Source: Parcubacteria group bacterium
GTDB taxonomy: Bacteria; Patescibacteriota; Minisyncoccia; Phycocordibacterales; Phycocordibacteraceae
Assembly (NCBI GenBank): GCA_028286545.1
Contig: JAQBRJ010000006.1
Span: 1-62,652 of the forward strand
Direction: 5' to 3'
DNA length: 62,652 nucleotides
Made by a program: the position numbers and the translations under genes. Positions 1 through 62,652 of this stretch are shown here, piece by piece. Position 1 is the stretch's first letter, and the number at the start of each line of letters is the position of its first letter. Below the pieces are notes generated by a model. The model was not told the DNA's origin, did no database searches, and worked only from the letters and a program-made list of their open reading frames with translations.

Positions 1-86
1 CATGCGAGCCAAGGGATACAACTCATTTCCAGACGCTGTAGAAGTAATGGTTGATTAGCGTAGTATAGGGGAAACGTATCAACCAA

Positions 87-773
87 ATGATTGTCATTAA
101 AGACCTGCGGGTAGATGTGCTCGGTGAACCTCTCTTTGAGAAGGTTAATCTTGTTATACAGAGCGGAGAGCGCGTCGGGGTACTGTGCACAAAGAAAAGC
201 GATGTAGCTATTTTTCTTGATGCGGTTGCCGGTACATCAGAAACTGACGAAGGTACTATTACCTATGAAGGAGAGCGTATTGGGTATCTTTCAGCTGAAA
301 CATTACAGGGCGGCGCAGAGACGGTGATGCGTGTCTTACATTCACGACCAACCTTCCTCATTTTAAACATGACAGACGTTACGGACGTTGCTGTCACGTC
401 AGCGGTAAAATCATTACTCGCTGGATTTCGCGGAGGAGTACTCATGGGGGCAGAAGATCCTCAACTCATGGAAATGGCAAAGGTTAAGCGAGTTCTCGAA
501 ATACATATCTCTACGAAGTTAATCACTTCGTTTGCTGGTAGCTATACCGATTATTTAATTGAGCGAGAAAAGAATCAGGCGCGGTTTAACGATGCATACG
601 AAAAGCAACAAAAGGAAAAGAGAAGGCTCGAGGATTGGCTTGCGCAGAAACGTGTTGAGGCAGCGAAAGACAAGCGGTCTGCCCAAAAAGGGGCGACCAT
701 TCGCACTAAGGCAAAATATCTTCAGCGCGAGATTTTGGACAAGGAAATACCCAAGCCACTAGAGCTCGAATAA
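87..773 (+). CDS. ABC-F-like single ATPase-domain protein with degenerate catalytic motifs and a charged coiled-coil tail
   Basis: 228-aa ORF with an ABC-domain layout. The Walker A position reads GVLCTKKSD, the signature position ETLQGG and the Walker B position FLILNMTDV. The C-terminal YEKQQKEKRRLEDWLAQKR tract resembles an ABC-F linker. Confidence 0.45.
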   Translation: MIVIKDLRVDVLGEPLFEKVNLVIQSGERVGVLCTKKSDVAIFLDAVAGTSETDEGTITYEGERIGYLSAETLQGGAETVMRVLHSRPTFLILNMTDVTDVAVTSAVKSLLAGFRGGVLMGAEDPQLMEMAKVKRVLEIHISTKLITSFAGSYTDYLIEREKNQARFNDAYEKQQKEKRRLEDWLAQKRVEAAKDKRSAQKGATIRTKAKYLQREILDKEIPKPLELE

Positions 774-785
774 TCTGCAGCGATA

Positions 786-820
786 TATAAAAAAAGAAAC
801 CCACCGCGCAATGCGATAGG
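786..820 (-). terminator. Putative intrinsic terminator downstream of the histidine-phosphatase gene
   Basis: On the minus strand, CCUAUCGC-AUUGC-GCGGUGGG forms an 8-bp stem including G-U pairs. It is followed by UUUCUUUUUUUAUAUA. Confidence 0.4.
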
Positions 821-870
821 CTCCAAGGTTGTAGAAAGATCGATTCGAACGCTACCTGACGATTATTCGT

Positions 871-1500
871 CTATGGATAGAGCTCGAAGGTGGTCAGCGC
901 CGGGTCACAGGTGTTGAATGTGACCCGAAACATCCCGGCTTCCGTCAGATCGAGGTCGTCAAGGAATGCGCCGAGCTCCTCGTTTGCGCCCACGAGAGTC
1001 TCGCCGAGACCTTTCACGGCGAGCTGTATGTATAGCCCGTGCGCCGCGACGAAAATCGTCTGATCGGTTCGGCCCGCGAGGTAACCTGCAAGTGCGCAGC
1101 CAGCTCGCGTACCGATTCGACCAACCGGACTGTCGTTCCAGCCGACCTGGTGCCGCAGATTCAGCGGATGCGTGAGGTATGCGGATGGCGCTGCATTGCC
1201 GACCTCGTCGAAGATCGTATCGATGATCGCACCGTCGGGTCCCTCGGGTGTGTACAGTTCCTTCAGAAGAATGTAACGATCGAGCGGACGCATGGTCGCC
1301 CGTTGCGCCGTTTGAATGGCGCGCTGAGCGATCGAGCTGAACTCGCGGTCGAAGGTGAAAGATTCGAGGACCGGCCGACGCCGAAGGACTTGCTGGATAC
1401 CCTCATTGCTGAGATCCCGAATCAGGTCCCCGCGACGTGTCTTGTGACGAGCTGGATGCGCATTGCCGTGGCGCAAGCCGATTGTCGTTATGATGGCCAT
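871..1500 (-). CDS. Histidine phosphatase superfamily protein (SixA / phosphoglycerate-mutase-like branch)
   Basis: 209-aa ORF with an N-terminal LRHGNA (RHG catalytic motif), then DLIRDLSNEGIQQ, and a second His motif VAAHG. AAGGGAG lies 6 nt upstream of the ATG. G+C is visibly higher than in the neighbours. Confidence 0.7.
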   Translation of the reverse strand: MAIITTIGLRHGNAHPARHKTRRGDLIRDLSNEGIQQVLRRRPVLESFTFDREFSSIAQRAIQTAQRATMRPLDRYILLKELYTPEGPDGAIIDTIFDEVGNAAPSAYLTHPLNLRHQVGWNDSPVGRIGTRAGCALAGYLAGRTDQTIFVAAHGLYIQLAVKGLGETLVGANEELGAFLDDLDLTEAGMFRVTFNTCDPALTTFELYP

Positions 1501-1645
1501 TTCAGGCTCCCTTGTTCAAGTTTCATTGCCTCCCGTCGTGCGACGTAGGTCATGGACAATATAACACTTTAGAGTATTATTGTCAAATACCTCTAATATG
1601 CTATACCTAGCAGTACATTGCGTGCTTTAATTATGAAAAGCAGAT

Positions 1646-2584
1646 ATGGAGCTACTTAAACCCTTCAATCAACTCGGTAAAGACGACGCTGCGATTGCTG
1701 GTGGCAAGGGAGCGTCTCTGGGAGAGATGACCCAGGCTGGCATACCGGTGCCTCCAGGTTTCGTTATCCTCGCTGATGCGTTTGAACGGTTCATCATAGA
1801 GACCGACCTCACAACAGAAATAGATTCGATTCTCGGCAAAGTGAATCATCAGGAGATGCACACAGTTGATCATGCATCGGAGATGATACAAGGATTGATT
1901 TTGAACGTAGAGATGCCAACCGATCTGAAGGAAGAGATCGAGAAATCATTTAAGGATTTGAATACAGAGTTTGTGGCGGTTCGCTCGAGCGCAACGGCGG
2001 AAGACGGAGCGGAAGCAGCCTGGGCAGGACAGCTTGATACCTTCCTCAATACTACGGAGGAAACATTGCTTGAGAAAGTGCGTGAGTGTTGGGCGTCGCT
2101 CTTCACCCCGCGCGCGATCTTCTATCGCTTCGAGAAGGGAATGAATCTCCAGAAGATTTCGGTGGCAGTCGTAGTGCAGAAGATGGTTAATAGCGATACC
2201 GCAGGTATCGCGTTTTCCGTTCATCCTGTTACCGAAGACCATAACCAAATGATCATTGAGGCAGGCTTTGGTTTGGGTGAAGCAGTCGTCTCCGGACAAG
2301 TTACTCCGGACAGCTACGTAGTTACAAAAAGCCCTCGAACAATCGTTGATAAGAATATTAGTGAACAGGCGCAAGGACTGTATCGCAAGGCAGGGGGTGG
2401 TAGTGAATGGAAAGACTTACCAAAGGAGAAGGGTAGTTCTCAAGTGATCACAGACGCACAGATTCTCTCCCTCTCTGAAGTTCTCATCACTATTGAAAAC
2501 CACTATGGTTTTCCCGTAGATACCGAGTGGGCAATGGAGAATGGCGAGCTCTACATTGTGCAGAGTCGTCCAATTACAACGCTT
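1646..2584 (+). other. PPDK_N-type ATP-grasp (nucleotide-binding) domain of the giant ORF
   Basis: aa 1-313 carry all the hallmark motifs of the PEP synthase / PPDK / rifampin-phosphotransferase N-terminal domain. The domain ends at IVQSRPITTL. Confidence 0.85.
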
Positions 2585-5500
2585 CGAGCGTCTTCAACTG
2601 AAAGATCCATGTCCAAAAAGTTTCTGGACGCTATGGGCACTGATGAAATCTTCAAAATTGAAGGAGACTTCATTCCGTTACTCGTATTGATTGATTGGTT
2701 TAACTACCGTGACCAGCAAGGAAATATACAGAATCTCTATCCGGCCATGTGTTTCAAAAGAGACTCTACCGTAAACATCTATTGGAGTCTCACCAAATAT
2801 CGCCACGTATCCAAAGAATTCTTTCAGGCATATTTACAGGGTTCGCTCACCTTACCTGAGTATCAGAAAACATATGATGCTCTCAAGAATGCCATAGATA
2901 GCTTCTATACCTCGTATTATGTTTCTCCTGCTAAGGATGAAAAAGACCTGCTTGCGCGTCTCGATACGGCACATAACTTTCTGCGAGAGATTGACCTTGT
3001 GGCACTTTTCCTCGATGCGCTTGATCAAAAGACGATACGAGAAACGTTAGAAGAACAAAGCATACCGGTCGATCTTTCAAGCATATGGAGAATTTCTCAT
3101 ATTTTGGATACCTATTCATTCCATATAAAAAACAAGGAAGAGATCATTGCACAGCACACAAAACTTCCCGCATCTCTACAATACGTATACTCAAACTACG
3201 TACACATTCTTTCACCCCAAGAAACTATTACGAGAGCCGCGGCAGAAGATATCGATCGACTCAAGAAGGAAGTAGCGGAGAATAAAGCTGAAGCCTCAAA
3301 AAGTGGAGAGCGTAAGCGGGCTGAGGCAGCAAAACTCACGGAGGTTGAACAAAAAGTACTTACCTTTATTGATTACGCTGCAGAACTGCGCGACGACCGA
3401 AAAGCGTTGATTACAAAGTCCGATGTGATGCTTTTCAATCTCGTATCGGACCTTTACAAGCTCTGGGGTGTTCCTCAAGAACTTGTGGATGTGTCGATGG
3501 TAATGGACGTACTCAAGGGTAAAGAACATCTAGAGGCCATGCTTCCTGTGCTCAATGATCGTCTTGGGAAAACGGCAGTCTTCCTTACAAGCGCGCATGA
3601 ATATGAGGAAAATGACACCGAAACTCTAGACGAAGTTGAAGCGGCCTATATGAGGCAGCACACGCCTCACGATGTCACGTCGCTCAAAGGCGAGACAGCA
3701 TCCAGTGGTTTTGTCCGAGGTATCGTGCGAATCATAATCAAGCAGCAAGACTTCGATACGTTCAAAGAAGGGGAAGTGCTCGTTGCTGCAATGACACGCC
3801 CGGAGTTTGTGCCGCTTATGAAAAAGGCAGCGGCTATCGTAACTGATGAAGGTGGTATCACTAGTCACGCTGCAATCGTATCTCGTGAATTAGGAAAGCC
3901 GTGTGTAATTGGTACTCGCGTTGCGACACAAATACTCCACGACGGTGATGAAGTTGAAGTCGACGCTGACAATGGAATCATACGAATCCTAAAGAGTATT
4001 CTCTCCGAAGAAGAGAATAAGAAAGACGCGTTCTTTAATCTCGGTCGTTGGGTTGCTCCTGTTCTGGAATACGAAGCATGGCTGGAATGGTGCAATACTC
4101 CCGAATCGCGTGAAATGGACATTGTTCCGGATTCAGTAACTACGTATGTGCTGGATGGAAATTTCATGCTTGAAGAAGGTGGCGCCTACACTCAACTTAC
4201 TAATACGATCTTGGAAGAGTTTAACCGCGGCGAATATGCGACTGCCCAACACATTAATGAAGTAGCAGAAGCGTTGGCGAACGAATCGAATAATGCGGCT
4301 GACTCATACGGCCAGGCAGCAACACTGAAAGACTTTTTTAATACATTTCCACTCATACAAAGACTTCGCTTCCCCTGGACAGCATGCTTTGCGGTGAGTG
4401 ATGCGGCAGACATATATCTAAAGAATTACGCTGAAAAGAACGGTTTATCAGTAGACTCCTTAAGTTCACAAGTCCCTCAATTAGCGAATCCATTAACGGA
4501 TGATCAAAGAGCGTTGTTTGATTTCAAACAGCAGATTGAAAAATTAGACGCTAACTACAATCTTCAGGATATTAAAGAGATAGATTCGAAGCTTGCGGAA
4601 GGTATAATTAGCTATCAACAAAAGACAGAATACTTTGGGACACATCACTTCTGGGGTGAGCCGCGCACTGAAGAAAAGCTCATGGAGGCAATCAAAGAGG
4701 CTGTCCCAAGCGAGTTACAAGAAGTTGCGGGGCCTATTGATCTTACAGAATTGTTTAGCCTTTTGGCGGATACTACTAAGATTCGCATAGAGTGCGCGGA
4801 GAGTTCATCAAAGCTCGCATATGTATTTCGGTCTGCATTAACTAATCTTGCGAGCACCTATGGACTGGCCTACGAAGATATAATCTTCTTAACCACTGAA
4901 GAACTGCAAGCTCTAGATAAAAAATCTGCTGGTGAGATAGGAGCAATCATTTCCGAACGACAAAAAGGATACGGGCTTTGGAAAGAAGGTGAAACCATAC
5001 AGGTAACCGTAGGTACAGAACTTGAAAGTCAGCTCCAATCGTTTGGACTGAACGTGGACCACGGCGATGTTCAGGAGATCACAGGAAATATTGGCTGCAA
5101 AGGATTCGTGCAAGGAATCGTTGCCATTGTCTTAGTGCCTACGGACAATAAGAAAGTCTTGGATGGAATGATTCTTGTGGCGCCTGAAACTACGCCTGAT
5201 TTCGTTCCTGCCATGGGTAGGGCAGCAGCGTTCGTTACCGATCGTGGAGGAGTGACTTCACATGCTGCAATTATTGCTCGAGAAATGGGCAAGCCATGCA
5301 TCATTGGTACAAAAATAGCGACGCAAGTTCTCAAAGATGGGGATTTGGTGGAAGTCGATGCTAACACTGGGATTGTCAGGCTTCTCTCTAGGCAAAAAGG
5401 ATATACGTATAGTAAGGCGTATACTCGCGAGAATTGTCTTATTGCTATTCAGATTTGGGAAGAACATCAGTGTCATCGTTTAAAGGAGAAGTTTGGCGTG

Positions 5501-8500
5501 GCGGTGCCGCTTTCAATCTTTGATGCGTATCAAGGTGTAGCACGTGTGTATTATCGAGAAGATATTGATGATGCGTGGAGCTCTATTGTCACTGCCAAAG
5601 CTCAAGAAGACAGAAACTTCATACCAGAATTGATGACATGGTATGGAGAACAACTAGATACTCTCGAAGCTATTTGGCACAAGGGAACGCTATCGAGTGC
5701 TAAAGAATTAGATGAGCTTTTTGATCTCGCCTCATGGGCATGGGTAGGATTGTCTATCTCGTACTTCCTCCCGGGCATGGAAGGAATGAGAAAAGAAGAA
5801 CAGGAATTAGGAATGCAGTTGCGAGAACGATCTGCAGACTTCCTCGAGCTTACTGATCACGTAATTCAAGATACGCTTCGCATCTTGTACCCTGCACTCG
5901 GAGATTTAGTGAAATACCTCCGTATTGAGGAAGTTAGATCAGGAGATATTCCGGCCATCGAGATTCTCCGTGAACGAGAAAAGCATTATATCTATTATGA
6001 TTTCAAACTCTACACAAACACGACAATCGATTCACTCCTTAAAGAAAATAATTTCTCCATAGAAGAGGAAGTAGTTCCCACGAATGTTTCAGATATTAGT
6101 GGTCAGACAGCCATGACGGGCATTGCTAAAGGAAAGGTTCGCATCCTACATCGCAAAGCTGATATTTCTTTACTCCAGGATGGAGAGATTTTGGTCACGG
6201 CAATGACCACGCCTGATTATCTTCCCGCAATGTATAAAGCCGCTGCCTTTATCACAGATGAGGGTGGAATCACTTGTCACGCAGCCATTGTCGCTCGTGA
6301 GCTCGGTAAGCCATGTGTCATTGGTACCAAGATCGCAACACAAGTACTGCACGACGGTGATGAAGTTGAAGTGGACGCTGATAATGGAGTGGTCCGTATT
6401 CTCAAAAGTGCGAACACCGAAGCTGTTTTAGTTAAATGTTTCTCTAGAGATCATTCGCTCTTCTATTCATACGTTTGGCGCACCAGTAATTCTGAGAAGG
6501 GGAAGAGGTGGATAGGAACAAATATTGAAGAGGTATTATTTGTGCGACCAGAGGGTCAGGAGGTAGTAGATGTTTATTATTCAGAAAACGAATTTAAACT
6601 CTATGATCGGGCAATCAAGGATAAGATTCTGAGCGATGCACACTGGTTCGCAACCCTCGCAGCTTATTTTGAAAGTGAATGGCAGAAGATACTTCCGTAC
6701 ATACAAAAGAAGGAAATTCTCACACGCCAAGAACTCTCAGAATTTTATGACCATTGGGTTAATTGGTGGGAGCCAATGGCATTCATGATGCAGATTCCTG
6801 AAATTGAGGGAGTTTCTCAAGAGATCAAAGATCAAGCATTTATGCTTCGAGCCGAAACTCAAGAATATTCTGATAGTGGAGACAAGATGTTCCATGCATA
6901 TATGCAGAATGCACATCCTGAACTCTCAAAGTATTTCTCGGTGGTAACTCCTGAGGAAGTGTTTGGTGATACTTTCCCATCCGAATCGATTCTCGAAGCT
7001 CGTTTGGGTGGTTGGTACATGACCAATACTCATTTTGGACTAATCGGAGAATTGCCAAAGGCATTGAAAGAAAGATATTTTGTCCTCGAAGTCACACCAG
7101 TAAATGACACTACTGAATTAAAAGGACAGAGTGCATATAAAGGAATCGTTCGTGGCACGGTGCGCGTTCTAGCACGCCATGATCAAATATCAGAAGTACA
7201 AAAGGGTGAGATTCTTGTTACTGCCATGACCACGCCTGATTTCTTTCCGGCGCTTGAAAAGGCTTCTGCTTTCATAACGGACGAAGGAGGAATTACCTGT
7301 CATGCGGCAATCGTTGCTCGAGAAATGCAGAAGCCTTGTATTATCGGCACTAAATTTGCCACCCAGATTCTTAAAGATGGTGATGAAGTAGAAGTCGATG
7401 CAGACAATGGGGTAGTCCGTATTTTAAAGACAGCTGCAAGCGAAAGAATTGAGTTTATCAAAGAATACACGCGCGACACGACCCTTATCATTCAGCAGGC
7501 TTGGAGTGTCGTGCTTAAAAAGCATCGAAGCGAACTCGGCTTGCATGAATACGACAATCAAACGCTCGTTCTTCATTACCTCCATGACGGCGTGATAGAG
7601 GTATGGGAGAACCATAACTGGACACCTGCATTGATGAATGAAATCCTAAAGAGGAATACGGAAAGCGACACTACATTCAATGACCACATTGAAAAGTTCC
7701 TCAAGGGAATAACATTTTTAAAACCATATTGGGAACAAGGTTTCGTTAGTGATGCAGCAGAACTATCTTCCATAGTCGATCACGTATTTGAAACGATGTA
7801 TCACTTTGACTGGATGTACTATCCTGCGCTCGATGATCGTACACCATTGCCTATTCGAAACAGGGCTCGTGAGCTCCGAGATCAAGATATATTCTTCGAT
7901 CAAACTGACCGCTTCATTAGAAAGAGCCTACTGGCCATCTATCCTAATCTTCAAGGATACGAACAGTGCATACTTCGAGATGAAATTACTGCGCCGCCCT
8001 CTCTTGAAATACTTCGTACGCGTAAACAACACTTTATAGCAATGGGTGATGACGCTTCATATACTGGGACCATAGAGGAATACCAAAAAGAGCATCCCGA
8101 GATGCATTTTGCTGTCGATGCAGCTCCAATCCAAACGGCTACGTTAACCGGTCAGATCGGTAATAAAGGATATGCGAAAGGCATTGTTCGTATTATGAAG
8201 CGCAAAGAACAGATTCCCGATGCTCAAGAAGGAGACATTATTGTGTCGACCATGACTACTCCGGATTTCATTCCGGCCATGCAAAAGGCAGCAGCTATTG
8301 TTACGGACGAAGGAGGGATTACGTGTCATGCAGCAATAGTGGCTCGCGAAATGAACAAGCCGTGTGTGATAGGTACGAAATTTGCCACGCAACTCCTTAA
8401 AGATGGAGACTTCGTGGAGGTCGATGCAGACAACGGGGTAGTAAGAAAGATTGATAGGATTAGCTTCAAGAAATCGTATTCTCGAGATACCACATTGTTT

Positions 8501-10981
8501 ATGCAGGAGCTCTGGGCTAAAGGACTTATTGAACTCCCTGAAGCAAAATTTGGATGGAAGAATCCATATCTCCCGCTCGTAGCTCATTACGTTAATGATG
8601 GGGTTGTTGAGATATGGGAACACCAAGAAGCAATTTCGTGGCTCCTTGACCGGTTACTCCAGGAGAATAAGAAAGGTTCGGCTTTTTTGGAAGGCATCTT
8701 TAAAGAATATAAGGCACTCTTGAAGAAACTAAAGAAATTTCATAATAAGGAATCTCTATCAACCAAAGAGGCTGAAGAGTATGTAGATCTCATATACGAT
8801 GCTGCCTTCGCTATGACCTTGTTCTTTTACACGGGCTCAGACGAGCGAAGTCCAAAGGACGCACTCGAAATTTCTGTCAAAGCCCGTGAGATAGAAGACT
8901 TCTTTGCTGGTAATGATGTATTCGTAAGAAAGATCATTACCAATACGGCACACATTTCTGAAGAATTGGCAGGAGTCGTTCTTGCTGAAGAATTGAGTGC
9001 AAATGCGATACCTTCTTCTGAGACTCTTCAAAATCGACTTAAGAACTATCTTCTCATTGATGGGATGGAACGATGGACGAGTTCTCTCAAAGATTTTTCT
9101 ATAGCGTTCCCTGAATACATTTTCTTAGAGACAGAGGTAGAAGCGACCACTGAACTTCGTGGTCAATCAGCCTATAACGGAGTTGTTCAAGGCTCCGTAC
9201 GAATTGTTCGTAAACAGAGCGATATGGCAAAAGTTCTTGAAGGCAATATTCTCGTTTCGCCTATGACTACTCCTGATTTCCTTCCTGCCATGCTGCGAGC
9301 GGCAGCATTCGTAACGGATGAAGGAGGTATCACGTGTCATGCGGCAATTGTTGCTCGCGAGATGAAGAAACCTTGCGTAATAGGTACAAAAATTGCCACA
9401 CAGATTTTAAAGGATGGAGACGAAGTAGAGGTAGACGCAATCAACGGAATCGTTCGAATATTGAAATCGAACAGTGTAGTACGATCGCTCAGCAAAGAAG
9501 ACATTGTTATCGGTGATTGGGAATTTGAAGCGCAGCAGCGCGGTGAGCAACCAATCTTCCTCTGCGATCTCTTTAGTCGTGCCTTGGTTGGCATGATTCA
9601 TGAAATGACAGGAAAGAACGAATACTACGACTATCTCTTTACCGATTCGGACAAGCTCAACCACAGTCCCAAGCATCGAGATATCGTGTTGAACAAGACG
9701 CGCGAGGATATGCTCGATCCAGCAAAGAGAAAGGAATTCCTTCGGGGTTCAATAGAGATTCCTATGAGCTTCAATGCTGTTGCTGATGAAATTAATGAAA
9801 AGGTCAATGATTCTGTTTCAAACAAAGAGCTCGCACGACTCTGGAGAAATATGGATCGTGATTTCCTCAAGGTGATCCCATGGTTCTACTACCCGTGGTA
9901 TGTCTCGAAAGAGAATATGCTCACTGACTTTGTTAAAGCTGGGTTAGAGAAGCATCGTACTGAGATTGAAAAGGTCTGCGATATGGACGAAGCGCTTTTG
10001 GCGATAGTATTCCCGATAAAGAAAACGAACTTCCAGCTTGAGCAAGATGAGATGCTCGGACTCGTAACCATTGCTGAAGAGAATTCTGACTTTACAAACG
10101 ACGCCGTATTTAAGCAGCATGCTGCAGAGTACCTCAAGAAATATGACTACCTCACGACGTTCATACTTTCGCCGATACTCCCAATGACCTATGAACAACT
10201 CGTTGAACGGGTCAGTCAGAATGTAAAAGAATCATTCAAAGACAACTATGAGATTCAAAAGGAGGCAACACTCAAGAATCAGGAACGCGCAGAGCAGATT
10301 CTGAAGATAGTTTCTGATGACAACGAGATCATGCCGTGGATTGAGGACTCACGAGAACTTGGCTACGTGCTTACGGCAGGAATTGAAGAAGCGTATATGG
10401 CGTCTGCTCGCTATCTACCGTTTATACAATTCGTTGCAAAGCGAATCGGTGTGACATTTGAAGATACGAAATATCTTCTCTCTAATGAGATTGCCACCGC
10501 GCTAGAAGAAGATAAAAAGATTCCAGCAGAACTCATTGATGAGCGTCGTGACGGCTTTGTTCTCATGATGAAAGACGGCGTGCAATACACACTCTTTGGA
10601 AAGAAGGGTCATGAACTTAGCGCATGGATTGATAGCGAACTAAATAAGGTAGATGCATCGATCACAGAATTTACGGGGCAGCGTGCGTGTAAGGGCTTTG
10701 CAAAAGGGAAAGTTCGAATTGCAACCACTCCCGCACAAGCACATCTTCTTCAGGAAGGGGAGATACTCGTGTGTCCCATGACAAACCCTGACTACGTGCC
10801 TGCTATGCGCCGCTCTGCAGCTATCGTCACGGACGAAGGCGGATTGCTTTGCCACGCAGCAATTATGTCTCGTGAGTTCAACAAGCCCTGTATCATCGGC
10901 ACAAAGATTGCAACGCAGCTTTTGAAGGATGGAGATATGGTTGAGGTTGACGCAGACAAGGGAATTGTAAGAAAGCTATAA
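1646..10981 (+). CDS. Giant (3,111 aa) ATP-grasp / poly-swivel phosphotransferase: one PPDK_N domain plus seven PEP-utilising-enzyme mobile phosphohistidine domains
   Basis: Single uninterrupted ORF. The N-terminus carries [39 protein letters not shown] and VQSRPIT. There are seven copies of GG(I/V/L)(T/L)(S/C)HAAI..RE..KPC(V/I)IGT....L.DGD.VEVDA. No PEP/pyruvate TIM-barrel motifs are present. Confidence 0.92.
   Translation: [3111 protein letters not shown]
3683..3997 (+). repeat. Swivel phosphohistidine domain copy 1 of 7 (catalytic His codon 3866-3868, aa 741)
   Basis: [15 protein letters not shown]...[69 protein letters not shown]. Confidence 0.9.
5078..5392 (+). repeat. Swivel phosphohistidine domain copy 2 of 7 (His codon 5261-5263, aa 1206)
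   Basis: [15 protein letters not shown]...[67 protein letters not shown]. Confidence 0.9.
6095..6409 (+). repeat. Swivel phosphohistidine domain copy 3 of 7 (His codon 6278-6280, aa 1545)
   Basis: [15 protein letters not shown]...[69 protein letters not shown]. Confidence 0.9.
7118..7432 (+). repeat. Swivel phosphohistidine domain copy 4 of 7 (His codon 7301-7303, aa 1886)
   Basis: [15 protein letters not shown]...[69 protein letters not shown]. Confidence 0.9.
8144..8458 (+). repeat. Swivel phosphohistidine domain copy 5 of 7 (His codon 8327-8329, aa 2228)
   Basis: [15 protein letters not shown]...[67 protein letters not shown]. Confidence 0.9.
9155..9469 (+). repeat. Swivel phosphohistidine domain copy 6 of 7 (His codon 9338-9340, aa 2565)
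   Basis: [15 protein letters not shown]...[69 protein letters not shown]. Confidence 0.9.
10670..10978 (+). repeat. Swivel phosphohistidine domain copy 7 of 7 (His codon 10853-10855, aa 3070); the protein ends with it
   Basis: [15 protein letters not shown]...[67 protein letters not shown] followed by the stop codon. Confidence 0.9.
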
Positions 10982-10992
10982 ATACTATAATC

Positions 10993-11583
10993 ATGATCAA
11001 AGCCGTCATATTCGACCTCAACGGAGTCTTTATTCATAGCGAGAGATTGAGTGATCGCTTTGAACGCGACTTCGGCGTTCCCGTATCTGAATTTCTTCCG
11101 AAGCTTGGAGAAATAATGGACTTCGTGCGGAAGCCTGGTGCTGAGCCGGCGTTCAGGTATTGGGAACCTGCTCTGAAAGAATGGAATATATCCATGACAG
11201 AAGAGGAACTCTGGAAGTACTGGTTTGACGCTGAGATTCCTTCGGAAGAAATGATCGCTCTTGCACGGGAGTTGAAAGAGAAAGGAATAAAAGTCATAAC
11301 CCTTTCCAATAACTTTAAGGAGCGCGCAGAATACTACGGTCACTACCCTTGGATGCAGGATGTCATGGATAAGACGTATTTCTCATGGAAGACTGGGTTG
11401 GTGAAGCCAGATGTGGAAGCGTGGAAACTGGTTCTGTCAGATTTCGCACTTGAGCCGAGCGCGTGCCTCTATTTTGACGATCAACAAAAGAATCTGGATG
11501 CAGCTGAGAGTGTAGGAATACAATCGTGTATGTTTAAAAGTCCTGAAGATACGCGTACAATCATTGAGAATAGTATTTCATAA
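10993..11583 (+). CDS. HAD-superfamily hydrolase / phosphatase (subfamily IA-like)
   Basis: 196 aa. Motif I is AVIFDLNGV (second Asp replaced by Asn). TLSNN and the C-terminal YFDDQQKNLDAA fit HAD motifs II-IV. The gene starts 12 nt after the giant ORF stop. Confidence 0.7.
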   Translation: MIKAVIFDLNGVFIHSERLSDRFERDFGVPVSEFLPKLGEIMDFVRKPGAEPAFRYWEPALKEWNISMTEEELWKYWFDAEIPSEEMIALARELKEKGIKVITLSNNFKERAEYYGHYPWMQDVMDKTYFSWKTGLVKPDVEAWKLVLSDFALEPSACLYFDDQQKNLDAAESVGIQSCMFKSPEDTRTIIENSIS

Positions 11584-11588
11584 ATATC

Positions 11589-11957
11589 ATGTCATCCAAG
11601 CCAACTCTTCGCACGCCAGAAGCAGAACAAATATATAGAGAGTATCGTGCCAGTCTCCATCCGGACGATCCATGCGCCTTGTGCAATAAAGCGCCGGCAA
11701 CAAAATCATTTACACACTGGAAGATTGCCGAGAACTCATTCCCCTATGATCGTATCGCACAGAAACACGATATGCTTATGCCCATTAGGCACGTCACGGA
11801 AGCAGGCCTCACAGACGAAGAAGTACGAGAACTTTCAGAGATCAAAAATACTTCGATTGAAGAGTACAACTGGATACTTGAACCGACCCATAGCAACAAG
11901 TCGATCCCAGGCCATTTTCATCTGCATCTCATAGTAGGAAAGCTGTCAGAAGTCTAA
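11589..11957 (+). CDS. HIT (histidine triad) family protein
   Basis: 122 aa with a C-terminal histidine triad HFHLHLIV and an upstream CALC motif. It lies 5 nt after the HAD gene. Confidence 0.6.
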   Translation: MSSKPTLRTPEAEQIYREYRASLHPDDPCALCNKAPATKSFTHWKIAENSFPYDRIAQKHDMLMPIRHVTEAGLTDEEVRELSEIKNTSIEEYNWILEPTHSNKSIPGHFHLHLIVGKLSEV

Positions 11958-11987
11958 TATACGCCGAGGGCTGTTCTCAAATCCCTC

Positions 11988-12605
11988 ATGGCGTATACTA
12001 AGGACATGAACACGAACACATCGGAATTCCTTAAGAAATGGGGCGGAATATTGGTTACGCTAGTATTGCTTATAGTAGCTGGCCTTTTCATTACCTACAG
12101 CAAGAAATCAGCACCCGTAACACCGTCTGATTCTGCCGCCCTTTACCCAGGCCTCGCTTCAACGAGCGCATCCGCTCAAACAGGAGCAGGTACTTCAAAG
12201 CCTGTGAAGGGTCTCGTTGCTACGCCGGTTACCACAAACGCGACATACACCAATCCTTCTTGGGCTATCAAGTTTACCGTTCGCGGGGATTGGACATTGA
12301 ATACCATTCCCGATAGTACCGGTAAGCTTCATCAGGTCCAGCTTTCCGGTACAAAGAATGTAGTCTTCATTAGTAAGGACGAAGCGATCGGTCTTTCAGG
12401 CGACCTCGCGTATACGACTTCGACACGGACTATCGACGGACAGACGGTAACTGTTCGCACCTACAAGACTCCAAGCTCACAGTTTGCGGTATACCAACTC
12501 TTCACCCTTAAAGCTGCAGACGGAAACTACTCATTCCTCATCAAGAACGTATCTGCAGATACAAGCCAGACTGACTCGTTCATCAACTCGATCTCTAATT
12601 CTTAG
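11988..12605 (+). CDS. Hypothetical membrane-anchored protein
   Basis: 205 aa with one N-terminal TM helix (ILVTLVLLIVAGLFITY), a Ser/Ala/Thr-rich linker and a beta-rich C-terminal region. No family recognised. Confidence 0.5.
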   Translation: MAYTKDMNTNTSEFLKKWGGILVTLVLLIVAGLFITYSKKSAPVTPSDSAALYPGLASTSASAQTGAGTSKPVKGLVATPVTTNATYTNPSWAIKFTVRGDWTLNTIPDSTGKLHQVQLSGTKNVVFISKDEAIGLSGDLAYTTSTRTIDGQTVTVRTYKTPSSQFAVYQLFTLKAADGNYSFLIKNVSADTSQTDSFINSISNS

Positions 12606-12614
12606 AAATTACGC

Positions 12615-13160
12615 ATGGAGGCGAATATCTGGTTCTACACCTTTAGCACCGCCGCCCAAGTGATGGCGGGATTGGTAGGTCTATTCGCTGTCTTCGTGGT
12701 GTATAAGATTCAGGATTTTGGAGATACGCTTGAATCGGTGCGTAAACAATTTGTGAATGTTATTTCGCATGCGTCGAATAACACTGATGACTACGTGTCT
12801 ATCAAGTACGAAGATGCGCTCGTCATGGATGATTCGACGGTCCTTAATCATGCAAATAAGTTGCTTGCGCTGTATAACGATGTGCAAAAGCCACAGAAGC
12901 TTGTTATCCCTCATCTCACGAGAGAGAACCGCGATCTGTTTCAAACGTTAATTAGTACCAAACGTTACATCGTACACAAACTGGTTATTACGCTCGTATT
13001 GAGTCTTCTTGCCATAGCAATATCTCTATTTGCCCTTATCGCTACCAATTACTTCATCGGGTACAATCACGCGGTTCTGTTTCAGAATGTCTTCTACCTC
13101 TACTTCCTATTTTGTCTGGGATATATGGGGGTTGGTATCTACAAGATCGCCATCAAGTAA
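12615..13160 (+). CDS. Hypothetical integral membrane protein
   Basis: 181 aa with hydrophobic helices at both ends and a soluble middle. No family recognised. Confidence 0.5.
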   Translation: MEANIWFYTFSTAAQVMAGLVGLFAVFVVYKIQDFGDTLESVRKQFVNVISHASNNTDDYVSIKYEDALVMDDSTVLNHANKLLALYNDVQKPQKLVIPHLTRENRDLFQTLISTKRYIVHKLVITLVLSLLAIAISLFALIATNYFIGYNHAVLFQNVFYLYFLFCLGYMGVGIYKIAIK

Positions 13161-13163
13161 CAT

Positions 13164-13604
13164 ATGCAAATTAAAGAGTTGGGACACATTGTGCTGTACG
13201 TGACGAATGTCACGACGATGGCAAACTTTTATCGCGATACATTAGGCTTCAAAGAAATTGCACGTGAGCCTGGAATAGCGCTCTTTTCTTCCGGACGTAC
13301 GCATCACGAGATGCTTCTTATTGAAATAGGAGGTCGCCCAAAGCCCCAGCACGCACCCGAGCCAGGGTTGTATCACATCGGTTTCAAAATAGGAGATAGT
13401 ACTGAAGATGTGAAACAGGCATTCAAAGAACTCACACAGGCTGGCGTTACCATTATAGGCACGACTGACCACGGCGTAACGCATTCGTTGTATATTCTCG
13501 ATCCAGACGGCAACGAACTTGAACTGTATGCTGATGTGTCTGATGCTTGGAAGACTGACCCACAGGCGGTCCTTACTCCTGCACGTAGATTGGATCTCTC
13601 GTAG
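13164..13604 (+). CDS. VOC family protein (glyoxalase / bleomycin resistance / extradiol dioxygenase fold)
   Basis: 146 aa. LGHIVLYVTN...FYRDTLGF and HHEMLL...LYHIGF...SLYILDPDGNELELY are typical VOC beta-alpha-beta-beta-beta modules. Confidence 0.75.
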   Translation: MQIKELGHIVLYVTNVTTMANFYRDTLGFKEIAREPGIALFSSGRTHHEMLLIEIGGRPKPQHAPEPGLYHIGFKIGDSTEDVKQAFKELTQAGVTIIGTTDHGVTHSLYILDPDGNELELYADVSDAWKTDPQAVLTPARRLDLS

Positions 13605-13643
13605 AGTGCCTGAAGTTCGGAGTGGGTGGAGTATGATATTCAT

Positions 13644-15392
13644 ATGACCCTACTCTTTATTTCGTTTGTAGCAGGACTCCTCACGGTCCTTGCCCCATGT
13701 GTTCTTCCGCTTCTACCGGTTATTATCGGCGAGTCGATAAGCGGGAAGCCGAGCCGTAAGCGCGCGGTTGTAACTATCGCATCGCTGGGTATTTCGCTCT
13801 TCCTTTTTACATTCCTGCTCAAGGTTTCGACAGTACTCATTCATGTGCCGCTTGAAGCGTTGTCGATAGTGTCCGGAGCGTTGCTTATTATTTTTGGATT
13901 ACTCACTGTCTTTCCGCAGTTATGGGATCACTTTGGTCTTGCGAATGCGTTGAACAAAAGCTCGAACCGCGTGATGGGGCAGGGCTTTATGAAGCAAAGT
14001 TTGGTTGGAGATATTATCGTTGGCGCTGCACTGGGTCCGGTATTTTCAAGTTGCAGCCCGACATACTTCCTTATTCTCGCCACGGTGCTTCCGGTGAGTT
14101 TGGCTATGGGTGTTGCATATCTCACGGTCTATATCTTTGGATTGTGTCTTGCTCTCTTTGCTATTGCGGTGCTTGGACAGCACTTGGTTATGAAGCTCGG
14201 CATTGTTTCGAATCCTGAAGGATGGCTTATGCGTTCGATTGGTATGTTATTTATCATCATCGGCTTACTCGTTATTTCAGGCATTGATAAAAAGATTGAG
14301 GCCAGCGTGCTTGCGCACGCTGGCATATTCGATGTAACGAGGATTGAGCAGCACCTTCTTACCGCGGGAAGCTCGGGTGGAACAGCAAATTCAATTGTGT
14401 ATGGGGAACAGCTTACTCCTGAACAGAAGGCAGCGAAGTACACAAAGGCGCCAGAACTCGTAAAACCTGATGGATATTTGAACACTGACGGGCAGCCGAT
14501 AACCATCGGACAATTCAAAGGAAAGAAAGTCGTTCTTATCGATTTCTGGACCTACAGCTGCATCAACTGTCAGCGAACCATTCCATATTTGAATCAGTGG
14601 TATGCAAAGTATAAAGACCAAGGGCTTGAGATAATTAGCGTGCATACGCCCGAGTTTGCCTTTGAGCACGAGCAGACAAATGTGGCAGCCGCACTCAAGC
14701 AGTTCGGTATTGAATACCCCGTAGTGCTCGATAACGAATATCAGACCTGGAATGCCTTTGGGAATCAGTTTTGGCCGCGTGAATATTTGATTGATATCGA
14801 TGGCTATGTCGTGCACGATCACGCAGGGGAAGGGGAATACGATGTGACGGAAAAGGCAATACAAGCTGCGCTCGCGGAGCGAGCGCAGCGTCTAGGTACG
14901 GATCCATCAATGATTGCATCAGGCACGGTCTCCATTGCTGACCCGAATCTTCAAGAAGTGCAGAGCCAAGAAACGTACTTTGGCTACAATCGTAACAAAT
15001 ACCTGGCGAATGGAACTCCAGGCCAAAGCGGAACCCATACCTATTCATTCCCGACGGCTACGGTACCGAACTTACTCTACTTACAGGGCACGTGGAATAT
15101 TGGAAAGGAATACGCAACGGCTTCCGCAGACGCGCACATCAAGTTTAGCTATGGTGCACACGATGTGTATTTCGTGGCGAGTGCCGGGGTGCCAGTCTCA
15201 GTGACCGTACTTCGTGACGGAGTTCCGGTAGGCACTATGGCAGGAAGTGACGTTGATCCAAAGACGTCCACGGTAACTATCGGAAGTCAGCGATTGTACC
15301 GACTCATTCACGACACCAGCGCCGGCGCTCACACTATTGAACTCATCATCCATGGTAGCGGCTTGAACGCGTATACCTTTACATTTGGTTAA
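13644..15392 (+). CDS. dipZ: DipZ-type protein: CcdA/DsbD-like membrane domain fused to a thioredoxin-like domain and a C-terminal DipZ domain
   Basis: TM domain with LAPCVLPLLP and SSCSPTYF cysteines, and a thioredoxin-like WTYSCINCQRTIP (CxxC). The ATG is at 13644; the ORF track extends to a GTG at 13626. Confidence 0.8.
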   Translation: MTLLFISFVAGLLTVLAPCVLPLLPVIIGESISGKPSRKRAVVTIASLGISLFLFTFLLKVSTVLIHVPLEALSIVSGALLIIFGLLTVFPQLWDHFGLANALNKSSNRVMGQGFMKQSLVGDIIVGAALGPVFSSCSPTYFLILATVLPVSLAMGVAYLTVYIFGLCLALFAIAVLGQHLVMKLGIVSNPEGWLMRSIGMLFIIIGLLVISGIDKKIEASVLAHAGIFDVTRIEQHLLTAGSSGGTANSIVYGEQLTPEQKAAKYTKAPELVKPDGYLNTDGQPITIGQFKGKKVVLIDFWTYSCINCQRTIPYLNQWYAKYKDQGLEIISVHTPEFAFEHEQTNVAAALKQFGIEYPVVLDNEYQTWNAFGNQFWPREYLIDIDGYVVHDHAGEGEYDVTEKAIQAALAERAQRLGTDPSMIASGTVSIADPNLQEVQSQETYFGYNRNKYLANGTPGQSGTHTYSFPTATVPNLLYLQGTWNIGKEYATASADAHIKFSYGAHDVYFVASAGVPVSVTVLRDGVPVGTMAGSDVDPKTSTVTIGSQRLYRLIHDTSAGAHTIELIIHGSGLNAYTFTFG

Positions 15393-15438
15393 ACAGCCTC
15401 TCCGCGGGTCAGTGATATACTGACACTAAGAGCTCCGT

Positions 15439-16269
15439 ATGACTGAAGACGTTACTTATCTCATCCACCGCACTACTGAATTCTTCCGTATACGTTTTAT
15501 TGCGCATGCGAACGGTATCGCCAAGGCGTCCCTGATTCTTATTGCCGGTATTATTGGCTACTACCTCACAGCAGCCCTCATACGAAAGATCTTGCTGAAG
15601 AGTCGAGTGCAGGACGCATTTGCTCGCATACTCGTCGACAATGTCTACAAGACCATTGTTATTGTCATTACGATAATTACTGCAGCAAATCAGCTCGGTA
15701 TTAATATCACGGCGCCGCTCGCAGGTCTTGGTATCGCTGGTATCGCTATTGGTTTCGCTGCGCAGGATTCGTTGTCGAATATCATTGCTAGCTTCCTGAT
15801 TTTCTTTGATAAGCCATTTCGCGTAGGGGACTACATTACGCTTGGTGAGTACTATGGCCGTATTGAGCGCATTACTATGCGTAGCACGCGCATTCGTACG
15901 CAGGACAATACCTATGTGGTAATTCCGAATCAGAAAATTATTAACGATGTGCTTATCGATCACACAACCAATGGCGACACACGCATTGTGATACCGGTGA
16001 GTATTGGATATGAGGCGTCAATTGATGCCGCTCGTGAAGCTATCCTTGCACAGGTCTCACTTATTGAAGGAGTTGCACAGAATCCTGCTCCCGATGTGGT
16101 GGTAAATACGCTTGGAGATTCGGGAGTGAATTTGCTTGTACGTGTTTGGATTAAAGATGCGTCCATTGAACGTCGAACATTCTTTAGAACTGTTGAAACT
16201 ACAAAGCGAGCACTTGATGCTGCGGGCATCTCCATACCGTATCCGCATGTAGAAATCGTGAAGAAATAA
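15439..16269 (+). CDS. Mechanosensitive ion channel (MscS family)
   Basis: 276 aa with TM helices followed by FDKPFRVGDYITLGEYYGRIERITMRSTRIRTQDNTYVVIPNQKI, the MscS beta-domain signature. Confidence 0.85.
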   Translation: MTEDVTYLIHRTTEFFRIRFIAHANGIAKASLILIAGIIGYYLTAALIRKILLKSRVQDAFARILVDNVYKTIVIVITIITAANQLGINITAPLAGLGIAGIAIGFAAQDSLSNIIASFLIFFDKPFRVGDYITLGEYYGRIERITMRSTRIRTQDNTYVVIPNQKIINDVLIDHTTNGDTRIVIPVSIGYEASIDAAREAILAQVSLIEGVAQNPAPDVVVNTLGDSGVNLLVRVWIKDASIERRTFFRTVETTKRALDAAGISIPYPHVEIVKK

Positions 16270-16337
16270 TACTGCGCATTGCGGTATACGGTCGCTCTCT
16301 TACGACGTCTGTAGTAAAATGGAGTATTCGTTTCCGT

Positions 16338-18083
16338 ATGCCTAAACCTCCTAAATCTACAGCACCAGACACTTCTCCGAGCTTGCTCGCACTCCTTCGC
16401 CCTTATACGGGATGGGTGATATTGCTCGTGGTGCTTACCGTAATAGGAAGCGCCTTGAACCTCGTAATTCCACAAATCTTTGCACGAGCGATTGACTCAT
16501 ACACGGCAGGAACCCTTAACCTTACGGTAACGCTGGTGTGGTTTGGTATCGTTGCAGCCGGTATCTTTTTGATGAATGCACTTCAGGGCATTGTGCAGAC
16601 GTATGCCTCTGAAATGGTTGCGCGCGACCTTCGTATGAAAGTCGCCGCTGCCATATCACTTCAAGAATATGCAGCAATTGAGGCGCTTACTCCTTCTAAA
16701 CTCCTTACGAATCTCACCTCAGATGTAGACGCAGTGAAGACGTTCGTTGCGCAAGCGATAGCGTCCATCATCTCTTCTGTCTTTATCATCATTGGTGCTT
16801 CTGCACTTTTGCTCTATTTGAACTGGAAGCTTGCGCTCGCCGTGCTCCTCATACTTCCGTTCATAGCGGGCACCTTCTATATTGTGCTCGGTCGTGTACG
16901 CAAACTCTTCCGCCAAGCTCAGGAAATGATCGATCGACTCAATAAGGTTATTAATGAAAGTATTCTTGGCGCTGCGCTTGTACGGTTACTCCATTCACAA
17001 CAGCGCGAGTACGAAAAGTTCATCGATGCAAACGATGGAGCACGCGGGATCAGTATGCAGATCTTGAAGCTCTTTGCCTCCATGATTCCTGCTATTACGT
17101 TCCTTACGAATCTCGCAACACTCACGATCCTCTTGCTGGGCGGCAGCTTTGTTATTCATAGTTCCATGACGCTTGGACAATTCGCCGCATTCAATAGCTA
17201 CCTCGGTATTCTTATCTTCCCAATTATCATTATTGGTTTTATGAGCAATGCCATCGCACAGGCACAGGCTTCGTACGGTCGCATTGCTCAAGTACTTACG
17301 GCAACCGTTCGTCCAGATACGGGCACAATCACAAAACCACTTACGGGCGAGATTACGGTCAAAGACCTCTCACTAACCTACAAAGAAAATCATGTGCTCA
17401 AGGATGTGTCGTTTGAAATCAAAGCGGGTACGAAGAACGCAATCATCGGACCAACGGCTGCTGGCAAGTCGCAGCTTTTCTATATCATGACCGGCCTTCT
17501 TGCACCTACGGCAGGCGTTGTTGAGTTTGATGGATATCCAATTGCTGAATATGCAAAGCACGATTTGCATGCGCAGATTGGGTTTGTCTTCCAAGATAGC
17601 GTGCTCTTTAACCTTACGCTTCGTGAAAATATTGCCTTTAGCGATCGTGTCGCAGACGAAGACCTTGCAAAGGCTATCGACACGGCTGAACTCCACGACT
17701 TTATCAATCAATTACCCAAGGGCTTGGATACCGTGGTGTCTGAGCGAGGTACGTCACTTTCCGGTGGGCAGAAGCAGCGCGTGATGCTTGCGCGTGCATT
17801 AGCGCTTAATCCAAAGATTCTTTTGCTCGATGACTTCACGGCACGTGTTGATCCTGCGACAGAAGAAAAGATTCTAGGGAATGTTTTGAAGAATTATCCT
17901 GATCTTACCCTCATCTCTATTACGCAAAAGATTGCGCCGGTTGAAAAGTACGACCAGATACTTCTTCTTATGGAAGGGGAAGTGCTTGGTCGTGGCACGC
18001 ACGCAGAGCTTATGAGCACGAGCCCAGAGTACGTGCAGATATTTGATTCGCAAAAGAGCACGGAAGAGTTTGAGACCGCATAA
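16338..18083 (+). CDS. ABC exporter, fused permease/ATPase subunit (heterodimer partner 1)
   Basis: 581 aa. Six-TM exporter domain then an NBD with GPTAAGKS, LSGGQKQR and LLLDDFT. Confidence 0.9.
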   Translation: MPKPPKSTAPDTSPSLLALLRPYTGWVILLVVLTVIGSALNLVIPQIFARAIDSYTAGTLNLTVTLVWFGIVAAGIFLMNALQGIVQTYASEMVARDLRMKVAAAISLQEYAAIEALTPSKLLTNLTSDVDAVKTFVAQAIASIISSVFIIIGASALLLYLNWKLALAVLLILPFIAGTFYIVLGRVRKLFRQAQEMIDRLNKVINESILGAALVRLLHSQQREYEKFIDANDGARGISMQILKLFASMIPAITFLTNLATLTILLLGGSFVIHSSMTLGQFAAFNSYLGILIFPIIIIGFMSNAIAQAQASYGRIAQVLTATVRPDTGTITKPLTGEITVKDLSLTYKENHVLKDVSFEIKAGTKNAIIGPTAAGKSQLFYIMTGLLAPTAGVVEFDGYPIAEYAKHDLHAQIGFVFQDSVLFNLTLRENIAFSDRVADEDLAKAIDTAELHDFINQLPKGLDTVVSERGTSLSGGQKQRVMLARALALNPKILLLDDFTARVDPATEEKILGNVLKNYPDLTLISITQKIAPVEKYDQILLLMEGEVLGRGTHAELMSTSPEYVQIFDSQKSTEEFETA

Positions 18084-18090
18084 ACTTTAT

Positions 18091-19881
18091 ATGGACTACA
18101 CACTAAACACAGGCGAGCATACGGGAAAAGACAAAGACGGCAACAAAGATGGCGAAAGTTCTCTTGGACTTGCGTGGGCAAGCCTTGGACCCCTTCTAAA
18201 GGCTGAGAAACTCAATATTTCTATTGCCCTTGTCGCAGTGCTCATCAGTTCTGCAGCAAACCTTCTCTCTCCGGTCATTATCGCGCGCGTTATCGACACG
18301 GCGCTTGCAACGCATAACTTTGGTCTTGTGCTGCGATACAGCGCGCTGCTGCTCGTGGTGTACCTCATTGGTTTAGTCGCACAGTATATTCAGACTATTC
18401 GCATGGGTACGGTAGGTCGCGGTGTGCTCTTTTCACTTCGTAATGAATTGTTCACGAAACTCTCGAGCTTGCCGATTGCATTCTTCAATCAGAACAAGGC
18501 TGGCGATCTTATCTCGCGCGTCAACAATGACACCGACAAACTCAACCAATTCTTCTCGCAAGCACTAATGCAGTTCTTTGGGAACTTCTTTATTATTGTG
18601 GGTGCTGGAGTATTGCTTGTCGTACTTCATGTGCGCCTTGGTTTGGCAGCGCTCCTACCGGCGCTCGGCATCCTCATTATTACGCAGCTCTCCGGCGCTT
18701 GGGTGAAGCGAAAGAGTCGCGCAGGCCTGCAGAGTTTGGGCTCAATGTCCGGTGAAATCCAAGAGAGTCTTGCAAACTTCAAAGTCATTGTTGCATTCAA
18801 TCGCCTCGATTACTTCCGTGAGAAGTTCAGGGAAGCAAATGAAATTAACTACAAAGCATCGGTCGGTGCAGGCATTGCATCCAACATCTTCACACCAATC
18901 TATACCTTTGCCTCAAACATTGCCCAACTCATTGTGCTTGGCTACGGTATTGTACTCATTTCGCATGGGCAGCTCACCATCGGTCTTTTGGTCGGGTATT
19001 TGCTTTACGTAACTAACTTCTATAACCCGCTTCGTCAGCTCGCGAGTGTATGGTCGAGCTTGCAGCTCGCGCTTGCATCGCTCGATCGTATTGGTGAAGT
19101 ACTTGAACTTGAATCAAACCTTCATGCACTTCCCGCGGAGCAGGCAAAGACCATTACCACGACGGGGTTGCTTACCTTTGAAGACGTTTCGTTCGCGTAT
19201 CCAAATGGCAAACAGGTATTGGGTGATGTAAACCTCACCCTTGAAGCAGGGAAGACGTACGCACTCGTTGGGCCAACAGGGGGAGGCAAAACCACGACCG
19301 CATCGCTCATGGCACGTTTGTACGACCCTACAAAAGGTACCGTATACCTCGAAGGTCGTGACATCCGCACGTATACCGATACCGAGCGCGCGCAAAAGAT
19401 TGGCTTCATCCTTCAAGAACCATTTCTCTTTAGTGGTACCGTGCGTGACAATATTGTCTATGGAAATACCGAGCTCATGGCGCTTACGGAAGTTGAACTC
19501 CTGCGTCGTTTGTCGGCAGCACACTTCGATAGACTCATGGAGCGGTTTACCGATGGACTCGAGACAGTAACGAGTGCATCTGGAGATACGTTGTCGCTGG
19601 GACAGAAGCAGCTTGTTGCGTTCATGCGCGCGGTACTCCGCGCGCCAGACCTGCTCATTCTCGACGAAGCTACGGCAAACATCGACACTGTTACCGAACA
19701 ACTCCTTGAAGACATTCTCGAACAGCTTCCAAAGACCACGACAAAAGTTATCATCGCTCACCGCCTTAATACCATTTCTTCAGCCGACGATATCTTCTTT
19801 ATCAATGGTGGTCATATCACAGAAGCCGGCTCAATGGACCATGCGGTAGAAATGCTCATGCATGGCAAGCGTAGTAGCTAG
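18091..19881 (+). CDS. ABC exporter, fused permease/ATPase subunit (heterodimer partner 2)
   Basis: NBD motifs GPTGGGKT, LSLGQKQL and LILDEATA. I place the start at ATG 18091 (MDYTLNT), just after the upstream stop, rather than at 18043, which overlaps the preceding gene. Confidence 0.88.
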   Translation: MDYTLNTGEHTGKDKDGNKDGESSLGLAWASLGPLLKAEKLNISIALVAVLISSAANLLSPVIIARVIDTALATHNFGLVLRYSALLLVVYLIGLVAQYIQTIRMGTVGRGVLFSLRNELFTKLSSLPIAFFNQNKAGDLISRVNNDTDKLNQFFSQALMQFFGNFFIIVGAGVLLVVLHVRLGLAALLPALGILIITQLSGAWVKRKSRAGLQSLGSMSGEIQESLANFKVIVAFNRLDYFREKFREANEINYKASVGAGIASNIFTPIYTFASNIAQLIVLGYGIVLISHGQLTIGLLVGYLLYVTNFYNPLRQLASVWSSLQLALASLDRIGEVLELESNLHALPAEQAKTITTTGLLTFEDVSFAYPNGKQVLGDVNLTLEAGKTYALVGPTGGGKTTTASLMARLYDPTKGTVYLEGRDIRTYTDTERAQKIGFILQEPFLFSGTVRDNIVYGNTELMALTEVELLRRLSAAHFDRLMERFTDGLETVTSASGDTLSLGQKQLVAFMRAVLRAPDLLILDEATANIDTVTEQLLEDILEQLPKTTTKVIIAHRLNTISSADDIFFINGGHITEAGSMDHAVEMLMHGKRSS

Positions 19882-19899
19882 TGGCTTGAAATAGCGAGA

Positions 19900-20328
19900 A
19901 TGATAGAATCGACGCATATGGACCAAAAAGAATTTGAAGGCATTGCTATAGAGGAGTGGGCACTCATCCCGCAGCATTTTAAGGAGAGTATACAGAACGT
20001 TGCATTGCTCATTGAAGACGAGCCAAGTCCCGAGCTTCTCGAAGAGCGCGGACTAGAAGAAGGACAAACGCTTCTTGGTATCTACCATGGCATCCCCCTT
20101 ACACAGCGCGGAGAAGGGTACGGCGTTGGCGAAACACTCCCTGATACCATCACCATTTTCCGTCATCCTATTGAAGACGAATCAATGGCACTCGACCAAT
20201 CCCCAAGCGATGCTATTCGCACCATCATCCGTGAGACTCTCTGGCACGAAGTCGGTCACTACTTTGGGCATGGGGAAGAACATTTGCGCGAGCGCGAGGC
20301 AGAGGATACTAATACATTTGAAACTTAG
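19900..20328 (+). CDS. Zincin-like metallopeptidase family protein (Zincin_1 / DUF1025-like)
   Basis: 142 aa. LLGIYHGIPLTQR, PDTITIFRHPI and the HEVGHYFG zinc-binding motif. Confidence 0.8.
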   Translation: MIESTHMDQKEFEGIAIEEWALIPQHFKESIQNVALLIEDEPSPELLEERGLEEGQTLLGIYHGIPLTQRGEGYGVGETLPDTITIFRHPIEDESMALDQSPSDAIRTIIRETLWHEVGHYFGHGEEHLREREAEDTNTFET

Positions 20329-20344
20329 TTTCTGGCCAATAGGT

Positions 20345-20379
20345 ATATAAAAAGAAAGCCGCTCTCCCATTCGGCTTCC
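20345..20379 (-). terminator. Putative intrinsic terminator of the 20397..20840 gene
   Basis: Minus-strand hairpin GGAAGCCG-loop-CGGCUUUC followed by UUUUUAUAUA. Confidence 0.45.
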
Positions 20380-20396
20380 CGATGGAGAACGGCAGA

Positions 20397-20840
20397 TTAT
20401 TTAGATTTCCTGAGATCCAAATAGATATTGTCAGCCATTGCGGCAATAATGCCACCGAATGCGATGCGAAAGACCGTAATGCGACCCGCGAATTCAAACG
20501 AACTTTGCGTATAAGCGAAATTCAAAATAGATTCAATGGTCATTGTGCCGATAAGTCCGCCATTGTTCGGGAGGAATCCAGGTGCTGCCATCGCTAGTCG
20601 CCCGATGACATTATCAGACTGAGCTTCCAGCACATGATGAATTTCCATGGTAAAGCCGGCCTTGATCAACGCATATGCAATTCGCGCACGACACTTTGCG
20701 TCAATCGTGTCATGGATATTGGTAGCCTCAAGACATGGCTCATAGGTTGCTGCAGTGATACCAAGCTGCCCCATGAGCGTGCGAGCAAAATTGTGAATGT
20801 ACGTTTGTCGTTGTGCGTCCGTTTGACGTCCCATTTTCAT
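20397..20840 (-). CDS. Hypothetical protein
   Basis: 147-aa ORF. AGGAG precedes the start region. Spacing favours the second ATG (MGRQ..., at 20834). Own terminator hairpin downstream. No family recognised. Confidence 0.5.
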   Translation of the reverse strand: MKMGRQTDAQRQTYIHNFARTLMGQLGITAATYEPCLEATNIHDTIDAKCRARIAYALIKAGFTMEIHHVLEAQSDNVIGRLAMAAPGFLPNNGGLIGTMTIESILNFAYTQSSFEFAGRITVFRIAFGGIIAAMADNIYLDLRKSK

Positions 20841-21034
20841 TCTCCTAAGAGCAACCTACCTGGCACTATGCCTCGATACCAATGGGTGGGTATCACCGTA
20901 GGGTCACAACGTGACTAAGCAATAGTGCATTACGTATATTAATTTGTCAAATACTAGATACTTATCCCCACATGAGTGGCTTTGGCCGTACTGATAGGCT
21001 GAGTATCTAGGTATTCGCTAATCAATTTCTATAT

Positions 21035-21658
21035 ATGAAACTCTACTATTCACCGGGCGCGTGCTCACTCTCGCCTCATATTGTTGCTCGTGAAGGGAAG
21101 CTTCCCGTTGAACTTTCGCGGGTTACGTTTGATGGCGCTGTACGCACAACTGCTGAAGGCGAAGACTTCTTTGTCGTAAATCCAAAGGGAGGGTATGTGC
21201 CTGCACTTCGTTTGGACTCAGGTGAAGTCCTTGCTGAAGGCGTTGCCATCATTCAATACCTTGCCGATCAGTCGTCTGAAACTCTTACTCCAGAGAAGGG
21301 TTCGATGGACTACTATCGCATGCTTGAGTGGCTCACGTTTATTAGTTCGGAGATTCATAAGGGATTCTCGCCGCTTTATAACCCCGCTATTACTGACGAA
21401 GCTAAGGAAGCGCAGATCAAGAAAATCTTTGGACGACTTACGTTTGTCGAAGCTGAACTTGGTAACCACTCATATTTGATTGGAGATGCGCTCACACTTC
21501 CTGACGCGTACCTTTATACGATTCTTCGCTGGTCGAAGAAGTTTGCCATGGATCTTTCTGGGCATCCAAACATCAGTGCATTCATGGCTCGCATGGACGC
21601 ACGCGAAGGGGTGAAGGAAGCACTGAAAGAGGAAGGACTGGAGGCCTTTACGGCGTAA
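21035..21658 (+). CDS. gstA: Glutathione S-transferase, beta class (GstA-like)
   Basis: 207 aa. MKLYYSPGACSLSPHI, NPKG.VPAL, EGVAIIQYLAD, EWL.FISSEIHKGFSPL, DAYLYTILRW and AFMARM align along the full length with E. coli GstA as I recall it. Confidence 0.85.
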   Translation: MKLYYSPGACSLSPHIVAREGKLPVELSRVTFDGAVRTTAEGEDFFVVNPKGGYVPALRLDSGEVLAEGVAIIQYLADQSSETLTPEKGSMDYYRMLEWLTFISSEIHKGFSPLYNPAITDEAKEAQIKKIFGRLTFVEAELGNHSYLIGDALTLPDAYLYTILRWSKKFAMDLSGHPNISAFMARMDAREGVKEALKEEGLEAFTA

Positions 21659-21675
21659 ATAGGTTTGTTGGTATA

Positions 21676-21703
21676 AGAGCCGCGGCCATGGCCGCGGCTC
21701 TTT
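21676..21703 (+). terminator. Intrinsic terminator after the GST gene
   Basis: Perfect GC-rich palindrome AGAGCCGCGGCC-AT-GGCCGCGGCUCU followed by UUU. Confidence 0.55.
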
Positions 21704-21717
21704 GCTATACTTGTGGC

Positions 21718-22140
21718 ATGTGGATGATCTACGCAGCAGGGTCAGCGATTGCCGCAGCCCTCGTATCGATATTTGGAAAGGTAGGACTTCGTGAAGTGGA
21801 TCCTACTCTTGCGACCATTATTCGCGGTGTCGTGATGGGGCTGTTGCTGGTTATTGCTGGGTTTGCGCTTAAGAAATTCAACACACCAGCACTTTCTGCA
21901 ATTCACGGGCGTGCCTGGCTTTTCATTTTGCTTTCGGCCGCAGCTGGCGCAGCGTCGTGGGTATTGTATTTCACGGCGCTTAAGCTTGGACCTGCCGGTG
22001 GCGTTGCTGTTATAGACAAGATGTCGGTAGTGCTCATTATTATTCTCGCAGCGTTCGCGTTTGGCGAAGCATTCACACTGCGCTCTGCTGCTGGCGTTAT
22101 ACTTACTATCGCAGGCGCAGCACTTATCGTATTTAAATAA
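21718..22140 (+). CDS. Small EamA-like (DMT superfamily) membrane transporter
   Basis: About 140 aa with four TM helices and a single EamA-type repeat (FGKVGL..., [14 protein letters not shown]). I place the start at ATG 21718 because the track start 21688 lies inside the terminator hairpin. Confidence 0.65.
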
Positions 22141-22148
22141 TCATTCTT

Positions 22149-22637
22149 ATGGAAAAGAAAGCATATCTTGCGGGCGGATGTTTCTGGGGACTCGAAGACT
22201 TGTTCCGAACTCAGCCAGGAATCATTTCAATAGACGCCGGCTATACGGGAGGTGAGAATGAAAATCCAACGTACGAGAACCATCCCGGCCATGCCGAAGC
22301 ATTGGAGATTGTATACGACGATGAGAAGACAGACTTCAAGCATCTGCTCGACTTCTTCTTTCAGATTCACAACCCAACGACGTTGAACCAACAGGGAAAT
22401 GATCGTGGCACTTCGTATCGTTCGGCCATCTTCTACCAGAACGAAGACGAGAAGAAACAGGCTGAAGATTTCATTGCGATCGTGAACGACTCGAAACGCT
22501 GGAAAGATCCGGTAGTTACAACCCTTGAGCCCTTCACCAAGTTTTGGAAAGCCGAAGAGTACCATCAGGACTACCTCCAGAAGAATCCTGGGGGCTATAC
22601 ATGCCACGCCATTTATTTCGATTCGTATTTGAAATAA
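22149..22637 (+). CDS. msrA: Peptide-methionine (S)-S-oxide reductase
   Basis: 162 aa. [15 protein letters not shown] active-site motif, [17 protein letters not shown] and EYHQDYL. Confidence 0.92.
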
Positions 22638-22721
22638 AGCTGAATATCACACAAGCTGACAAGCCTAACGTTGAGGTGTATATTCAATAAGCCTTTACAA
22701 CGAATAAAAGGAGCTCTTTAC

Positions 22722-23453
22722 ATGTGTATGGTTACTGGATTGCGTCGGTACCCCCTCAAGGGTGCTGCTGGCGAAAGTGTCGATCATATTCTGTTTAATG
22801 CGGAAATCGGTATCGCGGGTGATCGACAATATGCTCTTAAAAGAAAGCCCTCGGTTGCCGATGGCAGATGGTCGCCCAAAGGTGTCTTTTATGTCGCCAT
22901 GAATAGGGCAGTCATGCCCACTCAAGTGCCGACCTATGGCGCTGATGGTCAGTTGGATCCGGCATGCGTTGCCAAGATTGGCGCCGCGCTTGGTCTGGAT
23001 GAGCCGCCGGCAGTTCTTGAAACTCAAGGCCTGTTCAATATTACCGACACGAACAACTCGTCGATTTCGTTTCTGAACCTTGCGTCGGTACGTGAGCTCA
23101 GCAAATTCATGGGCGCCATCATTAACCCGTATCGTTTTCGCATGAACGTACACCTCGATGGATTCGGGCCATTCGAAGAACTTTCGTGGGTAACGAAGTT
23201 TCCGGGTGACCAGGTTATTACGGTTGGCGATGTTGAGTTTCGAGTCGATGACGCGTGTGAACGCTGCAGAGCAGTGGAAGCGAACCCTGAGACCGGAGAA
23301 TATGACCTCGAGATACTTAAAGCTCTCGATGAACTGCTGAAATCGCGTGGGTACCCTGGATCCCCGCACCGGAATGTCCATAAGGTGATGGGTATCCTCG
23401 CACGTCCTCTTTCTGATGGGCGCATCAGTGTGGGAGATCTGATCACCCCATAA
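22722..23453 (+). CDS. MOSC domain-containing protein
   Basis: LRRYPLKGAAGE at the N-terminus and FRVDDACERCRAVEANPETGE (conserved MOSC cysteine). AAGGAG lies 8 nt upstream of ATG 22722. G+C is 34/60 at 22921-22980. Confidence 0.7.
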   Translation: MCMVTGLRRYPLKGAAGESVDHILFNAEIGIAGDRQYALKRKPSVADGRWSPKGVFYVAMNRAVMPTQVPTYGADGQLDPACVAKIGAALGLDEPPAVLETQGLFNITDTNNSSISFLNLASVRELSKFMGAIINPYRFRMNVHLDGFGPFEELSWVTKFPGDQVITVGDVEFRVDDACERCRAVEANPETGEYDLEILKALDELLKSRGYPGSPHRNVHKVMGILARPLSDGRISVGDLITP

Positions 23454-23561
23454 CTATCTCATGTGCTCACACACCAAACACCTGTCGGCTCACCCTGGCA
23501 GGTTTTTCTTTTAGGTATGACGTTTAGGCTATACTATATTTCTATTCATAACCTATTTAAT

Positions 23562-23993
23562 ATGAGTTATTCATCTTCAACATCAATTGTTATCAACGCG
23601 CCCAAGACTGCGGTGTGGGACGCCCTCATCAATCCGGTAGCGGTAAAAGCCTACTTCTTTGGAACGGACCTGGTAACCGATTGGGAAGTTGGCTCGCCAA
23701 TCTTTTTCCGGGGAGAATGGCAGGGTAAAACATATGAAGATAAGGGAACAGTATTAGAATACACTCCCGAAGATACGCTTTCGTATACCTATTGGAGCAG
23801 TATGGGTGGGAAGGAAGATTTGTCTGAAAACTATCAAACCCTTCGCTATACGGTCGTTGAGGAAGGGGACGACACTAAGGTAACCATTGATCAATCCAAC
23901 GTTGCGACCCAGGAAAGTGCTGATCATTCGAGCGAAAACTGGAAGGGTGTGCTCGAAGGACTCAAGAAGTACGTAGAAGGGAGCGCTTCATAA
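23562..23993 (+). CDS. SRPBCC / AHSA1-like domain protein
   Basis: IVINAPKTAVWDALINPVAVKAYFFG...WEVGSPIFFRGEWQGKTYEDKGTVLEY is typical of Aha1/START-like SRPBCC proteins. I place the start at ATG 23562. Confidence 0.7.
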   Translation: MSYSSSTSIVINAPKTAVWDALINPVAVKAYFFGTDLVTDWEVGSPIFFRGEWQGKTYEDKGTVLEYTPEDTLSYTYWSSMGGKEDLSENYQTLRYTVVEEGDDTKVTIDQSNVATQESADHSSENWKGVLEGLKKYVEGSAS

Positions 23994-24020
23994 TCCGGAG
24001 CATGGTATCGTAGTCATACA

Positions 24021-25121
24021 ATGCCAGCTGCAAAGAAATCTAAGAAGCCGGTCAAAAAGGATCGCAAAACTTCCTACATCATAGGGTTCACCTTGGTGTG
24101 GATCGTTGTTATCTATCTCATCGGATGGAGCGATGTGTTGGGCACCCGCTATTCTCGGGAAGAGGCACAAGCAACTACCACGTCTATAACCAGTATCTTC
24201 AAGAAAGAGGATCCAAAGCCAACACTCGATACCAAGGCGTACGACGCTAAGATGATGGCTATTGCAAACTATGCGTCGACCACCGCATCAACGACGAAAC
24301 GCATCTGGCCTACGCAGGCTCCGTATCCTAAAGCTGGAGCAATTCTCCCGTTTAAACGCATCATCGCGTACTACGGTAATTTCTACTCAACCCGTATGGG
24401 TGTGCTTGGTGAATACGATACGCCGACTATGCTCGCAAAACTTCGCAGTACGGTGGCGGCGTGGACTGCGGCGGACCCTTCTACTCCTGCAATTCCTGCC
24501 ATCGATTACATTGCACTCACTGCACAGGGAAGTCCGGGCAAGCAAGGATACTACATGCTTCGTATGCCCGATACGGAAATTGATAAGGCTGTTGCGCTCG
24601 CAAACCAAGTGAACGGGATTGTTATTCTTGATGTACAGGTAGGACTCTCAAATCTTCAACGTGAACTTCCGATGCTCGACAAGTACCTCGCAATGCCGAA
24701 CGTACATCTTGCCATTGACCCAGAGTTTTCTATGAAAGGTGGTGAGAAGCCAGGAACGGTAATTGGTACGTTTAGTTCTGCAGACGTGAACTACGCTGCC
24801 CAGCATTTGGCAAAGCTTGTGCAAGAGAATAATCTTCCACCAAAGGTTTTGATCATACATCGCTTCACAGAGAATATGGTAACGGGATACAAGAATATAC
24901 AGCCACTCCCTGAAGTACAGATTGTTATGGACATGGACGGATGGGGAGACCCGGCAAAGAAACTAAATACGTATCAGCGCTTTGAAGCGACCCAGCCTGT
25001 GCAATTTACTGGCTTCAAACTCTTCTATAAGAACGATCTCAAGCCACCAAGCACCCGCATGCTCACACCAAAGGAGTTACTCAAACTCACGCCACGTCCG
25101 TTGTTTATTCAGTATCAGTAA
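24021..25121 (+). CDS. Hypothetical membrane-anchored extracytoplasmic protein
   Basis: 366 aa with a Lys-rich N-terminus, one TM helix (FTLVWIVVIYLIGW) and a large soluble domain. No confident family. Confidence 0.5.
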   Translation: MPAAKKSKKPVKKDRKTSYIIGFTLVWIVVIYLIGWSDVLGTRYSREEAQATTTSITSIFKKEDPKPTLDTKAYDAKMMAIANYASTTASTTKRIWPTQAPYPKAGAILPFKRIIAYYGNFYSTRMGVLGEYDTPTMLAKLRSTVAAWTAADPSTPAIPAIDYIALTAQGSPGKQGYYMLRMPDTEIDKAVALANQVNGIVILDVQVGLSNLQRELPMLDKYLAMPNVHLAIDPEFSMKGGEKPGTVIGTFSSADVNYAAQHLAKLVQENNLPPKVLIIHRFTENMVTGYKNIQPLPEVQIVMDMDGWGDPAKKLNTYQRFEATQPVQFTGFKLFYKNDLKPPSTRMLTPKELLKLTPRPLFIQYQ

Positions 25122-25156
25122 TAAAAACCGCCCGAAAGCCTGAGTGGCTTCCGAGC
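25122..25156 (-). terminator. Intrinsic terminator of the 25167..25496 gene
   Basis: Minus-strand stem GCUCGGAAGCC-ACUCA-GGCUUUCGGGC (11 bp, two G-U pairs) followed by GGUUUUUAUUA. Confidence 0.55.
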
Positions 25157-25166
25157 AGTAGTGCGC

Positions 25167-25496
25167 TTATTTGCGGCGACGACAGTGAAGGTTAATGATT
25201 TCCGTGTGGTCTGTGCGGACCCAAGCGCACGTCATGGGGTCCTGGAATAGCGCCGGCCATTCATAATTCTGACAGAGACGGCCGCCGGTGATTGTCACGT
25301 TCCTGCCGTGACTTTCCACGGTCATCGAATAACGGGTAGGACAGATCTCCATTACGGCTCCATCCCTGAGCAGTTCGGCGTGTGTCACGCCGGGTTGTGT
25401 CGACCAGGAACGCACGTTTGGCGGTAGAGGATTCTGCTGCGCACTACAAGGAATGGCGGTAAAGATTGCGATTGCGGAAAGGACCGTGCGGTACAT
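25167..25496 (-). CDS. Small secreted cysteine-rich protein, hypothetical
   Basis: 109 aa with a signal peptide (MYRTVLSAIAIFTAIPCSAQ) and further Cys residues in the mature part. AGGAG lies 7 nt upstream. G+C is 39/60 at 25201-25260. Confidence 0.6.
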   Translation of the reverse strand: MYRTVLSAIAIFTAIPCSAQQNPLPPNVRSWSTQPGVTHAELLRDGAVMEICPTRYSMTVESHGRNVTITGGRLCQNYEWPALFQDPMTCAWVRTDHTEIINLHCRRRK

Positions 25497-25563
25497 TGGA
25501 CTACTCCTGTTTGAGAATACCGTGTGAGTAATATGTCGTATAATATGACTCCTGTCAATTATG

Positions 25564-26907
25564 TCACGATGAGTGGTTTGCCTGAGTACTTAGCAGAAGA
25601 TCTAATTTCTGGGCTGCCTGTAGACCGCTTGTGAATGCGCCTTCCATAAAAGGACCGCCAAGATAGTCACCGGCAAAGACGAGAGCCTCACTACTGTGTT
25701 TCTGATCTTCATTAAAACTCTCGAGCTTTTTAAAGTATCCCGTATCAAAAATAGGGAGAGCTTCCTCCCAGCGCTGCACGTAGGTAGAAAGCGGTGCTGG
25801 CTTATCGATTAGTATCGCATCCTCGCCCAATTGCGCTGCATCTACAAGAGTCTTGATGATAGCGTTGTCATTTTGCAGACAGAGTTCTTTTCCTATAGTT
25901 CCAGCAGCAGAAACTTTTAGCGACCCTATTGATGATTCAATATGCTCGACATCTGGTTCATGTAAGGCGGTAACTGCTGACACTGGAAGGTCTTCTTTTC
26001 GTGGGAATGCGATACCAATATTTCCACGAAGATATTTCTTATTGTATGTACGCGCGACAACTGTGGTGGAAGAATATTGCACACCTTCAAAAAAGGTTCG
26101 CTGTTGAGGAGGTAGGTCTGGAATCATCTGCGGTATAGCGCTGGCAGTAGTCGCACATACAATTCCATCAGCATGGAATATTTGTTCAGTAGTCCCATCG
26201 GTAATTGTTACTGAATACGTTGAATCAGTCTCTCGCTGTACGCGCGTAACTGTTTTATTCAATAAAACAGTAGCTCCCTCTGCCGCTTTTTCTGGCATGC
26301 GTTGCAGGCCGCCACGCAGTTTATACGTACCGCCCTTAAACAACGTCTTCCCCGCAATGAGCAATATTGCTTCGCTGACGTCCTCGGGAGCCCAATAGAA
26401 ATGAGCGTGGAGTGCAGGTTGCAAAACATACTCTAGAAATTCTTTTCCAGATGGTGTTGAATAGAGATCAGTAATGGAAGCATTATCGTATCTCGCGAGC
26501 TTCCATGGATTGTGTATATCGATTGTATTCCAACGTATTAGAGTTTTAGCTAAGATTGGTAGAATGTGGAACTTCGCGCTCCATGAAAGTATCTTTGTAC
26601 CCAGAAAGGCTTTGGGGGTAGAAATTCTAATTTTGCCATTGCGTATGATTCCTGGCAGGCCGTTATATCGATAAAGACGCTCTAGAAGATTATTTTCTCT
26701 CAGGAATTGGAGCACGTTTGGATACATGTTAGTCATGAATCCTGCACCTAGTTCTAGGCTGATGCCGTCGGTGAGCTGGGTATGTATTCGTCCGCCCAAT
26801 CGATCATTCTTTTCGATTATCGTGACGTCATAACCCTTCTTTGTGAGGAAATAGGCGGCAGATGTACCCGCCATACCGCCACCGATGACAATAATCTTCT
26901 TTTGCAT
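25564..26907 (-). CDS. FAD-dependent oxidoreductase (amine oxidase / protoporphyrinogen oxidase-like)
   Basis: 447 aa. N-terminal dinucleotide-binding IIVIGGGMAGTSAAYFL...DVTIIEKNDRLGGRI and C-terminal FAGDYLGGPFMEGAFTSG. Confidence 0.8.
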   Translation of the reverse strand: MQKKIIVIGGGMAGTSAAYFLTKKGYDVTIIEKNDRLGGRIHTQLTDGISLELGAGFMTNMYPNVLQFLRENNLLERLYRYNGLPGIIRNGKIRISTPKAFLGTKILSWSAKFHILPILAKTLIRWNTIDIHNPWKLARYDNASITDLYSTPSGKEFLEYVLQPALHAHFYWAPEDVSEAILLIAGKTLFKGGTYKLRGGLQRMPEKAAEGATVLLNKTVTRVQRETDSTYSVTITDGTTEQIFHADGIVCATTASAIPQMIPDLPPQQRTFFEGVQYSSTTVVARTYNKKYLRGNIGIAFPRKEDLPVSAVTALHEPDVEHIESSIGSLKVSAAGTIGKELCLQNDNAIIKTLVDAAQLGEDAILIDKPAPLSTYVQRWEEALPIFDTGYFKKLESFNEDQKHSSEALVFAGDYLGGPFMEGAFTSGLQAAQKLDLLLSTQANHSS

Positions 26908-26988
26908 ATTTCTACAGTAACAGACTCTGGACCAACTTTATCTCGCCACAATAAGCAACGTCAGTAACATTGTCGTATAATCATCGTA

Positions 26989-27657
26989 ATGATGGAACAG
27001 ATACCAGGCATGACACCTGATGAGGAGCGAGACAAGATAGTTGTTAAGGAAAATAATGAACCACTTGTTGAAATTAAAGAGACCGATCGTATCAAGCTAC
27101 GTCTCCTAAAGCCTATACAAGCAGCAGGCTTCGTCAGGAAGACTCTTTGGGAAAAACTCATGCGTGTCTCTGAATCACTACCCGAGAACATGGTTCTTTT
27201 ACCTATAGAAGGCTATCGAAGTATGGACTCGCAAAGAGAGGGGTGGGAAAAATGGTGCAAGGCGATACAAACTGAGCATCCCGAATGGTCTGAAGTGCAA
27301 GTCGAAAAAGAAGCGGTTCGAATCGTTGCGAGACCACATCCACTCGCTAATCATCATTGCGGTGGGGCAATAGACATTACTATAGGGTATATGGACGGAT
27401 CGTTAGTTGATATGGGTACTCCCTATCCCGATGGGACCGAAGGGGATGCTGAACGAGAGAAACTTATGATGTTCTCTGAAAATATTACGGCAATGCAGAC
27501 CGCAAATCGAAAGATACTTCGTGATGCAATGGCTGCCCAGGACATAGCGTACTACCCAGCAGAGTGGTGGCATTATTGCTGGGGTGATCGCATGTGGGCA
27601 GTGCATACAAGGCGCACAGAATGCTTGTATGGTCCGGCAGAACTTCTGGTAGCTTAA
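26989..27657 (+). CDS. M15-family D-alanyl-D-alanine dipeptidase (VanX/DdpX-like)
   Basis: 222 aa. EGYRS...Q, HHCGGAIDIT (zinc/substrate motif) and AEWWHY match VanX-type signatures. Confidence 0.7.
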   Translation: MMEQIPGMTPDEERDKIVVKENNEPLVEIKETDRIKLRLLKPIQAAGFVRKTLWEKLMRVSESLPENMVLLPIEGYRSMDSQREGWEKWCKAIQTEHPEWSEVQVEKEAVRIVARPHPLANHHCGGAIDITIGYMDGSLVDMGTPYPDGTEGDAEREKLMMFSENITAMQTANRKILRDAMAAQDIAYYPAEWWHYCWGDRMWAVHTRRTECLYGPAELLVA

Positions 27658-27830
27658 CGCCACGATGAGTGGCCGACGTGCCATTTGCGGCAGTACGGGC
27701 AGCGATAGGCATGATTACCGCCGCCAAGGCGATGGGCTTCTCTGGCAGCGTTCGCTTCACTACTGTGTTTAACTTTGCGCCAGCACGTACGATAGCGGCG
27801 CCAGAAGAAGTAATAGATATCGAGTATCAT
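27654..27830 (-). CDS. Possible 58-aa small protein with a C-terminal zinc-ribbon-like motif (below the ORF-track cut-off)
   Basis: My own translation: MILDIYYFFWRRYRTCWRKVKHSSEANAAREAHRLGGGNHAYRCPYCRKWHVGHSSWR. It lies in a GC-rich patch of an otherwise unexplained 247-nt gap. Its stop overlaps the vanX-like stop. No SD. Confidence 0.3.
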   Translation of the reverse strand: MILDIYYFFWRRYRTCWRKVKHSSEANAAREAHRLGGGNHAYRCPYCRKWHVGHSSWR

Positions 27831-27904
27831 AGAGAAAAATAGCGGACTTTAGCTAAGTATACTCGCTTTGATAGAAGGAGTTTCTATCTGGTATGCTCTA
27901 GGGA

Positions 27905-29161
27905 ATGGCTAGCGCACGTCGGGGTACAGGGCTTTTCTTAAAGTTCACACCGTTCTGGGTTTTTCTCATCCTCTTCAAATTTGCGGGTGCTCTACACTAC
28001 TCTTTGATGTCTCCCCTAGGAGAACGTCTTCTGCCTTTATGGGCTGTTGGTTTTCTCATGGGAGGTGCATCGCTCATACAATTATTGCTCGACGTGCCTG
28101 CGGGTCGTCTCCTCGATCGCTTTGGCTATCGAAAACTACTTACTCTCACGACACTTATTTTCCTGGTAGGAGCACTGTGCCTGTTCTTTAAATTCACTGT
28201 CGTAACATACCTGACGAGTATGGCACTTAGTATATTTGGCTGGTTATTCTTCGGTCCTGGTATTAATGCCTATCTTCTCTCAAGCGCACCAAAGGAGAGT
28301 GCTGGGCGATTTATGTCGTTGCGTGATGTATTTGGTTCTGTGGGGGTTGTTCTTTCAAGCGCAGTGTTGCCGTTTGTTCTTTTGCTTTCACCGACTCATA
28401 TGGGCCTCGTATTGTCGGCATCATTTGTGGCAGCAATCATTGCTATCGTGGTATCGCCGCGAGATCACGTATCGGTACATGTAGAACAAAAGCTTCCAAC
28501 GCAACACTACTATATTCGTCGCGAACTTCACACGTCGCTCGGAATGATTCGAAAGCTCAATCCTGCAAGCACAACCTTGCTTCTCCTAAACACTGCGAGC
28601 GGCATTATTTATGGCGTTATCTGGTTCGTCGTACCACTCGTACTTGCACACCAGGCAAATGATTTCATGCTTGGTATTGGTCTCGGCATATTCGACTTCG
28701 CGATAGTAGTGCTGGGATTCTTGCTCGGGGCGCTCGCTGACCGTCTTGAAAAGAAGAGGCTCGTGTTCTTTGGTCTCCTCATTTTCTCGCTCTTTGGTCT
28801 TCTCCTTGGCTCAGGCTTTGGATTGCTATTCATTCTCTTCGGATTTTTGGCTACGTCAGGGGACGAAATGGCGAGCATATCGCTGTGGGCATGGCTCCAC
28901 TCGCTTGATAGGGAGCATGCGCATGACGGAGCGGTGTCGGGTATTATCAATCTCTTTGAGGATCTCGGTTGGATGATAGGTCCCGTTGCTGCGGGACTCT
29001 TGTATGGCTTAGTCGGACCTTCATGGACCGTCGCGATTGGCGCTGCACCTATATTAGTTATTTGGGTACTCTATTGGCTTGTGTTCCAAAAAGACCATAT
29101 GCCCAGCATAGAGTCGCAACTTCTCCCGGCAAAGCCGCATAAGAGAAGACACAAGATGTAA
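27905..29161 (+). CDS. MFS transporter
   Basis: 418 aa with about 12 predicted TM helices and the loop 2-3 motif DVPAGRLLDRFGYRK. Confidence 0.8.
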   Translation: MASARRGTGLFLKFTPFWVFLILFKFAGALHYSLMSPLGERLLPLWAVGFLMGGASLIQLLLDVPAGRLLDRFGYRKLLTLTTLIFLVGALCLFFKFTVVTYLTSMALSIFGWLFFGPGINAYLLSSAPKESAGRFMSLRDVFGSVGVVLSSAVLPFVLLLSPTHMGLVLSASFVAAIIAIVVSPRDHVSVHVEQKLPTQHYYIRRELHTSLGMIRKLNPASTTLLLLNTASGIIYGVIWFVVPLVLAHQANDFMLGIGLGIFDFAIVVLGFLLGALADRLEKKRLVFFGLLIFSLFGLLLGSGFGLLFILFGFLATSGDEMASISLWAWLHSLDREHAHDGAVSGIINLFEDLGWMIGPVAAGLLYGLVGPSWTVAIGAAPILVIWVLYWLVFQKDHMPSIESQLLPAKPHKRRHKM

Positions 29162-29176
29162 CTCTATGAGCACATC

Positions 29177-29632
29177 ATGATTAAAGCTGACCGGTACCAA
29201 GTGATTCTCATGAAGTCTCCAACGAGTCTTCCGTTCAGTTTCGCGAGTCATCCCTGGTTCATCATTAATAAGAAAGGTACGGTATCTCGATGGGGAGTGG
29301 GGTGGAGGCCTACAATCTACAACCCAAAAGCACTGAGTGGACATATCGCGACCGACGCCCAGCCGTTTTTTCAGGGATTACGGATTTTTCATTTTGTTGA
29401 TACGTGGCATTGGAAAGGCCACGTAGTTGGAATTATAGAAGGTGATGAAACTTCGATAGCAGCCCAAATGATTAATTGCATAGAGCATTCTCCAGAAACC
29501 TATCCTTTTAAAGACACTTATTCTTTTCTGGGACCAAATAGTAATACTTACGCACAATGGATTCTGAATCAGTTTCCAGAGTCAGGATTACGATTGCCGT
29601 GGAATGCTGTGGGTAAGAATTTTCGTCCATGA
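29177..29632 (+). CDS. Hypothetical protein (possibly DUF3750-like)
   Basis: 151 aa. HPWFIINKKG..SRWGV and GPNSNTYAQWIL...LPWNAVGKN resemble what I recall of DUF3750. Unverified. Confidence 0.45.
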   Translation: MIKADRYQVILMKSPTSLPFSFASHPWFIINKKGTVSRWGVGWRPTIYNPKALSGHIATDAQPFFQGLRIFHFVDTWHWKGHVVGIIEGDETSIAAQMINCIEHSPETYPFKDTYSFLGPNSNTYAQWILNQFPESGLRLPWNAVGKNFRP

Positions 29633-30390
29633 AAGTACTAAGTCTTAATGCGCAGAAGGCATATAACTCTAACCTAGAGTCTTTTCTTAAGAAGATTTTA
29701 GAATCAAGTTACTATGATTTCTTACTCCTCCAAGAAGCAACTGAATCTGTTCTCAAATATTTTAGGCATTCTTCAGAATATTCGATACTAACGGCGACGG
29801 ACGAGGCTGTGGGAGAACAGAGTCACCTTTGTATTGTGTATCGAACGTCGATTCCGCTCTTGTCTCATCAGATACAATCTTTTGCGGGAATGCGGTTTGA
29901 TCCAGTTAGAGGGTATAAGCACCCCGGCTTTGGCGTTTTGAGTGCTTCATTTAAGTATGAAGGAAAAGAGGTCTGCCTTGCCAGTGTCCATTTGCACTCA
30001 GGTATTGATGCAAAAGTACGCGTACATGAGCTTGTTCTCCTTAGAGAATTTGTAAGCCAAACGGTTGATTCACTCCCTGCAATAGTCTCAGGGGATTTCA
30101 ATTTCGGATATCCGTGGGAGTTATCGCGCGGGACCAGCTTACTCGCACCGGAGTTGCTGTGTGTAACTCGCGCTTTGGGCGGGACACTCGATAGCCGGTA
30201 TTCAGAATACGCCAATCATTTGCCAAACAAAGTTGCGACCTTCTTTGCCAAGTTTGGACTTGGTATTAAACTTCGGGCCGATCACTTTTTCGTTAGTCAG
30301 GAACTTGCGGAGTCGTCTGGTATAGCCTGTCGCATACTTCCTGACCGAGTGTCAGACCATAGTCCTATTGAGCTTATACTTGCTCGCTAA
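29629..30390 (+). CDS. Endonuclease/exonuclease/phosphatase (EEP) family protein
   Basis: 253 aa. LLLQE, SVHLHSG, SGDFNF and a C-terminal SDHSPIEL. ATGA start/stop overlap with the upstream gene. Confidence 0.75.
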   Translation: MKVLSLNAQKAYNSNLESFLKKILESSYYDFLLLQEATESVLKYFRHSSEYSILTATDEAVGEQSHLCIVYRTSIPLLSHQIQSFAGMRFDPVRGYKHPGFGVLSASFKYEGKEVCLASVHLHSGIDAKVRVHELVLLREFVSQTVDSLPAIVSGDFNFGYPWELSRGTSLLAPELLCVTRALGGTLDSRYSEYANHLPNKVATFFAKFGLGIKLRADHFFVSQELAESSGIACRILPDRVSDHSPIELILAR

Positions 30391-30422
30391 GTATCTCTTC
30401 ATTATTTGGTATCATTCTTGGT

Positions 30423-30971
30423 ATGGACATTCGTCTCCCAAACCCTGATAGAAAGCGAGCACTTGTCCTAGTAGATATGCAAGCGGATTTTATTGGTGAG
30501 GATAGTATGCACATCATTCCGAGAATACAGGGCGTAATACGGGAAGGGGATTACGATCTCATCGTGAATGCAACATTTCATACAGAGGTTGGTTCGCTTT
30601 GGGACCGGCAAGATGGATTTCTTTTTCCTAAGGAGCCGACCATTCCTGAAATAGCAGAGATGCTTGGTCCGAATACTATTCGTATAGAGAAAACTACGAA
30701 ATCAGTCTTTAAGGGAGATATTGACCTCGCACGAGTCTTGCGAGAGAAAGGGATAGAAGAAGTGCATTTCGTCGGACTCGATACGAATGATTGTGTGCTA
30801 AGCAGTGCTGAAGAATCATTTGATCTGGGTTTCTATACGTATGTACTCGAAGAATGCACCGCATCAAGCGAAGGCAAAGATTATCATGAGAAAGCTCTCG
30901 CTATCCTTCGAGAAGTAGAAATGACCAATCACTCATCGCGCATATCCTCCCACAAGACTCTTGAGGTCTGA
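30423..30971 (+). CDS. Isochorismatase-family cysteine hydrolase
   Basis: 182 aa. ALVLVDMQADF, K..F and VGLDTNDCVLSSA (catalytic Asp-Lys-Cys arrangement). Confidence 0.8.
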   Translation: MDIRLPNPDRKRALVLVDMQADFIGEDSMHIIPRIQGVIREGDYDLIVNATFHTEVGSLWDRQDGFLFPKEPTIPEIAEMLGPNTIRIEKTTKSVFKGDIDLARVLREKGIEEVHFVGLDTNDCVLSSAEESFDLGFYTYVLEECTASSEGKDYHEKALAILREVEMTNHSSRISSHKTLEV

Positions 30972-30998
30972 AGAAAGTCTGTAGATTCCGCGCTTAGT

Positions 30999-31373
30999 TT
31001 ATTTCTTATTGGCCAAGATAAGCTTTTTAAGTTCTTCGTCCATCCCGTCAACGATTGTAAGATGTCGCGGCTGCAGCATATCCTCTCGTACATTATCGCT
31101 AAGAGCAGGCACTATAAATACATTCCCACTGTCTTTATATTTACCGAGCACCACCTTCAAACCCTGTGCTGTAAGTTTTCTAATGCGTTCATCAATAGGC
31201 GTAACGAAGCCAGGAGATTCTGCCTCGCCTGCTTTCAACGCGGCATATGCTATGGGATCAATGCCGGTAAAAGGGAATGCCTCTGGCCTCTGGCTAAGCG
31301 ATTCTGCTAGCCTCACATATTCAACGTTTCTTCGCTCTCGCTCTGCTGATAGGGATGGAGAGTGTTCACTCAT
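30999..31373 (-). CDS. Hypothetical protein, tandem paralog A
   Basis: 124 aa. Shares RLAESLSQR..FPFTGIDP..Y..LK..EA..P....PIDERI...QGLKVVLG...DS..I.VPALS.N......RHL.IVDGMDEEL..LILAN with the next gene. Confidence 0.65.
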   Translation of the reverse strand: MSEHSPSLSAERERRNVEYVRLAESLSQRPEAFPFTGIDPIAYAALKAGEAESPGFVTPIDERIRKLTAQGLKVVLGKYKDSGNVFIVPALSDNVREDMLQPRHLTIVDGMDEELKKLILANKK

Positions 31374-31388
31374 ATAACGAGCGTAATG

Positions 31389-31766
31389 CTATTTCTGATT
31401 CGCTAAAATAAGCCTTCGAAGCTCTTCGTCCATACCGTCAACGATTTGAAGATGACGTGCCAGCGTACGGTCCTTCTTATTACTACTGAGAGCAGGTACG
31501 ACGTATATGTCTTTGCTATCTCCGTGCTCTCCCAAGACTACTTTTAGTCCTTGTTCCTTAAATCTTTGAATACGTTCATCGATAGGAGTAAGTAAATCGG
31601 GAAGATTCGCCTCGTCTTCCTTTAATAGTTCATATTCGGTGGGGTCGATGCCGGTGAAGGGTATCGGCTCAACTCTCTGACTCAGTGATTCTGCCAATCG
31701 CACCGTCATTTCGTTGTGTCTATCTCGCTCCTGTTCTGATGATAGAGATATACGTGAATGTTCCAT
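31389..31766 (-). CDS. Hypothetical protein, tandem paralog B
   Basis: Start placed at MEHSRISLSSEQER (ATG at 31766) by alignment to paralog A. The track start at 31829 would add 21 unmatched residues. Confidence 0.6.
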   Translation of the reverse strand: MEHSRISLSSEQERDRHNEMTVRLAESLSQRVEPIPFTGIDPTEYELLKEDEANLPDLLTPIDERIQRFKEQGLKVVLGEHGDSKDIYVVPALSSNKKDRTLARHLQIVDGMDEELRRLILANQK

Positions 31767-31859
31767 TCCCTGAGTATAGCAGGGCCAATCGGTGGTACGT
31801 TCAAGGGAAGGAACGTTCGGTCTACGCAAAATCCAATAAATACGCTATAGTAGGACTAT

Positions 31860-33335
31860 ATGGCAGTAAAGCAAGCGCAGTCACCGCGCGAAGGAAGCGT
31901 TCGTTTTGAAGACGTTTCCTACGGGTACGGCAACAACCATCCGATCTTGAAAGAGACCGGTTTTGCGCTGCGTAGGGGCATGAAAGTGACCCTCATGGGT
32001 CAGAACGGCGCCGGCAAGTCCACGCTCTTCAAGATGATTATGGGCATGATCCAGCCAGACGATGGTCGCATCCTTCTTTCTCCAGGACTCACGGTTGCGA
32101 TGGCGCACCAGGTGATTACTCCTGCAGAGCGCGAGCTTACGGTGCGCGACTTCTTTCAGAAACAGTTTACGAAAAAGGTTTTTGATATTGATCCGAAGAT
32201 TGATGAAGTGCTCGAGATCGTAAACTTAAAGGCGGATCACGATAAGAAGATAAGTTCGTTCTCAGGAGGTCAGCAGGCACGTTTGCTCCTCGCTTCAGCA
32301 CTTATTCAAGAGCCAGACGTATTGCTACTCGACGAGCCTACCAACAACCTCGATCATGCGGGCATTGAGCACCTCACAACCTTCCTCAAGAACTACGAAA
32401 AGACGTGCATGGTTATTTCCCATGATGCAGACTTCTTGAACTCGTTTACCGACGGAGTGGTGTATTTGGACGTGCACACACAGAAGCTCGAACAGTATGT
32501 CGGAAACTATAACGACTTGCTCGATGAAATCTCTGCACGTATTGAACGTGAGAACCGCAAGAACGCGCAGCTCGAGAAAGCTATTCAGGCAAATAAAGAC
32601 AAGGCAAACTTCTTCGCACAGAAGGGAGGAAAGATGCGCGTCGTTGCAAAGAAGATGCGTACACAGATTGAGGAGATGGAAGAAGATAAAGTGGAGACTC
32701 GTCGTGAAGATAAGACTATTCGTCCGTTTACCATTCCTGTACAGGATGAGCTCGTTGGCGAGATTCTAACCATAAGCTCCTATACCACCCTCGATCCGAA
32801 ATCTCATAAAATAGTGCCGCACAAGGCAAGTATCGCTCTAAAGAAAAAGACCCATCTTCACTTGCAGGGACCAAATGGTATTGGTAAGTCCACGCTCCTC
32901 GAATCGCTCGCAAAGGGTGAAGCAGAAGGCGCGACAATCCAGAAGGGTATTCGTGTTGGCTATTATCGCCAGGACTTCTCGACACTTAATTTTGATAACA
33001 CCGTTCGTCAGGAGCTTATGAAAGTAATGGAAAAAGCTGAAGAAGAAGCAATGCGCAAAGTTGCTGCAGGGTTCTTGCTTGTGGGACCTGCCATTGAAAA
33101 GAAAGTTGGTACACTTTCAGAAGGACAGAAAGGTCTTGTGGCGTTCGCGCAGCTCGTACTTCTTAAGCCAGGACTTCTCGTGCTCGACGAGCCAACAAAC
33201 CACATCAACTTCCGTCACTTGCCCGTGATTGCAAAGGCACTCGACCAATATGAAGGCGCAATGGTTATTGTTTCTCACGTTCCTGAATTCGTTTCCCAGA
33301 TTCGCATCGACGAGATACTCGACTTGTCTAAGTAA
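31860..33335 (+). CDS. ABC-F family ATPase (two tandem ABC domains, no membrane domain)
   Basis: 491 aa. GQNGAGKST / FSGGQQARL / LLLDEPTN, and GPNGIGKST / LSEGQKGL / LVLDEPTN, joined by a charged linker. Confidence 0.88.
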   Translation: MAVKQAQSPREGSVRFEDVSYGYGNNHPILKETGFALRRGMKVTLMGQNGAGKSTLFKMIMGMIQPDDGRILLSPGLTVAMAHQVITPAERELTVRDFFQKQFTKKVFDIDPKIDEVLEIVNLKADHDKKISSFSGGQQARLLLASALIQEPDVLLLDEPTNNLDHAGIEHLTTFLKNYEKTCMVISHDADFLNSFTDGVVYLDVHTQKLEQYVGNYNDLLDEISARIERENRKNAQLEKAIQANKDKANFFAQKGGKMRVVAKKMRTQIEEMEEDKVETRREDKTIRPFTIPVQDELVGEILTISSYTTLDPKSHKIVPHKASIALKKKTHLHLQGPNGIGKSTLLESLAKGEAEGATIQKGIRVGYYRQDFSTLNFDNTVRQELMKVMEKAEEEAMRKVAAGFLLVGPAIEKKVGTLSEGQKGLVAFAQLVLLKPGLLVLDEPTNHINFRHLPVIAKALDQYEGAMVIVSHVPEFVSQIRIDEILDLSK

Positions 33336-33338
33336 CAT

Positions 33339-33602
33339 ATGTCCAAAGCTGATACCTACTACGCATATCTCCTCGAGTGCGCAGACGGTACGCTGTATGC
33401 GGGGGTAACGACTGATTTGGAGAGAAGGGTAGTTGAGCACAATACGTCGCCTAAAGGTGCAAAGTATACGCGGGCACGCAGACCGGTAGTGATGAGATAT
33501 CACGAATCGTTTGAAACAATGAGTGATGCGACGAAACGAGAGGCGGCGATCAAGAAATTAGGTCGCACACAAAAGCTCATGCTTTTCGAACAAAAGAGCT
33601 GA
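33339..33602 (+). CDS. GIY-YIG nuclease family protein (UPF0213/YhbQ-like)
   Basis: 87 aa. YYAYLLECADGTLYAGVTTDLERRVVEHN and ...REAAIKKL. Confidence 0.85.
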   Translation: MSKADTYYAYLLECADGTLYAGVTTDLERRVVEHNTSPKGAKYTRARRPVVMRYHESFETMSDATKREAAIKKLGRTQKLMLFEQKS

Positions 33603-33616
33603 TAGAATACATCGCA

Positions 33617-34384
33617 ATGGACTACGCAAAGACACATGTGCGCAGCTGGGTGTACATGGTGAGTATCGTGATTGCATTGGATATCTATGTCTTCGTAGGA
33701 AATTCTGAAGTAGGTACATTACGAATCATTCGACTTGAAGAAGGATTTGGTTTTGTCGCATCTCTCTATCTTTTGCTCGCACTCTTACCAACACCACTGT
33801 ATAGCGTATTTCCGTCTACTCCCGGTAAAGCGCTATATACGCAGGCACGACGCGCTATTGGTATTTCAACGTTTTGCTTTGCATTCCTGCATGCCAGCAT
33901 TTCGTTCTTTGGATTGCTGGATGGATTCGCAGGGATTCCGTTTCTTGATACTCGATACCTTATGCTGCTCGGGTGCGGCGCCATCGCACTGATCATTCTT
34001 TTCTTTCTTGCAGCCACATCCTTTGATATCGCCGTGAGGCTTATGGGCTCGTGGTGGAAACGCCTGCATCAATTCGTATATCTTGCAGGAGTGCTCACAT
34101 TTATTCACGTTACATTGCTTGGTTCTCACTTCAGTGACCCTTCGGCATTTTGGCCTATGTTGTTCATAACGGTGGCGTTTGCGTTTCTTGTGCTTGAAGC
34201 CGCAAGACTCGATAAGAAGTACGTGGCGGCACGGGAGGAACGGGCACCACGTTTCAGCGGAGTCTTCGTACTGTGCTGTGTAATCCTCACAGTAGTTTTT
34301 ATGATCCTGACCTCTGGCGATAGTGCCTTGCACGCTGGGCATGCTGGACACACGAGCGCCACTACCACATCCGTAACCCCATAA
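33617..34384 (+). CDS. Ferric-reductase-like transmembrane domain protein (YedZ/MsrQ-like heme b membrane protein)
   Basis: 255 aa with about six TM helices and conserved His in helices (FAFLHASISF, TFIHVTLLGSH). Confidence 0.55.
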   Translation: MDYAKTHVRSWVYMVSIVIALDIYVFVGNSEVGTLRIIRLEEGFGFVASLYLLLALLPTPLYSVFPSTPGKALYTQARRAIGISTFCFAFLHASISFFGLLDGFAGIPFLDTRYLMLLGCGAIALIILFFLAATSFDIAVRLMGSWWKRLHQFVYLAGVLTFIHVTLLGSHFSDPSAFWPMLFITVAFAFLVLEAARLDKKYVAAREERAPRFSGVFVLCCVILTVVFMILTSGDSALHAGHAGHTSATTTSVTP

Positions 34385-34386
34385 TC

Positions 34387-34965
34387 ATGACTCGTATATC
34401 TTCACTATCTGTCTCGGCATTTTCTATACTCATTGCTCTTTTCATAAGTGCCCAGGCTTTGATTATTCTACCTGCGTCGGCACATGCTCATACACTTGCG
34501 GTGGAAGGGGAAGTTGGCGCCACACTCCATATCGATCCAGCGGATGAACCGGTCGCTGGAAGTCCTTCAACTATCTACCTTGATTTTAAAAATAGTAAGC
34601 GCGAGTTTGATCCAAGTGAGTACGCCTTTGTTTTGAGCATTGGTCAGAATGGATCTCCCATTGCCAGCACGACACTCTTTGGAAACGGAGAGACAGGAGC
34701 TACCGCTTCGTATACTTATACCTTTGCACAGCCTGGAGACTATGTGATTAGGATAGTCGGAACTCCCAAGGATGGAGATGAGCCAACAACGCTTACCTTC
34801 GACACGCATGTGAGTTCAGCGGTACCAACGCAAAAGAATGGGCTCTTCGCCTTTCTTGGCGTCCACGGCGGGCACGCGCTGATTATCCTGCTTCTTATAG
34901 CTATTCTAGTTATTGTCGTGGGGTATGAGAAGTGGAAGGAATACAGAATAAAACGAGGTGACTAA
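34387..34965 (+). CDS. Secreted protein with a C-terminal membrane anchor, hypothetical
   Basis: 192 aa with a signal peptide ending ASAHAHT, a beta-sandwich-like middle (ATLHIDPADEPVAG...IYLDF) and a C-terminal TM helix. It starts 3 nt after the preceding gene. Confidence 0.55.
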   Translation: MTRISSLSVSAFSILIALFISAQALIILPASAHAHTLAVEGEVGATLHIDPADEPVAGSPSTIYLDFKNSKREFDPSEYAFVLSIGQNGSPIASTTLFGNGETGATASYTYTFAQPGDYVIRIVGTPKDGDEPTTLTFDTHVSSAVPTQKNGLFAFLGVHGGHALIILLLIAILVIVVGYEKWKEYRIKRGD

Positions 34966-34982
34966 TTGCGGGTCAGGATTTG

Positions 34983-35010
34983 TTGACAAGAAATAGCAGC
35001 GGAATATAAT
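34983..35010 (+). promoter_or_regulatory. Consensus sigma-70-type promoter (unit A)
   Basis: TTGACA (34983-34988), a 16-nt spacer, then TATAAT (35005-35010). Both hexamers match the consensus exactly. Confidence 0.5.
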
Positions 35011-35019
35011 AGGCACATC

Positions 35020-35055
35020 AGACCTGAACGGTATCCTAAATGGGTGCCGTTCGTT
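35020..35055 (+). repeat. 36-nt repeat copy A: 11-bp hairpin plus U-rich tail (small RNA or terminator/attenuator)
   Basis: AGACCTGAACGGTATCCTAAATGGGTGCCGTTCGTT. The stem is 35026-35036 / 35042-35052 with loop TAAAT. It begins 9 nt after the -10 hexamer. Confidence 0.5.
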
Positions 35056-35075
35056 GTTTATAAGTGTATCCTCAC

Positions 35076-35103
35076 TTGATCTGGATTTTTAGAAGTATAT
35101 AAT
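35076..35103 (+). promoter_or_regulatory. Sigma-70-type promoter (unit B)
   Basis: TTGATC (35076-35081), a 16-nt spacer, then TATAAT (35098-35103). Confidence 0.4.
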
Positions 35104-35112
35104 TATGAGACT

Positions 35113-35148
35113 AGACTTGAACGGCATCCTAAATGGGTGCCGTTCGTT
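35113..35148 (+). repeat. 36-nt repeat copy B: same hairpin followed by GTTTTAT
   Basis: AGACTTGAACGGCATCCTAAATGGGTGCCGTTCGTT, with 2 differences from copy A. One converts a U-G stem pair to C-G. It lies 93 nt from copy A and again starts 9 nt after a TATAAT. Confidence 0.5.
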
Positions 35149-35152
35149 TTAT

Positions 35153-35320
35153 CTATTTGAATTTTAAACGTTCACGCAAATACTCAAAATCTCTAAAGTT
35201 ACTTCCTGCAAACTGCTTTATTTCTCTAGCGGTACGTAGACCTCGAGAAAGTACAATGATTTCTTTGTTTCCTTCTCTTAGATATTTAAGAACTTTGAAC
35301 CCGTATTTTCTTGTCCCCAT
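35153..35320 (-). CDS. Possible 55-aa small protein divergent from lexA (below the ORF-track cut-off)
   Basis: My own translation: MGTRKYGFKVLKYLREGNKEIIVLSRGLRTAREIKQFAGSNFRDFEYLRERLKFK. It fills an otherwise empty gap. No SD, as for most genes here. Confidence 0.3.
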   Translation of the reverse strand: MGTRKYGFKVLKYLREGNKEIIVLSRGLRTAREIKQFAGSNFRDFEYLRERLKFK

Positions 35321-35330
35321 GCTGTATGGA

Positions 35331-35360
35331 TTGACGTTCGAACAGTTGTTCGACTATACT
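35331..35360 (+). promoter_or_regulatory. lexA promoter with an embedded Cheo-type LexA (SOS) box
   Basis: TTGACG (35331-35336), then CGAACAGTTGTTCG (35339-35352, a perfect CGAAC-N4-GTTCG palindrome), then TATACT (35355-35360). The lexA ATG is at 35368, so the mRNA may be nearly leaderless. Confidence 0.75.
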
Positions 35361-35367
35361 AGTAGGT

Positions 35368-35931
35368 ATGAAAGCTGGTGTTGTAGAAAAGGTGCGTTCG
35401 TTCTATCGAGGTCATAAGCGCATGCCGTCCATTACGGAGCTTATGGCGCTTCTTTCGCTTGCGTCGCGCAGCTCTGCCTTCTACGTATCGAATCAGCTCA
35501 TTGAAGCGGGATTGGTGGAGAAAGATAAACAGGGGAAGTTGATACCCGCTGCAGGCTTCTATGCAGTGCCAAGGCTCGGGCACATTCGCGCGGGTTTTGC
35601 TGCGCCTGCCGAAGAAGAACTCGCAGACACCATAACGGTTGGCGAATACTTGGTACCGCACCCCGATGCAAGCTACTTGCTTACGGTCGAAGGGGATTCA
35701 ATGATAGACGCCGGCATACAGTCAGGCGATACAGTTGCCTTTGAGCGCACGAAAGATGTAAAAGTCGGAGACATCGTGGTTGCTCTTACCGAAGACGGAT
35801 ATACCCTTAAATACCTCCGTCGCAAGGCAGGTCAGCTGTATCTGGAAGCAGCGAACGATGCGTATCCTGATATTCATCCTCGTGAAGGAGAGATCATCGG
35901 GAAAGTCGTATCGACGTTCAGAACGTATTAA
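35368..35931 (+). CDS. lexA: LexA repressor (S24 peptidase)
   Basis: 187 aa. N-terminal winged-helix region, RAGFAAP cleavage-site region, EGDSM (catalytic Ser) and TLKYL (catalytic Lys). Confidence 0.9.
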   Translation: MKAGVVEKVRSFYRGHKRMPSITELMALLSLASRSSAFYVSNQLIEAGLVEKDKQGKLIPAAGFYAVPRLGHIRAGFAAPAEEELADTITVGEYLVPHPDASYLLTVEGDSMIDAGIQSGDTVAFERTKDVKVGDIVVALTEDGYTLKYLRRKAGQLYLEAANDAYPDIHPREGEIIGKVVSTFRTY

Positions 35932-35936
35932 ACGCC

Positions 35937-37238
35937 ATGCCTTTGAACCGCTCGTATCCTCGAGCCATTGTTCACTTCGATGCAGATTCGTTCTTTGCAT
36001 CGGTAGAACAGGTAATGAATCACAACTTGCGTGGTAAAGCTGTGGTGACAGGAGGTGAACGCGGTGCAGCAACGTCAGTGAGTATAGAGGGAAAGAAACT
36101 TGGATTGTATCGTGGCATGAGCCTGCGAGATATGAAAAAGATGTGCCCAGACGTCGTCATCGTTTCAAGCGACTACACCTCCTATTCAATTTTTGCCCGC
36201 CGCATGTACTCTATTGCGCGCGAGTTCACACCACACGTGGAGGAATATAGTATCGACGAATGCTTTGCCGACATTACCGGATTACGCTCCCAATTCCACA
36301 CCTCGTACGAAGGCATTGCACAATTGATTCAAAAACGATTACATGCAGAACTCGGCATTACCTTCGGTGTAGGTTTGGGACCAAGTAAGACGATTGCCAA
36401 GATTGCATCCAAGCTCAACAAGCCAGCAGGCTTTACTCCAATTCCTACGCGAGCGATTCCGTCGGTACTTAGTGATATTCCTATCGGCAGTTTATGGGGT
36501 GTTGGATACTCCACGAGTTTCAAGTTCGAGAAACTCGGTGTGCACACTGCATTGGACTTTGCACAGAAAACAGACGGGTGGCTTAAAGAGCATGGATTAG
36601 CAAAGCCGTATCGGGATATTTGGTTGGAGCTGAACGGTGCGTTTGTACGCAAACTTGCAACCACGCCAGATGACTCTATTGGCTCTATCTTGCAATCACG
36701 AACCTTCACACCGACCAATGATCGCCGTGTATTGTTTTCGCAGTTGGCAAAGAACATTGAGGGAGCATGTGCAAAGGCACGCCGGCACGGCGTGCGGGGG
36801 AGTTCCTGCAGATTCTATCTTAAGACTCAGGAATTTACGTATGCCGGCAAGAATCTAAGCATGTCGATACCACTCAGTGATCCACGTGAATTCCTACGGC
36901 TCATCGAAGCACACTTTGATAGCGTATATATTCCCGGCACGATGTATCGTGCGAGTGGATTTGGTCTCTACGCAATTACGAGCGAGCACGCAATCATGCC
37001 GGACTTGTTTGGTGAGACAGTACGCGTAGAAAGTCAGTCCAAACTCATTGAAACCATGGATTCTCTTAATCAAAAATACGGGAAGCATACGCTTCATTTA
37101 GGAGTGAGTCATAGTGCGGTGACCAATGAGGACCAGAGACAGGTTGAGCGACGAAAACGTTCACGCCCACGCATGCATATGTCTCTCGAACAAAAGAGAA
37201 AGACTATCAATCTTCCGTATTTAGGAGTCGTACGATAG
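35937..37238 (+). CDS. dinB: Y-family DNA polymerase (DinB / Pol IV-like)
   Basis: 433 aa. IVHFDADSFFASVEQ, SIDECFADIT, GLGPSKTIAKIASKLNKP and LWGVG. It lies 5 nt after lexA. Confidence 0.85.
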   Translation: MPLNRSYPRAIVHFDADSFFASVEQVMNHNLRGKAVVTGGERGAATSVSIEGKKLGLYRGMSLRDMKKMCPDVVIVSSDYTSYSIFARRMYSIAREFTPHVEEYSIDECFADITGLRSQFHTSYEGIAQLIQKRLHAELGITFGVGLGPSKTIAKIASKLNKPAGFTPIPTRAIPSVLSDIPIGSLWGVGYSTSFKFEKLGVHTALDFAQKTDGWLKEHGLAKPYRDIWLELNGAFVRKLATTPDDSIGSILQSRTFTPTNDRRVLFSQLAKNIEGACAKARRHGVRGSSCRFYLKTQEFTYAGKNLSMSIPLSDPREFLRLIEAHFDSVYIPGTMYRASGFGLYAITSEHAIMPDLFGETVRVESQSKLIETMDSLNQKYGKHTLHLGVSHSAVTNEDQRQVERRKRSRPRMHMSLEQKRKTINLPYLGVVR

Positions 37239-37248
37239 TTCCTTACCC

Positions 37249-38730
37249 ATGAAAGAATTCCCTGAAATATTTTCCATACTAGACACCGAAACGACGGGAA
37301 TGCGCCCGCCGTATTCGCGCGTCATCGACATTGGTATTATTCGCGTTGAACATGGAAAGGTTGTGGAACGTTTCCAAACCCTGATCAATCCTGGTGTTTC
37401 TATTCCGTCCTACATACGACGCTTCACGAATATATCCGACGAAGACCTGATGGATGCACCGTCATTTGAAGACATTGCACTGCAGATACAGGAATTATTG
37501 AGTGGAGCAGTATTCGTGGCCCACAACGCTCCGTTTGATTATGGTTTTGTGAAGTCTGAGTTTGCCCGTATCAATATGCCATTTTCTGCTGAGACGCTGT
37601 GTAGTGTGCGATTCTCACGGGCACTTCTACCAAAAGCTCGTAGCCACAGCTTGGACGCGATTATTAGCCGGTATGGGCTTTCCGTTTCAGAACGTCATCG
37701 TGCGCTCCCGGATGCAGAAGCTGTCTGGGATTTCTTTACCCGCGTGAACGGTGAGCATGACCCACAGGACATACGAAGGGCACTGGAGGCAGCGCGCTCC
37801 GGGAGTCGCGGGAAACATGCGCCAGGATTGGTCAAAGAAACGTTCACTGACTTACCGGATTCTGCGGGTGTGTACTTCTTCTATGGGCCTGAACAAGAAC
37901 TTTTATACGTGGGAAAGAGCAAGCACGTGCGAACACGTGCACGTTCGCATTTTAATCAAAGCGCCCAAAACAAAAAACGACATCTTCAAGAAGGAACATC
38001 GAGTGTGCAGTCTATACGTACGTCCGGAGAACTGTCCGCACTCATTCTCGAAGCAGCCCTCATAAAGTCAGAGTCACCGATCTACAACCGTGCGTTGCGT
38101 AAACGCAAGACGCTCGTTATTGCGCAAGCTCAGACTGCAGACGATGGATATATAACGATTCTTCTCACGCGAGCAAGTGGTATGCCTGATGCGGCCAATG
38201 CGCTCGGAATATTTAGAACAACAACACAAGCAAAACTAACACTCCGTGAACTTGCAAAAGAATATAGACTTTGCCCAAAACTCATGGGCCTCGAGGCGGG
38301 TGGCGGAGCGTGTTTTGCGTACCAACTAGGGCAGTGCAATGGTGCCTGCATTGGTAAAGAAGATTCGGCGACGTATAACGAACGATTACAAGAAGCATTC
38401 AGTAAACGTCGTTTTAAGACATGGCCGTATAAAGGAACGGTTATGATCGACGAAAAAGAAGATGCAGAAAGCGGCACTGTGTTCTTTATCGATAATTGGA
38501 TTGTTCTCGGTGCCTTTCGGTATAGTGGAGATGAATACGAACCGCTGAGCGAGTCAGTGGGAGTAGACGCAAGCTTTGATTACGATACCTATAAGATTCT
38601 CGTACGATTCATGCTTAATCCCAAAAATCGTAGAGCAGTACGCGTACTTACTAAAAACGAATACACCGCGGCATATGCGCGGTGTACAGGTTCATATGAG
38701 ACTGATGTCTCGTACGAAGAAACGTTCTAA
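37249..38730 (+). CDS. DnaQ-like 3'-5' exonuclease fused to a GIY-YIG (UvrC/Cho-like) nuclease domain
   Basis: 493 aa. ILDTETTG (ExoI), VAHNAPFDYGF (ExoII) and HRALPDAE (ExoIII), followed by GVYFFYG...LLYVGKSKHVRTRARSHF...IYN (GIY-YIG). Confidence 0.8.
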   Translation: MKEFPEIFSILDTETTGMRPPYSRVIDIGIIRVEHGKVVERFQTLINPGVSIPSYIRRFTNISDEDLMDAPSFEDIALQIQELLSGAVFVAHNAPFDYGFVKSEFARINMPFSAETLCSVRFSRALLPKARSHSLDAIISRYGLSVSERHRALPDAEAVWDFFTRVNGEHDPQDIRRALEAARSGSRGKHAPGLVKETFTDLPDSAGVYFFYGPEQELLYVGKSKHVRTRARSHFNQSAQNKKRHLQEGTSSVQSIRTSGELSALILEAALIKSESPIYNRALRKRKTLVIAQAQTADDGYITILLTRASGMPDAANALGIFRTTTQAKLTLRELAKEYRLCPKLMGLEAGGGACFAYQLGQCNGACIGKEDSATYNERLQEAFSKRRFKTWPYKGTVMIDEKEDAESGTVFFIDNWIVLGAFRYSGDEYEPLSESVGVDASFDYDTYKILVRFMLNPKNRRAVRVLTKNEYTAAYARCTGSYETDVSYEETF

Positions 38731-41700
38731 GAGATATCTTCGGGTTTTGCTGGCGCGTGACTTGCATACTGCTTACGTATGCGGCTTCCTGGCCAACGAT
38801 AGTACAGCATCGGGATAAGCACGAGGGTGAGCAAGAGTGACCATGCAAGACCGAACATGATTGCGAAGGCAAGTGGTCCCCAGAATGCGCTCGCAAGGGT
38901 GAGCGGAATCATACCGATCACGGTTACAACCGTCGTAAGAAGGATAGGGCGAAGACGAGTCGATGCCGCTTCTACCACCACTTCCTCGAGAGAGAAGTCG
39001 GTATGCTCACGATGGATGCGAGCAATCGAGTCCATCAGAATGATGGCGTGGTTAATAATCACACCGGCCAGGGCTATGACACCGAGCATAGACGGAAGCG
39101 AGAGTGGTTGGCCTGCGATGGTAAGTCCTGCAAACACACCGACGAGGGAGAGTGGAATGATTGAGAGCAAATAGAATGACTGGCGGAATGAGTTAAACTC
39201 AAGCACGAGAATCGAGAGCATAAGTGCCGCACCTGCAATAAGGGCGATGAAGAGTTGGGTGAAGGAATCCGAAACGTCTGCTGCTGCGCCCCCAACTTTC
39301 ATCGTCACGCCTTTACCGAGCATGTCTGACGTGAACTTCTTTTGGAACGTGTTGCTAATGTCGATAGCGTTTGCATTTTTTGCAACGTCCGCCGTGACTG
39401 TGGTCATGCGATTGCCAGCTTCATGCGTGATGGATGTCTGCGCCGGAGCGTAGGTGATAGTAGCGATGCTCGAGAGGGGTACAGGCCCTTGCTTACCAGG
39501 CACCGTAAGCGCACGCACCGCATCAATTGAGACGGTTGTTGTTTGGCTTGGATCCTTATAGTTAGGATTGAGGTCAAGCTTTGTGCGTACTTCAATGTCG
39601 TCTTTGCCGGTACGAATAGAGGTAGCTTTCGTACTGAAGAGGGCCGTACGGAGGGTATCGGCTACGGTAAGGGGAGAAACGCCGAGCGCCGCTGCCTTTG
39701 CGCTATCAAGCGATACAACGAATTCAGCGCTTGAGTTCTTTGTATCAGTATTTACCGTCACGACTCCTGGAATGTCGCTAAGGAGATGTGCGGCATTGTC
39801 TGCTGAGGTAGCGAGCGCACCAAGATCTTCACCCGTGAAAGTGAGGGTGACCGGGGCCGCCGCAGGCGGCCCACCCGCAGGCTCGCCAACCGTAATAGTT
39901 GCCGAGGTAACTGATGCAAGCTGCTTACGAAGTTCAATGACAAAGTCTGCGCTTGATTGCTTGTGACCTTCTGGGAGATTCACCGTAATGTTTCCGACGT
40001 TGCCACCTCCACCAGGGCCACCACCAAATCCGCTTCCTGCGAATGATGAACCGGCACCCGTCTCACTTACGAAGGACGATACATGCGGATTCGCATACAA
40101 TACCTCTTCTACTTCGCGCAAAGAAAGATCAGTGTTCCCAATCACGGTACCCTGTGGTTTTTCAATCTGCACATACACAAAGTCAGAATCTGCACCTGGG
40201 AAGAAGATTGATTTCAAGAGACCGGTTGCAGGAAGAGCAAGCGAAAGGATAAAGAGTCCAATCATTGCTGCCAGAAAGCGATTCTGATTCTTCTTATTGG
40301 CGAGGAAACGATGCAAGAAACTCTGATACCAGTCCTTTGCGGCGCGGTTGTAGCGCTCCTGACGAGAGTTATCAATTGCGTGCGTTGGATGCACGAAGTA
40401 AATAGCAAGCAACGGAACAATGCCGAGGGCTACGAAGATACTCGCAAGAAGCACGAATATAACCGTAAATGGAATACTTGCGAGGAATTTACCAACAATT
40501 CCTGAAAGGAAGAAGAGCGGTACGAATACGGCGATAGTGGTGAAGGTACCTGCAACGAGTGGCCATGCGTACTCTCGAATTGCTGCAACGGCAGCTTCGT
40601 CTTTATCACCATACTTAAGAAGGCGCGTATGGAATGCCTCAACCACCACAATGCCTGAGTCCACCAAGATACCTATGGCGAGGATGAGTGAGAAGAGGGA
40701 AACGTTGTTGAGGGAATTGCCGGTGGCAAGCATGCCAATGAAGGCAATGAGGAACGAGAGCGGAATACTTGCTGCAGCAACAAGTGACTCACGAAGGCCG
40801 AGCGTAAAGTAGAGCACAATCATAACAAGTATGACTGTTTCGATGCCCGCACGCGTAAGCTCAGTGAGACTTTTACCCACTTCCTTTCCTCCGTCGTATG
40901 ACGTCACCGTATTGGTACCTGCGAGAATACCGGTTTGAAGCTCAGCAAGTTTTGCCTGTACCGCCTGACTGACCTGTGCGATGTTGCCACCACGACTCTT
41001 GAAAATAGTGAGAGTGAGTGACGGCTCAGCGGGAGAACCTTTTACCGAAACGCGAGAATACGTTGAAGGGTCTTGGAGTCCATCAACGACCTCGGCAACA
41101 TCACCGACGCGTACTGATGCACCGGTGTTTGTTGGAATAACAACATTAGCAACTTCATCGGTTGTGGTAACGGCTGATTCAAAACGCACTGCGTACTGCA
41201 CGCCATCGATGGTGATCGCTCCAGCAGGGGAGGCAACACCGGCATTGCGGATAGCCGTTGTAATATCTGAAAGCGAGAGACCGTATTGCTGAAGACTTGC
41301 TTGGTGTGCAATGACTTGCACCTGGCGAGCACGCACACCGGAGACAGAAACTTTCGATACGCCCGGTACGCGTTTCACTTCGTCACTCACTTCCTGACTG
41401 AGTGCGGTAAGCTCACCTGCGGCAAGATTTCCTGAAATAGAAACTTCAAGTATTGGTTGATCGGAGAAGTTAACGTCTGACACCGTTGGCGCAAGTGCTT
41501 CCGTTGGCAAATCAGGACGTACTTTATCTACAGCATCCTTAAGAAGCTGAATAGACTTATCAATGTTTGCACTTGAATCAAATTCAACAGAGACGCTTGA
41601 GATACCTGCGCCAGACGTGGATGTGACTTTCGACACGTGCTCAACACCCAGTACGCCGCTTTCAATCTTGTCTGTCACGAGGCGTTCAACGTCTGGCGCC

Positions 41701-41867
41701 GATGCACCAGGAAGAGCGGTGACTACGATACCCAGCGGAATAGTAATGTCCGGAGTTGATTCCTTTGGAATAGCAACGATTGCATACAAACCACTGATAG
41801 CAAGAACAACGACGATAAAGATCGTAAAGCTGCGCTTAGTGAGGAAGAAGCTCCAGAATTTTGTCAT
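38727..41867 (-). CDS. RND-family efflux transporter permease (AcrB/HAE-like)
   Basis: 1,046 aa. Twelve-TM two-fold repeat architecture with two large loops. Motifs include SLNNVSLFSLILAIGILVDSGIVVVE and GVIINHAIILMDSI. Confidence 0.9.
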   Translation of the reverse strand: MTKFWSFFLTKRSFTIFIVVVLAISGLYAIVAIPKESTPDITIPLGIVVTALPGASAPDVERLVTDKIESGVLGVEHVSKVTSTSGAGISSVSVEFDSSANIDKSIQLLKDAVDKVRPDLPTEALAPTVSDVNFSDQPILEVSISGNLAAGELTALSQEVSDEVKRVPGVSKVSVSGVRARQVQVIAHQASLQQYGLSLSDITTAIRNAGVASPAGAITIDGVQYAVRFESAVTTTDEVANVVIPTNTGASVRVGDVAEVVDGLQDPSTYSRVSVKGSPAEPSLTLTIFKSRGGNIAQVSQAVQAKLAELQTGILAGTNTVTSYDGGKEVGKSLTELTRAGIETVILVMIVLYFTLGLRESLVAAASIPLSFLIAFIGMLATGNSLNNVSLFSLILAIGILVDSGIVVVEAFHTRLLKYGDKDEAAVAAIREYAWPLVAGTFTTIAVFVPLFFLSGIVGKFLASIPFTVIFVLLASIFVALGIVPLLAIYFVHPTHAIDNSRQERYNRAAKDWYQSFLHRFLANKKNQNRFLAAMIGLFILSLALPATGLLKSIFFPGADSDFVYVQIEKPQGTVIGNTDLSLREVEEVLYANPHVSSFVSETGAGSSFAGSGFGGGPGGGGNVGNITVNLPEGHKQSSADFVIELRKQLASVTSATITVGEPAGGPPAAAPVTLTFTGEDLGALATSADNAAHLLSDIPGVVTVNTDTKNSSAEFVVSLDSAKAAALGVSPLTVADTLRTALFSTKATSIRTGKDDIEVRTKLDLNPNYKDPSQTTTVSIDAVRALTVPGKQGPVPLSSIATITYAPAQTSITHEAGNRMTTVTADVAKNANAIDISNTFQKKFTSDMLGKGVTMKVGGAAADVSDSFTQLFIALIAGAALMLSILVLEFNSFRQSFYLLSIIPLSLVGVFAGLTIAGQPLSLPSMLGVIALAGVIINHAIILMDSIARIHREHTDFSLEEVVVEAASTRLRPILLTTVVTVIGMIPLTLASAFWGPLAFAIMFGLAWSLLLTLVLIPMLYYRWPGSRIRKQYASHAPAKPEDIS

Positions 41868-41886
41868 GGGTATAGGTTCTACTCAA

Positions 41887-43512
41887 TTATATGGCTGGAG
41901 TACTCGTCGATACGAGCACTTTCTCTCCTTCGGAAAGTCCGCGCACGTCCGTCACGATCATAAGTGTTGGATCGAGTGGTGTGGTTACCTGAATGCGATC
42001 ACCAACAACGTCTCCAATAGTTACGTTGTGTGCAACGAGGCGACCATCAGCATCGACCGTAAAGACAGCACGCGTAGTGGTCATGAGCTTAAGGGCAGTG
42101 AGTGGAAGAAGCTGCACGGTCGGTGTTGTCGCTGTGCTGGTAGCGGTAGTCGTTACCTTTGTTTGATTCTCAGGCTGGGGGAATGAGATACGAACTGATT
42201 GACCGTTCACAAGATCAGACGCATTTTGCACCGCAACATGTACTTCTATCTGCTTAGTTACAGGATCGAGGGCTGCATTTACTGACGTAACGGTTCCCGT
42301 GTGACCCCCTTCGATCGTTACCGTCATGCCTGGTGTGAGTTCATCACGATTCTGCTCAGGAATGTAGGCAACGATTTCGAGTGCTCCGTTTTGAGCAACG
42401 GTTGCTACGTGGGTGAAGGCACCAACGTAATCACCAACGTGTAGCGAAAGGAAGTTGAGCGTACCTCCGATAGTTGCGCGAATGCGGGTCTTTTCGAGAT
42501 TTGCCTGAGCGCCACGAAGTGCACCAAGCGCTTGCTTAACAGAAGCATCAGAGACAGCGAGCTGTGTGCCCGTGTTACTTGAAGTTGCACCAACCTGCGC
42601 TGCAGTCTTCTTTGCATTGTATGCGTCGCGTGCTGCAGAGAGTGCAGAGAGCTGACCGTCCACAATGCCGCGTGCTCGAGCGAGTGCAGCGAGTTGAGCA
42701 GCTGTTGCGTCTGAACCTTGCTGATTTGCCGCTACCGAAAGTTGAGATAAGAACGCGGAGACTGCTTGAGTATCAGTTGTTGCCTGAGCAAGGAGGGTTG
42801 TAGGATCAGCCGAATCAGCTGTTGCTACTTTAGCGCCCCATGCATCCATACGATCCGTAAGCGCTGCGCGCTTACGCGAAATATCCTGACTTGTTCCTGC
42901 GCTTATCAAAAGCTGAGGACCAATTGGCGTAGCGTTTCCGAAGAAGGTACCGACATCATTGGTGAGAGTTGAATCAACTGCCGTGAATGCTGAACGATAG
43001 GTTGCACGTGCAGCAGTCTGCGCTTCTGCAAATGACGTCTGCGTGTTGCCGCTCTGAAGGCTGGTGATGTTGCGTGATGCTACCGCAGCATCATAGGCGC
43101 CTTGTGCCTGAAGTACGGTTGCTGCTTCGCTCGCATTATCAAGCTCTGCAATTATTGAACCTGCAGCCACCCTGGAACCTTCTTTTGCGTACACTCCTTT
43201 AACCGTTCCTCCTGCCTGTGCTGAAAGCTGTGCTTCACTAATAGACTGCACGGTACCAAGTATCGAGACACCATCGCCATTTCCTGAGAGCGACGAAACG
43301 CTTGAGAGGGTAACGGTGCGTTCTTGTGGTGACGCATCTGCTGCGCCTCCTGAGCTCGCAAGTGCAATACCTCCAATGATCACCGCGAGTATCGCAGCTA
43401 CGATTAGTGCCTGTGCCCAAAGCTTGAGTCCACGGAATTGTTTCCATGTACGGATGGAGCGAGCTTTAAGGACTGAAGCGGCAGAACGGAGGCGGTTGAG
43501 GAGGGACTTCAT
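41887..43512 (-). CDS. Efflux periplasmic adaptor (membrane fusion protein) with an unusually long Ala/Thr/Gln-rich alpha-hairpin
   Basis: 541 aa. N-terminal TM anchor, lipoyl-like GGTVKGVYAKEGSRVAAGSIIAELD, a long coiled-coil region and beta-barrel segments (IRATIGGTLNFLSLHVGDYV). Confidence 0.8.
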   Translation of the reverse strand: MKSLLNRLRSAASVLKARSIRTWKQFRGLKLWAQALIVAAILAVIIGGIALASSGGAADASPQERTVTLSSVSSLSGNGDGVSILGTVQSISEAQLSAQAGGTVKGVYAKEGSRVAAGSIIAELDNASEAATVLQAQGAYDAAVASRNITSLQSGNTQTSFAEAQTAARATYRSAFTAVDSTLTNDVGTFFGNATPIGPQLLISAGTSQDISRKRAALTDRMDAWGAKVATADSADPTTLLAQATTDTQAVSAFLSQLSVAANQQGSDATAAQLAALARARGIVDGQLSALSAARDAYNAKKTAAQVGATSSNTGTQLAVSDASVKQALGALRGAQANLEKTRIRATIGGTLNFLSLHVGDYVGAFTHVATVAQNGALEIVAYIPEQNRDELTPGMTVTIEGGHTGTVTSVNAALDPVTKQIEVHVAVQNASDLVNGQSVRISFPQPENQTKVTTTATSTATTPTVQLLPLTALKLMTTTRAVFTVDADGRLVAHNVTIGDVVGDRIQVTTPLDPTLMIVTDVRGLSEGEKVLVSTSTPAI

Positions 43513-43553
43513 ATGAATTGGTTAAAAATAAAAATATGCTTTATGTAAAGCGT

Positions 43554-43781
43554 TTATGCGGTTTCGTCGTTCTTGAAGAACAATCCCATAAGGCCTTGGA
43601 TCTTCTTTTCAAAGAGTTCAGTTGGCATAAGTATTACGACTTTGTGCTTGGTATGGCCCAGAACCATCATTTTCATATCTGGCTCAATACCGAGCGCTTT
43701 ACGCGCGTCGGCTGGAATGACCACTTGGCCTTTATCATTAACGGTTGTGGTACCGAATACTTGTCTATCTGAGCATTTCAT
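43554..43781 (-). CDS. AbrB/MazE/SpoVT-family DNA-binding protein
   Basis: 75 aa. TVNDKGQVVIPADARKALGIEPD is the SpoVT-AbrB swapped-hairpin motif. It is the first gene of the RND operon. Confidence 0.75.
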   Translation of the reverse strand: MKCSDRQVFGTTTVNDKGQVVIPADARKALGIEPDMKMMVLGHTKHKVVILMPTELFEKKIQGLMGLFFKNDETA

Positions 43782-43782
43782 A

Positions 43783-43803
43783 TTTTTACGACTTTTCGTA
43801 AAA
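43783..43803. promoter_or_regulatory. Perfect 9-3-9 inverted repeat immediately upstream of the abrB-like start codon (candidate operator or 5'-UTR hairpin)
   Basis: TTTTTACGA-CTT-TCGTAAAAA at 43783-43803. The start codon occupies 43779-43781 on the minus strand. Confidence 0.35.
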
Positions 43804-43977
43804 ATACCATATCAGGCTTTTGGGCGGATATCAAGGTTTTAAAGCAATCCTGCCACCAGGACTGAAATGAATTGGTTTCCTCTCCGTACTAAATATTGAT
43901 TTTAGTGTTACCCACATTGATATATTGTAGTTCAAAGCCGCCATGTATACTTAAGTAGTATTCTTAATTTTATAGAT

Positions 43978-44424
43978 ATGGAAGCTCCTCGAATGAATTC
44001 TCGTAAAGAAATGCCGCCACGTACCGCTTATTTCCAAGAAAAAACTAGAGAGCTTGCTGCGGACCTTATACAAGAGTCTGAATCTGCAGACACGTTACCG
44101 TTGCGTAAGAGCTTGAACTTGTCTCTAGAAGATATACCTGAACTCTCTGAGAATGAATCTGAGACTCAAGTTCATAACAAAATTGGTGGAAGTTACGGAG
44201 AGTTAGGCGAAGATTGGCGACAACTTAGGGAAAGTGTTATGTCATCACCAAAATTTACCGCACTTGAGCAACATCTCCGGTCAACAGGAGCCCTCGGCGA
44301 AGGTCAATATTTAATAGTGGATATTGCTGCAATGACGAAAAGTCATCATCCTGACGGCCCACATGGTCCTCTTGAAAGCCCCTATCTAGAAGTAGTGCTT
44401 CGTGCTGCCAGCTCAGATTCTTAA
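43978..44424 (+). CDS. Hypothetical acidic protein
   Basis: 148-aa ORF in an AT-rich stretch. No family recognised. Confidence 0.4.
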   Translation: MEAPRMNSRKEMPPRTAYFQEKTRELAADLIQESESADTLPLRKSLNLSLEDIPELSENESETQVHNKIGGSYGELGEDWRQLRESVMSSPKFTALEQHLRSTGALGEGQYLIVDIAAMTKSHHPDGPHGPLESPYLEVVLRAASSDS

Positions 44425-44548
44425 AGCTTAAATATAATTAGTCTTTGAGGCAAAATAATAACTTCTTAGAAGCTAGATATGATGAGTTGCAGCATCGTCA
44501 ATTACTGGCATAGAGCAGTCTGGCATCACTATCTAATACATTTACGGC

Positions 44549-44884
44549 ATGGCAACAATCGATGATTTCTTAAAACTTGATATTCGAGTGGGTGTGATAG
44601 TAGATGTCGCTGACTTTCCCGAGGCAAAGAAGCCAGCCTATAAACTCAAGATCGATTTTGGGTCAGAGATCGGTATAAAGAATTCCTCAGTTCAAATTGT
44701 AGATTTGTATACAAAAGAAGTATTGCTCGGCAGACAAGTATTAGGTGTGGTGAATTTCCCACCGAGAAAGATTGGTTCCTTTGAATCGGAAGTTCTTACG
44801 CTCGGAGTGCCGGATGAAAATGGAAAGGTTATTTTGATACGTCCTGATACCGATGCGGCTGTGGTAGGCGGCAAGCTATTTTAG
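44549..44884 (+). CDS. csaA: tRNA-binding domain protein (CsaA/EMAP-II-like OB fold)
   Basis: 111 aa. FLKLDIRVGVIVDVADFPEAKKPAYKLKIDFG...SSVQIVDLYTKEVLLGRQVLGVVNFPPRKIG.FESEVL. Confidence 0.85.
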   Translation: MATIDDFLKLDIRVGVIVDVADFPEAKKPAYKLKIDFGSEIGIKNSSVQIVDLYTKEVLLGRQVLGVVNFPPRKIGSFESEVLTLGVPDENGKVILIRPDTDAAVVGGKLF

Positions 44885-44889
44885 AAATG

Positions 44890-44924
44890 AAAAAGTTCCG
44901 TAGAAGCACAGAGCTTCCCGGAAC
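44890..44924 (-). terminator. Intrinsic terminator of the 44949..45260 gene
   Basis: Minus-strand hairpin GUUCCG-G-GAAGC-UCUGU-GCUUC-UA-CGGAAC followed by UUUUUCAUUU. Confidence 0.6.
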
Positions 44925-44948
44925 CTTTGGCCCGTCAAATGACGTCGG

Positions 44949-45260
44949 TCACTTTTGGGCAATGAACACGGCATAGACGAGGCCAACCTCGACCGTCACC
45001 TCGAGCTCGTCGTTAAGCGTTTGGGCAATGATCTTGCCGTGCTCGAGGTCGTCAGGACTGACATTGACGCGCAGGTAGGGATCGAGTTCGCCCGTCGCGA
45101 CGCACCGTACCTCCGCTGGAATAATGTTCGTGATCGAATCGTCGAGGTGACCATCACGCCGAAGAATATTCCTGACCTTCTCCTCCATGTCATGTGCGTT
45201 CGAATTTTCTGAGCTGTCGATACCGTCGAAACCGACGATGAGAACACTAGTGGCGGTCAT
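44949..45260 (-). CDS. Hypothetical protein
   Basis: 103 aa. GAGGAGA lies 7 nt upstream. Own terminator. G+C is 34/60 at 45001-45060. No family recognised. Confidence 0.55.
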   Translation of the reverse strand: MTATSVLIVGFDGIDSSENSNAHDMEEKVRNILRRDGHLDDSITNIIPAEVRCVATGELDPYLRVNVSPDDLEHGKIIAQTLNDELEVTVEVGLVYAVFIAQK

Positions 45261-45375
45261 CAGACCATCTCCTCTTATAGCTAACCGCTTGAAGCGGACT
45301 CGAGTATAATATAACAGAATATTTATATGTAAAGAGGTTCGATTATCAACCCTCCCGAGGCGTTATAGTAGAAAC

Positions 45376-45888
45376 ATGCGTATAGATATCGTTGGATTAC
45401 CTGCAAGTGGAAAATCAACACTGGCAGTAAGTATTTCAAATAAATTTTCAATAAAACATATACATCTGGATGAATTTTGGTTTGAAGCTGGAGGTATGCA
45501 AGGAAGGAGAGTCACTCCAAACATTGAAGAGGTGCATATAAAAGTGCGTGAGAAAGTGGAGGAAGCATTGGCTGCTGATTCTTGGGTCTCGGACGGAACG
45601 TACCTGCATGTGCAAGATCTACTCGCAAAACGTGCAGATCAGATAGTATTTTTAGATATACCCCTTTGGATTCGATTAGCACGTCACGCAAAGCGAATAT
45701 TTTTTGAACCAAAGAGGCATGCTCACCTCACGCTTTGGGACGATCTCACATTTTTCCGTGAATTAATTAGGCGCAATTTTTCAAGTGGACCAAAACTTCG
45801 AAATTTTATCACTGAACATCAAGACAAGGTGATCATATTGCGATCGAACACTGACGTTCTGAAATATCAGAAAAGTTTGGGATTGTAG
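45376..45888 (+). CDS. P-loop NTPase / kinase (topology-modulation FlaR / adenylate-kinase-like)
   Basis: 170 aa. IVGLPASGKSTLA Walker A followed by ..IKHIHLDEFWF, typical of this small kinase-like family. Confidence 0.65.
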   Translation: MRIDIVGLPASGKSTLAVSISNKFSIKHIHLDEFWFEAGGMQGRRVTPNIEEVHIKVREKVEEALAADSWVSDGTYLHVQDLLAKRADQIVFLDIPLWIRLARHAKRIFFEPKRHAHLTLWDDLTFFRELIRRNFSSGPKLRNFITEHQDKVIILRSNTDVLKYQKSLGL

Positions 45889-45893
45889 GAATT

Positions 45894-45919
45894 GCGCCCG
45901 ACGGAGTCGGGCGCTTTTT
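45894..45919 (+). terminator. Intrinsic terminator after the P-loop gene
   Basis: GCGCCCGAC-GGA-GUCGGGCGC followed by UUUUU. Confidence 0.75.
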
Positions 45920-45931
45920 GGTGCAATGCAG

Positions 45932-46039
45932 TTATCGCCGTTTATTCCTGCGGAAGGTTGATGTTGCGAGTCCGATGAAGACAAGTGCAACGATCAGCGC
46001 AAGACAAATGTCTGCAAAATGCTCGTCGCTTAGTGGCAT
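45932..46039 (-). CDS. Possible 35-aa small membrane protein (below the ORF-track cut-off)
   Basis: My own translation: MPLSDEHFADICLALIVALVFIGLATSTFRRNKRR. One TM helix. GGGAGAG lies 5 nt upstream of the ATG. Confidence 0.25.
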   Translation of the reverse strand: MPLSDEHFADICLALIVALVFIGLATSTFRRNKRR

Positions 46040-46293
46040 CGAATCTCTCCCAAAGATCTTGAATAGCGTCACAATCATAATCGCATGAAGATTTGTTCAT
46101 ACTTCATGATGTGCACAGGAATATCGCTCACCAAGTTTTCATTACCTATTAGGTATACTGCAGGCTCATCCTGAGATACTTCGTCTCGGGATTTCCGCGT
46201 TCTTTATATATACCTATATAGGTACGTGGCACTAACTTACAAAATCTAACCACACACGAAGAAAATAGAATTAGCAATAACACACATTGACTT

Positions 46294-47286
46294 ATGCACG
46301 CATTCTTTACAAAACTCGGGGCGCTAGCAATGGCCCCACTATTCTTCGCCGGTGGATTCGGTCACTGGGGTGCTGTCGCAAGCACCACACCATCTACAGG
46401 CGACACGAGCACAAGCACTGCGCTCAGTATTAGCAGTGTAAGCGGACCATCAACTCTTGCGGTAGACGCACAGGGAACATGGACCGTGAACGTCTCAACA
46501 AACGCGACTTCATCGCTTCACTACTCCGTAGTATGGGGTGATGAAGGTACGGCAACCTCCTTGCGCTCGATGGCAGCTCTCGTAGACACATCGGGCACCT
46601 TTACTCATTCGTACGCATCTAAGGGAACGTACAAACCAACGTTCACCGTTACCGATGACAATGGTCACACGGCCACGAAGTCTGCGACGGTGACGGTGGG
46701 TACTGAGGCAAAGCTTCACCTCACCTCAGTAGCACCAACGTCTGGTGCCGTTGGTAGCACCATCGCACTTACTGGAACAGGCTTCACGGCTAGTAGTACG
46801 GTAACGATTGGTGGGGTAGCAGCTACAACAACGCTCCAGAACAATGGAACGCTCTCGATTACGGTCCCTTCGCTTAAGACTGGTACGTATAACGTGCGAG
46901 TGTTGAACGGAGACAAGAAGAGTAACGTTGTTAGCTTCAAAGTAACCGCAAAGGCATCAGTGCTTTCAATCTCGGGTATTGATGCACCTGTGTCACTCGT
47001 CGTTGGTGCAACAGGTACCTGGACGGTACGCGGCGCAACGACCGCAGACAATCTTCACTACTCCGTAGTATGGGGTGATGAAGGAAATACCTCTGCACGT
47101 ATGATGGCTTCAAGCGTATCGACGCAGACATCATCTACCTTTACCCACGCATATCAGACTGCAGGAAAGTATCAGCCGAAGTTTACAATCTCGGATGATG
47201 CGGGCCACTCGCAGTCAGTAAGCGCATCGGTAGTTGTTCGCGCTGATACATCAGGCGATACCAACGACAATGATGATGACTCTTAA
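46294..47286 (+). CDS. Secreted PKD - IPT/TIG - PKD domain protein
   Basis: 330 aa with a signal peptide. Two PKD-like units (LHYSVVWGDEG...FTH.Y...G.Y.P.FT..DD.GH) flank an IPT/TIG-like unit (LTSVAPTSGAVGSTIALTGTGF). Confidence 0.75.
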   Translation: MHAFFTKLGALAMAPLFFAGGFGHWGAVASTTPSTGDTSTSTALSISSVSGPSTLAVDAQGTWTVNVSTNATSSLHYSVVWGDEGTATSLRSMAALVDTSGTFTHSYASKGTYKPTFTVTDDNGHTATKSATVTVGTEAKLHLTSVAPTSGAVGSTIALTGTGFTASSTVTIGGVAATTTLQNNGTLSITVPSLKTGTYNVRVLNGDKKSNVVSFKVTAKASVLSISGIDAPVSLVVGATGTWTVRGATTADNLHYSVVWGDEGNTSARMMASSVSTQTSSTFTHAYQTAGKYQPKFTISDDAGHSQSVSASVVVRADTSGDTNDNDDDS

Positions 47287-47325
47287 GATTCGCTGATACG
47301 AGATTCGTATAGGGGATCTAAATAA

Positions 47326-47358
47326 AGGAACGGGCGCCGCTATGCGGCGCCCGTTCCT
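47326..47358 (+). terminator. Strong GC-rich hairpin after the PKD gene
   Basis: AGGAACGGGCGCCGC-TAT-GCGGCGCCCGTTCCT, a 15-bp perfect stem. The downstream T-tract (TTCTGT) is weak. Confidence 0.6.
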
Positions 47359-47441
47359 TCTGTACACCCCACACACACCCTTCATGAAGAATTTGCTACT
47401 ATATAAAGGAATACAGGCTACTACTCTAATCCCTCTTCTCT

Positions 47442-47828
47442 ATGAACGAACTCTCAGCATTTAGTGGATACTCGGTAAATGACACGGATTCTGCAAAGAC
47501 ATTCTATGCAGATACACTTGGTCAGAACGTAACAGAACAAAAGGAGGGACTAAAAATAACGCTTAAGGGTGGTGGGGAAGTCTTTCTCTATGAAAAATCA
47601 GACCATGCTCCCGCGACTTTCACGGTGCTCAATTTCGTGGTGAGTAATATTGATGAGGCTGTTGCGTCATTACAGGAGAAAGGCGTAGCGCTTGAGAATT
47701 ACGATATGGGTCCCATGAAAGCCGACGATAAGGGCATCTATCGCGGTATCGCGTCTGGCCATGGCCCCGACATCGCATGGTTCAAAGATTCGGCGGGCAA
47801 CATACTCTCAGTGCTTCAATCTGCATAA
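47442..47828 (+). CDS. VOC family protein (glyoxalase-like)
   Basis: 128 aa. FSGYSVNDTDSAKTFYADTLG and ...WFKDSAGNILSVLQ are VOC fold hallmarks. Confidence 0.7.
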   Translation: MNELSAFSGYSVNDTDSAKTFYADTLGQNVTEQKEGLKITLKGGGEVFLYEKSDHAPATFTVLNFVVSNIDEAVASLQEKGVALENYDMGPMKADDKGIYRGIASGHGPDIAWFKDSAGNILSVLQSA

Positions 47829-47841
47829 CCCACACTTATTT

Positions 47842-48720
47842 ATGAAACGAACATATACCTCTCTCGCCATCATCCTACTTGTGCTCATTGTCGCCGTCGT
47901 CGCGTACATGCTCTACCCGGTAAAGCAGAATGAGCCTGCGGTAATTACGCCAAGCGGCGCCGTTGCCTATACCTGTGACAGTGGAAAGACATTCACGGCA
48001 ACATTCAGCGATACTGATGTCGCTCTAACGCTTTCTGATGGTCGCTCTCTCACACTTCCGCACGTTATGTCAGGTTCAGGCATTCGCTACGAACAAGGCA
48101 ACGTAGTGCTGGTAGGAAAGGGCAGCGATGCATTTATCGAAGAGAATGGTGCACAGACGTATGTGAACTGTGTGGTAAATGCAGCTGCACCAGTAACAAC
48201 GACCACGACAACCAACACAACCTTTACTGACCAAGGCCATACCTTTTCGTTCTCCTACCCATCTGACTTCACCGCTTCCGGTGCCGGTATCGGTTACACC
48301 CAGGAGTGGATGAGCAATGCGACAACGACAGGGCTTGTGCTCGCAAAGCTCACACTTCCAAGATCGTTCCAGTCAAGCACTAACTTTAGCGAAGCGAAGC
48401 TTACCGTTGGCACGAGTGCAGACGCTGCTGCAGTAGCGTCATGTCTTACTGATACGACGGGCACGAGTGTAAGCAAGTCGACCGTTACCATTAATGGCAC
48501 GACGTATACGAAGTTTGTTGGAAGTGATGCAGGTGCAGGAAACCTCTACCAAACAACCAGTTATCACACGAAGCGTAATAGCCAGTGCTACGTCGTTGAA
48601 TACACCATTCACTCAACAAACATTGGAAACTATTCTCCTGATCAAGGCATCAAAGAATACGACAGTGTGAAGGTGAATGCGTTACTCGATAGCGTGGTTC
48701 AGAGTTTCAAATTCCTCTAA
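47842..48720 (+). CDS. Membrane-anchored protein with an N-terminal MliC-like (C-type lysozyme inhibitor) domain
   Basis: TM anchor, then AYTCDSGKTFTATF...VALTLSDGRSLTLPHVMSGSGIRYEQG...GKGSDAFIEENG...VNC, which matches the MliC pattern. I place the start at ATG 47842. Confidence 0.6.
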   Translation: MKRTYTSLAIILLVLIVAVVAYMLYPVKQNEPAVITPSGAVAYTCDSGKTFTATFSDTDVALTLSDGRSLTLPHVMSGSGIRYEQGNVVLVGKGSDAFIEENGAQTYVNCVVNAAAPVTTTTTTNTTFTDQGHTFSFSYPSDFTASGAGIGYTQEWMSNATTTGLVLAKLTLPRSFQSSTNFSEAKLTVGTSADAAAVASCLTDTTGTSVSKSTVTINGTTYTKFVGSDAGAGNLYQTTSYHTKRNSQCYVVEYTIHSTNIGNYSPDQGIKEYDSVKVNALLDSVVQSFKFL

Positions 48721-48969
48721 CAATTGTTCACAAAGTATTCACATACTCTCTCGTATAATGCGAGAGTTATGACTACTTCATATCGAACAAGTAATCGCCA
48801 AAGCATGCAGTTCAGGATGCGTATGTTTATGCGCAAGGCACGTACGCGTGTTTTTGCTGCATTTATTGAGCTTCTTGAAAGCGACACACGTCTTGCGGCG
48901 TAAGTAAGACGTGTAGCAGCGTAGGCAATACCCATTCTTCATCTTGGTGCGGATGCTAGGATAGAGAGA

Positions 48970-49977
48970 ATGATTCGTGCCTTTGTACGTACCGCTCATC
49001 GCTCCTGGAAGCGTACGCTTCGCTATCTCATTATAGGAACGGTTATATTCCTTATATTATTCGTACTCGCCTATGCGCACTTCTTTGGTCCTGTTCAGAA
49101 GCAGGCACTCGCCGAGCAATTTATCGTTACTCCTGGCAGCACGACTGAACAGGTAATTAGTCAGCTCAAAACAGAGGGATATGTGCGCAGCTCGTGGGCG
49201 CTCAGAATCGCCCTCCTTGAAAAGGCACAAGGGAAGTCAGTGCGTGCCGGAGGATACTCTATTTCAAAAAGCATGGACACCTGGACGGTGGCAAAAACAC
49301 TCGTCGGCCCTCCACAGTTAGTCTTCGTGACATTCCCACCCGCAATACGAAAAGAACAGATGGGAGAGATTCTTGCAGGCGCGCTCAACTGGAGTCCTGG
49401 AGAGAAAGAGCAGTGGAATACCACCGCGACCGAACCCGACCCTAATTTTATCGAAGGCGTTTACTATCCCGACACCTATCTAATACCAAGCGATCAAACA
49501 CCCGCACAGGTTGCTGCCCGCATGCGTGGTCGCTTCACCGACGTTTTTGCACCGTACGCAAAAGAAGCACAACAAAAAGGCGTGAAGTGGACGGACGTGC
49601 TCACGCTCGCCTCCATTGTTGATCGTGAAGCAGGAAAGAATGATAAGGCGCTGGTGGCCGGTATTCTTTTGAATAGGCTGGATACCGGTATGAGACTCCA
49701 GGCGGACGCGACGCTGCAATATATAAAAGGTGCGCAAGGGAATTGGTGGCCGCAGCCGACGAGCGCTGATAAATACTTAGAATCAGCATTTAATACGTAC
49801 CAACACTCCGGCTTGCCGCCGCACCCTATTGATAATCCGAGCCTGGAGTCTATTGCTGCCGTACTCAATCCAGACGATACGAACTGCCTCTTCTATCTCC
49901 ACGACGACAGTCACGATATTCATTGCTCACTTACCTATGCAGGGCAGAAGAGTAATGTGAATAAGTATTTAAAGTAG
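48970..49977 (+). CDS. mltG: Endolytic murein transglycosylase MltG (YceG family)
   Basis: 335 aa. N-terminal TM helix, EGVYYPDTYLIP, LASIVDREA, LQADATLQY, NTYQHSGLPPHPIDNP and LFYLH. Confidence 0.88.
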   Translation: MIRAFVRTAHRSWKRTLRYLIIGTVIFLILFVLAYAHFFGPVQKQALAEQFIVTPGSTTEQVISQLKTEGYVRSSWALRIALLEKAQGKSVRAGGYSISKSMDTWTVAKTLVGPPQLVFVTFPPAIRKEQMGEILAGALNWSPGEKEQWNTTATEPDPNFIEGVYYPDTYLIPSDQTPAQVAARMRGRFTDVFAPYAKEAQQKGVKWTDVLTLASIVDREAGKNDKALVAGILLNRLDTGMRLQADATLQYIKGAQGNWWPQPTSADKYLESAFNTYQHSGLPPHPIDNPSLESIAAVLNPDDTNCLFYLHDDSHDIHCSLTYAGQKSNVNKYLK

Positions 49978-49990
49978 GTTTGCTCGTACC

Positions 49991-50026
49991 AAATAAAAAG
50001 CCGCGTGAACGAAATTCGTTACGCGG
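49991..50026 (-). terminator. Intrinsic terminator of the 50027..50392 gene
   Basis: Minus-strand hairpin CCGCGUAACG-AAUUU-CGUUCACGCGG (one bulge) starts directly after the stop and is followed by CUUUUUAUUU. Confidence 0.6.
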
Positions 50027-50392
50027 TCACTCAGCTGAAGCTGAGCTTATTATTTCTTGCTTTCGTGCTTCCACCCATTCGGCGGTAACTCGCTTCTCAG
50101 CCTCTGCCCTAAGTCTGGTCAGATGATCTTTTGGAATCACGGAGGTAACCCCGCATTTATCGCAGTCGCGTCGACTGGCCAAATTATTGATCGCTGAATC
50201 GAGAGCACTGGGAAGCTCAACCTGGCTTGAAGGCACAAGGGGATTTACCAGTATCCACTCTTTGGTCTCGACCAGATGTCCCAGGCCGCAACAGGGGCAC
50301 GCAAGGCTGGCCCTCATGAAAAATCGCAGCATCGCTATGCGATTGTCTTTTGCCCTGCCTGTAATTTTTGGGTCCCACGTATTAACGTACAT
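50027..50392 (-). CDS. Hypothetical protein with two CxxC pairs (zinc-ribbon-like)
   Basis: 121 aa with CPCCG and CDKCG. AAGGGAGA lies about 7 nt upstream. Own terminator. Confidence 0.55.
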   Translation of the reverse strand: MYVNTWDPKITGRAKDNRIAMLRFFMRASLACPCCGLGHLVETKEWILVNPLVPSSQVELPSALDSAINNLASRRDCDKCGVTSVIPKDHLTRLRAEAEKRVTAEWVEARKQEIISSASAE

Positions 50393-50461
50393 TACTATTC
50401 TCCCTTCCAGGCAAACCTACCATAGGTTTGAGAAAGGTTCTACAACTGTTCTCGTAGGCTG

Positions 50462-50511
50462 TTGACCTTCACCCGGACTTCATATATACTTAGCTATGCT
50501 AACTATTAGCC
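50462..50511 (+). promoter_or_regulatory. Promoter and candidate MarR operator of the efflux operon
   Basis: TTGACC (50462-50467), a 17-nt spacer, then TATACT (50485-50490). Overlapping inverted repeats TTAGC-N3-GCTAA-N4-TTAGC follow directly, just before ATG 50513. Confidence 0.45.
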
Positions 50512-50512
50512 T

Positions 50513-50941
50513 ATGACTAAAAAACCACCTTCAGACATGGGAGAGCTATCTTCACTGATGTTCGAAATGGGCCGCAAGCTTAAGCATCAGATAAGTGTTG
50601 ATGGCATGGGTCCTTCTACGTACCTGCACCTTGAGACCCTTCGTCACATACAGGAAGTAGGACAGCCCGATATGCAGGCCGTCGCTGACTATTTGCGTAT
50701 CAAGTCGCCCTCAGCAACGCGCCTTATACATGCGCTCGTATCTGATGGTTTGCTTAAGCGCATCCCTGACGCTAACGATCGTCGTCGTATTGAGCTCGCG
50801 CTTACTCCTGCGGGAGTGCGCATGCTTGAAAAGGCAACGCGTAAGCGCGCTGAAGCGTTTGCGCGCGTGATCGAACCATTGTCATCTGCTGATCGTAAAG
50901 AGTTTGCTCGATTGCTCACTATTATTACTCGTCGTTCGTAA
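50513..50941 (+). CDS. MarR family transcriptional regulator
   Basis: 142 aa. Winged-helix region (VADYLRIKSPSATRLIHALVSDGLLKRIPDANDRRRIELALTPAG). Confidence 0.88.
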   Translation: MTKKPPSDMGELSSLMFEMGRKLKHQISVDGMGPSTYLHLETLRHIQEVGQPDMQAVADYLRIKSPSATRLIHALVSDGLLKRIPDANDRRRIELALTPAGVRMLEKATRKRAEAFARVIEPLSSADRKEFARLLTIITRRS

Positions 50942-50976
50942 GTGCTCGTACTTCGTTATCTTTTAAATATTCATTC

Positions 50977-52509
50977 ATGTCTACAACTCTCAAAGAATTG
51001 CTTGCCCATAAGGCTGTTGTTATCGCACTCGGCTTGGTCGGTGTTATTGCTGTTGCAAGCGCCGCGTACTTCGTCATTGCAACCCACGTGCCGGGCTTTT
51101 CATATGTATCGGTCACAACGGCTCCAATACATCAGGACATTGTTGCGACGGGTAGCGTAGAGCCTGTGCAGAATCCTGACCTCTCGTTTACTTCAGGAGG
51201 TCGCGTAACGTACGTGAATGCAAAAGTGGGGCAGCAGGTAGCTGCAGGCACCGTACTCGCAAGCCTTGATACCGGCGTACTTGGCGCGCAGCTCCAGGCT
51301 GCTCAAGCAGCACTCAATGCTGTTGCTGCGCCAACACGTGCTGTCGACCTTGCTGGCTCAGAAAATGCTGTAGCAATTGCGCAGCAGAATCTTACGAACA
51401 GCTTCACTATGTTCCCAACAACGCTTCTTTCAACGGTAACGAAGGCTACGGCTGCTGTGAGTCAGACCGACCTTATCTTCATGTATCCGTCGCTCTCGTC
51501 ACCACAGGTGAGCTCGTCATATGTAAGCGACTATTCAGCGCGCACCTCTATCGATGCCGAGCGTGGCGCCCTCAACAGTGAACTTGCTGCGTGGGAAAAT
51601 GAGACAGCGTCTATAAACGGAAGCTCACTTACGCCAGCGCAGGTAACAACGTACACGCAAGAAGCCGTTACACACCTTTCACATGTACGCGCCTACCTGA
51701 ACGATCTTGCTGCCGCTCTTCGCGCTACGCCGGCAACACAAGCAACAACGCAGACTCAGATAAACGCAGCCTTGAGTTCTGCAACAAACGCACGCGATAC
51801 TGTCGATAGCCTTACGCTGGCAATCCAAACAACACAGCAGTCATTTGCGACAAATCAGCTTGCTATCACGTCTGCACAGGATGCGCTCAATCAAAAGCAG
51901 GCTGGTGCCACCCCGCAGGCAATTGCGGTGCAGCAGGCACAGGTATCCGCGGTGGCAGCACAGATTCGTCAGTCACAAGTAATCGCACCGTTCTCTGGTG
52001 TTGTTGGTGCAGTAGCAGTGAAGTCAGGCGATGTCGTTGAATCAAACACTGTTGCTGTTTCACTCATTCCGCAGGGAAGCTATCAGGTCGAAGCACAGCT
52101 TTCAGAACTGGAGATGTCTAAGCTCGCGACAGGTGATGCTGTTGATGTAACGCTCGATGCATACGGAGCTTCACGTCCATTCACCGGTACCGTTGCTTCA
52201 ATTGCAACTGCACCCGTAGACGTAAACGGTACTCCTTCGTACAAGGTTGTGGTGGTGCTCGATACCAAAGACCCATCAGTGGCTGTTGGTATGCACGCAA
52301 ACCTCACCATTCACGCAGGCAGCAAGGACGCAGCACTCGTGATTCCTCGCAGCGCAGTCATCATGAATGGCAACCAAGCATTCGTTATTAAAAAGGAAGG
52401 TAAAGGTTCAACTCGTGTGCCCGTTACGCTCGGTCTTGAAAGTACCGCCATGGTAGAAGTTGTCTCAGGACTTTCTGCAGGCGACAGCGTTGCACGCATT
52501 GGCGGTTAA
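50977..52509 (+). CDS. Efflux adaptor (membrane fusion protein), long Ala/Gln/Thr-rich form, paralog of 41887..43512
   Basis: 510 aa. TM anchor, GGRVTYVNAKVGQQVAAGTVLASLD, long coiled coil, IAPFSGVVGAVAVKSGDVV and a C-terminal beta domain. Confidence 0.8.
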   Translation: MSTTLKELLAHKAVVIALGLVGVIAVASAAYFVIATHVPGFSYVSVTTAPIHQDIVATGSVEPVQNPDLSFTSGGRVTYVNAKVGQQVAAGTVLASLDTGVLGAQLQAAQAALNAVAAPTRAVDLAGSENAVAIAQQNLTNSFTMFPTTLLSTVTKATAAVSQTDLIFMYPSLSSPQVSSSYVSDYSARTSIDAERGALNSELAAWENETASINGSSLTPAQVTTYTQEAVTHLSHVRAYLNDLAAALRATPATQATTQTQINAALSSATNARDTVDSLTLAIQTTQQSFATNQLAITSAQDALNQKQAGATPQAIAVQQAQVSAVAAQIRQSQVIAPFSGVVGAVAVKSGDVVESNTVAVSLIPQGSYQVEAQLSELEMSKLATGDAVDVTLDAYGASRPFTGTVASIATAPVDVNGTPSYKVVVVLDTKDPSVAVGMHANLTIHAGSKDAALVIPRSAVIMNGNQAFVIKKEGKGSTRVPVTLGLESTAMVEVVSGLSAGDSVARIGG

Positions 52510-52534
52510 ACCTTACTTACTCAATTACTTACAT

Positions 52535-53209
52535 ATGGACGAAGAAATTCAGAACTCAGAATCAGACGTAGCGGTCGAAGCAGAAAAGGAATCGCCTAAG
52601 TCGCGCTTGCCGCTCATGGTTGCTGCGGGTCTCGTGCTCATCGTTGGCGGTGCCTTTGGCACTATCGCGTACCTCGGCGTCGCAAGTGCTCGCGTAAGCA
52701 TTGATACCGCACAAATTCAGGCGCCAGAAATTGCACTCGCACCGACAACACCCGGTGTATTGAAGCAGATGTATGTTCAAGCAGGGGACGTGATTCCTGC
52801 GAACACCGTTGTTGCACAAGTTGGTACCGAACTCATTAAGTCCACTTCGGCTGGTCTCGTCATCAGCACGAGTGACCAAGTGGGAGCTATTGTATCGGCA
52901 GCATCACCGGTAGCGACGATGATTGATCCTTCTGCGCTACGCGTTGTGGGAAAGATTGAAGAAGATAAGGGACTGTCGCGCATTGCGGTTGGCGATCGTG
53001 TGGTCTTCACTGTAGATGCGTTTGGCAGTCAGAAGTTCAATGGCGTTGTCGACGAAGTGAGTCCTACATCGCATGCTTCAGACGTTGTGTTCTCCATCTC
53101 AGACAAGCGCGAAGTGCAGAAGTTCGATGTGAAGGTTGCATACGACCAGACACAGTATCCGCAGCTCAAGAACGGCATGAGCGCACGCATCAACGTTTAT
53201 ACGAAGTAA
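52535..53209 (+). CDS. HlyD/EmrA-type short membrane fusion protein
   Basis: TM anchor, GVLKQMYVQAGDVIPANTVVAQV and VVFTVDAFGSQKFNGVVDEVSP. I place the start at ATG 52535 rather than at 52460, which overlaps the upstream gene. Confidence 0.7.
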   Translation: MDEEIQNSESDVAVEAEKESPKSRLPLMVAAGLVLIVGGAFGTIAYLGVASARVSIDTAQIQAPEIALAPTTPGVLKQMYVQAGDVIPANTVVAQVGTELIKSTSAGLVISTSDQVGAIVSAASPVATMIDPSALRVVGKIEEDKGLSRIAVGDRVVFTVDAFGSQKFNGVVDEVSPTSHASDVVFSISDKREVQKFDVKVAYDQTQYPQLKNGMSARINVYTK

Positions 53210-53213
53210 GCCT

Positions 53214-54752
53214 ATGGCGACTGCCGCGGTACAAAACACAATCAAACCAAGGCCAGCTAAAAAAGAGCGGTCAGAGAGTTCACTTAAGTGGTGGATTCTC
53301 GTTACCGTTATTATTGGCACCTTTCTCGGCAGACTCGATCAAACGATCGTTAACCTCGCACTCCCAAAGATCATCGATAGCTTTAGCATCAGTGTCTCTG
53401 CCGCGGGCTGGGTTGGTACGGCATACATTCTAGCCAATGCTATATTCGTGCCTATTTGGGGCAAGCTTGGTGACACCATTGGACGCAAGAAGGTCTACGT
53501 CACGGGCTTTGTAATTTTCATCATTGGTTCGATACTTGCTGGTCTCGCGTGGAATCTTCCATCACTCATCGTCTTCCGTATTATCCAGGCAATCGCTGGT
53601 TCCGCAGACTACCCAACTGCCATGGCAATCCTCGCGGTGACATTCCCAGACCCGAAAGAGCGCGGACAAGCACTCGGTATATGGTCGAGTGTGTTCGGCG
53701 CGAGTGCCGTGCTTGGCCCGCTCATTGGCGGTCCGCTTATTGATAACTTCGGATGGCGCTCTGTTTTCTTAATCAACTTGCCGGTCGGTATCATCGGCCT
53801 CTTCATGGCGCTTACCTTTATTACTGAATCGAAGCTACCTGAAAGAGTTCGCAAGTTCGACTGGTGGGGCGCTACCACACTTGGTATTACGCTTGGTGCA
53901 CTGGTGCTCGTACTCGACAAGGGCGCTGACTGGGGATGGTTCTCGGTTTACTCACTTATTTCATATTTGATAGTCGTGGTGATGGGAATCCTGTTCTACT
54001 TCATCGAGAAGTATCACTCAGAACCAATCGTCGACTTGAAGTTCTTTAGCAATCCAGTGTTTATGAATACGCTCGGTAATAACTTCGTGGTGTTCATGGC
54101 CATGATGGGTTCAATCTTCCTCGTACCGATCTTTGCGCAAACATTCCTTGGCTACACAGCAACTCAGTCGGGATACTTATTCATACCGATGGCACTCGGT
54201 CTTATGATTGCGGCACCATTCGGCGCATCACTCGTCGGGAAGGTAAGTGCCGGTACCGTGATTGGTTCTTCTACGCTCGTTGCCGCTATTGGTATCGGCT
54301 TATTTTCATTCATTGATGCGCGCTCGAGTGCTATCGACCTCATGCTCCCGCTCTTTATCATGGCGGCTGGTATGGGCTTTGGTATGGCGCAGCGTACGAG
54401 TGCGATCGCCGGTGCGGTGCCTGCCTCTGAAATCGGCGTAGCGTCCTCCGTGCTTGCGCTTGCCCGCAACATCGCCGGCGCCTTTGGTATCGCGCTCTTT
54501 GGTACGCTTCTTAATTGGGCAATCCAGCGTAACGTGCTCCACATAAATTCCATGAGCGAAGTGTACGTAAAGACACCACAGATCATGGCAGAGTACACCG
54601 GCCTGATTATCCTCAAGGCCCAGATCGATGCCTACGCGCTTATCTACGAACTTGCTGCAGGTCTTCTCCTCATCGGCGCACTCCTCGCGTTCTTTATACG
54701 TGTGCCTGACGTGCAGATGTCGGAAGAGGATCGCGCGATGGCGGAGGTGTAA
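53214..54752 (+). CDS. MFS drug:H+ antiporter, DHA2 (EmrB/QacA, 14-TMS) family
   Basis: 512 aa. LDQTIVNLALPKI, GKLGDTIGRKKVY and about 14 TM helices. Confidence 0.88.
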   Translation: MATAAVQNTIKPRPAKKERSESSLKWWILVTVIIGTFLGRLDQTIVNLALPKIIDSFSISVSAAGWVGTAYILANAIFVPIWGKLGDTIGRKKVYVTGFVIFIIGSILAGLAWNLPSLIVFRIIQAIAGSADYPTAMAILAVTFPDPKERGQALGIWSSVFGASAVLGPLIGGPLIDNFGWRSVFLINLPVGIIGLFMALTFITESKLPERVRKFDWWGATTLGITLGALVLVLDKGADWGWFSVYSLISYLIVVVMGILFYFIEKYHSEPIVDLKFFSNPVFMNTLGNNFVVFMAMMGSIFLVPIFAQTFLGYTATQSGYLFIPMALGLMIAAPFGASLVGKVSAGTVIGSSTLVAAIGIGLFSFIDARSSAIDLMLPLFIMAAGMGFGMAQRTSAIAGAVPASEIGVASSVLALARNIAGAFGIALFGTLLNWAIQRNVLHINSMSEVYVKTPQIMAEYTGLIILKAQIDAYALIYELAAGLLLIGALLAFFIRVPDVQMSEEDRAMAEV

Positions 54753-54772
54753 GTCTTGAATAACGAAATCCT

Positions 54773-55503
54773 TTGGGAGTCATACTTTGGTATACTCTAC
54801 CCATGGGAAACGAATCTCCATTTATTATCGAAGATTTTCAAGGCTTCAAAGTTGTTCGAGATGATCTATACGAAGGCGGTACAAAACGACGTGCTTTTAG
54901 CCGTTTGATCGATTCAATTACGGAAGATGAATTGGTGTATGCCTGCGACTACTATGGCGCAGCCGCCTATGCTATTGCTCTTACCGCTCAAGAGGCAGGG
55001 AAGAAAGTCATGCTCTTTTATTTATCTCCGAAGCAAGAAACTGCTCTATTTAATAAAGCGGTAAGTCTTCCAAACGTTACGTATGAAATCGTGGAAGAAG
55101 CAAAGACTCAAATAGAAGCGAGTATACGTGCAAAGGAATATGCAAAAGAACATAACGCAAATTCCTACCCATAGGATTAGACTTCCCAGAGTTTGGAGAA
55201 GAGCTAGAGAAGGTAGTTAAGTCTGCAAGTATAAAAGCTCCAGAGATATGGGTTATGGGCGGATCTGGGACTCTAGGTAGAGCGTTACAAAGAGCGTATC
55301 CAAATATCCCCGTAAATATTGTGAGCGTTGGAACGGCAAACTTTAACGGTGGAGATAATAAAGTGTACGAAGCTCCAGAAGCATTGGATGAGGAGGCAGA
55401 GATCAAGCCGCCCTACAATTCTTCTTCTCACTACGACGCAAAGACCTGGAGGTTTGTCCTAGAGCACGCCAAGCCTGGCTCTTATATTTGGAACGTAGCC
55501 TAG
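54773..55503 (+). pseudogene. Fold-type-II PLP-enzyme-like gene (ACC deaminase / D-cysteine desulfhydrase family-like) split by a frameshift
   Basis: ORF 54773..55174 (VRDDLYEGGTKRRAF...) stops at TAG 55172-55174. The reading continues in another frame, open from 55156 through the track ORF 55255..55503 (..IGLDFPEFGEE...VMGGSGTLGRALQ..). A 1-nt shift within 55156-55172 would fuse them. Confidence 0.5.
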
Positions 55504-55517
55504 ACCTCTTAAAAAAT

Positions 55518-56954
55518 ATGAACACTTCTGAATTCACATCACCAGTACTAAAAGACTTTGACCCAGAAGGGTATCACTTCTTCGGTCTGTGGAAGCAGAA
55601 TCTATTTTCAGCATGTTTTTGGGCAGGCTGTTATAGCAAAGAGGTTGCGGATAGGCTGGGAATTGAGACAGAAGAATCTGGAGTTGCGGTACTTACAGAA
55701 GGTAATTTCTTTATCAAGGATTCAGAACTCGCAAACATAAGGAAGCAAATTAGAGAGAAGATTGAAACCAAAGATGAGGCTTTCTTCAAAAATATGGTTA
55801 AGGTCTCCGATGATCATTTTAAAGAAGCTGTTGCGTTTACTGAAATATTCAAAAATAAAGAGCTAACACCAGAAACTTTTGAAGAGTATCTTGTTCTGGG
55901 AAAGAAAATTACTTTTCTTTGGATGCTGGGAGCAGAGCAGTTTTCTGAACATGCTCAAGAAAAATTAACTGAAGTTGCTCTAGCTGAGTCATTTCCCGTA
56001 GAACGTATACCTGAGATCATTCCAAAATTTGATACTCCACTCAATCAGCAGCATAGAGAAATGATTGAGCTCAAAAAAGAGGTCGGCAGTCTTTCACTCG
56101 AAGAAATAAAAAAGAATAAAGAACTCTACTCAAAAATCGAAGATCATACCAAACGTTTTGGATGGATTGAGATCGCAAACCTCGTAGGTGATCCTCTTAC
56201 GGTTGAAAGATTGTACGAGCAAATTATTCATGCAAAAGATGAACATGCTCAAGAAGCCAAGAACCTGCCTACGATTTCAGAGAACCTCGCATTTCATGCA
56301 AGATGTGTGAGTTATTGTGGCTACCTGCGACAAGCAGGAGCTGAATATTTCTTTATGATGTCAGAAAAGGCCCAACCCTATTTAATGGCTCTTGGAGAAA
56401 AATTTGGACTTTCATATCCTGAATTTTTACTACAAATTGATGTTGAGATAATCGAAACGTTGAAAGGAAATATCAGTGCAGATATTTTGAAAGCTAATGT
56501 TAAACGCAGAGAAGCAATGGACATAATCCTGTTTGCCGGGAAAGGAGAGGAGGTTTTCTTTACCGAGGAACCTGAAGATATTGAGAAGCTGAAAAAGCTA
56601 ATGCTTCCTCAAGCTGATCTCACGAGTAAGGAAATAAAAGGTCAGATTGGTAACAAGGGAACATATACTGGTCCAGCAAAGATAATCATGAACACTCATG
56701 ACTTTGCCAAAATGCAGACTGGCGATGTGCTTGTCTCAACCATGACAACACCGGATTTTGTGGTGCTTATGCATAAGGCAGGAGCCATCGTAACTGACAT
56801 CGGAGGCATGCTCTGCCACGCCGCGATTGTCTCAAGAGAAATAAATAAGCCTTGTGTCATAGGTACGAAATTTGCCACACAGATTCTTAAGGACGGTGAT
56901 CTCATAGAGGTAGATGCAGATAAGGGAGTAGTCACTATTCTCGAAAGACCATAA
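55518..56954 (+). CDS. Free-standing helical-domain plus swivel phosphohistidine-domain protein (no ATP-grasp, no PEP-binding domain)
   Basis: About 478 aa from ATG 55518. C-terminal IKGQIGNKGTYTGPAKII...MTTPDFVVLMHKAGAIVTDIGGMLCHAAIVSREINKPCVIGTKFATQILKDGDLIEVDADKGVVTIL, with the His codon at 56817-56819. Confidence 0.88.
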   Translation: MNTSEFTSPVLKDFDPEGYHFFGLWKQNLFSACFWAGCYSKEVADRLGIETEESGVAVLTEGNFFIKDSELANIRKQIREKIETKDEAFFKNMVKVSDDHFKEAVAFTEIFKNKELTPETFEEYLVLGKKITFLWMLGAEQFSEHAQEKLTEVALAESFPVERIPEIIPKFDTPLNQQHREMIELKKEVGSLSLEEIKKNKELYSKIEDHTKRFGWIEIANLVGDPLTVERLYEQIIHAKDEHAQEAKNLPTISENLAFHARCVSYCGYLRQAGAEYFFMMSEKAQPYLMALGEKFGLSYPEFLLQIDVEIIETLKGNISADILKANVKRREAMDIILFAGKGEEVFFTEEPEDIEKLKKLMLPQADLTSKEIKGQIGNKGTYTGPAKIIMNTHDFAKMQTGDVLVSTMTTPDFVVLMHKAGAIVTDIGGMLCHAAIVSREINKPCVIGTKFATQILKDGDLIEVDADKGVVTILERP

Positions 56955-57028
56955 AACAATAACTGAGGTGTAAAACTCTCCCGCAATGGTTCTTGCCAGC
57001 GGCATGATCCTAGACCATTATTAGGAAT

Positions 57029-57673
57029 ATGGGAATGGAAGGAAATCCAAATGAAAGGTCTAGCTCTAAGATAAGCAGAAGAGCTTTTTTAGGTGGAGCG
57101 GTCGCAATCGGAGCACTAGCCGCATTGGGTTCTAAAGTTCGTGTTGAGAAAGAACCGATTGACCACACACAAGATCACGATCTTGATTTGTTCAATAAAG
57201 CGTACGATTTACCACCAGAATATAAAAAGAACATTACGGATTGGATGCACGATGATCTCTTTAAAGATCCTCGAGTAATCACACAGCTGAATGACTTTAT
57301 TGATTCGATAGAAAAAGGAAAGGAGCCTGTGTACCAAGGGTCTGTTAGATTTACGCGCAACGATTCCTTGCCACAGATTTTCAAGGAAGGTAATGACGAG
57401 TTTCGATTCTCAATCAATACTAATTTCAAATTTACTGATGGCGTAAGTAATGGCGAGAAACTAAATGAAGGAGAAGTCGTGATTGATTGTGGAGTATCAA
57501 TGAACGGTTCTGATTCAGAAGAGCTTGGCTCTTACAGAGATCACGGCGTTATCATAGGCAGAAGTGGTGGAATTTTTGGAATGTCCTTCATCTATAACGT
57601 ACATACTGGCTTAATGAGAAAGTTTCCATCAGAGGGCTTCGCTGAGGGTTTGTCCAGAATATTCACGCCATAG
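57029..57673 (+). CDS. Hypothetical Tat-signal secreted protein
   Basis: 214 aa. Twin-arginine signal SRRAFLGGAVAIGALAALGS. No family recognised. Confidence 0.6.
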   Translation: MGMEGNPNERSSSKISRRAFLGGAVAIGALAALGSKVRVEKEPIDHTQDHDLDLFNKAYDLPPEYKKNITDWMHDDLFKDPRVITQLNDFIDSIEKGKEPVYQGSVRFTRNDSLPQIFKEGNDEFRFSINTNFKFTDGVSNGEKLNEGEVVIDCGVSMNGSDSEELGSYRDHGVIIGRSGGIFGMSFIYNVHTGLMRKFPSEGFAEGLSRIFTP

Positions 57674-57704
57674 ACTAACCTGCGTTTATTTCAGATTGAC
57701 CGAA

Positions 57705-57733
57705 AGGGGAGCAAATAGTACAATATGACCAAT
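57705..57733 (+). promoter_or_regulatory. Candidate promoter upstream of typA
   Basis: TTGACC (57705-57710), a 17-nt spacer, then TACAAT (57728-57733). It is followed by small hairpins GCCU-UUCG-AGGC and CCGCC-UGCG-GGCGG and a U-rich run, about 100 nt before ATG 57841. Confidence 0.4.
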
Positions 57734-57840
57734 GCCTTTCGAGGCTCCGCCTGCGGGCGGCTTTGCTTTTTGCATAGCAGTTTGGCCTCATTTCAGCGTT
57801 ATTTAACCTTATTATCTCGCCTTTTAATTAATCTTTAGTC

Positions 57841-59631
57841 ATGGAAATTCGTAACATCGCCATCATCGCCCACGTGGACCACGGCAAGACCACGCTCACC
57901 GATGCCATCATGAAGCAGACCGGCGCTGCTGCTGAAGGCGCGTCCATGGACAGCAACGCTCTCGAACACGAGCGCGGTATCACCATTTACTCAAAGAACA
58001 CCTCTATCGAGTACAAGGGAACAAAGATCAACATCGTCGACACCCCAGGCCACTCCGACTTCGGTTCAGAAGTTGAACGCGTGCTTCGTTCTATCGACTC
58101 AGTGCTTTTGATCGTCGACGCACAGGAAGGTCCGATGCCACAGACTCGCTTCGTGCTTAAGAAGTCACTTGAGCTCGGCCTCAAGCCTATCGTTGTTTTG
58201 AACAAGATCGATAAGCCCGCTGCAGATCCAGACCGCGCTGAAGAGCAAGTTCTCGAACTCTTCCTCGAACTCGGTGCGTCTGACGAACAGTCTGATTTCA
58301 CAACGGTGTACGCAATCGGCCGTGAAGGCGTTGCAATGCGTAAGCTAGGTGACGAGCGCAAAGACCTCACACCACTTCTCGATGTTATTCTCGAGCAGGT
58401 TCAGCCAACCTCAAGCGACGAGAGCTCAGCGATGCCACTCAAGCTCCAGACCTTCAACCTTGCCTACGATAACTTCCTCGGACGCCTCGCTATTGGCCGC
58501 GTATACGAAGGTGTCGTAAAGGCAGGTCAGGCAGTGATCGTGAAGAAGCCTAACGGCGAAGCGCGTAATGCAAAGATCACTAAAGTCTTTACCTTCAAGG
58601 GTATCGAGCGCACCGAAGTTCCTGAGGCAGTAGCAGGTGACATCGTTATCATCGCAGGAATCAGTGATGCATACATTGGTGAGACAGTAACGACTGATGC
58701 ATCAGTTGAGCCAATGACCGCTATCGCTATCGATGAGCCGACAATCACCGTGAACTTCCTCGTGAACAACTCACCATTCGCAGGTCGCGAAGGTAAGTAC
58801 GTGACGAGCCGTCAGCTCCGCGAATACCTCGAGAAGGAACTCGAAGTGAACGTCGGACTCAAAGTGGACTTCGTTTCACCTGACGCCTTTAAGGTTTCAG
58901 GACGCGGCGAGCTCCACATCGCTATTCTCCTTGAGAACATGCGTCGTGAAGGATACGAAATGCAGGTGAGTCAGCCTCAGGTAATTATTCGCGAGGAAGA
59001 AGGCCAGAAGCTCGAACCATACGAGGAAGTTACTATCGATACTCCTTCGGAATACCAGGGTTCAATTATTGAGCGCCTCGGCACTCGCGCATTCGTTCTT
59101 CAGAACCTTGTGCAGCACGACAACTCAGTACGCCTTACGCTCGAAGGTCCTACCCGCGGACTCCTCGGCTACCGCAACCAGTTTGTGGTGGACACCAAGG
59201 GTGAGGGAATCCTCTCGTCACGCGTTATCGGCTTCAAGCCATACGCTGGAGAAATCAAGAAGCGTCAGGTTGGTTCAATGATCTCAATGGCAACCGGAAA
59301 GGCACTCGGTTACGCTCTTTGGAGCATGCAGGAGCGAGGTGTGCTCTACATCACTCCGGCTACGGAAGTGTATGAGGGTATGGTTGTGGGTAACACGAGC
59401 AAGGGCGAAGAAATGGTTGTGAACCCTACGAAGGGTAAGAACCAGAGTAACGTCCGCTCTTCGGGTATGGATGAGGCTATCAACCTCGTGCCGGCCTTCA
59501 CACTCACTATCGAGCGTGGTCTTGAAGTCATGACTGACGATGAGTATCTCGAGATCACACCGTCGAGCGTTCGTTTGCGCAAGCAGGGACTTACAGAAAG
59601 CGATCGTTCTCGCGGGAAGCGCAGCAACTAG
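57841..59631 (+). CDS. typA: Translational GTPase TypA/BipA
   Basis: 596 aa. IRNIAIIAHVDHGKTTL, DTPGH.DF and NKID. The domain order is typical of BipA. Confidence 0.95.
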   Translation: MEIRNIAIIAHVDHGKTTLTDAIMKQTGAAAEGASMDSNALEHERGITIYSKNTSIEYKGTKINIVDTPGHSDFGSEVERVLRSIDSVLLIVDAQEGPMPQTRFVLKKSLELGLKPIVVLNKIDKPAADPDRAEEQVLELFLELGASDEQSDFTTVYAIGREGVAMRKLGDERKDLTPLLDVILEQVQPTSSDESSAMPLKLQTFNLAYDNFLGRLAIGRVYEGVVKAGQAVIVKKPNGEARNAKITKVFTFKGIERTEVPEAVAGDIVIIAGISDAYIGETVTTDASVEPMTAIAIDEPTITVNFLVNNSPFAGREGKYVTSRQLREYLEKELEVNVGLKVDFVSPDAFKVSGRGELHIAILLENMRREGYEMQVSQPQVIIREEEGQKLEPYEEVTIDTPSEYQGSIIERLGTRAFVLQNLVQHDNSVRLTLEGPTRGLLGYRNQFVVDTKGEGILSSRVIGFKPYAGEIKKRQVGSMISMATGKALGYALWSMQERGVLYITPATEVYEGMVVGNTSKGEEMVVNPTKGKNQSNVRSSGMDEAINLVPAFTLTIERGLEVMTDDEYLEITPSSVRLRKQGLTESDRSRGKRSN

Positions 59632-59729
59632 GTATTTTTGCCTGCGGGCGCATTGTGTGGTTTTATATGAATGCAAAGACCCATCCGGGTCTTTTGTTCA
59701 TTTCAACCACCCTTGAAAGGGGAAATAGC

Positions 59730-60872
59730 ATGACTAATAATGGCACCCGCGCTTATTTCGATGCGCTCGTCGCGAAAGTCCATTCCTATGATGGATACCG
59801 CGACCCATACGGGTTCGGTATTGGCATATGCCATGTCGACGAGGGAGAGAACTTCCTCGACGGATACTTTGCGCTGCCAAACTACATGGAGAATCTCGCA
59901 ACCGCCGCGGTAATCGCCGAACACACGGGCTATCGTCGTGGCAATGCGACGTATGTCTTGACCCTGCAACAAATGTTTATGATTCGCGAGGAATTCCGTT
60001 GCTTCGACGGTGACGGTAAACCGCATCCGAATATTGACGTGATGGATAGTATCAAACGCGTTCCCAAGGATTCACACGATCGTCGGAAGCTGGTCGCGAC
60101 GTTCATCGGCCATCCCGAAGACGACGACGAAACGCCGTGGAGCGTGCCGGAGATTTATCTCCGGCTTCATTTGCTGAGTCACCGGAAGGTTTTGCCGAAC
60201 GAAATCGGCGTGACTCCCGGGAAGATCATGGGGCAACTTCCGAATGTGGCGTGGACCAGTGAAGGGCCAATCGCAACCAACGAAGTGAACGGCCGCATCC
60301 TTGCTGCTCGAGTAGCAGGTAATGCGCTTCGGGTGTATGGCGTCGATAGGCTGCCGCACATGTGCGACTATGTCGTGCCTGAAGGCGTGCGTATCGCCGA
60401 CTCGGCCCGGGTTCGTCTCGGTGCCTATGTCGGCGTCGGCACGACGATGATGCCTTCGGGCTTCATCAACTTCAACGCGGGAACGCGTGGGAGGGCGATG
60501 ATCGAAGGGCGTGTGAGCCAGGGCGTGATCGTCGGTGACGGTTCTGACCTGGGCGGTGGCGCATCGACACAGGGTACGATGTCCGGCGGAAGTAACGTGC
60601 AAGTCTCGATCGGCGAACGCACACTCATCGGCGCTCTTGCCGGTACGGGTATCTCACTCGGCGACGACTGTATCGTTGCCGCTGGCGTATATATCATGCC
60701 GAGCAATGAAATCACCGTCCGTGATCAGAACGGGGCGGTGATTCGCCAAGCAAAGGTGTATGAATTCTCCGGGCAGAGCGGCTTGAAGTTTAACCGCGGC
60801 GAGCACGGCGAACTACAAGTATGCCCGAACGATAAGGCGGTCGTGCTTAACCCGCTCCTTCATTCGAACTAG
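59730..60872 (+). CDS. dapD: 2,3,4,5-tetrahydropyridine-2,6-dicarboxylate N-succinyltransferase, long (Pseudomonas-type) form
   Basis: YLRLHLLSHR, LPNVAWT, DYVVPEGVRIADSARVRLGAYVG.GTT.M..GF.NFNAGT.G..MIEGRVS.GV.VG.GSDLGGG.ST.GT.SGG and a C-terminal LN..LHSN match long-form DapD as I recall it. AAAGGGGA lies 6 nt upstream of ATG 59730. G+C is 36/60 at 60421-60480. Confidence 0.8.
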   Translation: MTNNGTRAYFDALVAKVHSYDGYRDPYGFGIGICHVDEGENFLDGYFALPNYMENLATAAVIAEHTGYRRGNATYVLTLQQMFMIREEFRCFDGDGKPHPNIDVMDSIKRVPKDSHDRRKLVATFIGHPEDDDETPWSVPEIYLRLHLLSHRKVLPNEIGVTPGKIMGQLPNVAWTSEGPIATNEVNGRILAARVAGNALRVYGVDRLPHMCDYVVPEGVRIADSARVRLGAYVGVGTTMMPSGFINFNAGTRGRAMIEGRVSQGVIVGDGSDLGGGASTQGTMSGGSNVQVSIGERTLIGALAGTGISLGDDCIVAAGVYIMPSNEITVRDQNGAVIRQAKVYEFSGQSGLKFNRGEHGELQVCPNDKAVVLNPLLHSN

Positions 60873-60896
60873 GTTCCTCCATACAGGAACACTCAG

Positions 60897-60926
60897 GGCG
60901 GCATCGTTAGATGCCGCCTATTTTTA
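60897..60926 (+). terminator. Intrinsic terminator after dapD
   Basis: GGCGGCAUC-GUUA-GAUGCCGCC followed by UAUUUUUA. Confidence 0.75.
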
Positions 60927-61025
60927 TACTCCTTCATGAATACTTCAGGCCCTACTCAGTATCGTAAATAAACCTTAAGACTCGTGTATGTCTTAAGCAT
61001 TCTTGATTATTTTAATTCGTTACCT

Positions 61026-61175
61026 ATGCTTACGACTATTGCTGTCATCTTACTCGTGCTCTGGGCTATCGGTCTCGTTAGCTCCTATACCCTCGGTGGT
61101 CTCATCCATGTCTTATTGGTAATCGCCATCATTCTTATCATCGTTCGCTTGGTTCAAGGAAAGAAAGTCGTCTAA
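61026..61175 (+). CDS. lmo0937-family small membrane protein
   Basis: 49 aa from ATG 61026: MLTTIAVILLVLWAIGLVSSYTLGGLIHVLLVIAIILIIVRLVQGKKVV, the typical two-helix family pattern. Confidence 0.7.
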   Translation: MLTTIAVILLVLWAIGLVSSYTLGGLIHVLLVIAIILIIVRLVQGKKVV

Positions 61176-61187
61176 CCTACTACGGGT

Positions 61188-61400
61188 ATGCCTCGCGGAG
61201 ACAAATCAAGTTATACGGATAAGCAGAAGCGACAGGCTGAACATATCGAAGAAGGATATGAGAAGCGTGGGGTTACAAAGAAAACTGCTGAAGCGCGTGC
61301 GTGGGCCACGGTGAATAAGGAAGATCATGGCGGAAAGAAGTCCGGTAGTGGACGTGGTACAAAGAAAGCTGCAGCGACCAGAAAGCGGAAGGCTTCATAA
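61188..61400 (+). CDS. Small basic hydrophilic protein (often annotated plasmid-stabilisation/stress-type protein)
   Basis: 70 aa. MPRGDKSSYTDKQKRQAEHIEEGYEKRGV..K.AEARAWATVNK..GGKKSGSGRG. Confidence 0.55.
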   Translation: MPRGDKSSYTDKQKRQAEHIEEGYEKRGVTKKTAEARAWATVNKEDHGGKKSGSGRGTKKAAATRKRKAS

Positions 61401-61437
61401 CATACTAGTGACACCATAGGCTTGATATACTAGCACT

Positions 61438-61788
61438 ATGAAATATTGGATCACTCGATTCTCACATCCGCTTCGCGGTCTATTGTTCGCCGTAAAGAAT
61501 GATTTAGCGATACAGATAGATTTGGGTCTTGGAATCATAGGGATTCCGGCTGTATCCCTTTTGGTCGGAGGACTTTCTACTAACGAGCTACTCCTGCTCG
61601 TGTTTTGTTGGTTTTTTGTCGTCGTTGCCGAATTACAAAACACTGCTATCGAAACAGCCCTCGATCAAGTACATCCTGAACACCACGAAGCGATCGGCCG
61701 TAGCAAAGACATGACTGCTGCAGCGGTTGTGTGGGCAGGAGTATTTGGGCTCATCTGTGTGGTACTTGTGATAAACGGAAAGATTTAA
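61438..61788 (+). CDS. dgkA: Diacylglycerol / undecaprenol kinase family protein
   Basis: 116 aa with three TM helices. VVVAELQNTAIETALDQV...HEAIGRSKDMTAAAV is the DgkA signature. Confidence 0.85.
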   Translation: MKYWITRFSHPLRGLLFAVKNDLAIQIDLGLGIIGIPAVSLLVGGLSTNELLLLVFCWFFVVVAELQNTAIETALDQVHPEHHEAIGRSKDMTAAAVVWAGVFGLICVVLVINGKI

Positions 61789-61800
61789 TATTCATATTTC

Positions 61801-62178
61801 ATGACTTCACCTATACTCGGACTTCGTACTACCATCTATAAAGTTTCTGACCTCGCGAAGGCGAAAGAATGGTATTCAAAAACTTTCGCAGCGACGCCCT
61901 ACTTTGATGAACCGTACTATGTAGGGTTTGAGATTGGTGGATTCGAGCTCGGTCTACAGCCTGAAGACGCACCGAAAGGCGAGAACGTTGCGGTCTTCTG
62001 GGGCGTTGAAGATATTCAAACTGAGTACGAACGATTTCTTGCGTGTGGTGCTACGGCAGTTGAGCCACCCATGAACGTCGGTGGCGAGATAATGGTCGCA
62101 ACCCTCAAAGACCCGTGGAACAATTTGCTCGGGCTTATTTATAATCCTGAATTTAAGGGATTTACTCCAGCGCCGTAG
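61801..62178 (+). CDS. VOC family protein (glyoxalase-like)
   Basis: 125 aa. LRTTIYKVSDLAKAKEWYSKTF and ...ATLKDPWNNLLGLIYN. Confidence 0.7.
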   Translation: MTSPILGLRTTIYKVSDLAKAKEWYSKTFAATPYFDEPYYVGFEIGGFELGLQPEDAPKGENVAVFWGVEDIQTEYERFLACGATAVEPPMNVGGEIMVATLKDPWNNLLGLIYNPEFKGFTPAP

Positions 62179-62261
62179 TGCAAAGCTCGGGGGAATTGAC
62201 GTGTAGCTGAGAGGGAGTATTCTATGCCCAGCCCGTCAATTAAGGCGGGAGGAGAAGTGCC

Positions 62262-62420
62262 ATGAGTTCCACCGAAGACGGTGTCTTTATCGAAAGCGCG
62301 AAGCGCAGCCAGCGCAATAACGCCATCGCCGCCGGCGCATTTGTCGTCGTCTGCGCAGTGGTCGGTGTTGTGCTCAAGTGGGACGCCATCGCCGCGTTCT
62401 TTTCGCACCACCTCGGCTGA
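62262..62420 (+). CDS. Possible 52-aa small membrane protein (below the ORF-track cut-off)
   Basis: My own translation: MSSTEDGVFIESAKRSQRNNAIAAGAFVVVCAVVGVVLKWDAIAAFFSHHLG. GGGAGGAG lies about 7 nt upstream. GC-rich. A 12-bp hairpin lies 25 nt downstream. Confidence 0.4.
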   Translation: MSSTEDGVFIESAKRSQRNNAIAAGAFVVVCAVVGVVLKWDAIAAFFSHHLG

Positions 62421-62444
62421 TGCCTCACCAGCGTCCGCCAACAC

Positions 62445-62473
62445 GACCTCCGTAGTCCAGTACTACGGAGGTC
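62445..62473 (+). terminator. Perfect 12-bp hairpin after the small ORF
   Basis: GACCTCCGTAGT-CCAGT-ACTACGGAGGTC. The downstream T-tract (GCTCGCATTTGTT) is weak. Confidence 0.4.
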
Positions 62474-62652
62474 GCTCGCATTTGTTCAGAGGTTGCATTT
62501 TATAGAGAAATCTGTCATACTGTCTTCACAACCGTTCTCCAAGTTTTTATATGCGCAGTGCGCATTCCCGGGACCACAGACCTCACAAGGTCCACACCCA
62601 AGAAACTCTTGAGACCGCTTGGGTCTGGATTTAACGCCAGAATTTATTCTGT

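Follow-up and report, generated by a model that had tools for sequence, protein, structure and literature searches.

The orphan protein, a stand-alone product of 478 residues encoded in the 62,652-nt stretch of DNA analysed here (the window), is probably the H-type subunit, i.e. the acceptor, of a small-molecule dikinase that is split into separate proteins and resembles rifampin phosphotransferase (RPH). It combines a predicted substrate-binding domain with a phosphohistidine swivel domain and has no means of its own to load phosphate. It would therefore be charged in trans by an ATP-grasp domain, and the most likely donor is the one at the N-terminus of a giant protein encoded in the same window. 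The features discussed below are listed in Table 1.

Table 1. Positions of the orphan gene, the giant gene and their domains in the window.
Feature	Position	Strand	Basis
His_Phos_1 gene (histidine-phosphatase superfamily), facing the giant gene head-to-head	871..1500	-	PF00300, E 2e-8, RHG motif
Giant gene, 3111 aa: ATP-grasp and 7 modules, each ending in a swivel	1646..10981	+	1 PPDK_N and 7 PF00391 (Pfam)
Giant ATP-grasp (PPDK_N), aa 1–330, proposed phosphate donor for the orphan	1646..2635	+	PF01326, aa 17–323, E 3e-101
Orphan gene, 478 aa; probable acceptor subunit encoded on its own (substrate-binding and phosphohistidine swivel domain)	55518..56954	+	Pfam: PF00391 only
N-terminal, mostly helical domain, aa 1–365; predicted to bind the second substrate, like the rifampin-binding domain of RPH	55518..56612	+	AF2 and Foldseek; no Pfam family
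C-terminal swivel (PEP-utiliser mobile) domain, aa 366–478	56613..56951	+	PF00391
Codon of the predicted catalytic His434, motif TDIGGMLCHAAIVSRE	56817..56819	+	Motif position and invariance across the family

Domain content and conservation of the orphan protein

The open reading frame of the orphan ends at 56954 on the forward strand and offers two possible starts, a TTG at 55488 and an ATG at 55518. The orthologues begin where the ATG lies (MNTSEF.. vs VNTFEF.. and MNQF..), and the coordinates and the length of 478 residues given in the sequence-only reading are therefore right. Pfam recognizes a single family in the protein, PF00391 (swivel), at residues 400–470 (E 8e-24). Neither an ATP-grasp domain (PF01326) nor a PEP-binding domain was detected by Pfam or NCBIfam. 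These results, together with tblastn, bear out the original description of a protein with a swivel that lacks both partner domains. NCBIfam models cover residues ~350–477 only, and every score is far under the cut-off. Among NF006153 and NF006149–NF006152, which align to residues ~358–477, the best score is 98 bits (cut-off 578); TIGR01418 gives 104 bits (cut-off 740) and NF005057 gives 114 bits (cut-off 598).

In the PDB the orphan swivel matches the swivels of RPH and of PEP synthase (8A8E, E 8e-21). An exact copy of the protein is named 'MAG: Pyruvate, water dikinase [Parcubacteria group bacterium]' at NCBI. This name is a misannotation. The swivel is homologous to that of PEP synthase (pyruvate, water dikinase), with which it presumably has its phosphohistidine chemistry in common, but the orphan lacks the ATP-grasp domain as well as the PEP/pyruvate-binding TIM barrel that characterize PEP synthase and PPDK.

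The predicted catalytic residue, His434, is located 44 residues from the C-terminus. The surrounding motif (TDIGGMLCH) fits the pattern T/S-x-x-G-G-x-x-x-H within ~50 residues. Thr426, Asp427, Gly429, Gly430, Leu432 and His434 show no variation in 59 family members (TDxGGxLxH). The histidine equivalent to His434 is essential in HpeH and RPH (PMC12167813). The orphan also resembles these two enzymes in having a hydrophobic residue in place of threonine at position His-2.

It is scarcely credible that the orphan is an evolutionary leftover, i.e. what remains of an 800-residue enzyme that lost its ATP-grasp and is now decaying or without catalytic activity. The same holds for a swivel-like domain with a regulatory role only, of the kind found at the C-terminus of Geobacillus pyruvate kinase. 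The gene is displaced from the cluster, and the gene immediately upstream of it, for which we obtained only a sub-threshold DAGK_cat match, is broken by a frameshift, so that local decay does occur; the regulatory variant can point to pyruvate kinase 2E28, which also matches the orphan swivel. The orphan reading frame is intact, however, and its product is 77–78% identical to stand-alone orthologues with dN of 0.13 and saturated dS; the gene is under purifying selection. The invariance of the catalytic histidine and its motif likewise speaks against a leftover. Furthermore, the stand-alone form of ~470 residues is the commonest architecture of the orphan N-domain family (~96 of 144 cluster representatives). 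We rejected a pseudogene or remnant because of the conservation and the prevalence of this form.

Predicted fold

The AF2 model of the orphan has a pLDDT of 92.6 and a pTM of 0.90. In a Foldseek search with this model the best hits for the whole protein were RPH entries (5FBU, 5FBT, 5HV1 and 5FBS; E ~1e-12, TMq 0.51–0.58), which cover both the N-terminal part and the swivel. PPDK, PEP synthase, pyruvate kinase and Enzyme I align to the swivel alone. The profile of the orphan family matches residues 634–866 of RPH and thereby extends into the rifampin-binding domain. Residues 1–365 are predicted to form an RPH-like substrate-binding domain. Conserved aromatic residues of this domain are Trp25, Phe30, Phe34, Trp35, Trp135 and Trp216, which do not point to a particular substrate.

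The sequence-only reading had named one observation that would count against charging in trans, namely an N-terminal part that turns out to bind nucleotide or PEP as a cryptic domain. Such a domain was looked for and rejected, the Pfam and NCBIfam searches being empty outside the swivel and the predicted fold being that of the RPH substrate domain.

Relation to the giant protein

A tblastn search of the window revealed no second PPDK_N domain and no swivel beyond the seven of the giant and that of the orphan, which confirms that the giant N-terminus is its sole ATP-grasp domain, as first proposed. No PEP-utilizers_C was found in the giant or in the 20 other window ORFs scanned. The fold of the giant ATP-grasp domain compares to the ATP domain of RPH (5HV6) with a TMt of 0.91 and to the crystal structure of HpeI (9GOJ) with a TMt of 0.77 at 33% identity. 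The orphan and the giant gene are 44.5 kb apart and not adjacent.

The orphan swivel is 54–60% identical to each of the seven giant swivels; the best match is module 5, and module 7 shows 54%. The profile of the orphan family (A1) aligns to module 2 from end to end (positions 13–472, 296 bits) and to module 7 from position 90 onwards (224 bits). Two modules, 2 and 7, are thus paralogous to the orphan over all or nearly all of its length, and module 2 is the closest full-length paralogue in the giant. The earlier designation of the orphan as an eighth module resembling module 7 was thus inexact, since alignment to the giant modules favours module 2 over the full length. Two traits had been cited for that resemblance. 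The first, an L-C-H/SRE.NKPC variant common only to module 7, holds for the leucine at His-2 (GG[ML]LCH), but SRE is found in module 1 as well, and NKPC in module 5. As to the second, the size class of module 7 includes modules 1 and 2 as well (453–504 residues). A derivation of the orphan from module 7 is not supported: the profile has its best match, a full-length one, in module 2, and the swivel of module 7 is no closer than the others. Identity to orthologues is 77–78% for the orphan vs 30–40% for other modules. The orphan represents the core acceptor type, which is the most conserved one, and is no stray copy of module 7.

Linkage to ATP-grasp domains in related genomes

Fused homologues of ~800 residues (P0030, P0034, P0036 and P0049) carry PPDK_N and are 46–51% identical to the orphan over 99% of its length. 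Residue 2–5 of the orphan aligns to residue 322–331 of these proteins with PPDK_N directly before, and the two forms are therefore related by a fission that falls cleanly between the domains. In seven out of seven homologue neighbourhoods examined a PPDK_N gene is located within ~5 kb, in six of them in a same-strand cluster with the orphan-type gene. The co-occurrence with an ATP-grasp gene, which had been suggested as a check, is thus observed throughout this set. Usually the ATP-grasp gene lies directly upstream of the orphan-type gene in the same operon, and each of the seven neighbourhoods contains one PPDK_N per cluster for up to nine acceptor genes. In a Nanoarchaeota genome a PPDK_N-only gene of 314 residues has a 4-nt overlap with the start of the orphan-type gene. 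PPDK_N-only proteins of this kind, with 314–321 residues in related systems, can act only in trans.

Orphan-type N-domains occur at 37 loci of GTDB species. PPDK_N is present at 22 of these loci, within the same ORF at 17 and in a separate same-strand gene at 5. The remaining 15 loci are without PPDK_N, and 11 of these are cut short by contig ends. No PPDK_N was found within 8–10 kb of four distant homologues (L030, L035, L036 and L039). The giant ATP-grasp domain shares 69% identity with the one found beside orphan orthologues, and its identity to those fused to orphan-type modules is 64–68% and reaches 83%. The fused homologues, the gene neighbourhoods and the 69% identity of the partner support the original proposal that the orphan is charged in trans as part of a multi-component system.

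An orphan that works without any ATP-grasp, either by exchange between two phospho-compounds or by charging from PEP or another phospho-protein, is very unlikely. There is a precedent in HpeH, which by itself exchanges phosphate between 4-phosphoacetophenone and acetovanillone (PMC12167813), and the few distant homologues that have no PPDK_N nearby would be compatible with such a reaction. The tight fusion or operon linkage of PPDK_N across the family argues, however, for ATP as the normal phosphate source. Besides its absence from the giant and the scanned window ORFs, PEP-utilizers_C was found in none of eight annotated homologue neighbourhoods.

The identity of the donor can only be inferred, because just 62.6 kb of the genome are visible as a single MAG contig; another PPDK_N protein could therefore be encoded elsewhere and be the real donor. 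We consider this variant of the same mechanism unlikely. In its favour are the fact that the contig covers only a fraction of the genome, the existence of stand-alone PPDK_N-only genes in related systems and the position of the orphan outside the cluster, where it may belong to a different transcription unit. It is opposed by the single PPDK_N per cluster in the neighbourhoods described above, and the giant ATP-grasp is a clear orthologue of the one beside orphan orthologues. Patescibacterial genomes are small, so that a second PPDK_N copy is not expected.

Regarding the arrangement of the two genes, the distance of 44 kb, with the orphan in another and perhaps independent transcription unit, speaks against the giant as donor, as does the fact that its ATP-grasp is already tethered to seven acceptors. 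In almost all relatives acceptor and ATP-grasp are adjacent or fused, unlike the orphan and the giant. We also modeled a chimera of giant residues 1–321 and the orphan with AF2, using an alignment of the natural fusions. The domains were predicted confidently, and the overall pTM was 0.61 with a TM of 0.38 to RPH; the domain arrangement in this model is uninformative and speaks neither for nor against docking.

Proposed mechanism

By analogy to RPH, PpsAB and HpeHI we propose the following mechanism, with the giant ATP-grasp as the probable donor. The separately encoded ATP-grasp domain would bind ATP. His434 of the orphan swivel would then dock on the ATP-grasp domain and attack the β-phosphate, which would yield a pyrophosphorylated histidine. 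Release of the γ-phosphate as inorganic phosphate would leave phosphohistidine. In the next step the swivel would return to its own helical N-terminal domain and hand the phosphate to the bound substrate, presumably a small molecule. The net reaction would be substrate + ATP + H2O → substrate-P + AMP + Pi. In this mechanism the giant ATP-grasp would be the hub of a system with many spokes, of which the seven tethered modules are served in cis and the unlinked orphan in trans.

Comparison with known dikinases

Multi-component dikinases are a known concept (PpsAB, CreHI and HpeHI; PMC12167813). In these systems a separate ATP-grasp subunit charges a subunit composed of substrate-binding domain and swivel within a transient complex (PMC12167813). 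The orphan resembles HpeH, CreH and PpsA, in which an RPH-like substrate domain is combined with a swivel carrying the histidine near the C-terminus and the ATP-grasp is a separate protein of ~35–40 kDa (PMC12167813). As in the two-component dikinases, the orphan acceptor and the ATP-grasp are separate polypeptides. The orphan is, however, shorter than HpeH (478 residues vs ~71 kDa), and its N-terminal domain has no sequence match to PRK08296-type models outside the swivel. PpsA, CreH and HpeH presumably fall under these NCBIfam models (~570–630 residues with the swivel at the end). The proposed partner of the orphan is also different, being the N-terminus of a 3111-residue protein 44 kb away and not an adjacent small subunit. 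Finally, the hosts are Patescibacteria and DPANN archaea and not degraders of aromatic compounds.

RPH is the best structural match over the entire orphan with its helical substrate domain and swivel, and the fused ~800-residue homologues share with RPH the order of ATP-grasp, substrate domain and swivel. RPH, however, is one polypeptide, whereas the orphan is without an ATP-grasp, and the structural alignment of the two has ~14% identity. The substrate domain of the orphan has ~365 residues, and its likeness to RPH is one of fold and does not imply binding of rifamycins.

Neighbouring genes

Besides the gene next to the giant, His_Phos_1 genes were observed beside or inside the arrays of loci L001, L003/L004, L005 and L008. 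These observations refer to Pfam-annotated neighbourhoods only; His_Phos_1 proteins are too divergent for a BLAST census, which missed the two Pfam-annotated copies of L008. Locus L046 holds a homologue of the phosphatase-like gene in the cluster of L004. The His_Phos_1 protein is possibly an accessory phosphatase. A MarR/MFP/MFS context was not found beside homologues elsewhere; this efflux context is specific to the genome of the orphan.

Implications

A wider reading, which we put forward tentatively, is a hub-and-spoke system of Patescibacteria and DPANN archaea. One highly conserved ATP-grasp may charge 2–12 acceptors per locus, whether fused, in the same operon or unlinked, each with its own pocket, for scavenging or for the inactivation of xenobiotics. 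The His_Phos_1 protein could act as a reset or downstream enzyme. Since each acceptor would have its own substrate pocket, one ATP-binding domain could support a panel of small-molecule phosphorylations. If this reading is true, the unlinked position of the orphan would provide direct evidence, from the genome, of a hub working in trans on free acceptors. The use of one ATP-grasp for many acceptor modules (up to 12) in these lineages looks undescribed; a literature search found no description of multi-swivel arrays in CPR or DPANN, and absence there is not proof of novelty.

In genomes of Patescibacteria and DPANN archaea, proteins of the orphan type routinely bear the name 'PEP synthase' or 'pyruvate, water dikinase'. 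The PEP synthase label leads to wrong calls of gluconeogenesis in metabolic reconstructions of these minimal symbionts. More likely, such proteins are small-molecule dikinases like RPH and HpeHI with one ATP-grasp common to many acceptor modules. As the most conserved and most often stand-alone module, the orphan type is the obvious first target for biochemistry. If one-to-many transfer is true, it would offer a modular framework, ready-made by nature, for the design of kinases with new specificities, and it would allow a tiny genome to phosphorylate many compounds economically, e.g. for nutrient trapping or the inactivation of antibiotics.

Domain content and fold of the orphan protein

The length of 478 aa proposed in the sequence-only reading agrees with the orthologues of the orphan, whose start aligns with the ATG at 55518. 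That reading had also described one swivel domain without an ATP-grasp or PEP-binding domain. This was confirmed: PF00391 (PEP-utiliser mobile/swivel domain) is the sole Pfam domain (aa 400–470, E 8e-24), and all NCBIfam matches are restricted to aa ~350–477 and lie far under the cut-offs, so that membership in a PRK08296-type family was rejected at the sequence level. The identical database record is named 'MAG: Pyruvate, water dikinase' (NCBI); this name is wrong, and an identity as PEP synthase was rejected. T426, D427, G429, G430, L432 and the predicted catalytic H434 do not vary within the family. Comparison with three orthologues resulted in dN values of 0.13–0.21 with saturated dS.

An AlphaFold2 model based on an alignment of 59 homologues reached a pLDDT of 92.6 and a pTM of 0.90. 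In a Foldseek search of the PDB it matched rifampin phosphotransferase (RPH) over the whole chain (entries 5FBU, 5FBT, 5HV1 and 5FBS; E ~1e-12, TMq 0.51–0.58); PPDK, pyruvate kinase and Enzyme I matched the swivel alone (TMq ~0.2). The sequence profile aligned with RPH residues 634–866 and extended into the rifampin-binding domain. Based on the model and this alignment, the N-terminal part is predicted to be an RPH-type second-substrate-binding domain, which rules out the hidden nucleotide- or PEP-binding domain considered in the earlier reading.

The N-terminus of the giant protein resembles the ATP domain of RPH (5HV6, TMt 0.91) and HpeI, the ATP-grasp subunit of a split dikinase (9GOJ, TMt 0.77). 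A chimera model of giant residues 1–321 and the orphan (pTM 0.61) yielded no usable inter-domain arrangement.

Relatives and gene neighbourhoods

The orphan family occurs in Patescibacteria/CPR and DPANN archaea and nowhere else. The best 120 homologues include 70 stand-alone proteins (421–520 aa) and 34 proteins of 761–830 aa with a PPDK_N domain in front. Since residues 322–331 of the fused forms pair with orphan residues 2–5 (46–51% identity, 99% of orphan length), the orphan is the product of a clean fission at the boundary between ATP-grasp and substrate domain. With the N-domain as query, phmmer retrieved only 144 cluster representatives from the whole library (E ≤ 1e-3); stand-alone proteins of 420–520 aa make up about 96 of these. 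One homologue, P0003 (829 aa, 70% identity to the orphan), has two modules in a row, an orphan-type one first and then another helical and swivel module, and lacks an ATP-grasp; judged by its domains, it is a two-acceptor protein that would have to be charged in trans.

The co-occurrence suggested as a check was found in seven of seven homologue neighbourhoods, each with a PPDK_N gene within ~5 kb (see table). Among GTDB species representatives, 37 loci carry an orphan-type N-domain, with PPDK_N in the same ORF at 17 and in a separate same-strand gene at 5. It is missing at 15, of which 11 are cut by contig ends. The loci L030, L035, L036 and L039, the sole ones among the 37 without PPDK_N despite at least 8 kb on each side, are all distant (N-domain identity 23–28%). 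The ATP-grasp of the giant is 69% identical to that adjoining the orphan's orthologues and 61–83% identical to those fused directly to orphan-type modules. At L007, the closest orthologue is followed at 3 kb by a diversity-generating-retroelement-like pair of bAvd and reverse transcriptase.

Features of the contig and of the compared loci (contig positions unless a locus is named)
Feature	Position	Strand	Remarks
His_Phos_1 (histidine phosphatase superfamily, RHG motif)	871..1500	-	head-to-head with the giant
Giant (3111 aa)	1646..10981	+
Catalytic His loops of giant	aa 736-741, 1201-1206, 1540-1545, 1881-1886, 2223-2228, 2560-2565, 3065-3070
HAD-family hydrolase	10993..11583	+	start 12 nt past the giant's stop codon
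Exporters between giant and orphan	16338..19881, 27905..29161, 38727..43512
MarR	50513..50941	+	upstream of orphan
Two membrane-fusion-protein ORFs	50977..53209	+	upstream of orphan
MFS transporter	53214..54752	+	upstream of orphan
Gene broken by frameshift	54773..55174 and 55255..55503	+	directly upstream of orphan
Orphan ORF	55488/55518..56954	+	ATG at 55518 is the start position in orthologues
His_Phos_1-type genes beside or inside swivel arrays	L001 13980-14681; L004 4694-5350, 15290-16051; L005 11976-12590; L008 11538-13053; L046 13379-14155
bAvd and reverse transcriptase	L007 14627..16030
Neighbourhood, 77% identity to orphan	L001		PPDK_N+swivel (672 aa), then orphan-type (476), 477, 353
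Neighbourhood, 78%	L007		PPDK_N+swivel (695 aa) abutting orphan-type (475)
Neighbourhood, 70%	L003/L004		PPDK_N+2 swivels (1305 aa), orphan-type (474), 470, 358, 456, RHG phosphatase-like (253 aa), 365, 467
Neighbourhood, 65%	L008		single PPDK_N-only gene (316 aa) amid nine separate swivel genes
Neighbourhood, 49%	L006 (Nanoarchaeota)		PPDK_N-only (314 aa), 4-nt overlap with orphan-type gene (481), then 361
Neighbourhood, 41%	L005 (Parcubacteria C7867-004)		PPDK_N protein (1141 aa), then 466, 340, orphan-type (474)
Neighbourhood, 36%	L009		PPDK_N-only (321 aa) at 1 kb distance

Comparison with the modules of the giant protein

The giant comprises one PPDK_N ATP-grasp (aa 17–323) and seven swivel domains (Pfam). 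A tblastn search of the window found no ATP-grasp or swivel beyond the giant and the orphan, and PEP-utilizers_C was not detected in the giant or in the 20 other window ORFs scanned. Whole-protein Pfam matches to Epimerase_2 (E 4e-12), EDR2_C and DRTGG at aa 626–755 and 1889–1950, with no single stretch significant, overlap linker/swivel regions of modules 1 and 4 and are probably spurious.

The sequence-only reading had linked the orphan to module 7 by its motif variant and by the size of its N-terminal part. By swivel it is not the closest, the orphan swivel being 54–60% identical to all seven. The orphan-family profile aligned full-length with module 2 (giant 792–1247, 296 bits), with module 7 from profile position 90 on (2708–3111, 224 bits), and with the short modules only in linker and swivel. 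Of the motif thought to be shared with module 7 alone, GG[ML]LCH (Leu at His-2) is indeed confined to these two, whereas SRE is found in module 1 too, and NKPC likewise in module 5. Modules 1–6 keep Thr at His-2 (GG[IV]T[SC]H), a regulatory phosphorylation site in PEP synthase and PPDK; Leu is invariant across the orphan family and resembles the hydrophobic residue of RPH and HpeH. Two swivel classes therefore exist side by side in one system.

The orphan is 77% (L001) and 70% (L004) identical to its orthologues, whereas the other giant modules reach at most 30–40% over full length against anything at these loci. The orphan type is thus the most conserved acceptor. Comparable multi-swivel giants recur in other Patescibacteria and Woesearchaeota, so that the window's giant is not an assembly oddity: L046 (3959..21329) contains a 2609-aa ORF with an ATP-grasp at the start and an orphan-type module last, then seven more genes (12 swivels in 21 kb), and L023, L033, L018 and L019 have stop-to-stop ORFs of 1400–2000 aa.

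In other Patescibacteria, genes of the His_Phos_1 type recur beside or within swivel arrays. Within the superfamily, SixA-type proteins dephosphorylate phosphohistidine; by analogy, the window's His_Phos_1 protein could strip phosphate from products or from phosphohistidine itself. Another candidate phosphatase with a link to the system is the HAD-family hydrolase.

Surroundings of the orphan gene

The gene arrangement around the orphan was reproduced in an independent Logan assembly (L089), including a frameshift near 55165–55175 that splits one ~233-aa gene into the two short ORFs before the orphan. No family was found for this gene; its only match, DAGK_cat, is sub-threshold. Gaps measure 14–35 nt among the genes upstream of the orphan and 14–74 nt over the same-strand block from MarR to a TAT-signal protein. 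The best promoter-like (50462–50490) and terminator-like (57747–57760) sites enclose this block, although shuffled sequence yields promoter-like sites at least as often. An efflux operon may share a transcript with the orphan (50462..57760, +). A MarR/MFP/MFS context was not found beside homologues in other genomes.

The 44 kb between giant and orphan hold two ABC_membrane+ABC_tran half-transporters, another MFS and an AcrB-type RND pump with HlyD, an exporter density that is unusual for a small-genome Patescibacterium.

Proposed mechanism

Of the characterised relatives, RPH is a single chain; PpsAB, CreHI and HpeHI are split enzymes (PMC12167813). In the latter, the ATP-grasp is a subunit of its own that presents ATP, the acceptor's swivel His is pyrophosphorylated with release of the γ-phosphate, and the β-phosphate is handed to a substrate held in the acceptor's own domain; the HpeH-HpeI complex is only transient, and mutation of the His in HpeHI abolishes activity (PMC12167813). 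By sequence and predicted structure, the orphan has every feature required of such an acceptor. The 44-kb displacement is the one difference of its gene from those of its relatives. A full-text literature search found no account of CPR/DPANN systems in which many acceptor modules share one ATP-grasp, nor of an acceptor unlinked from such an array.

By analogy with these enzymes, the best explanation extends the one anticipated from the sequence: the giant's ATP-grasp would charge His434 of the orphan in trans, and the charged His434 would then phosphorylate a ligand, probably small, in the N-domain. The giant's ATP-grasp is the sole one within the window, which comprises a whole contig of a Parcubacteria-group MAG (62,652 bp); the genome may encode a second one elsewhere. 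The orphan would thereby act as the acceptor in an RPH-like dikinase of two components, a known kind. The exporter context fits, circumstantially, a part in xenobiotic handling such as RPH plays.
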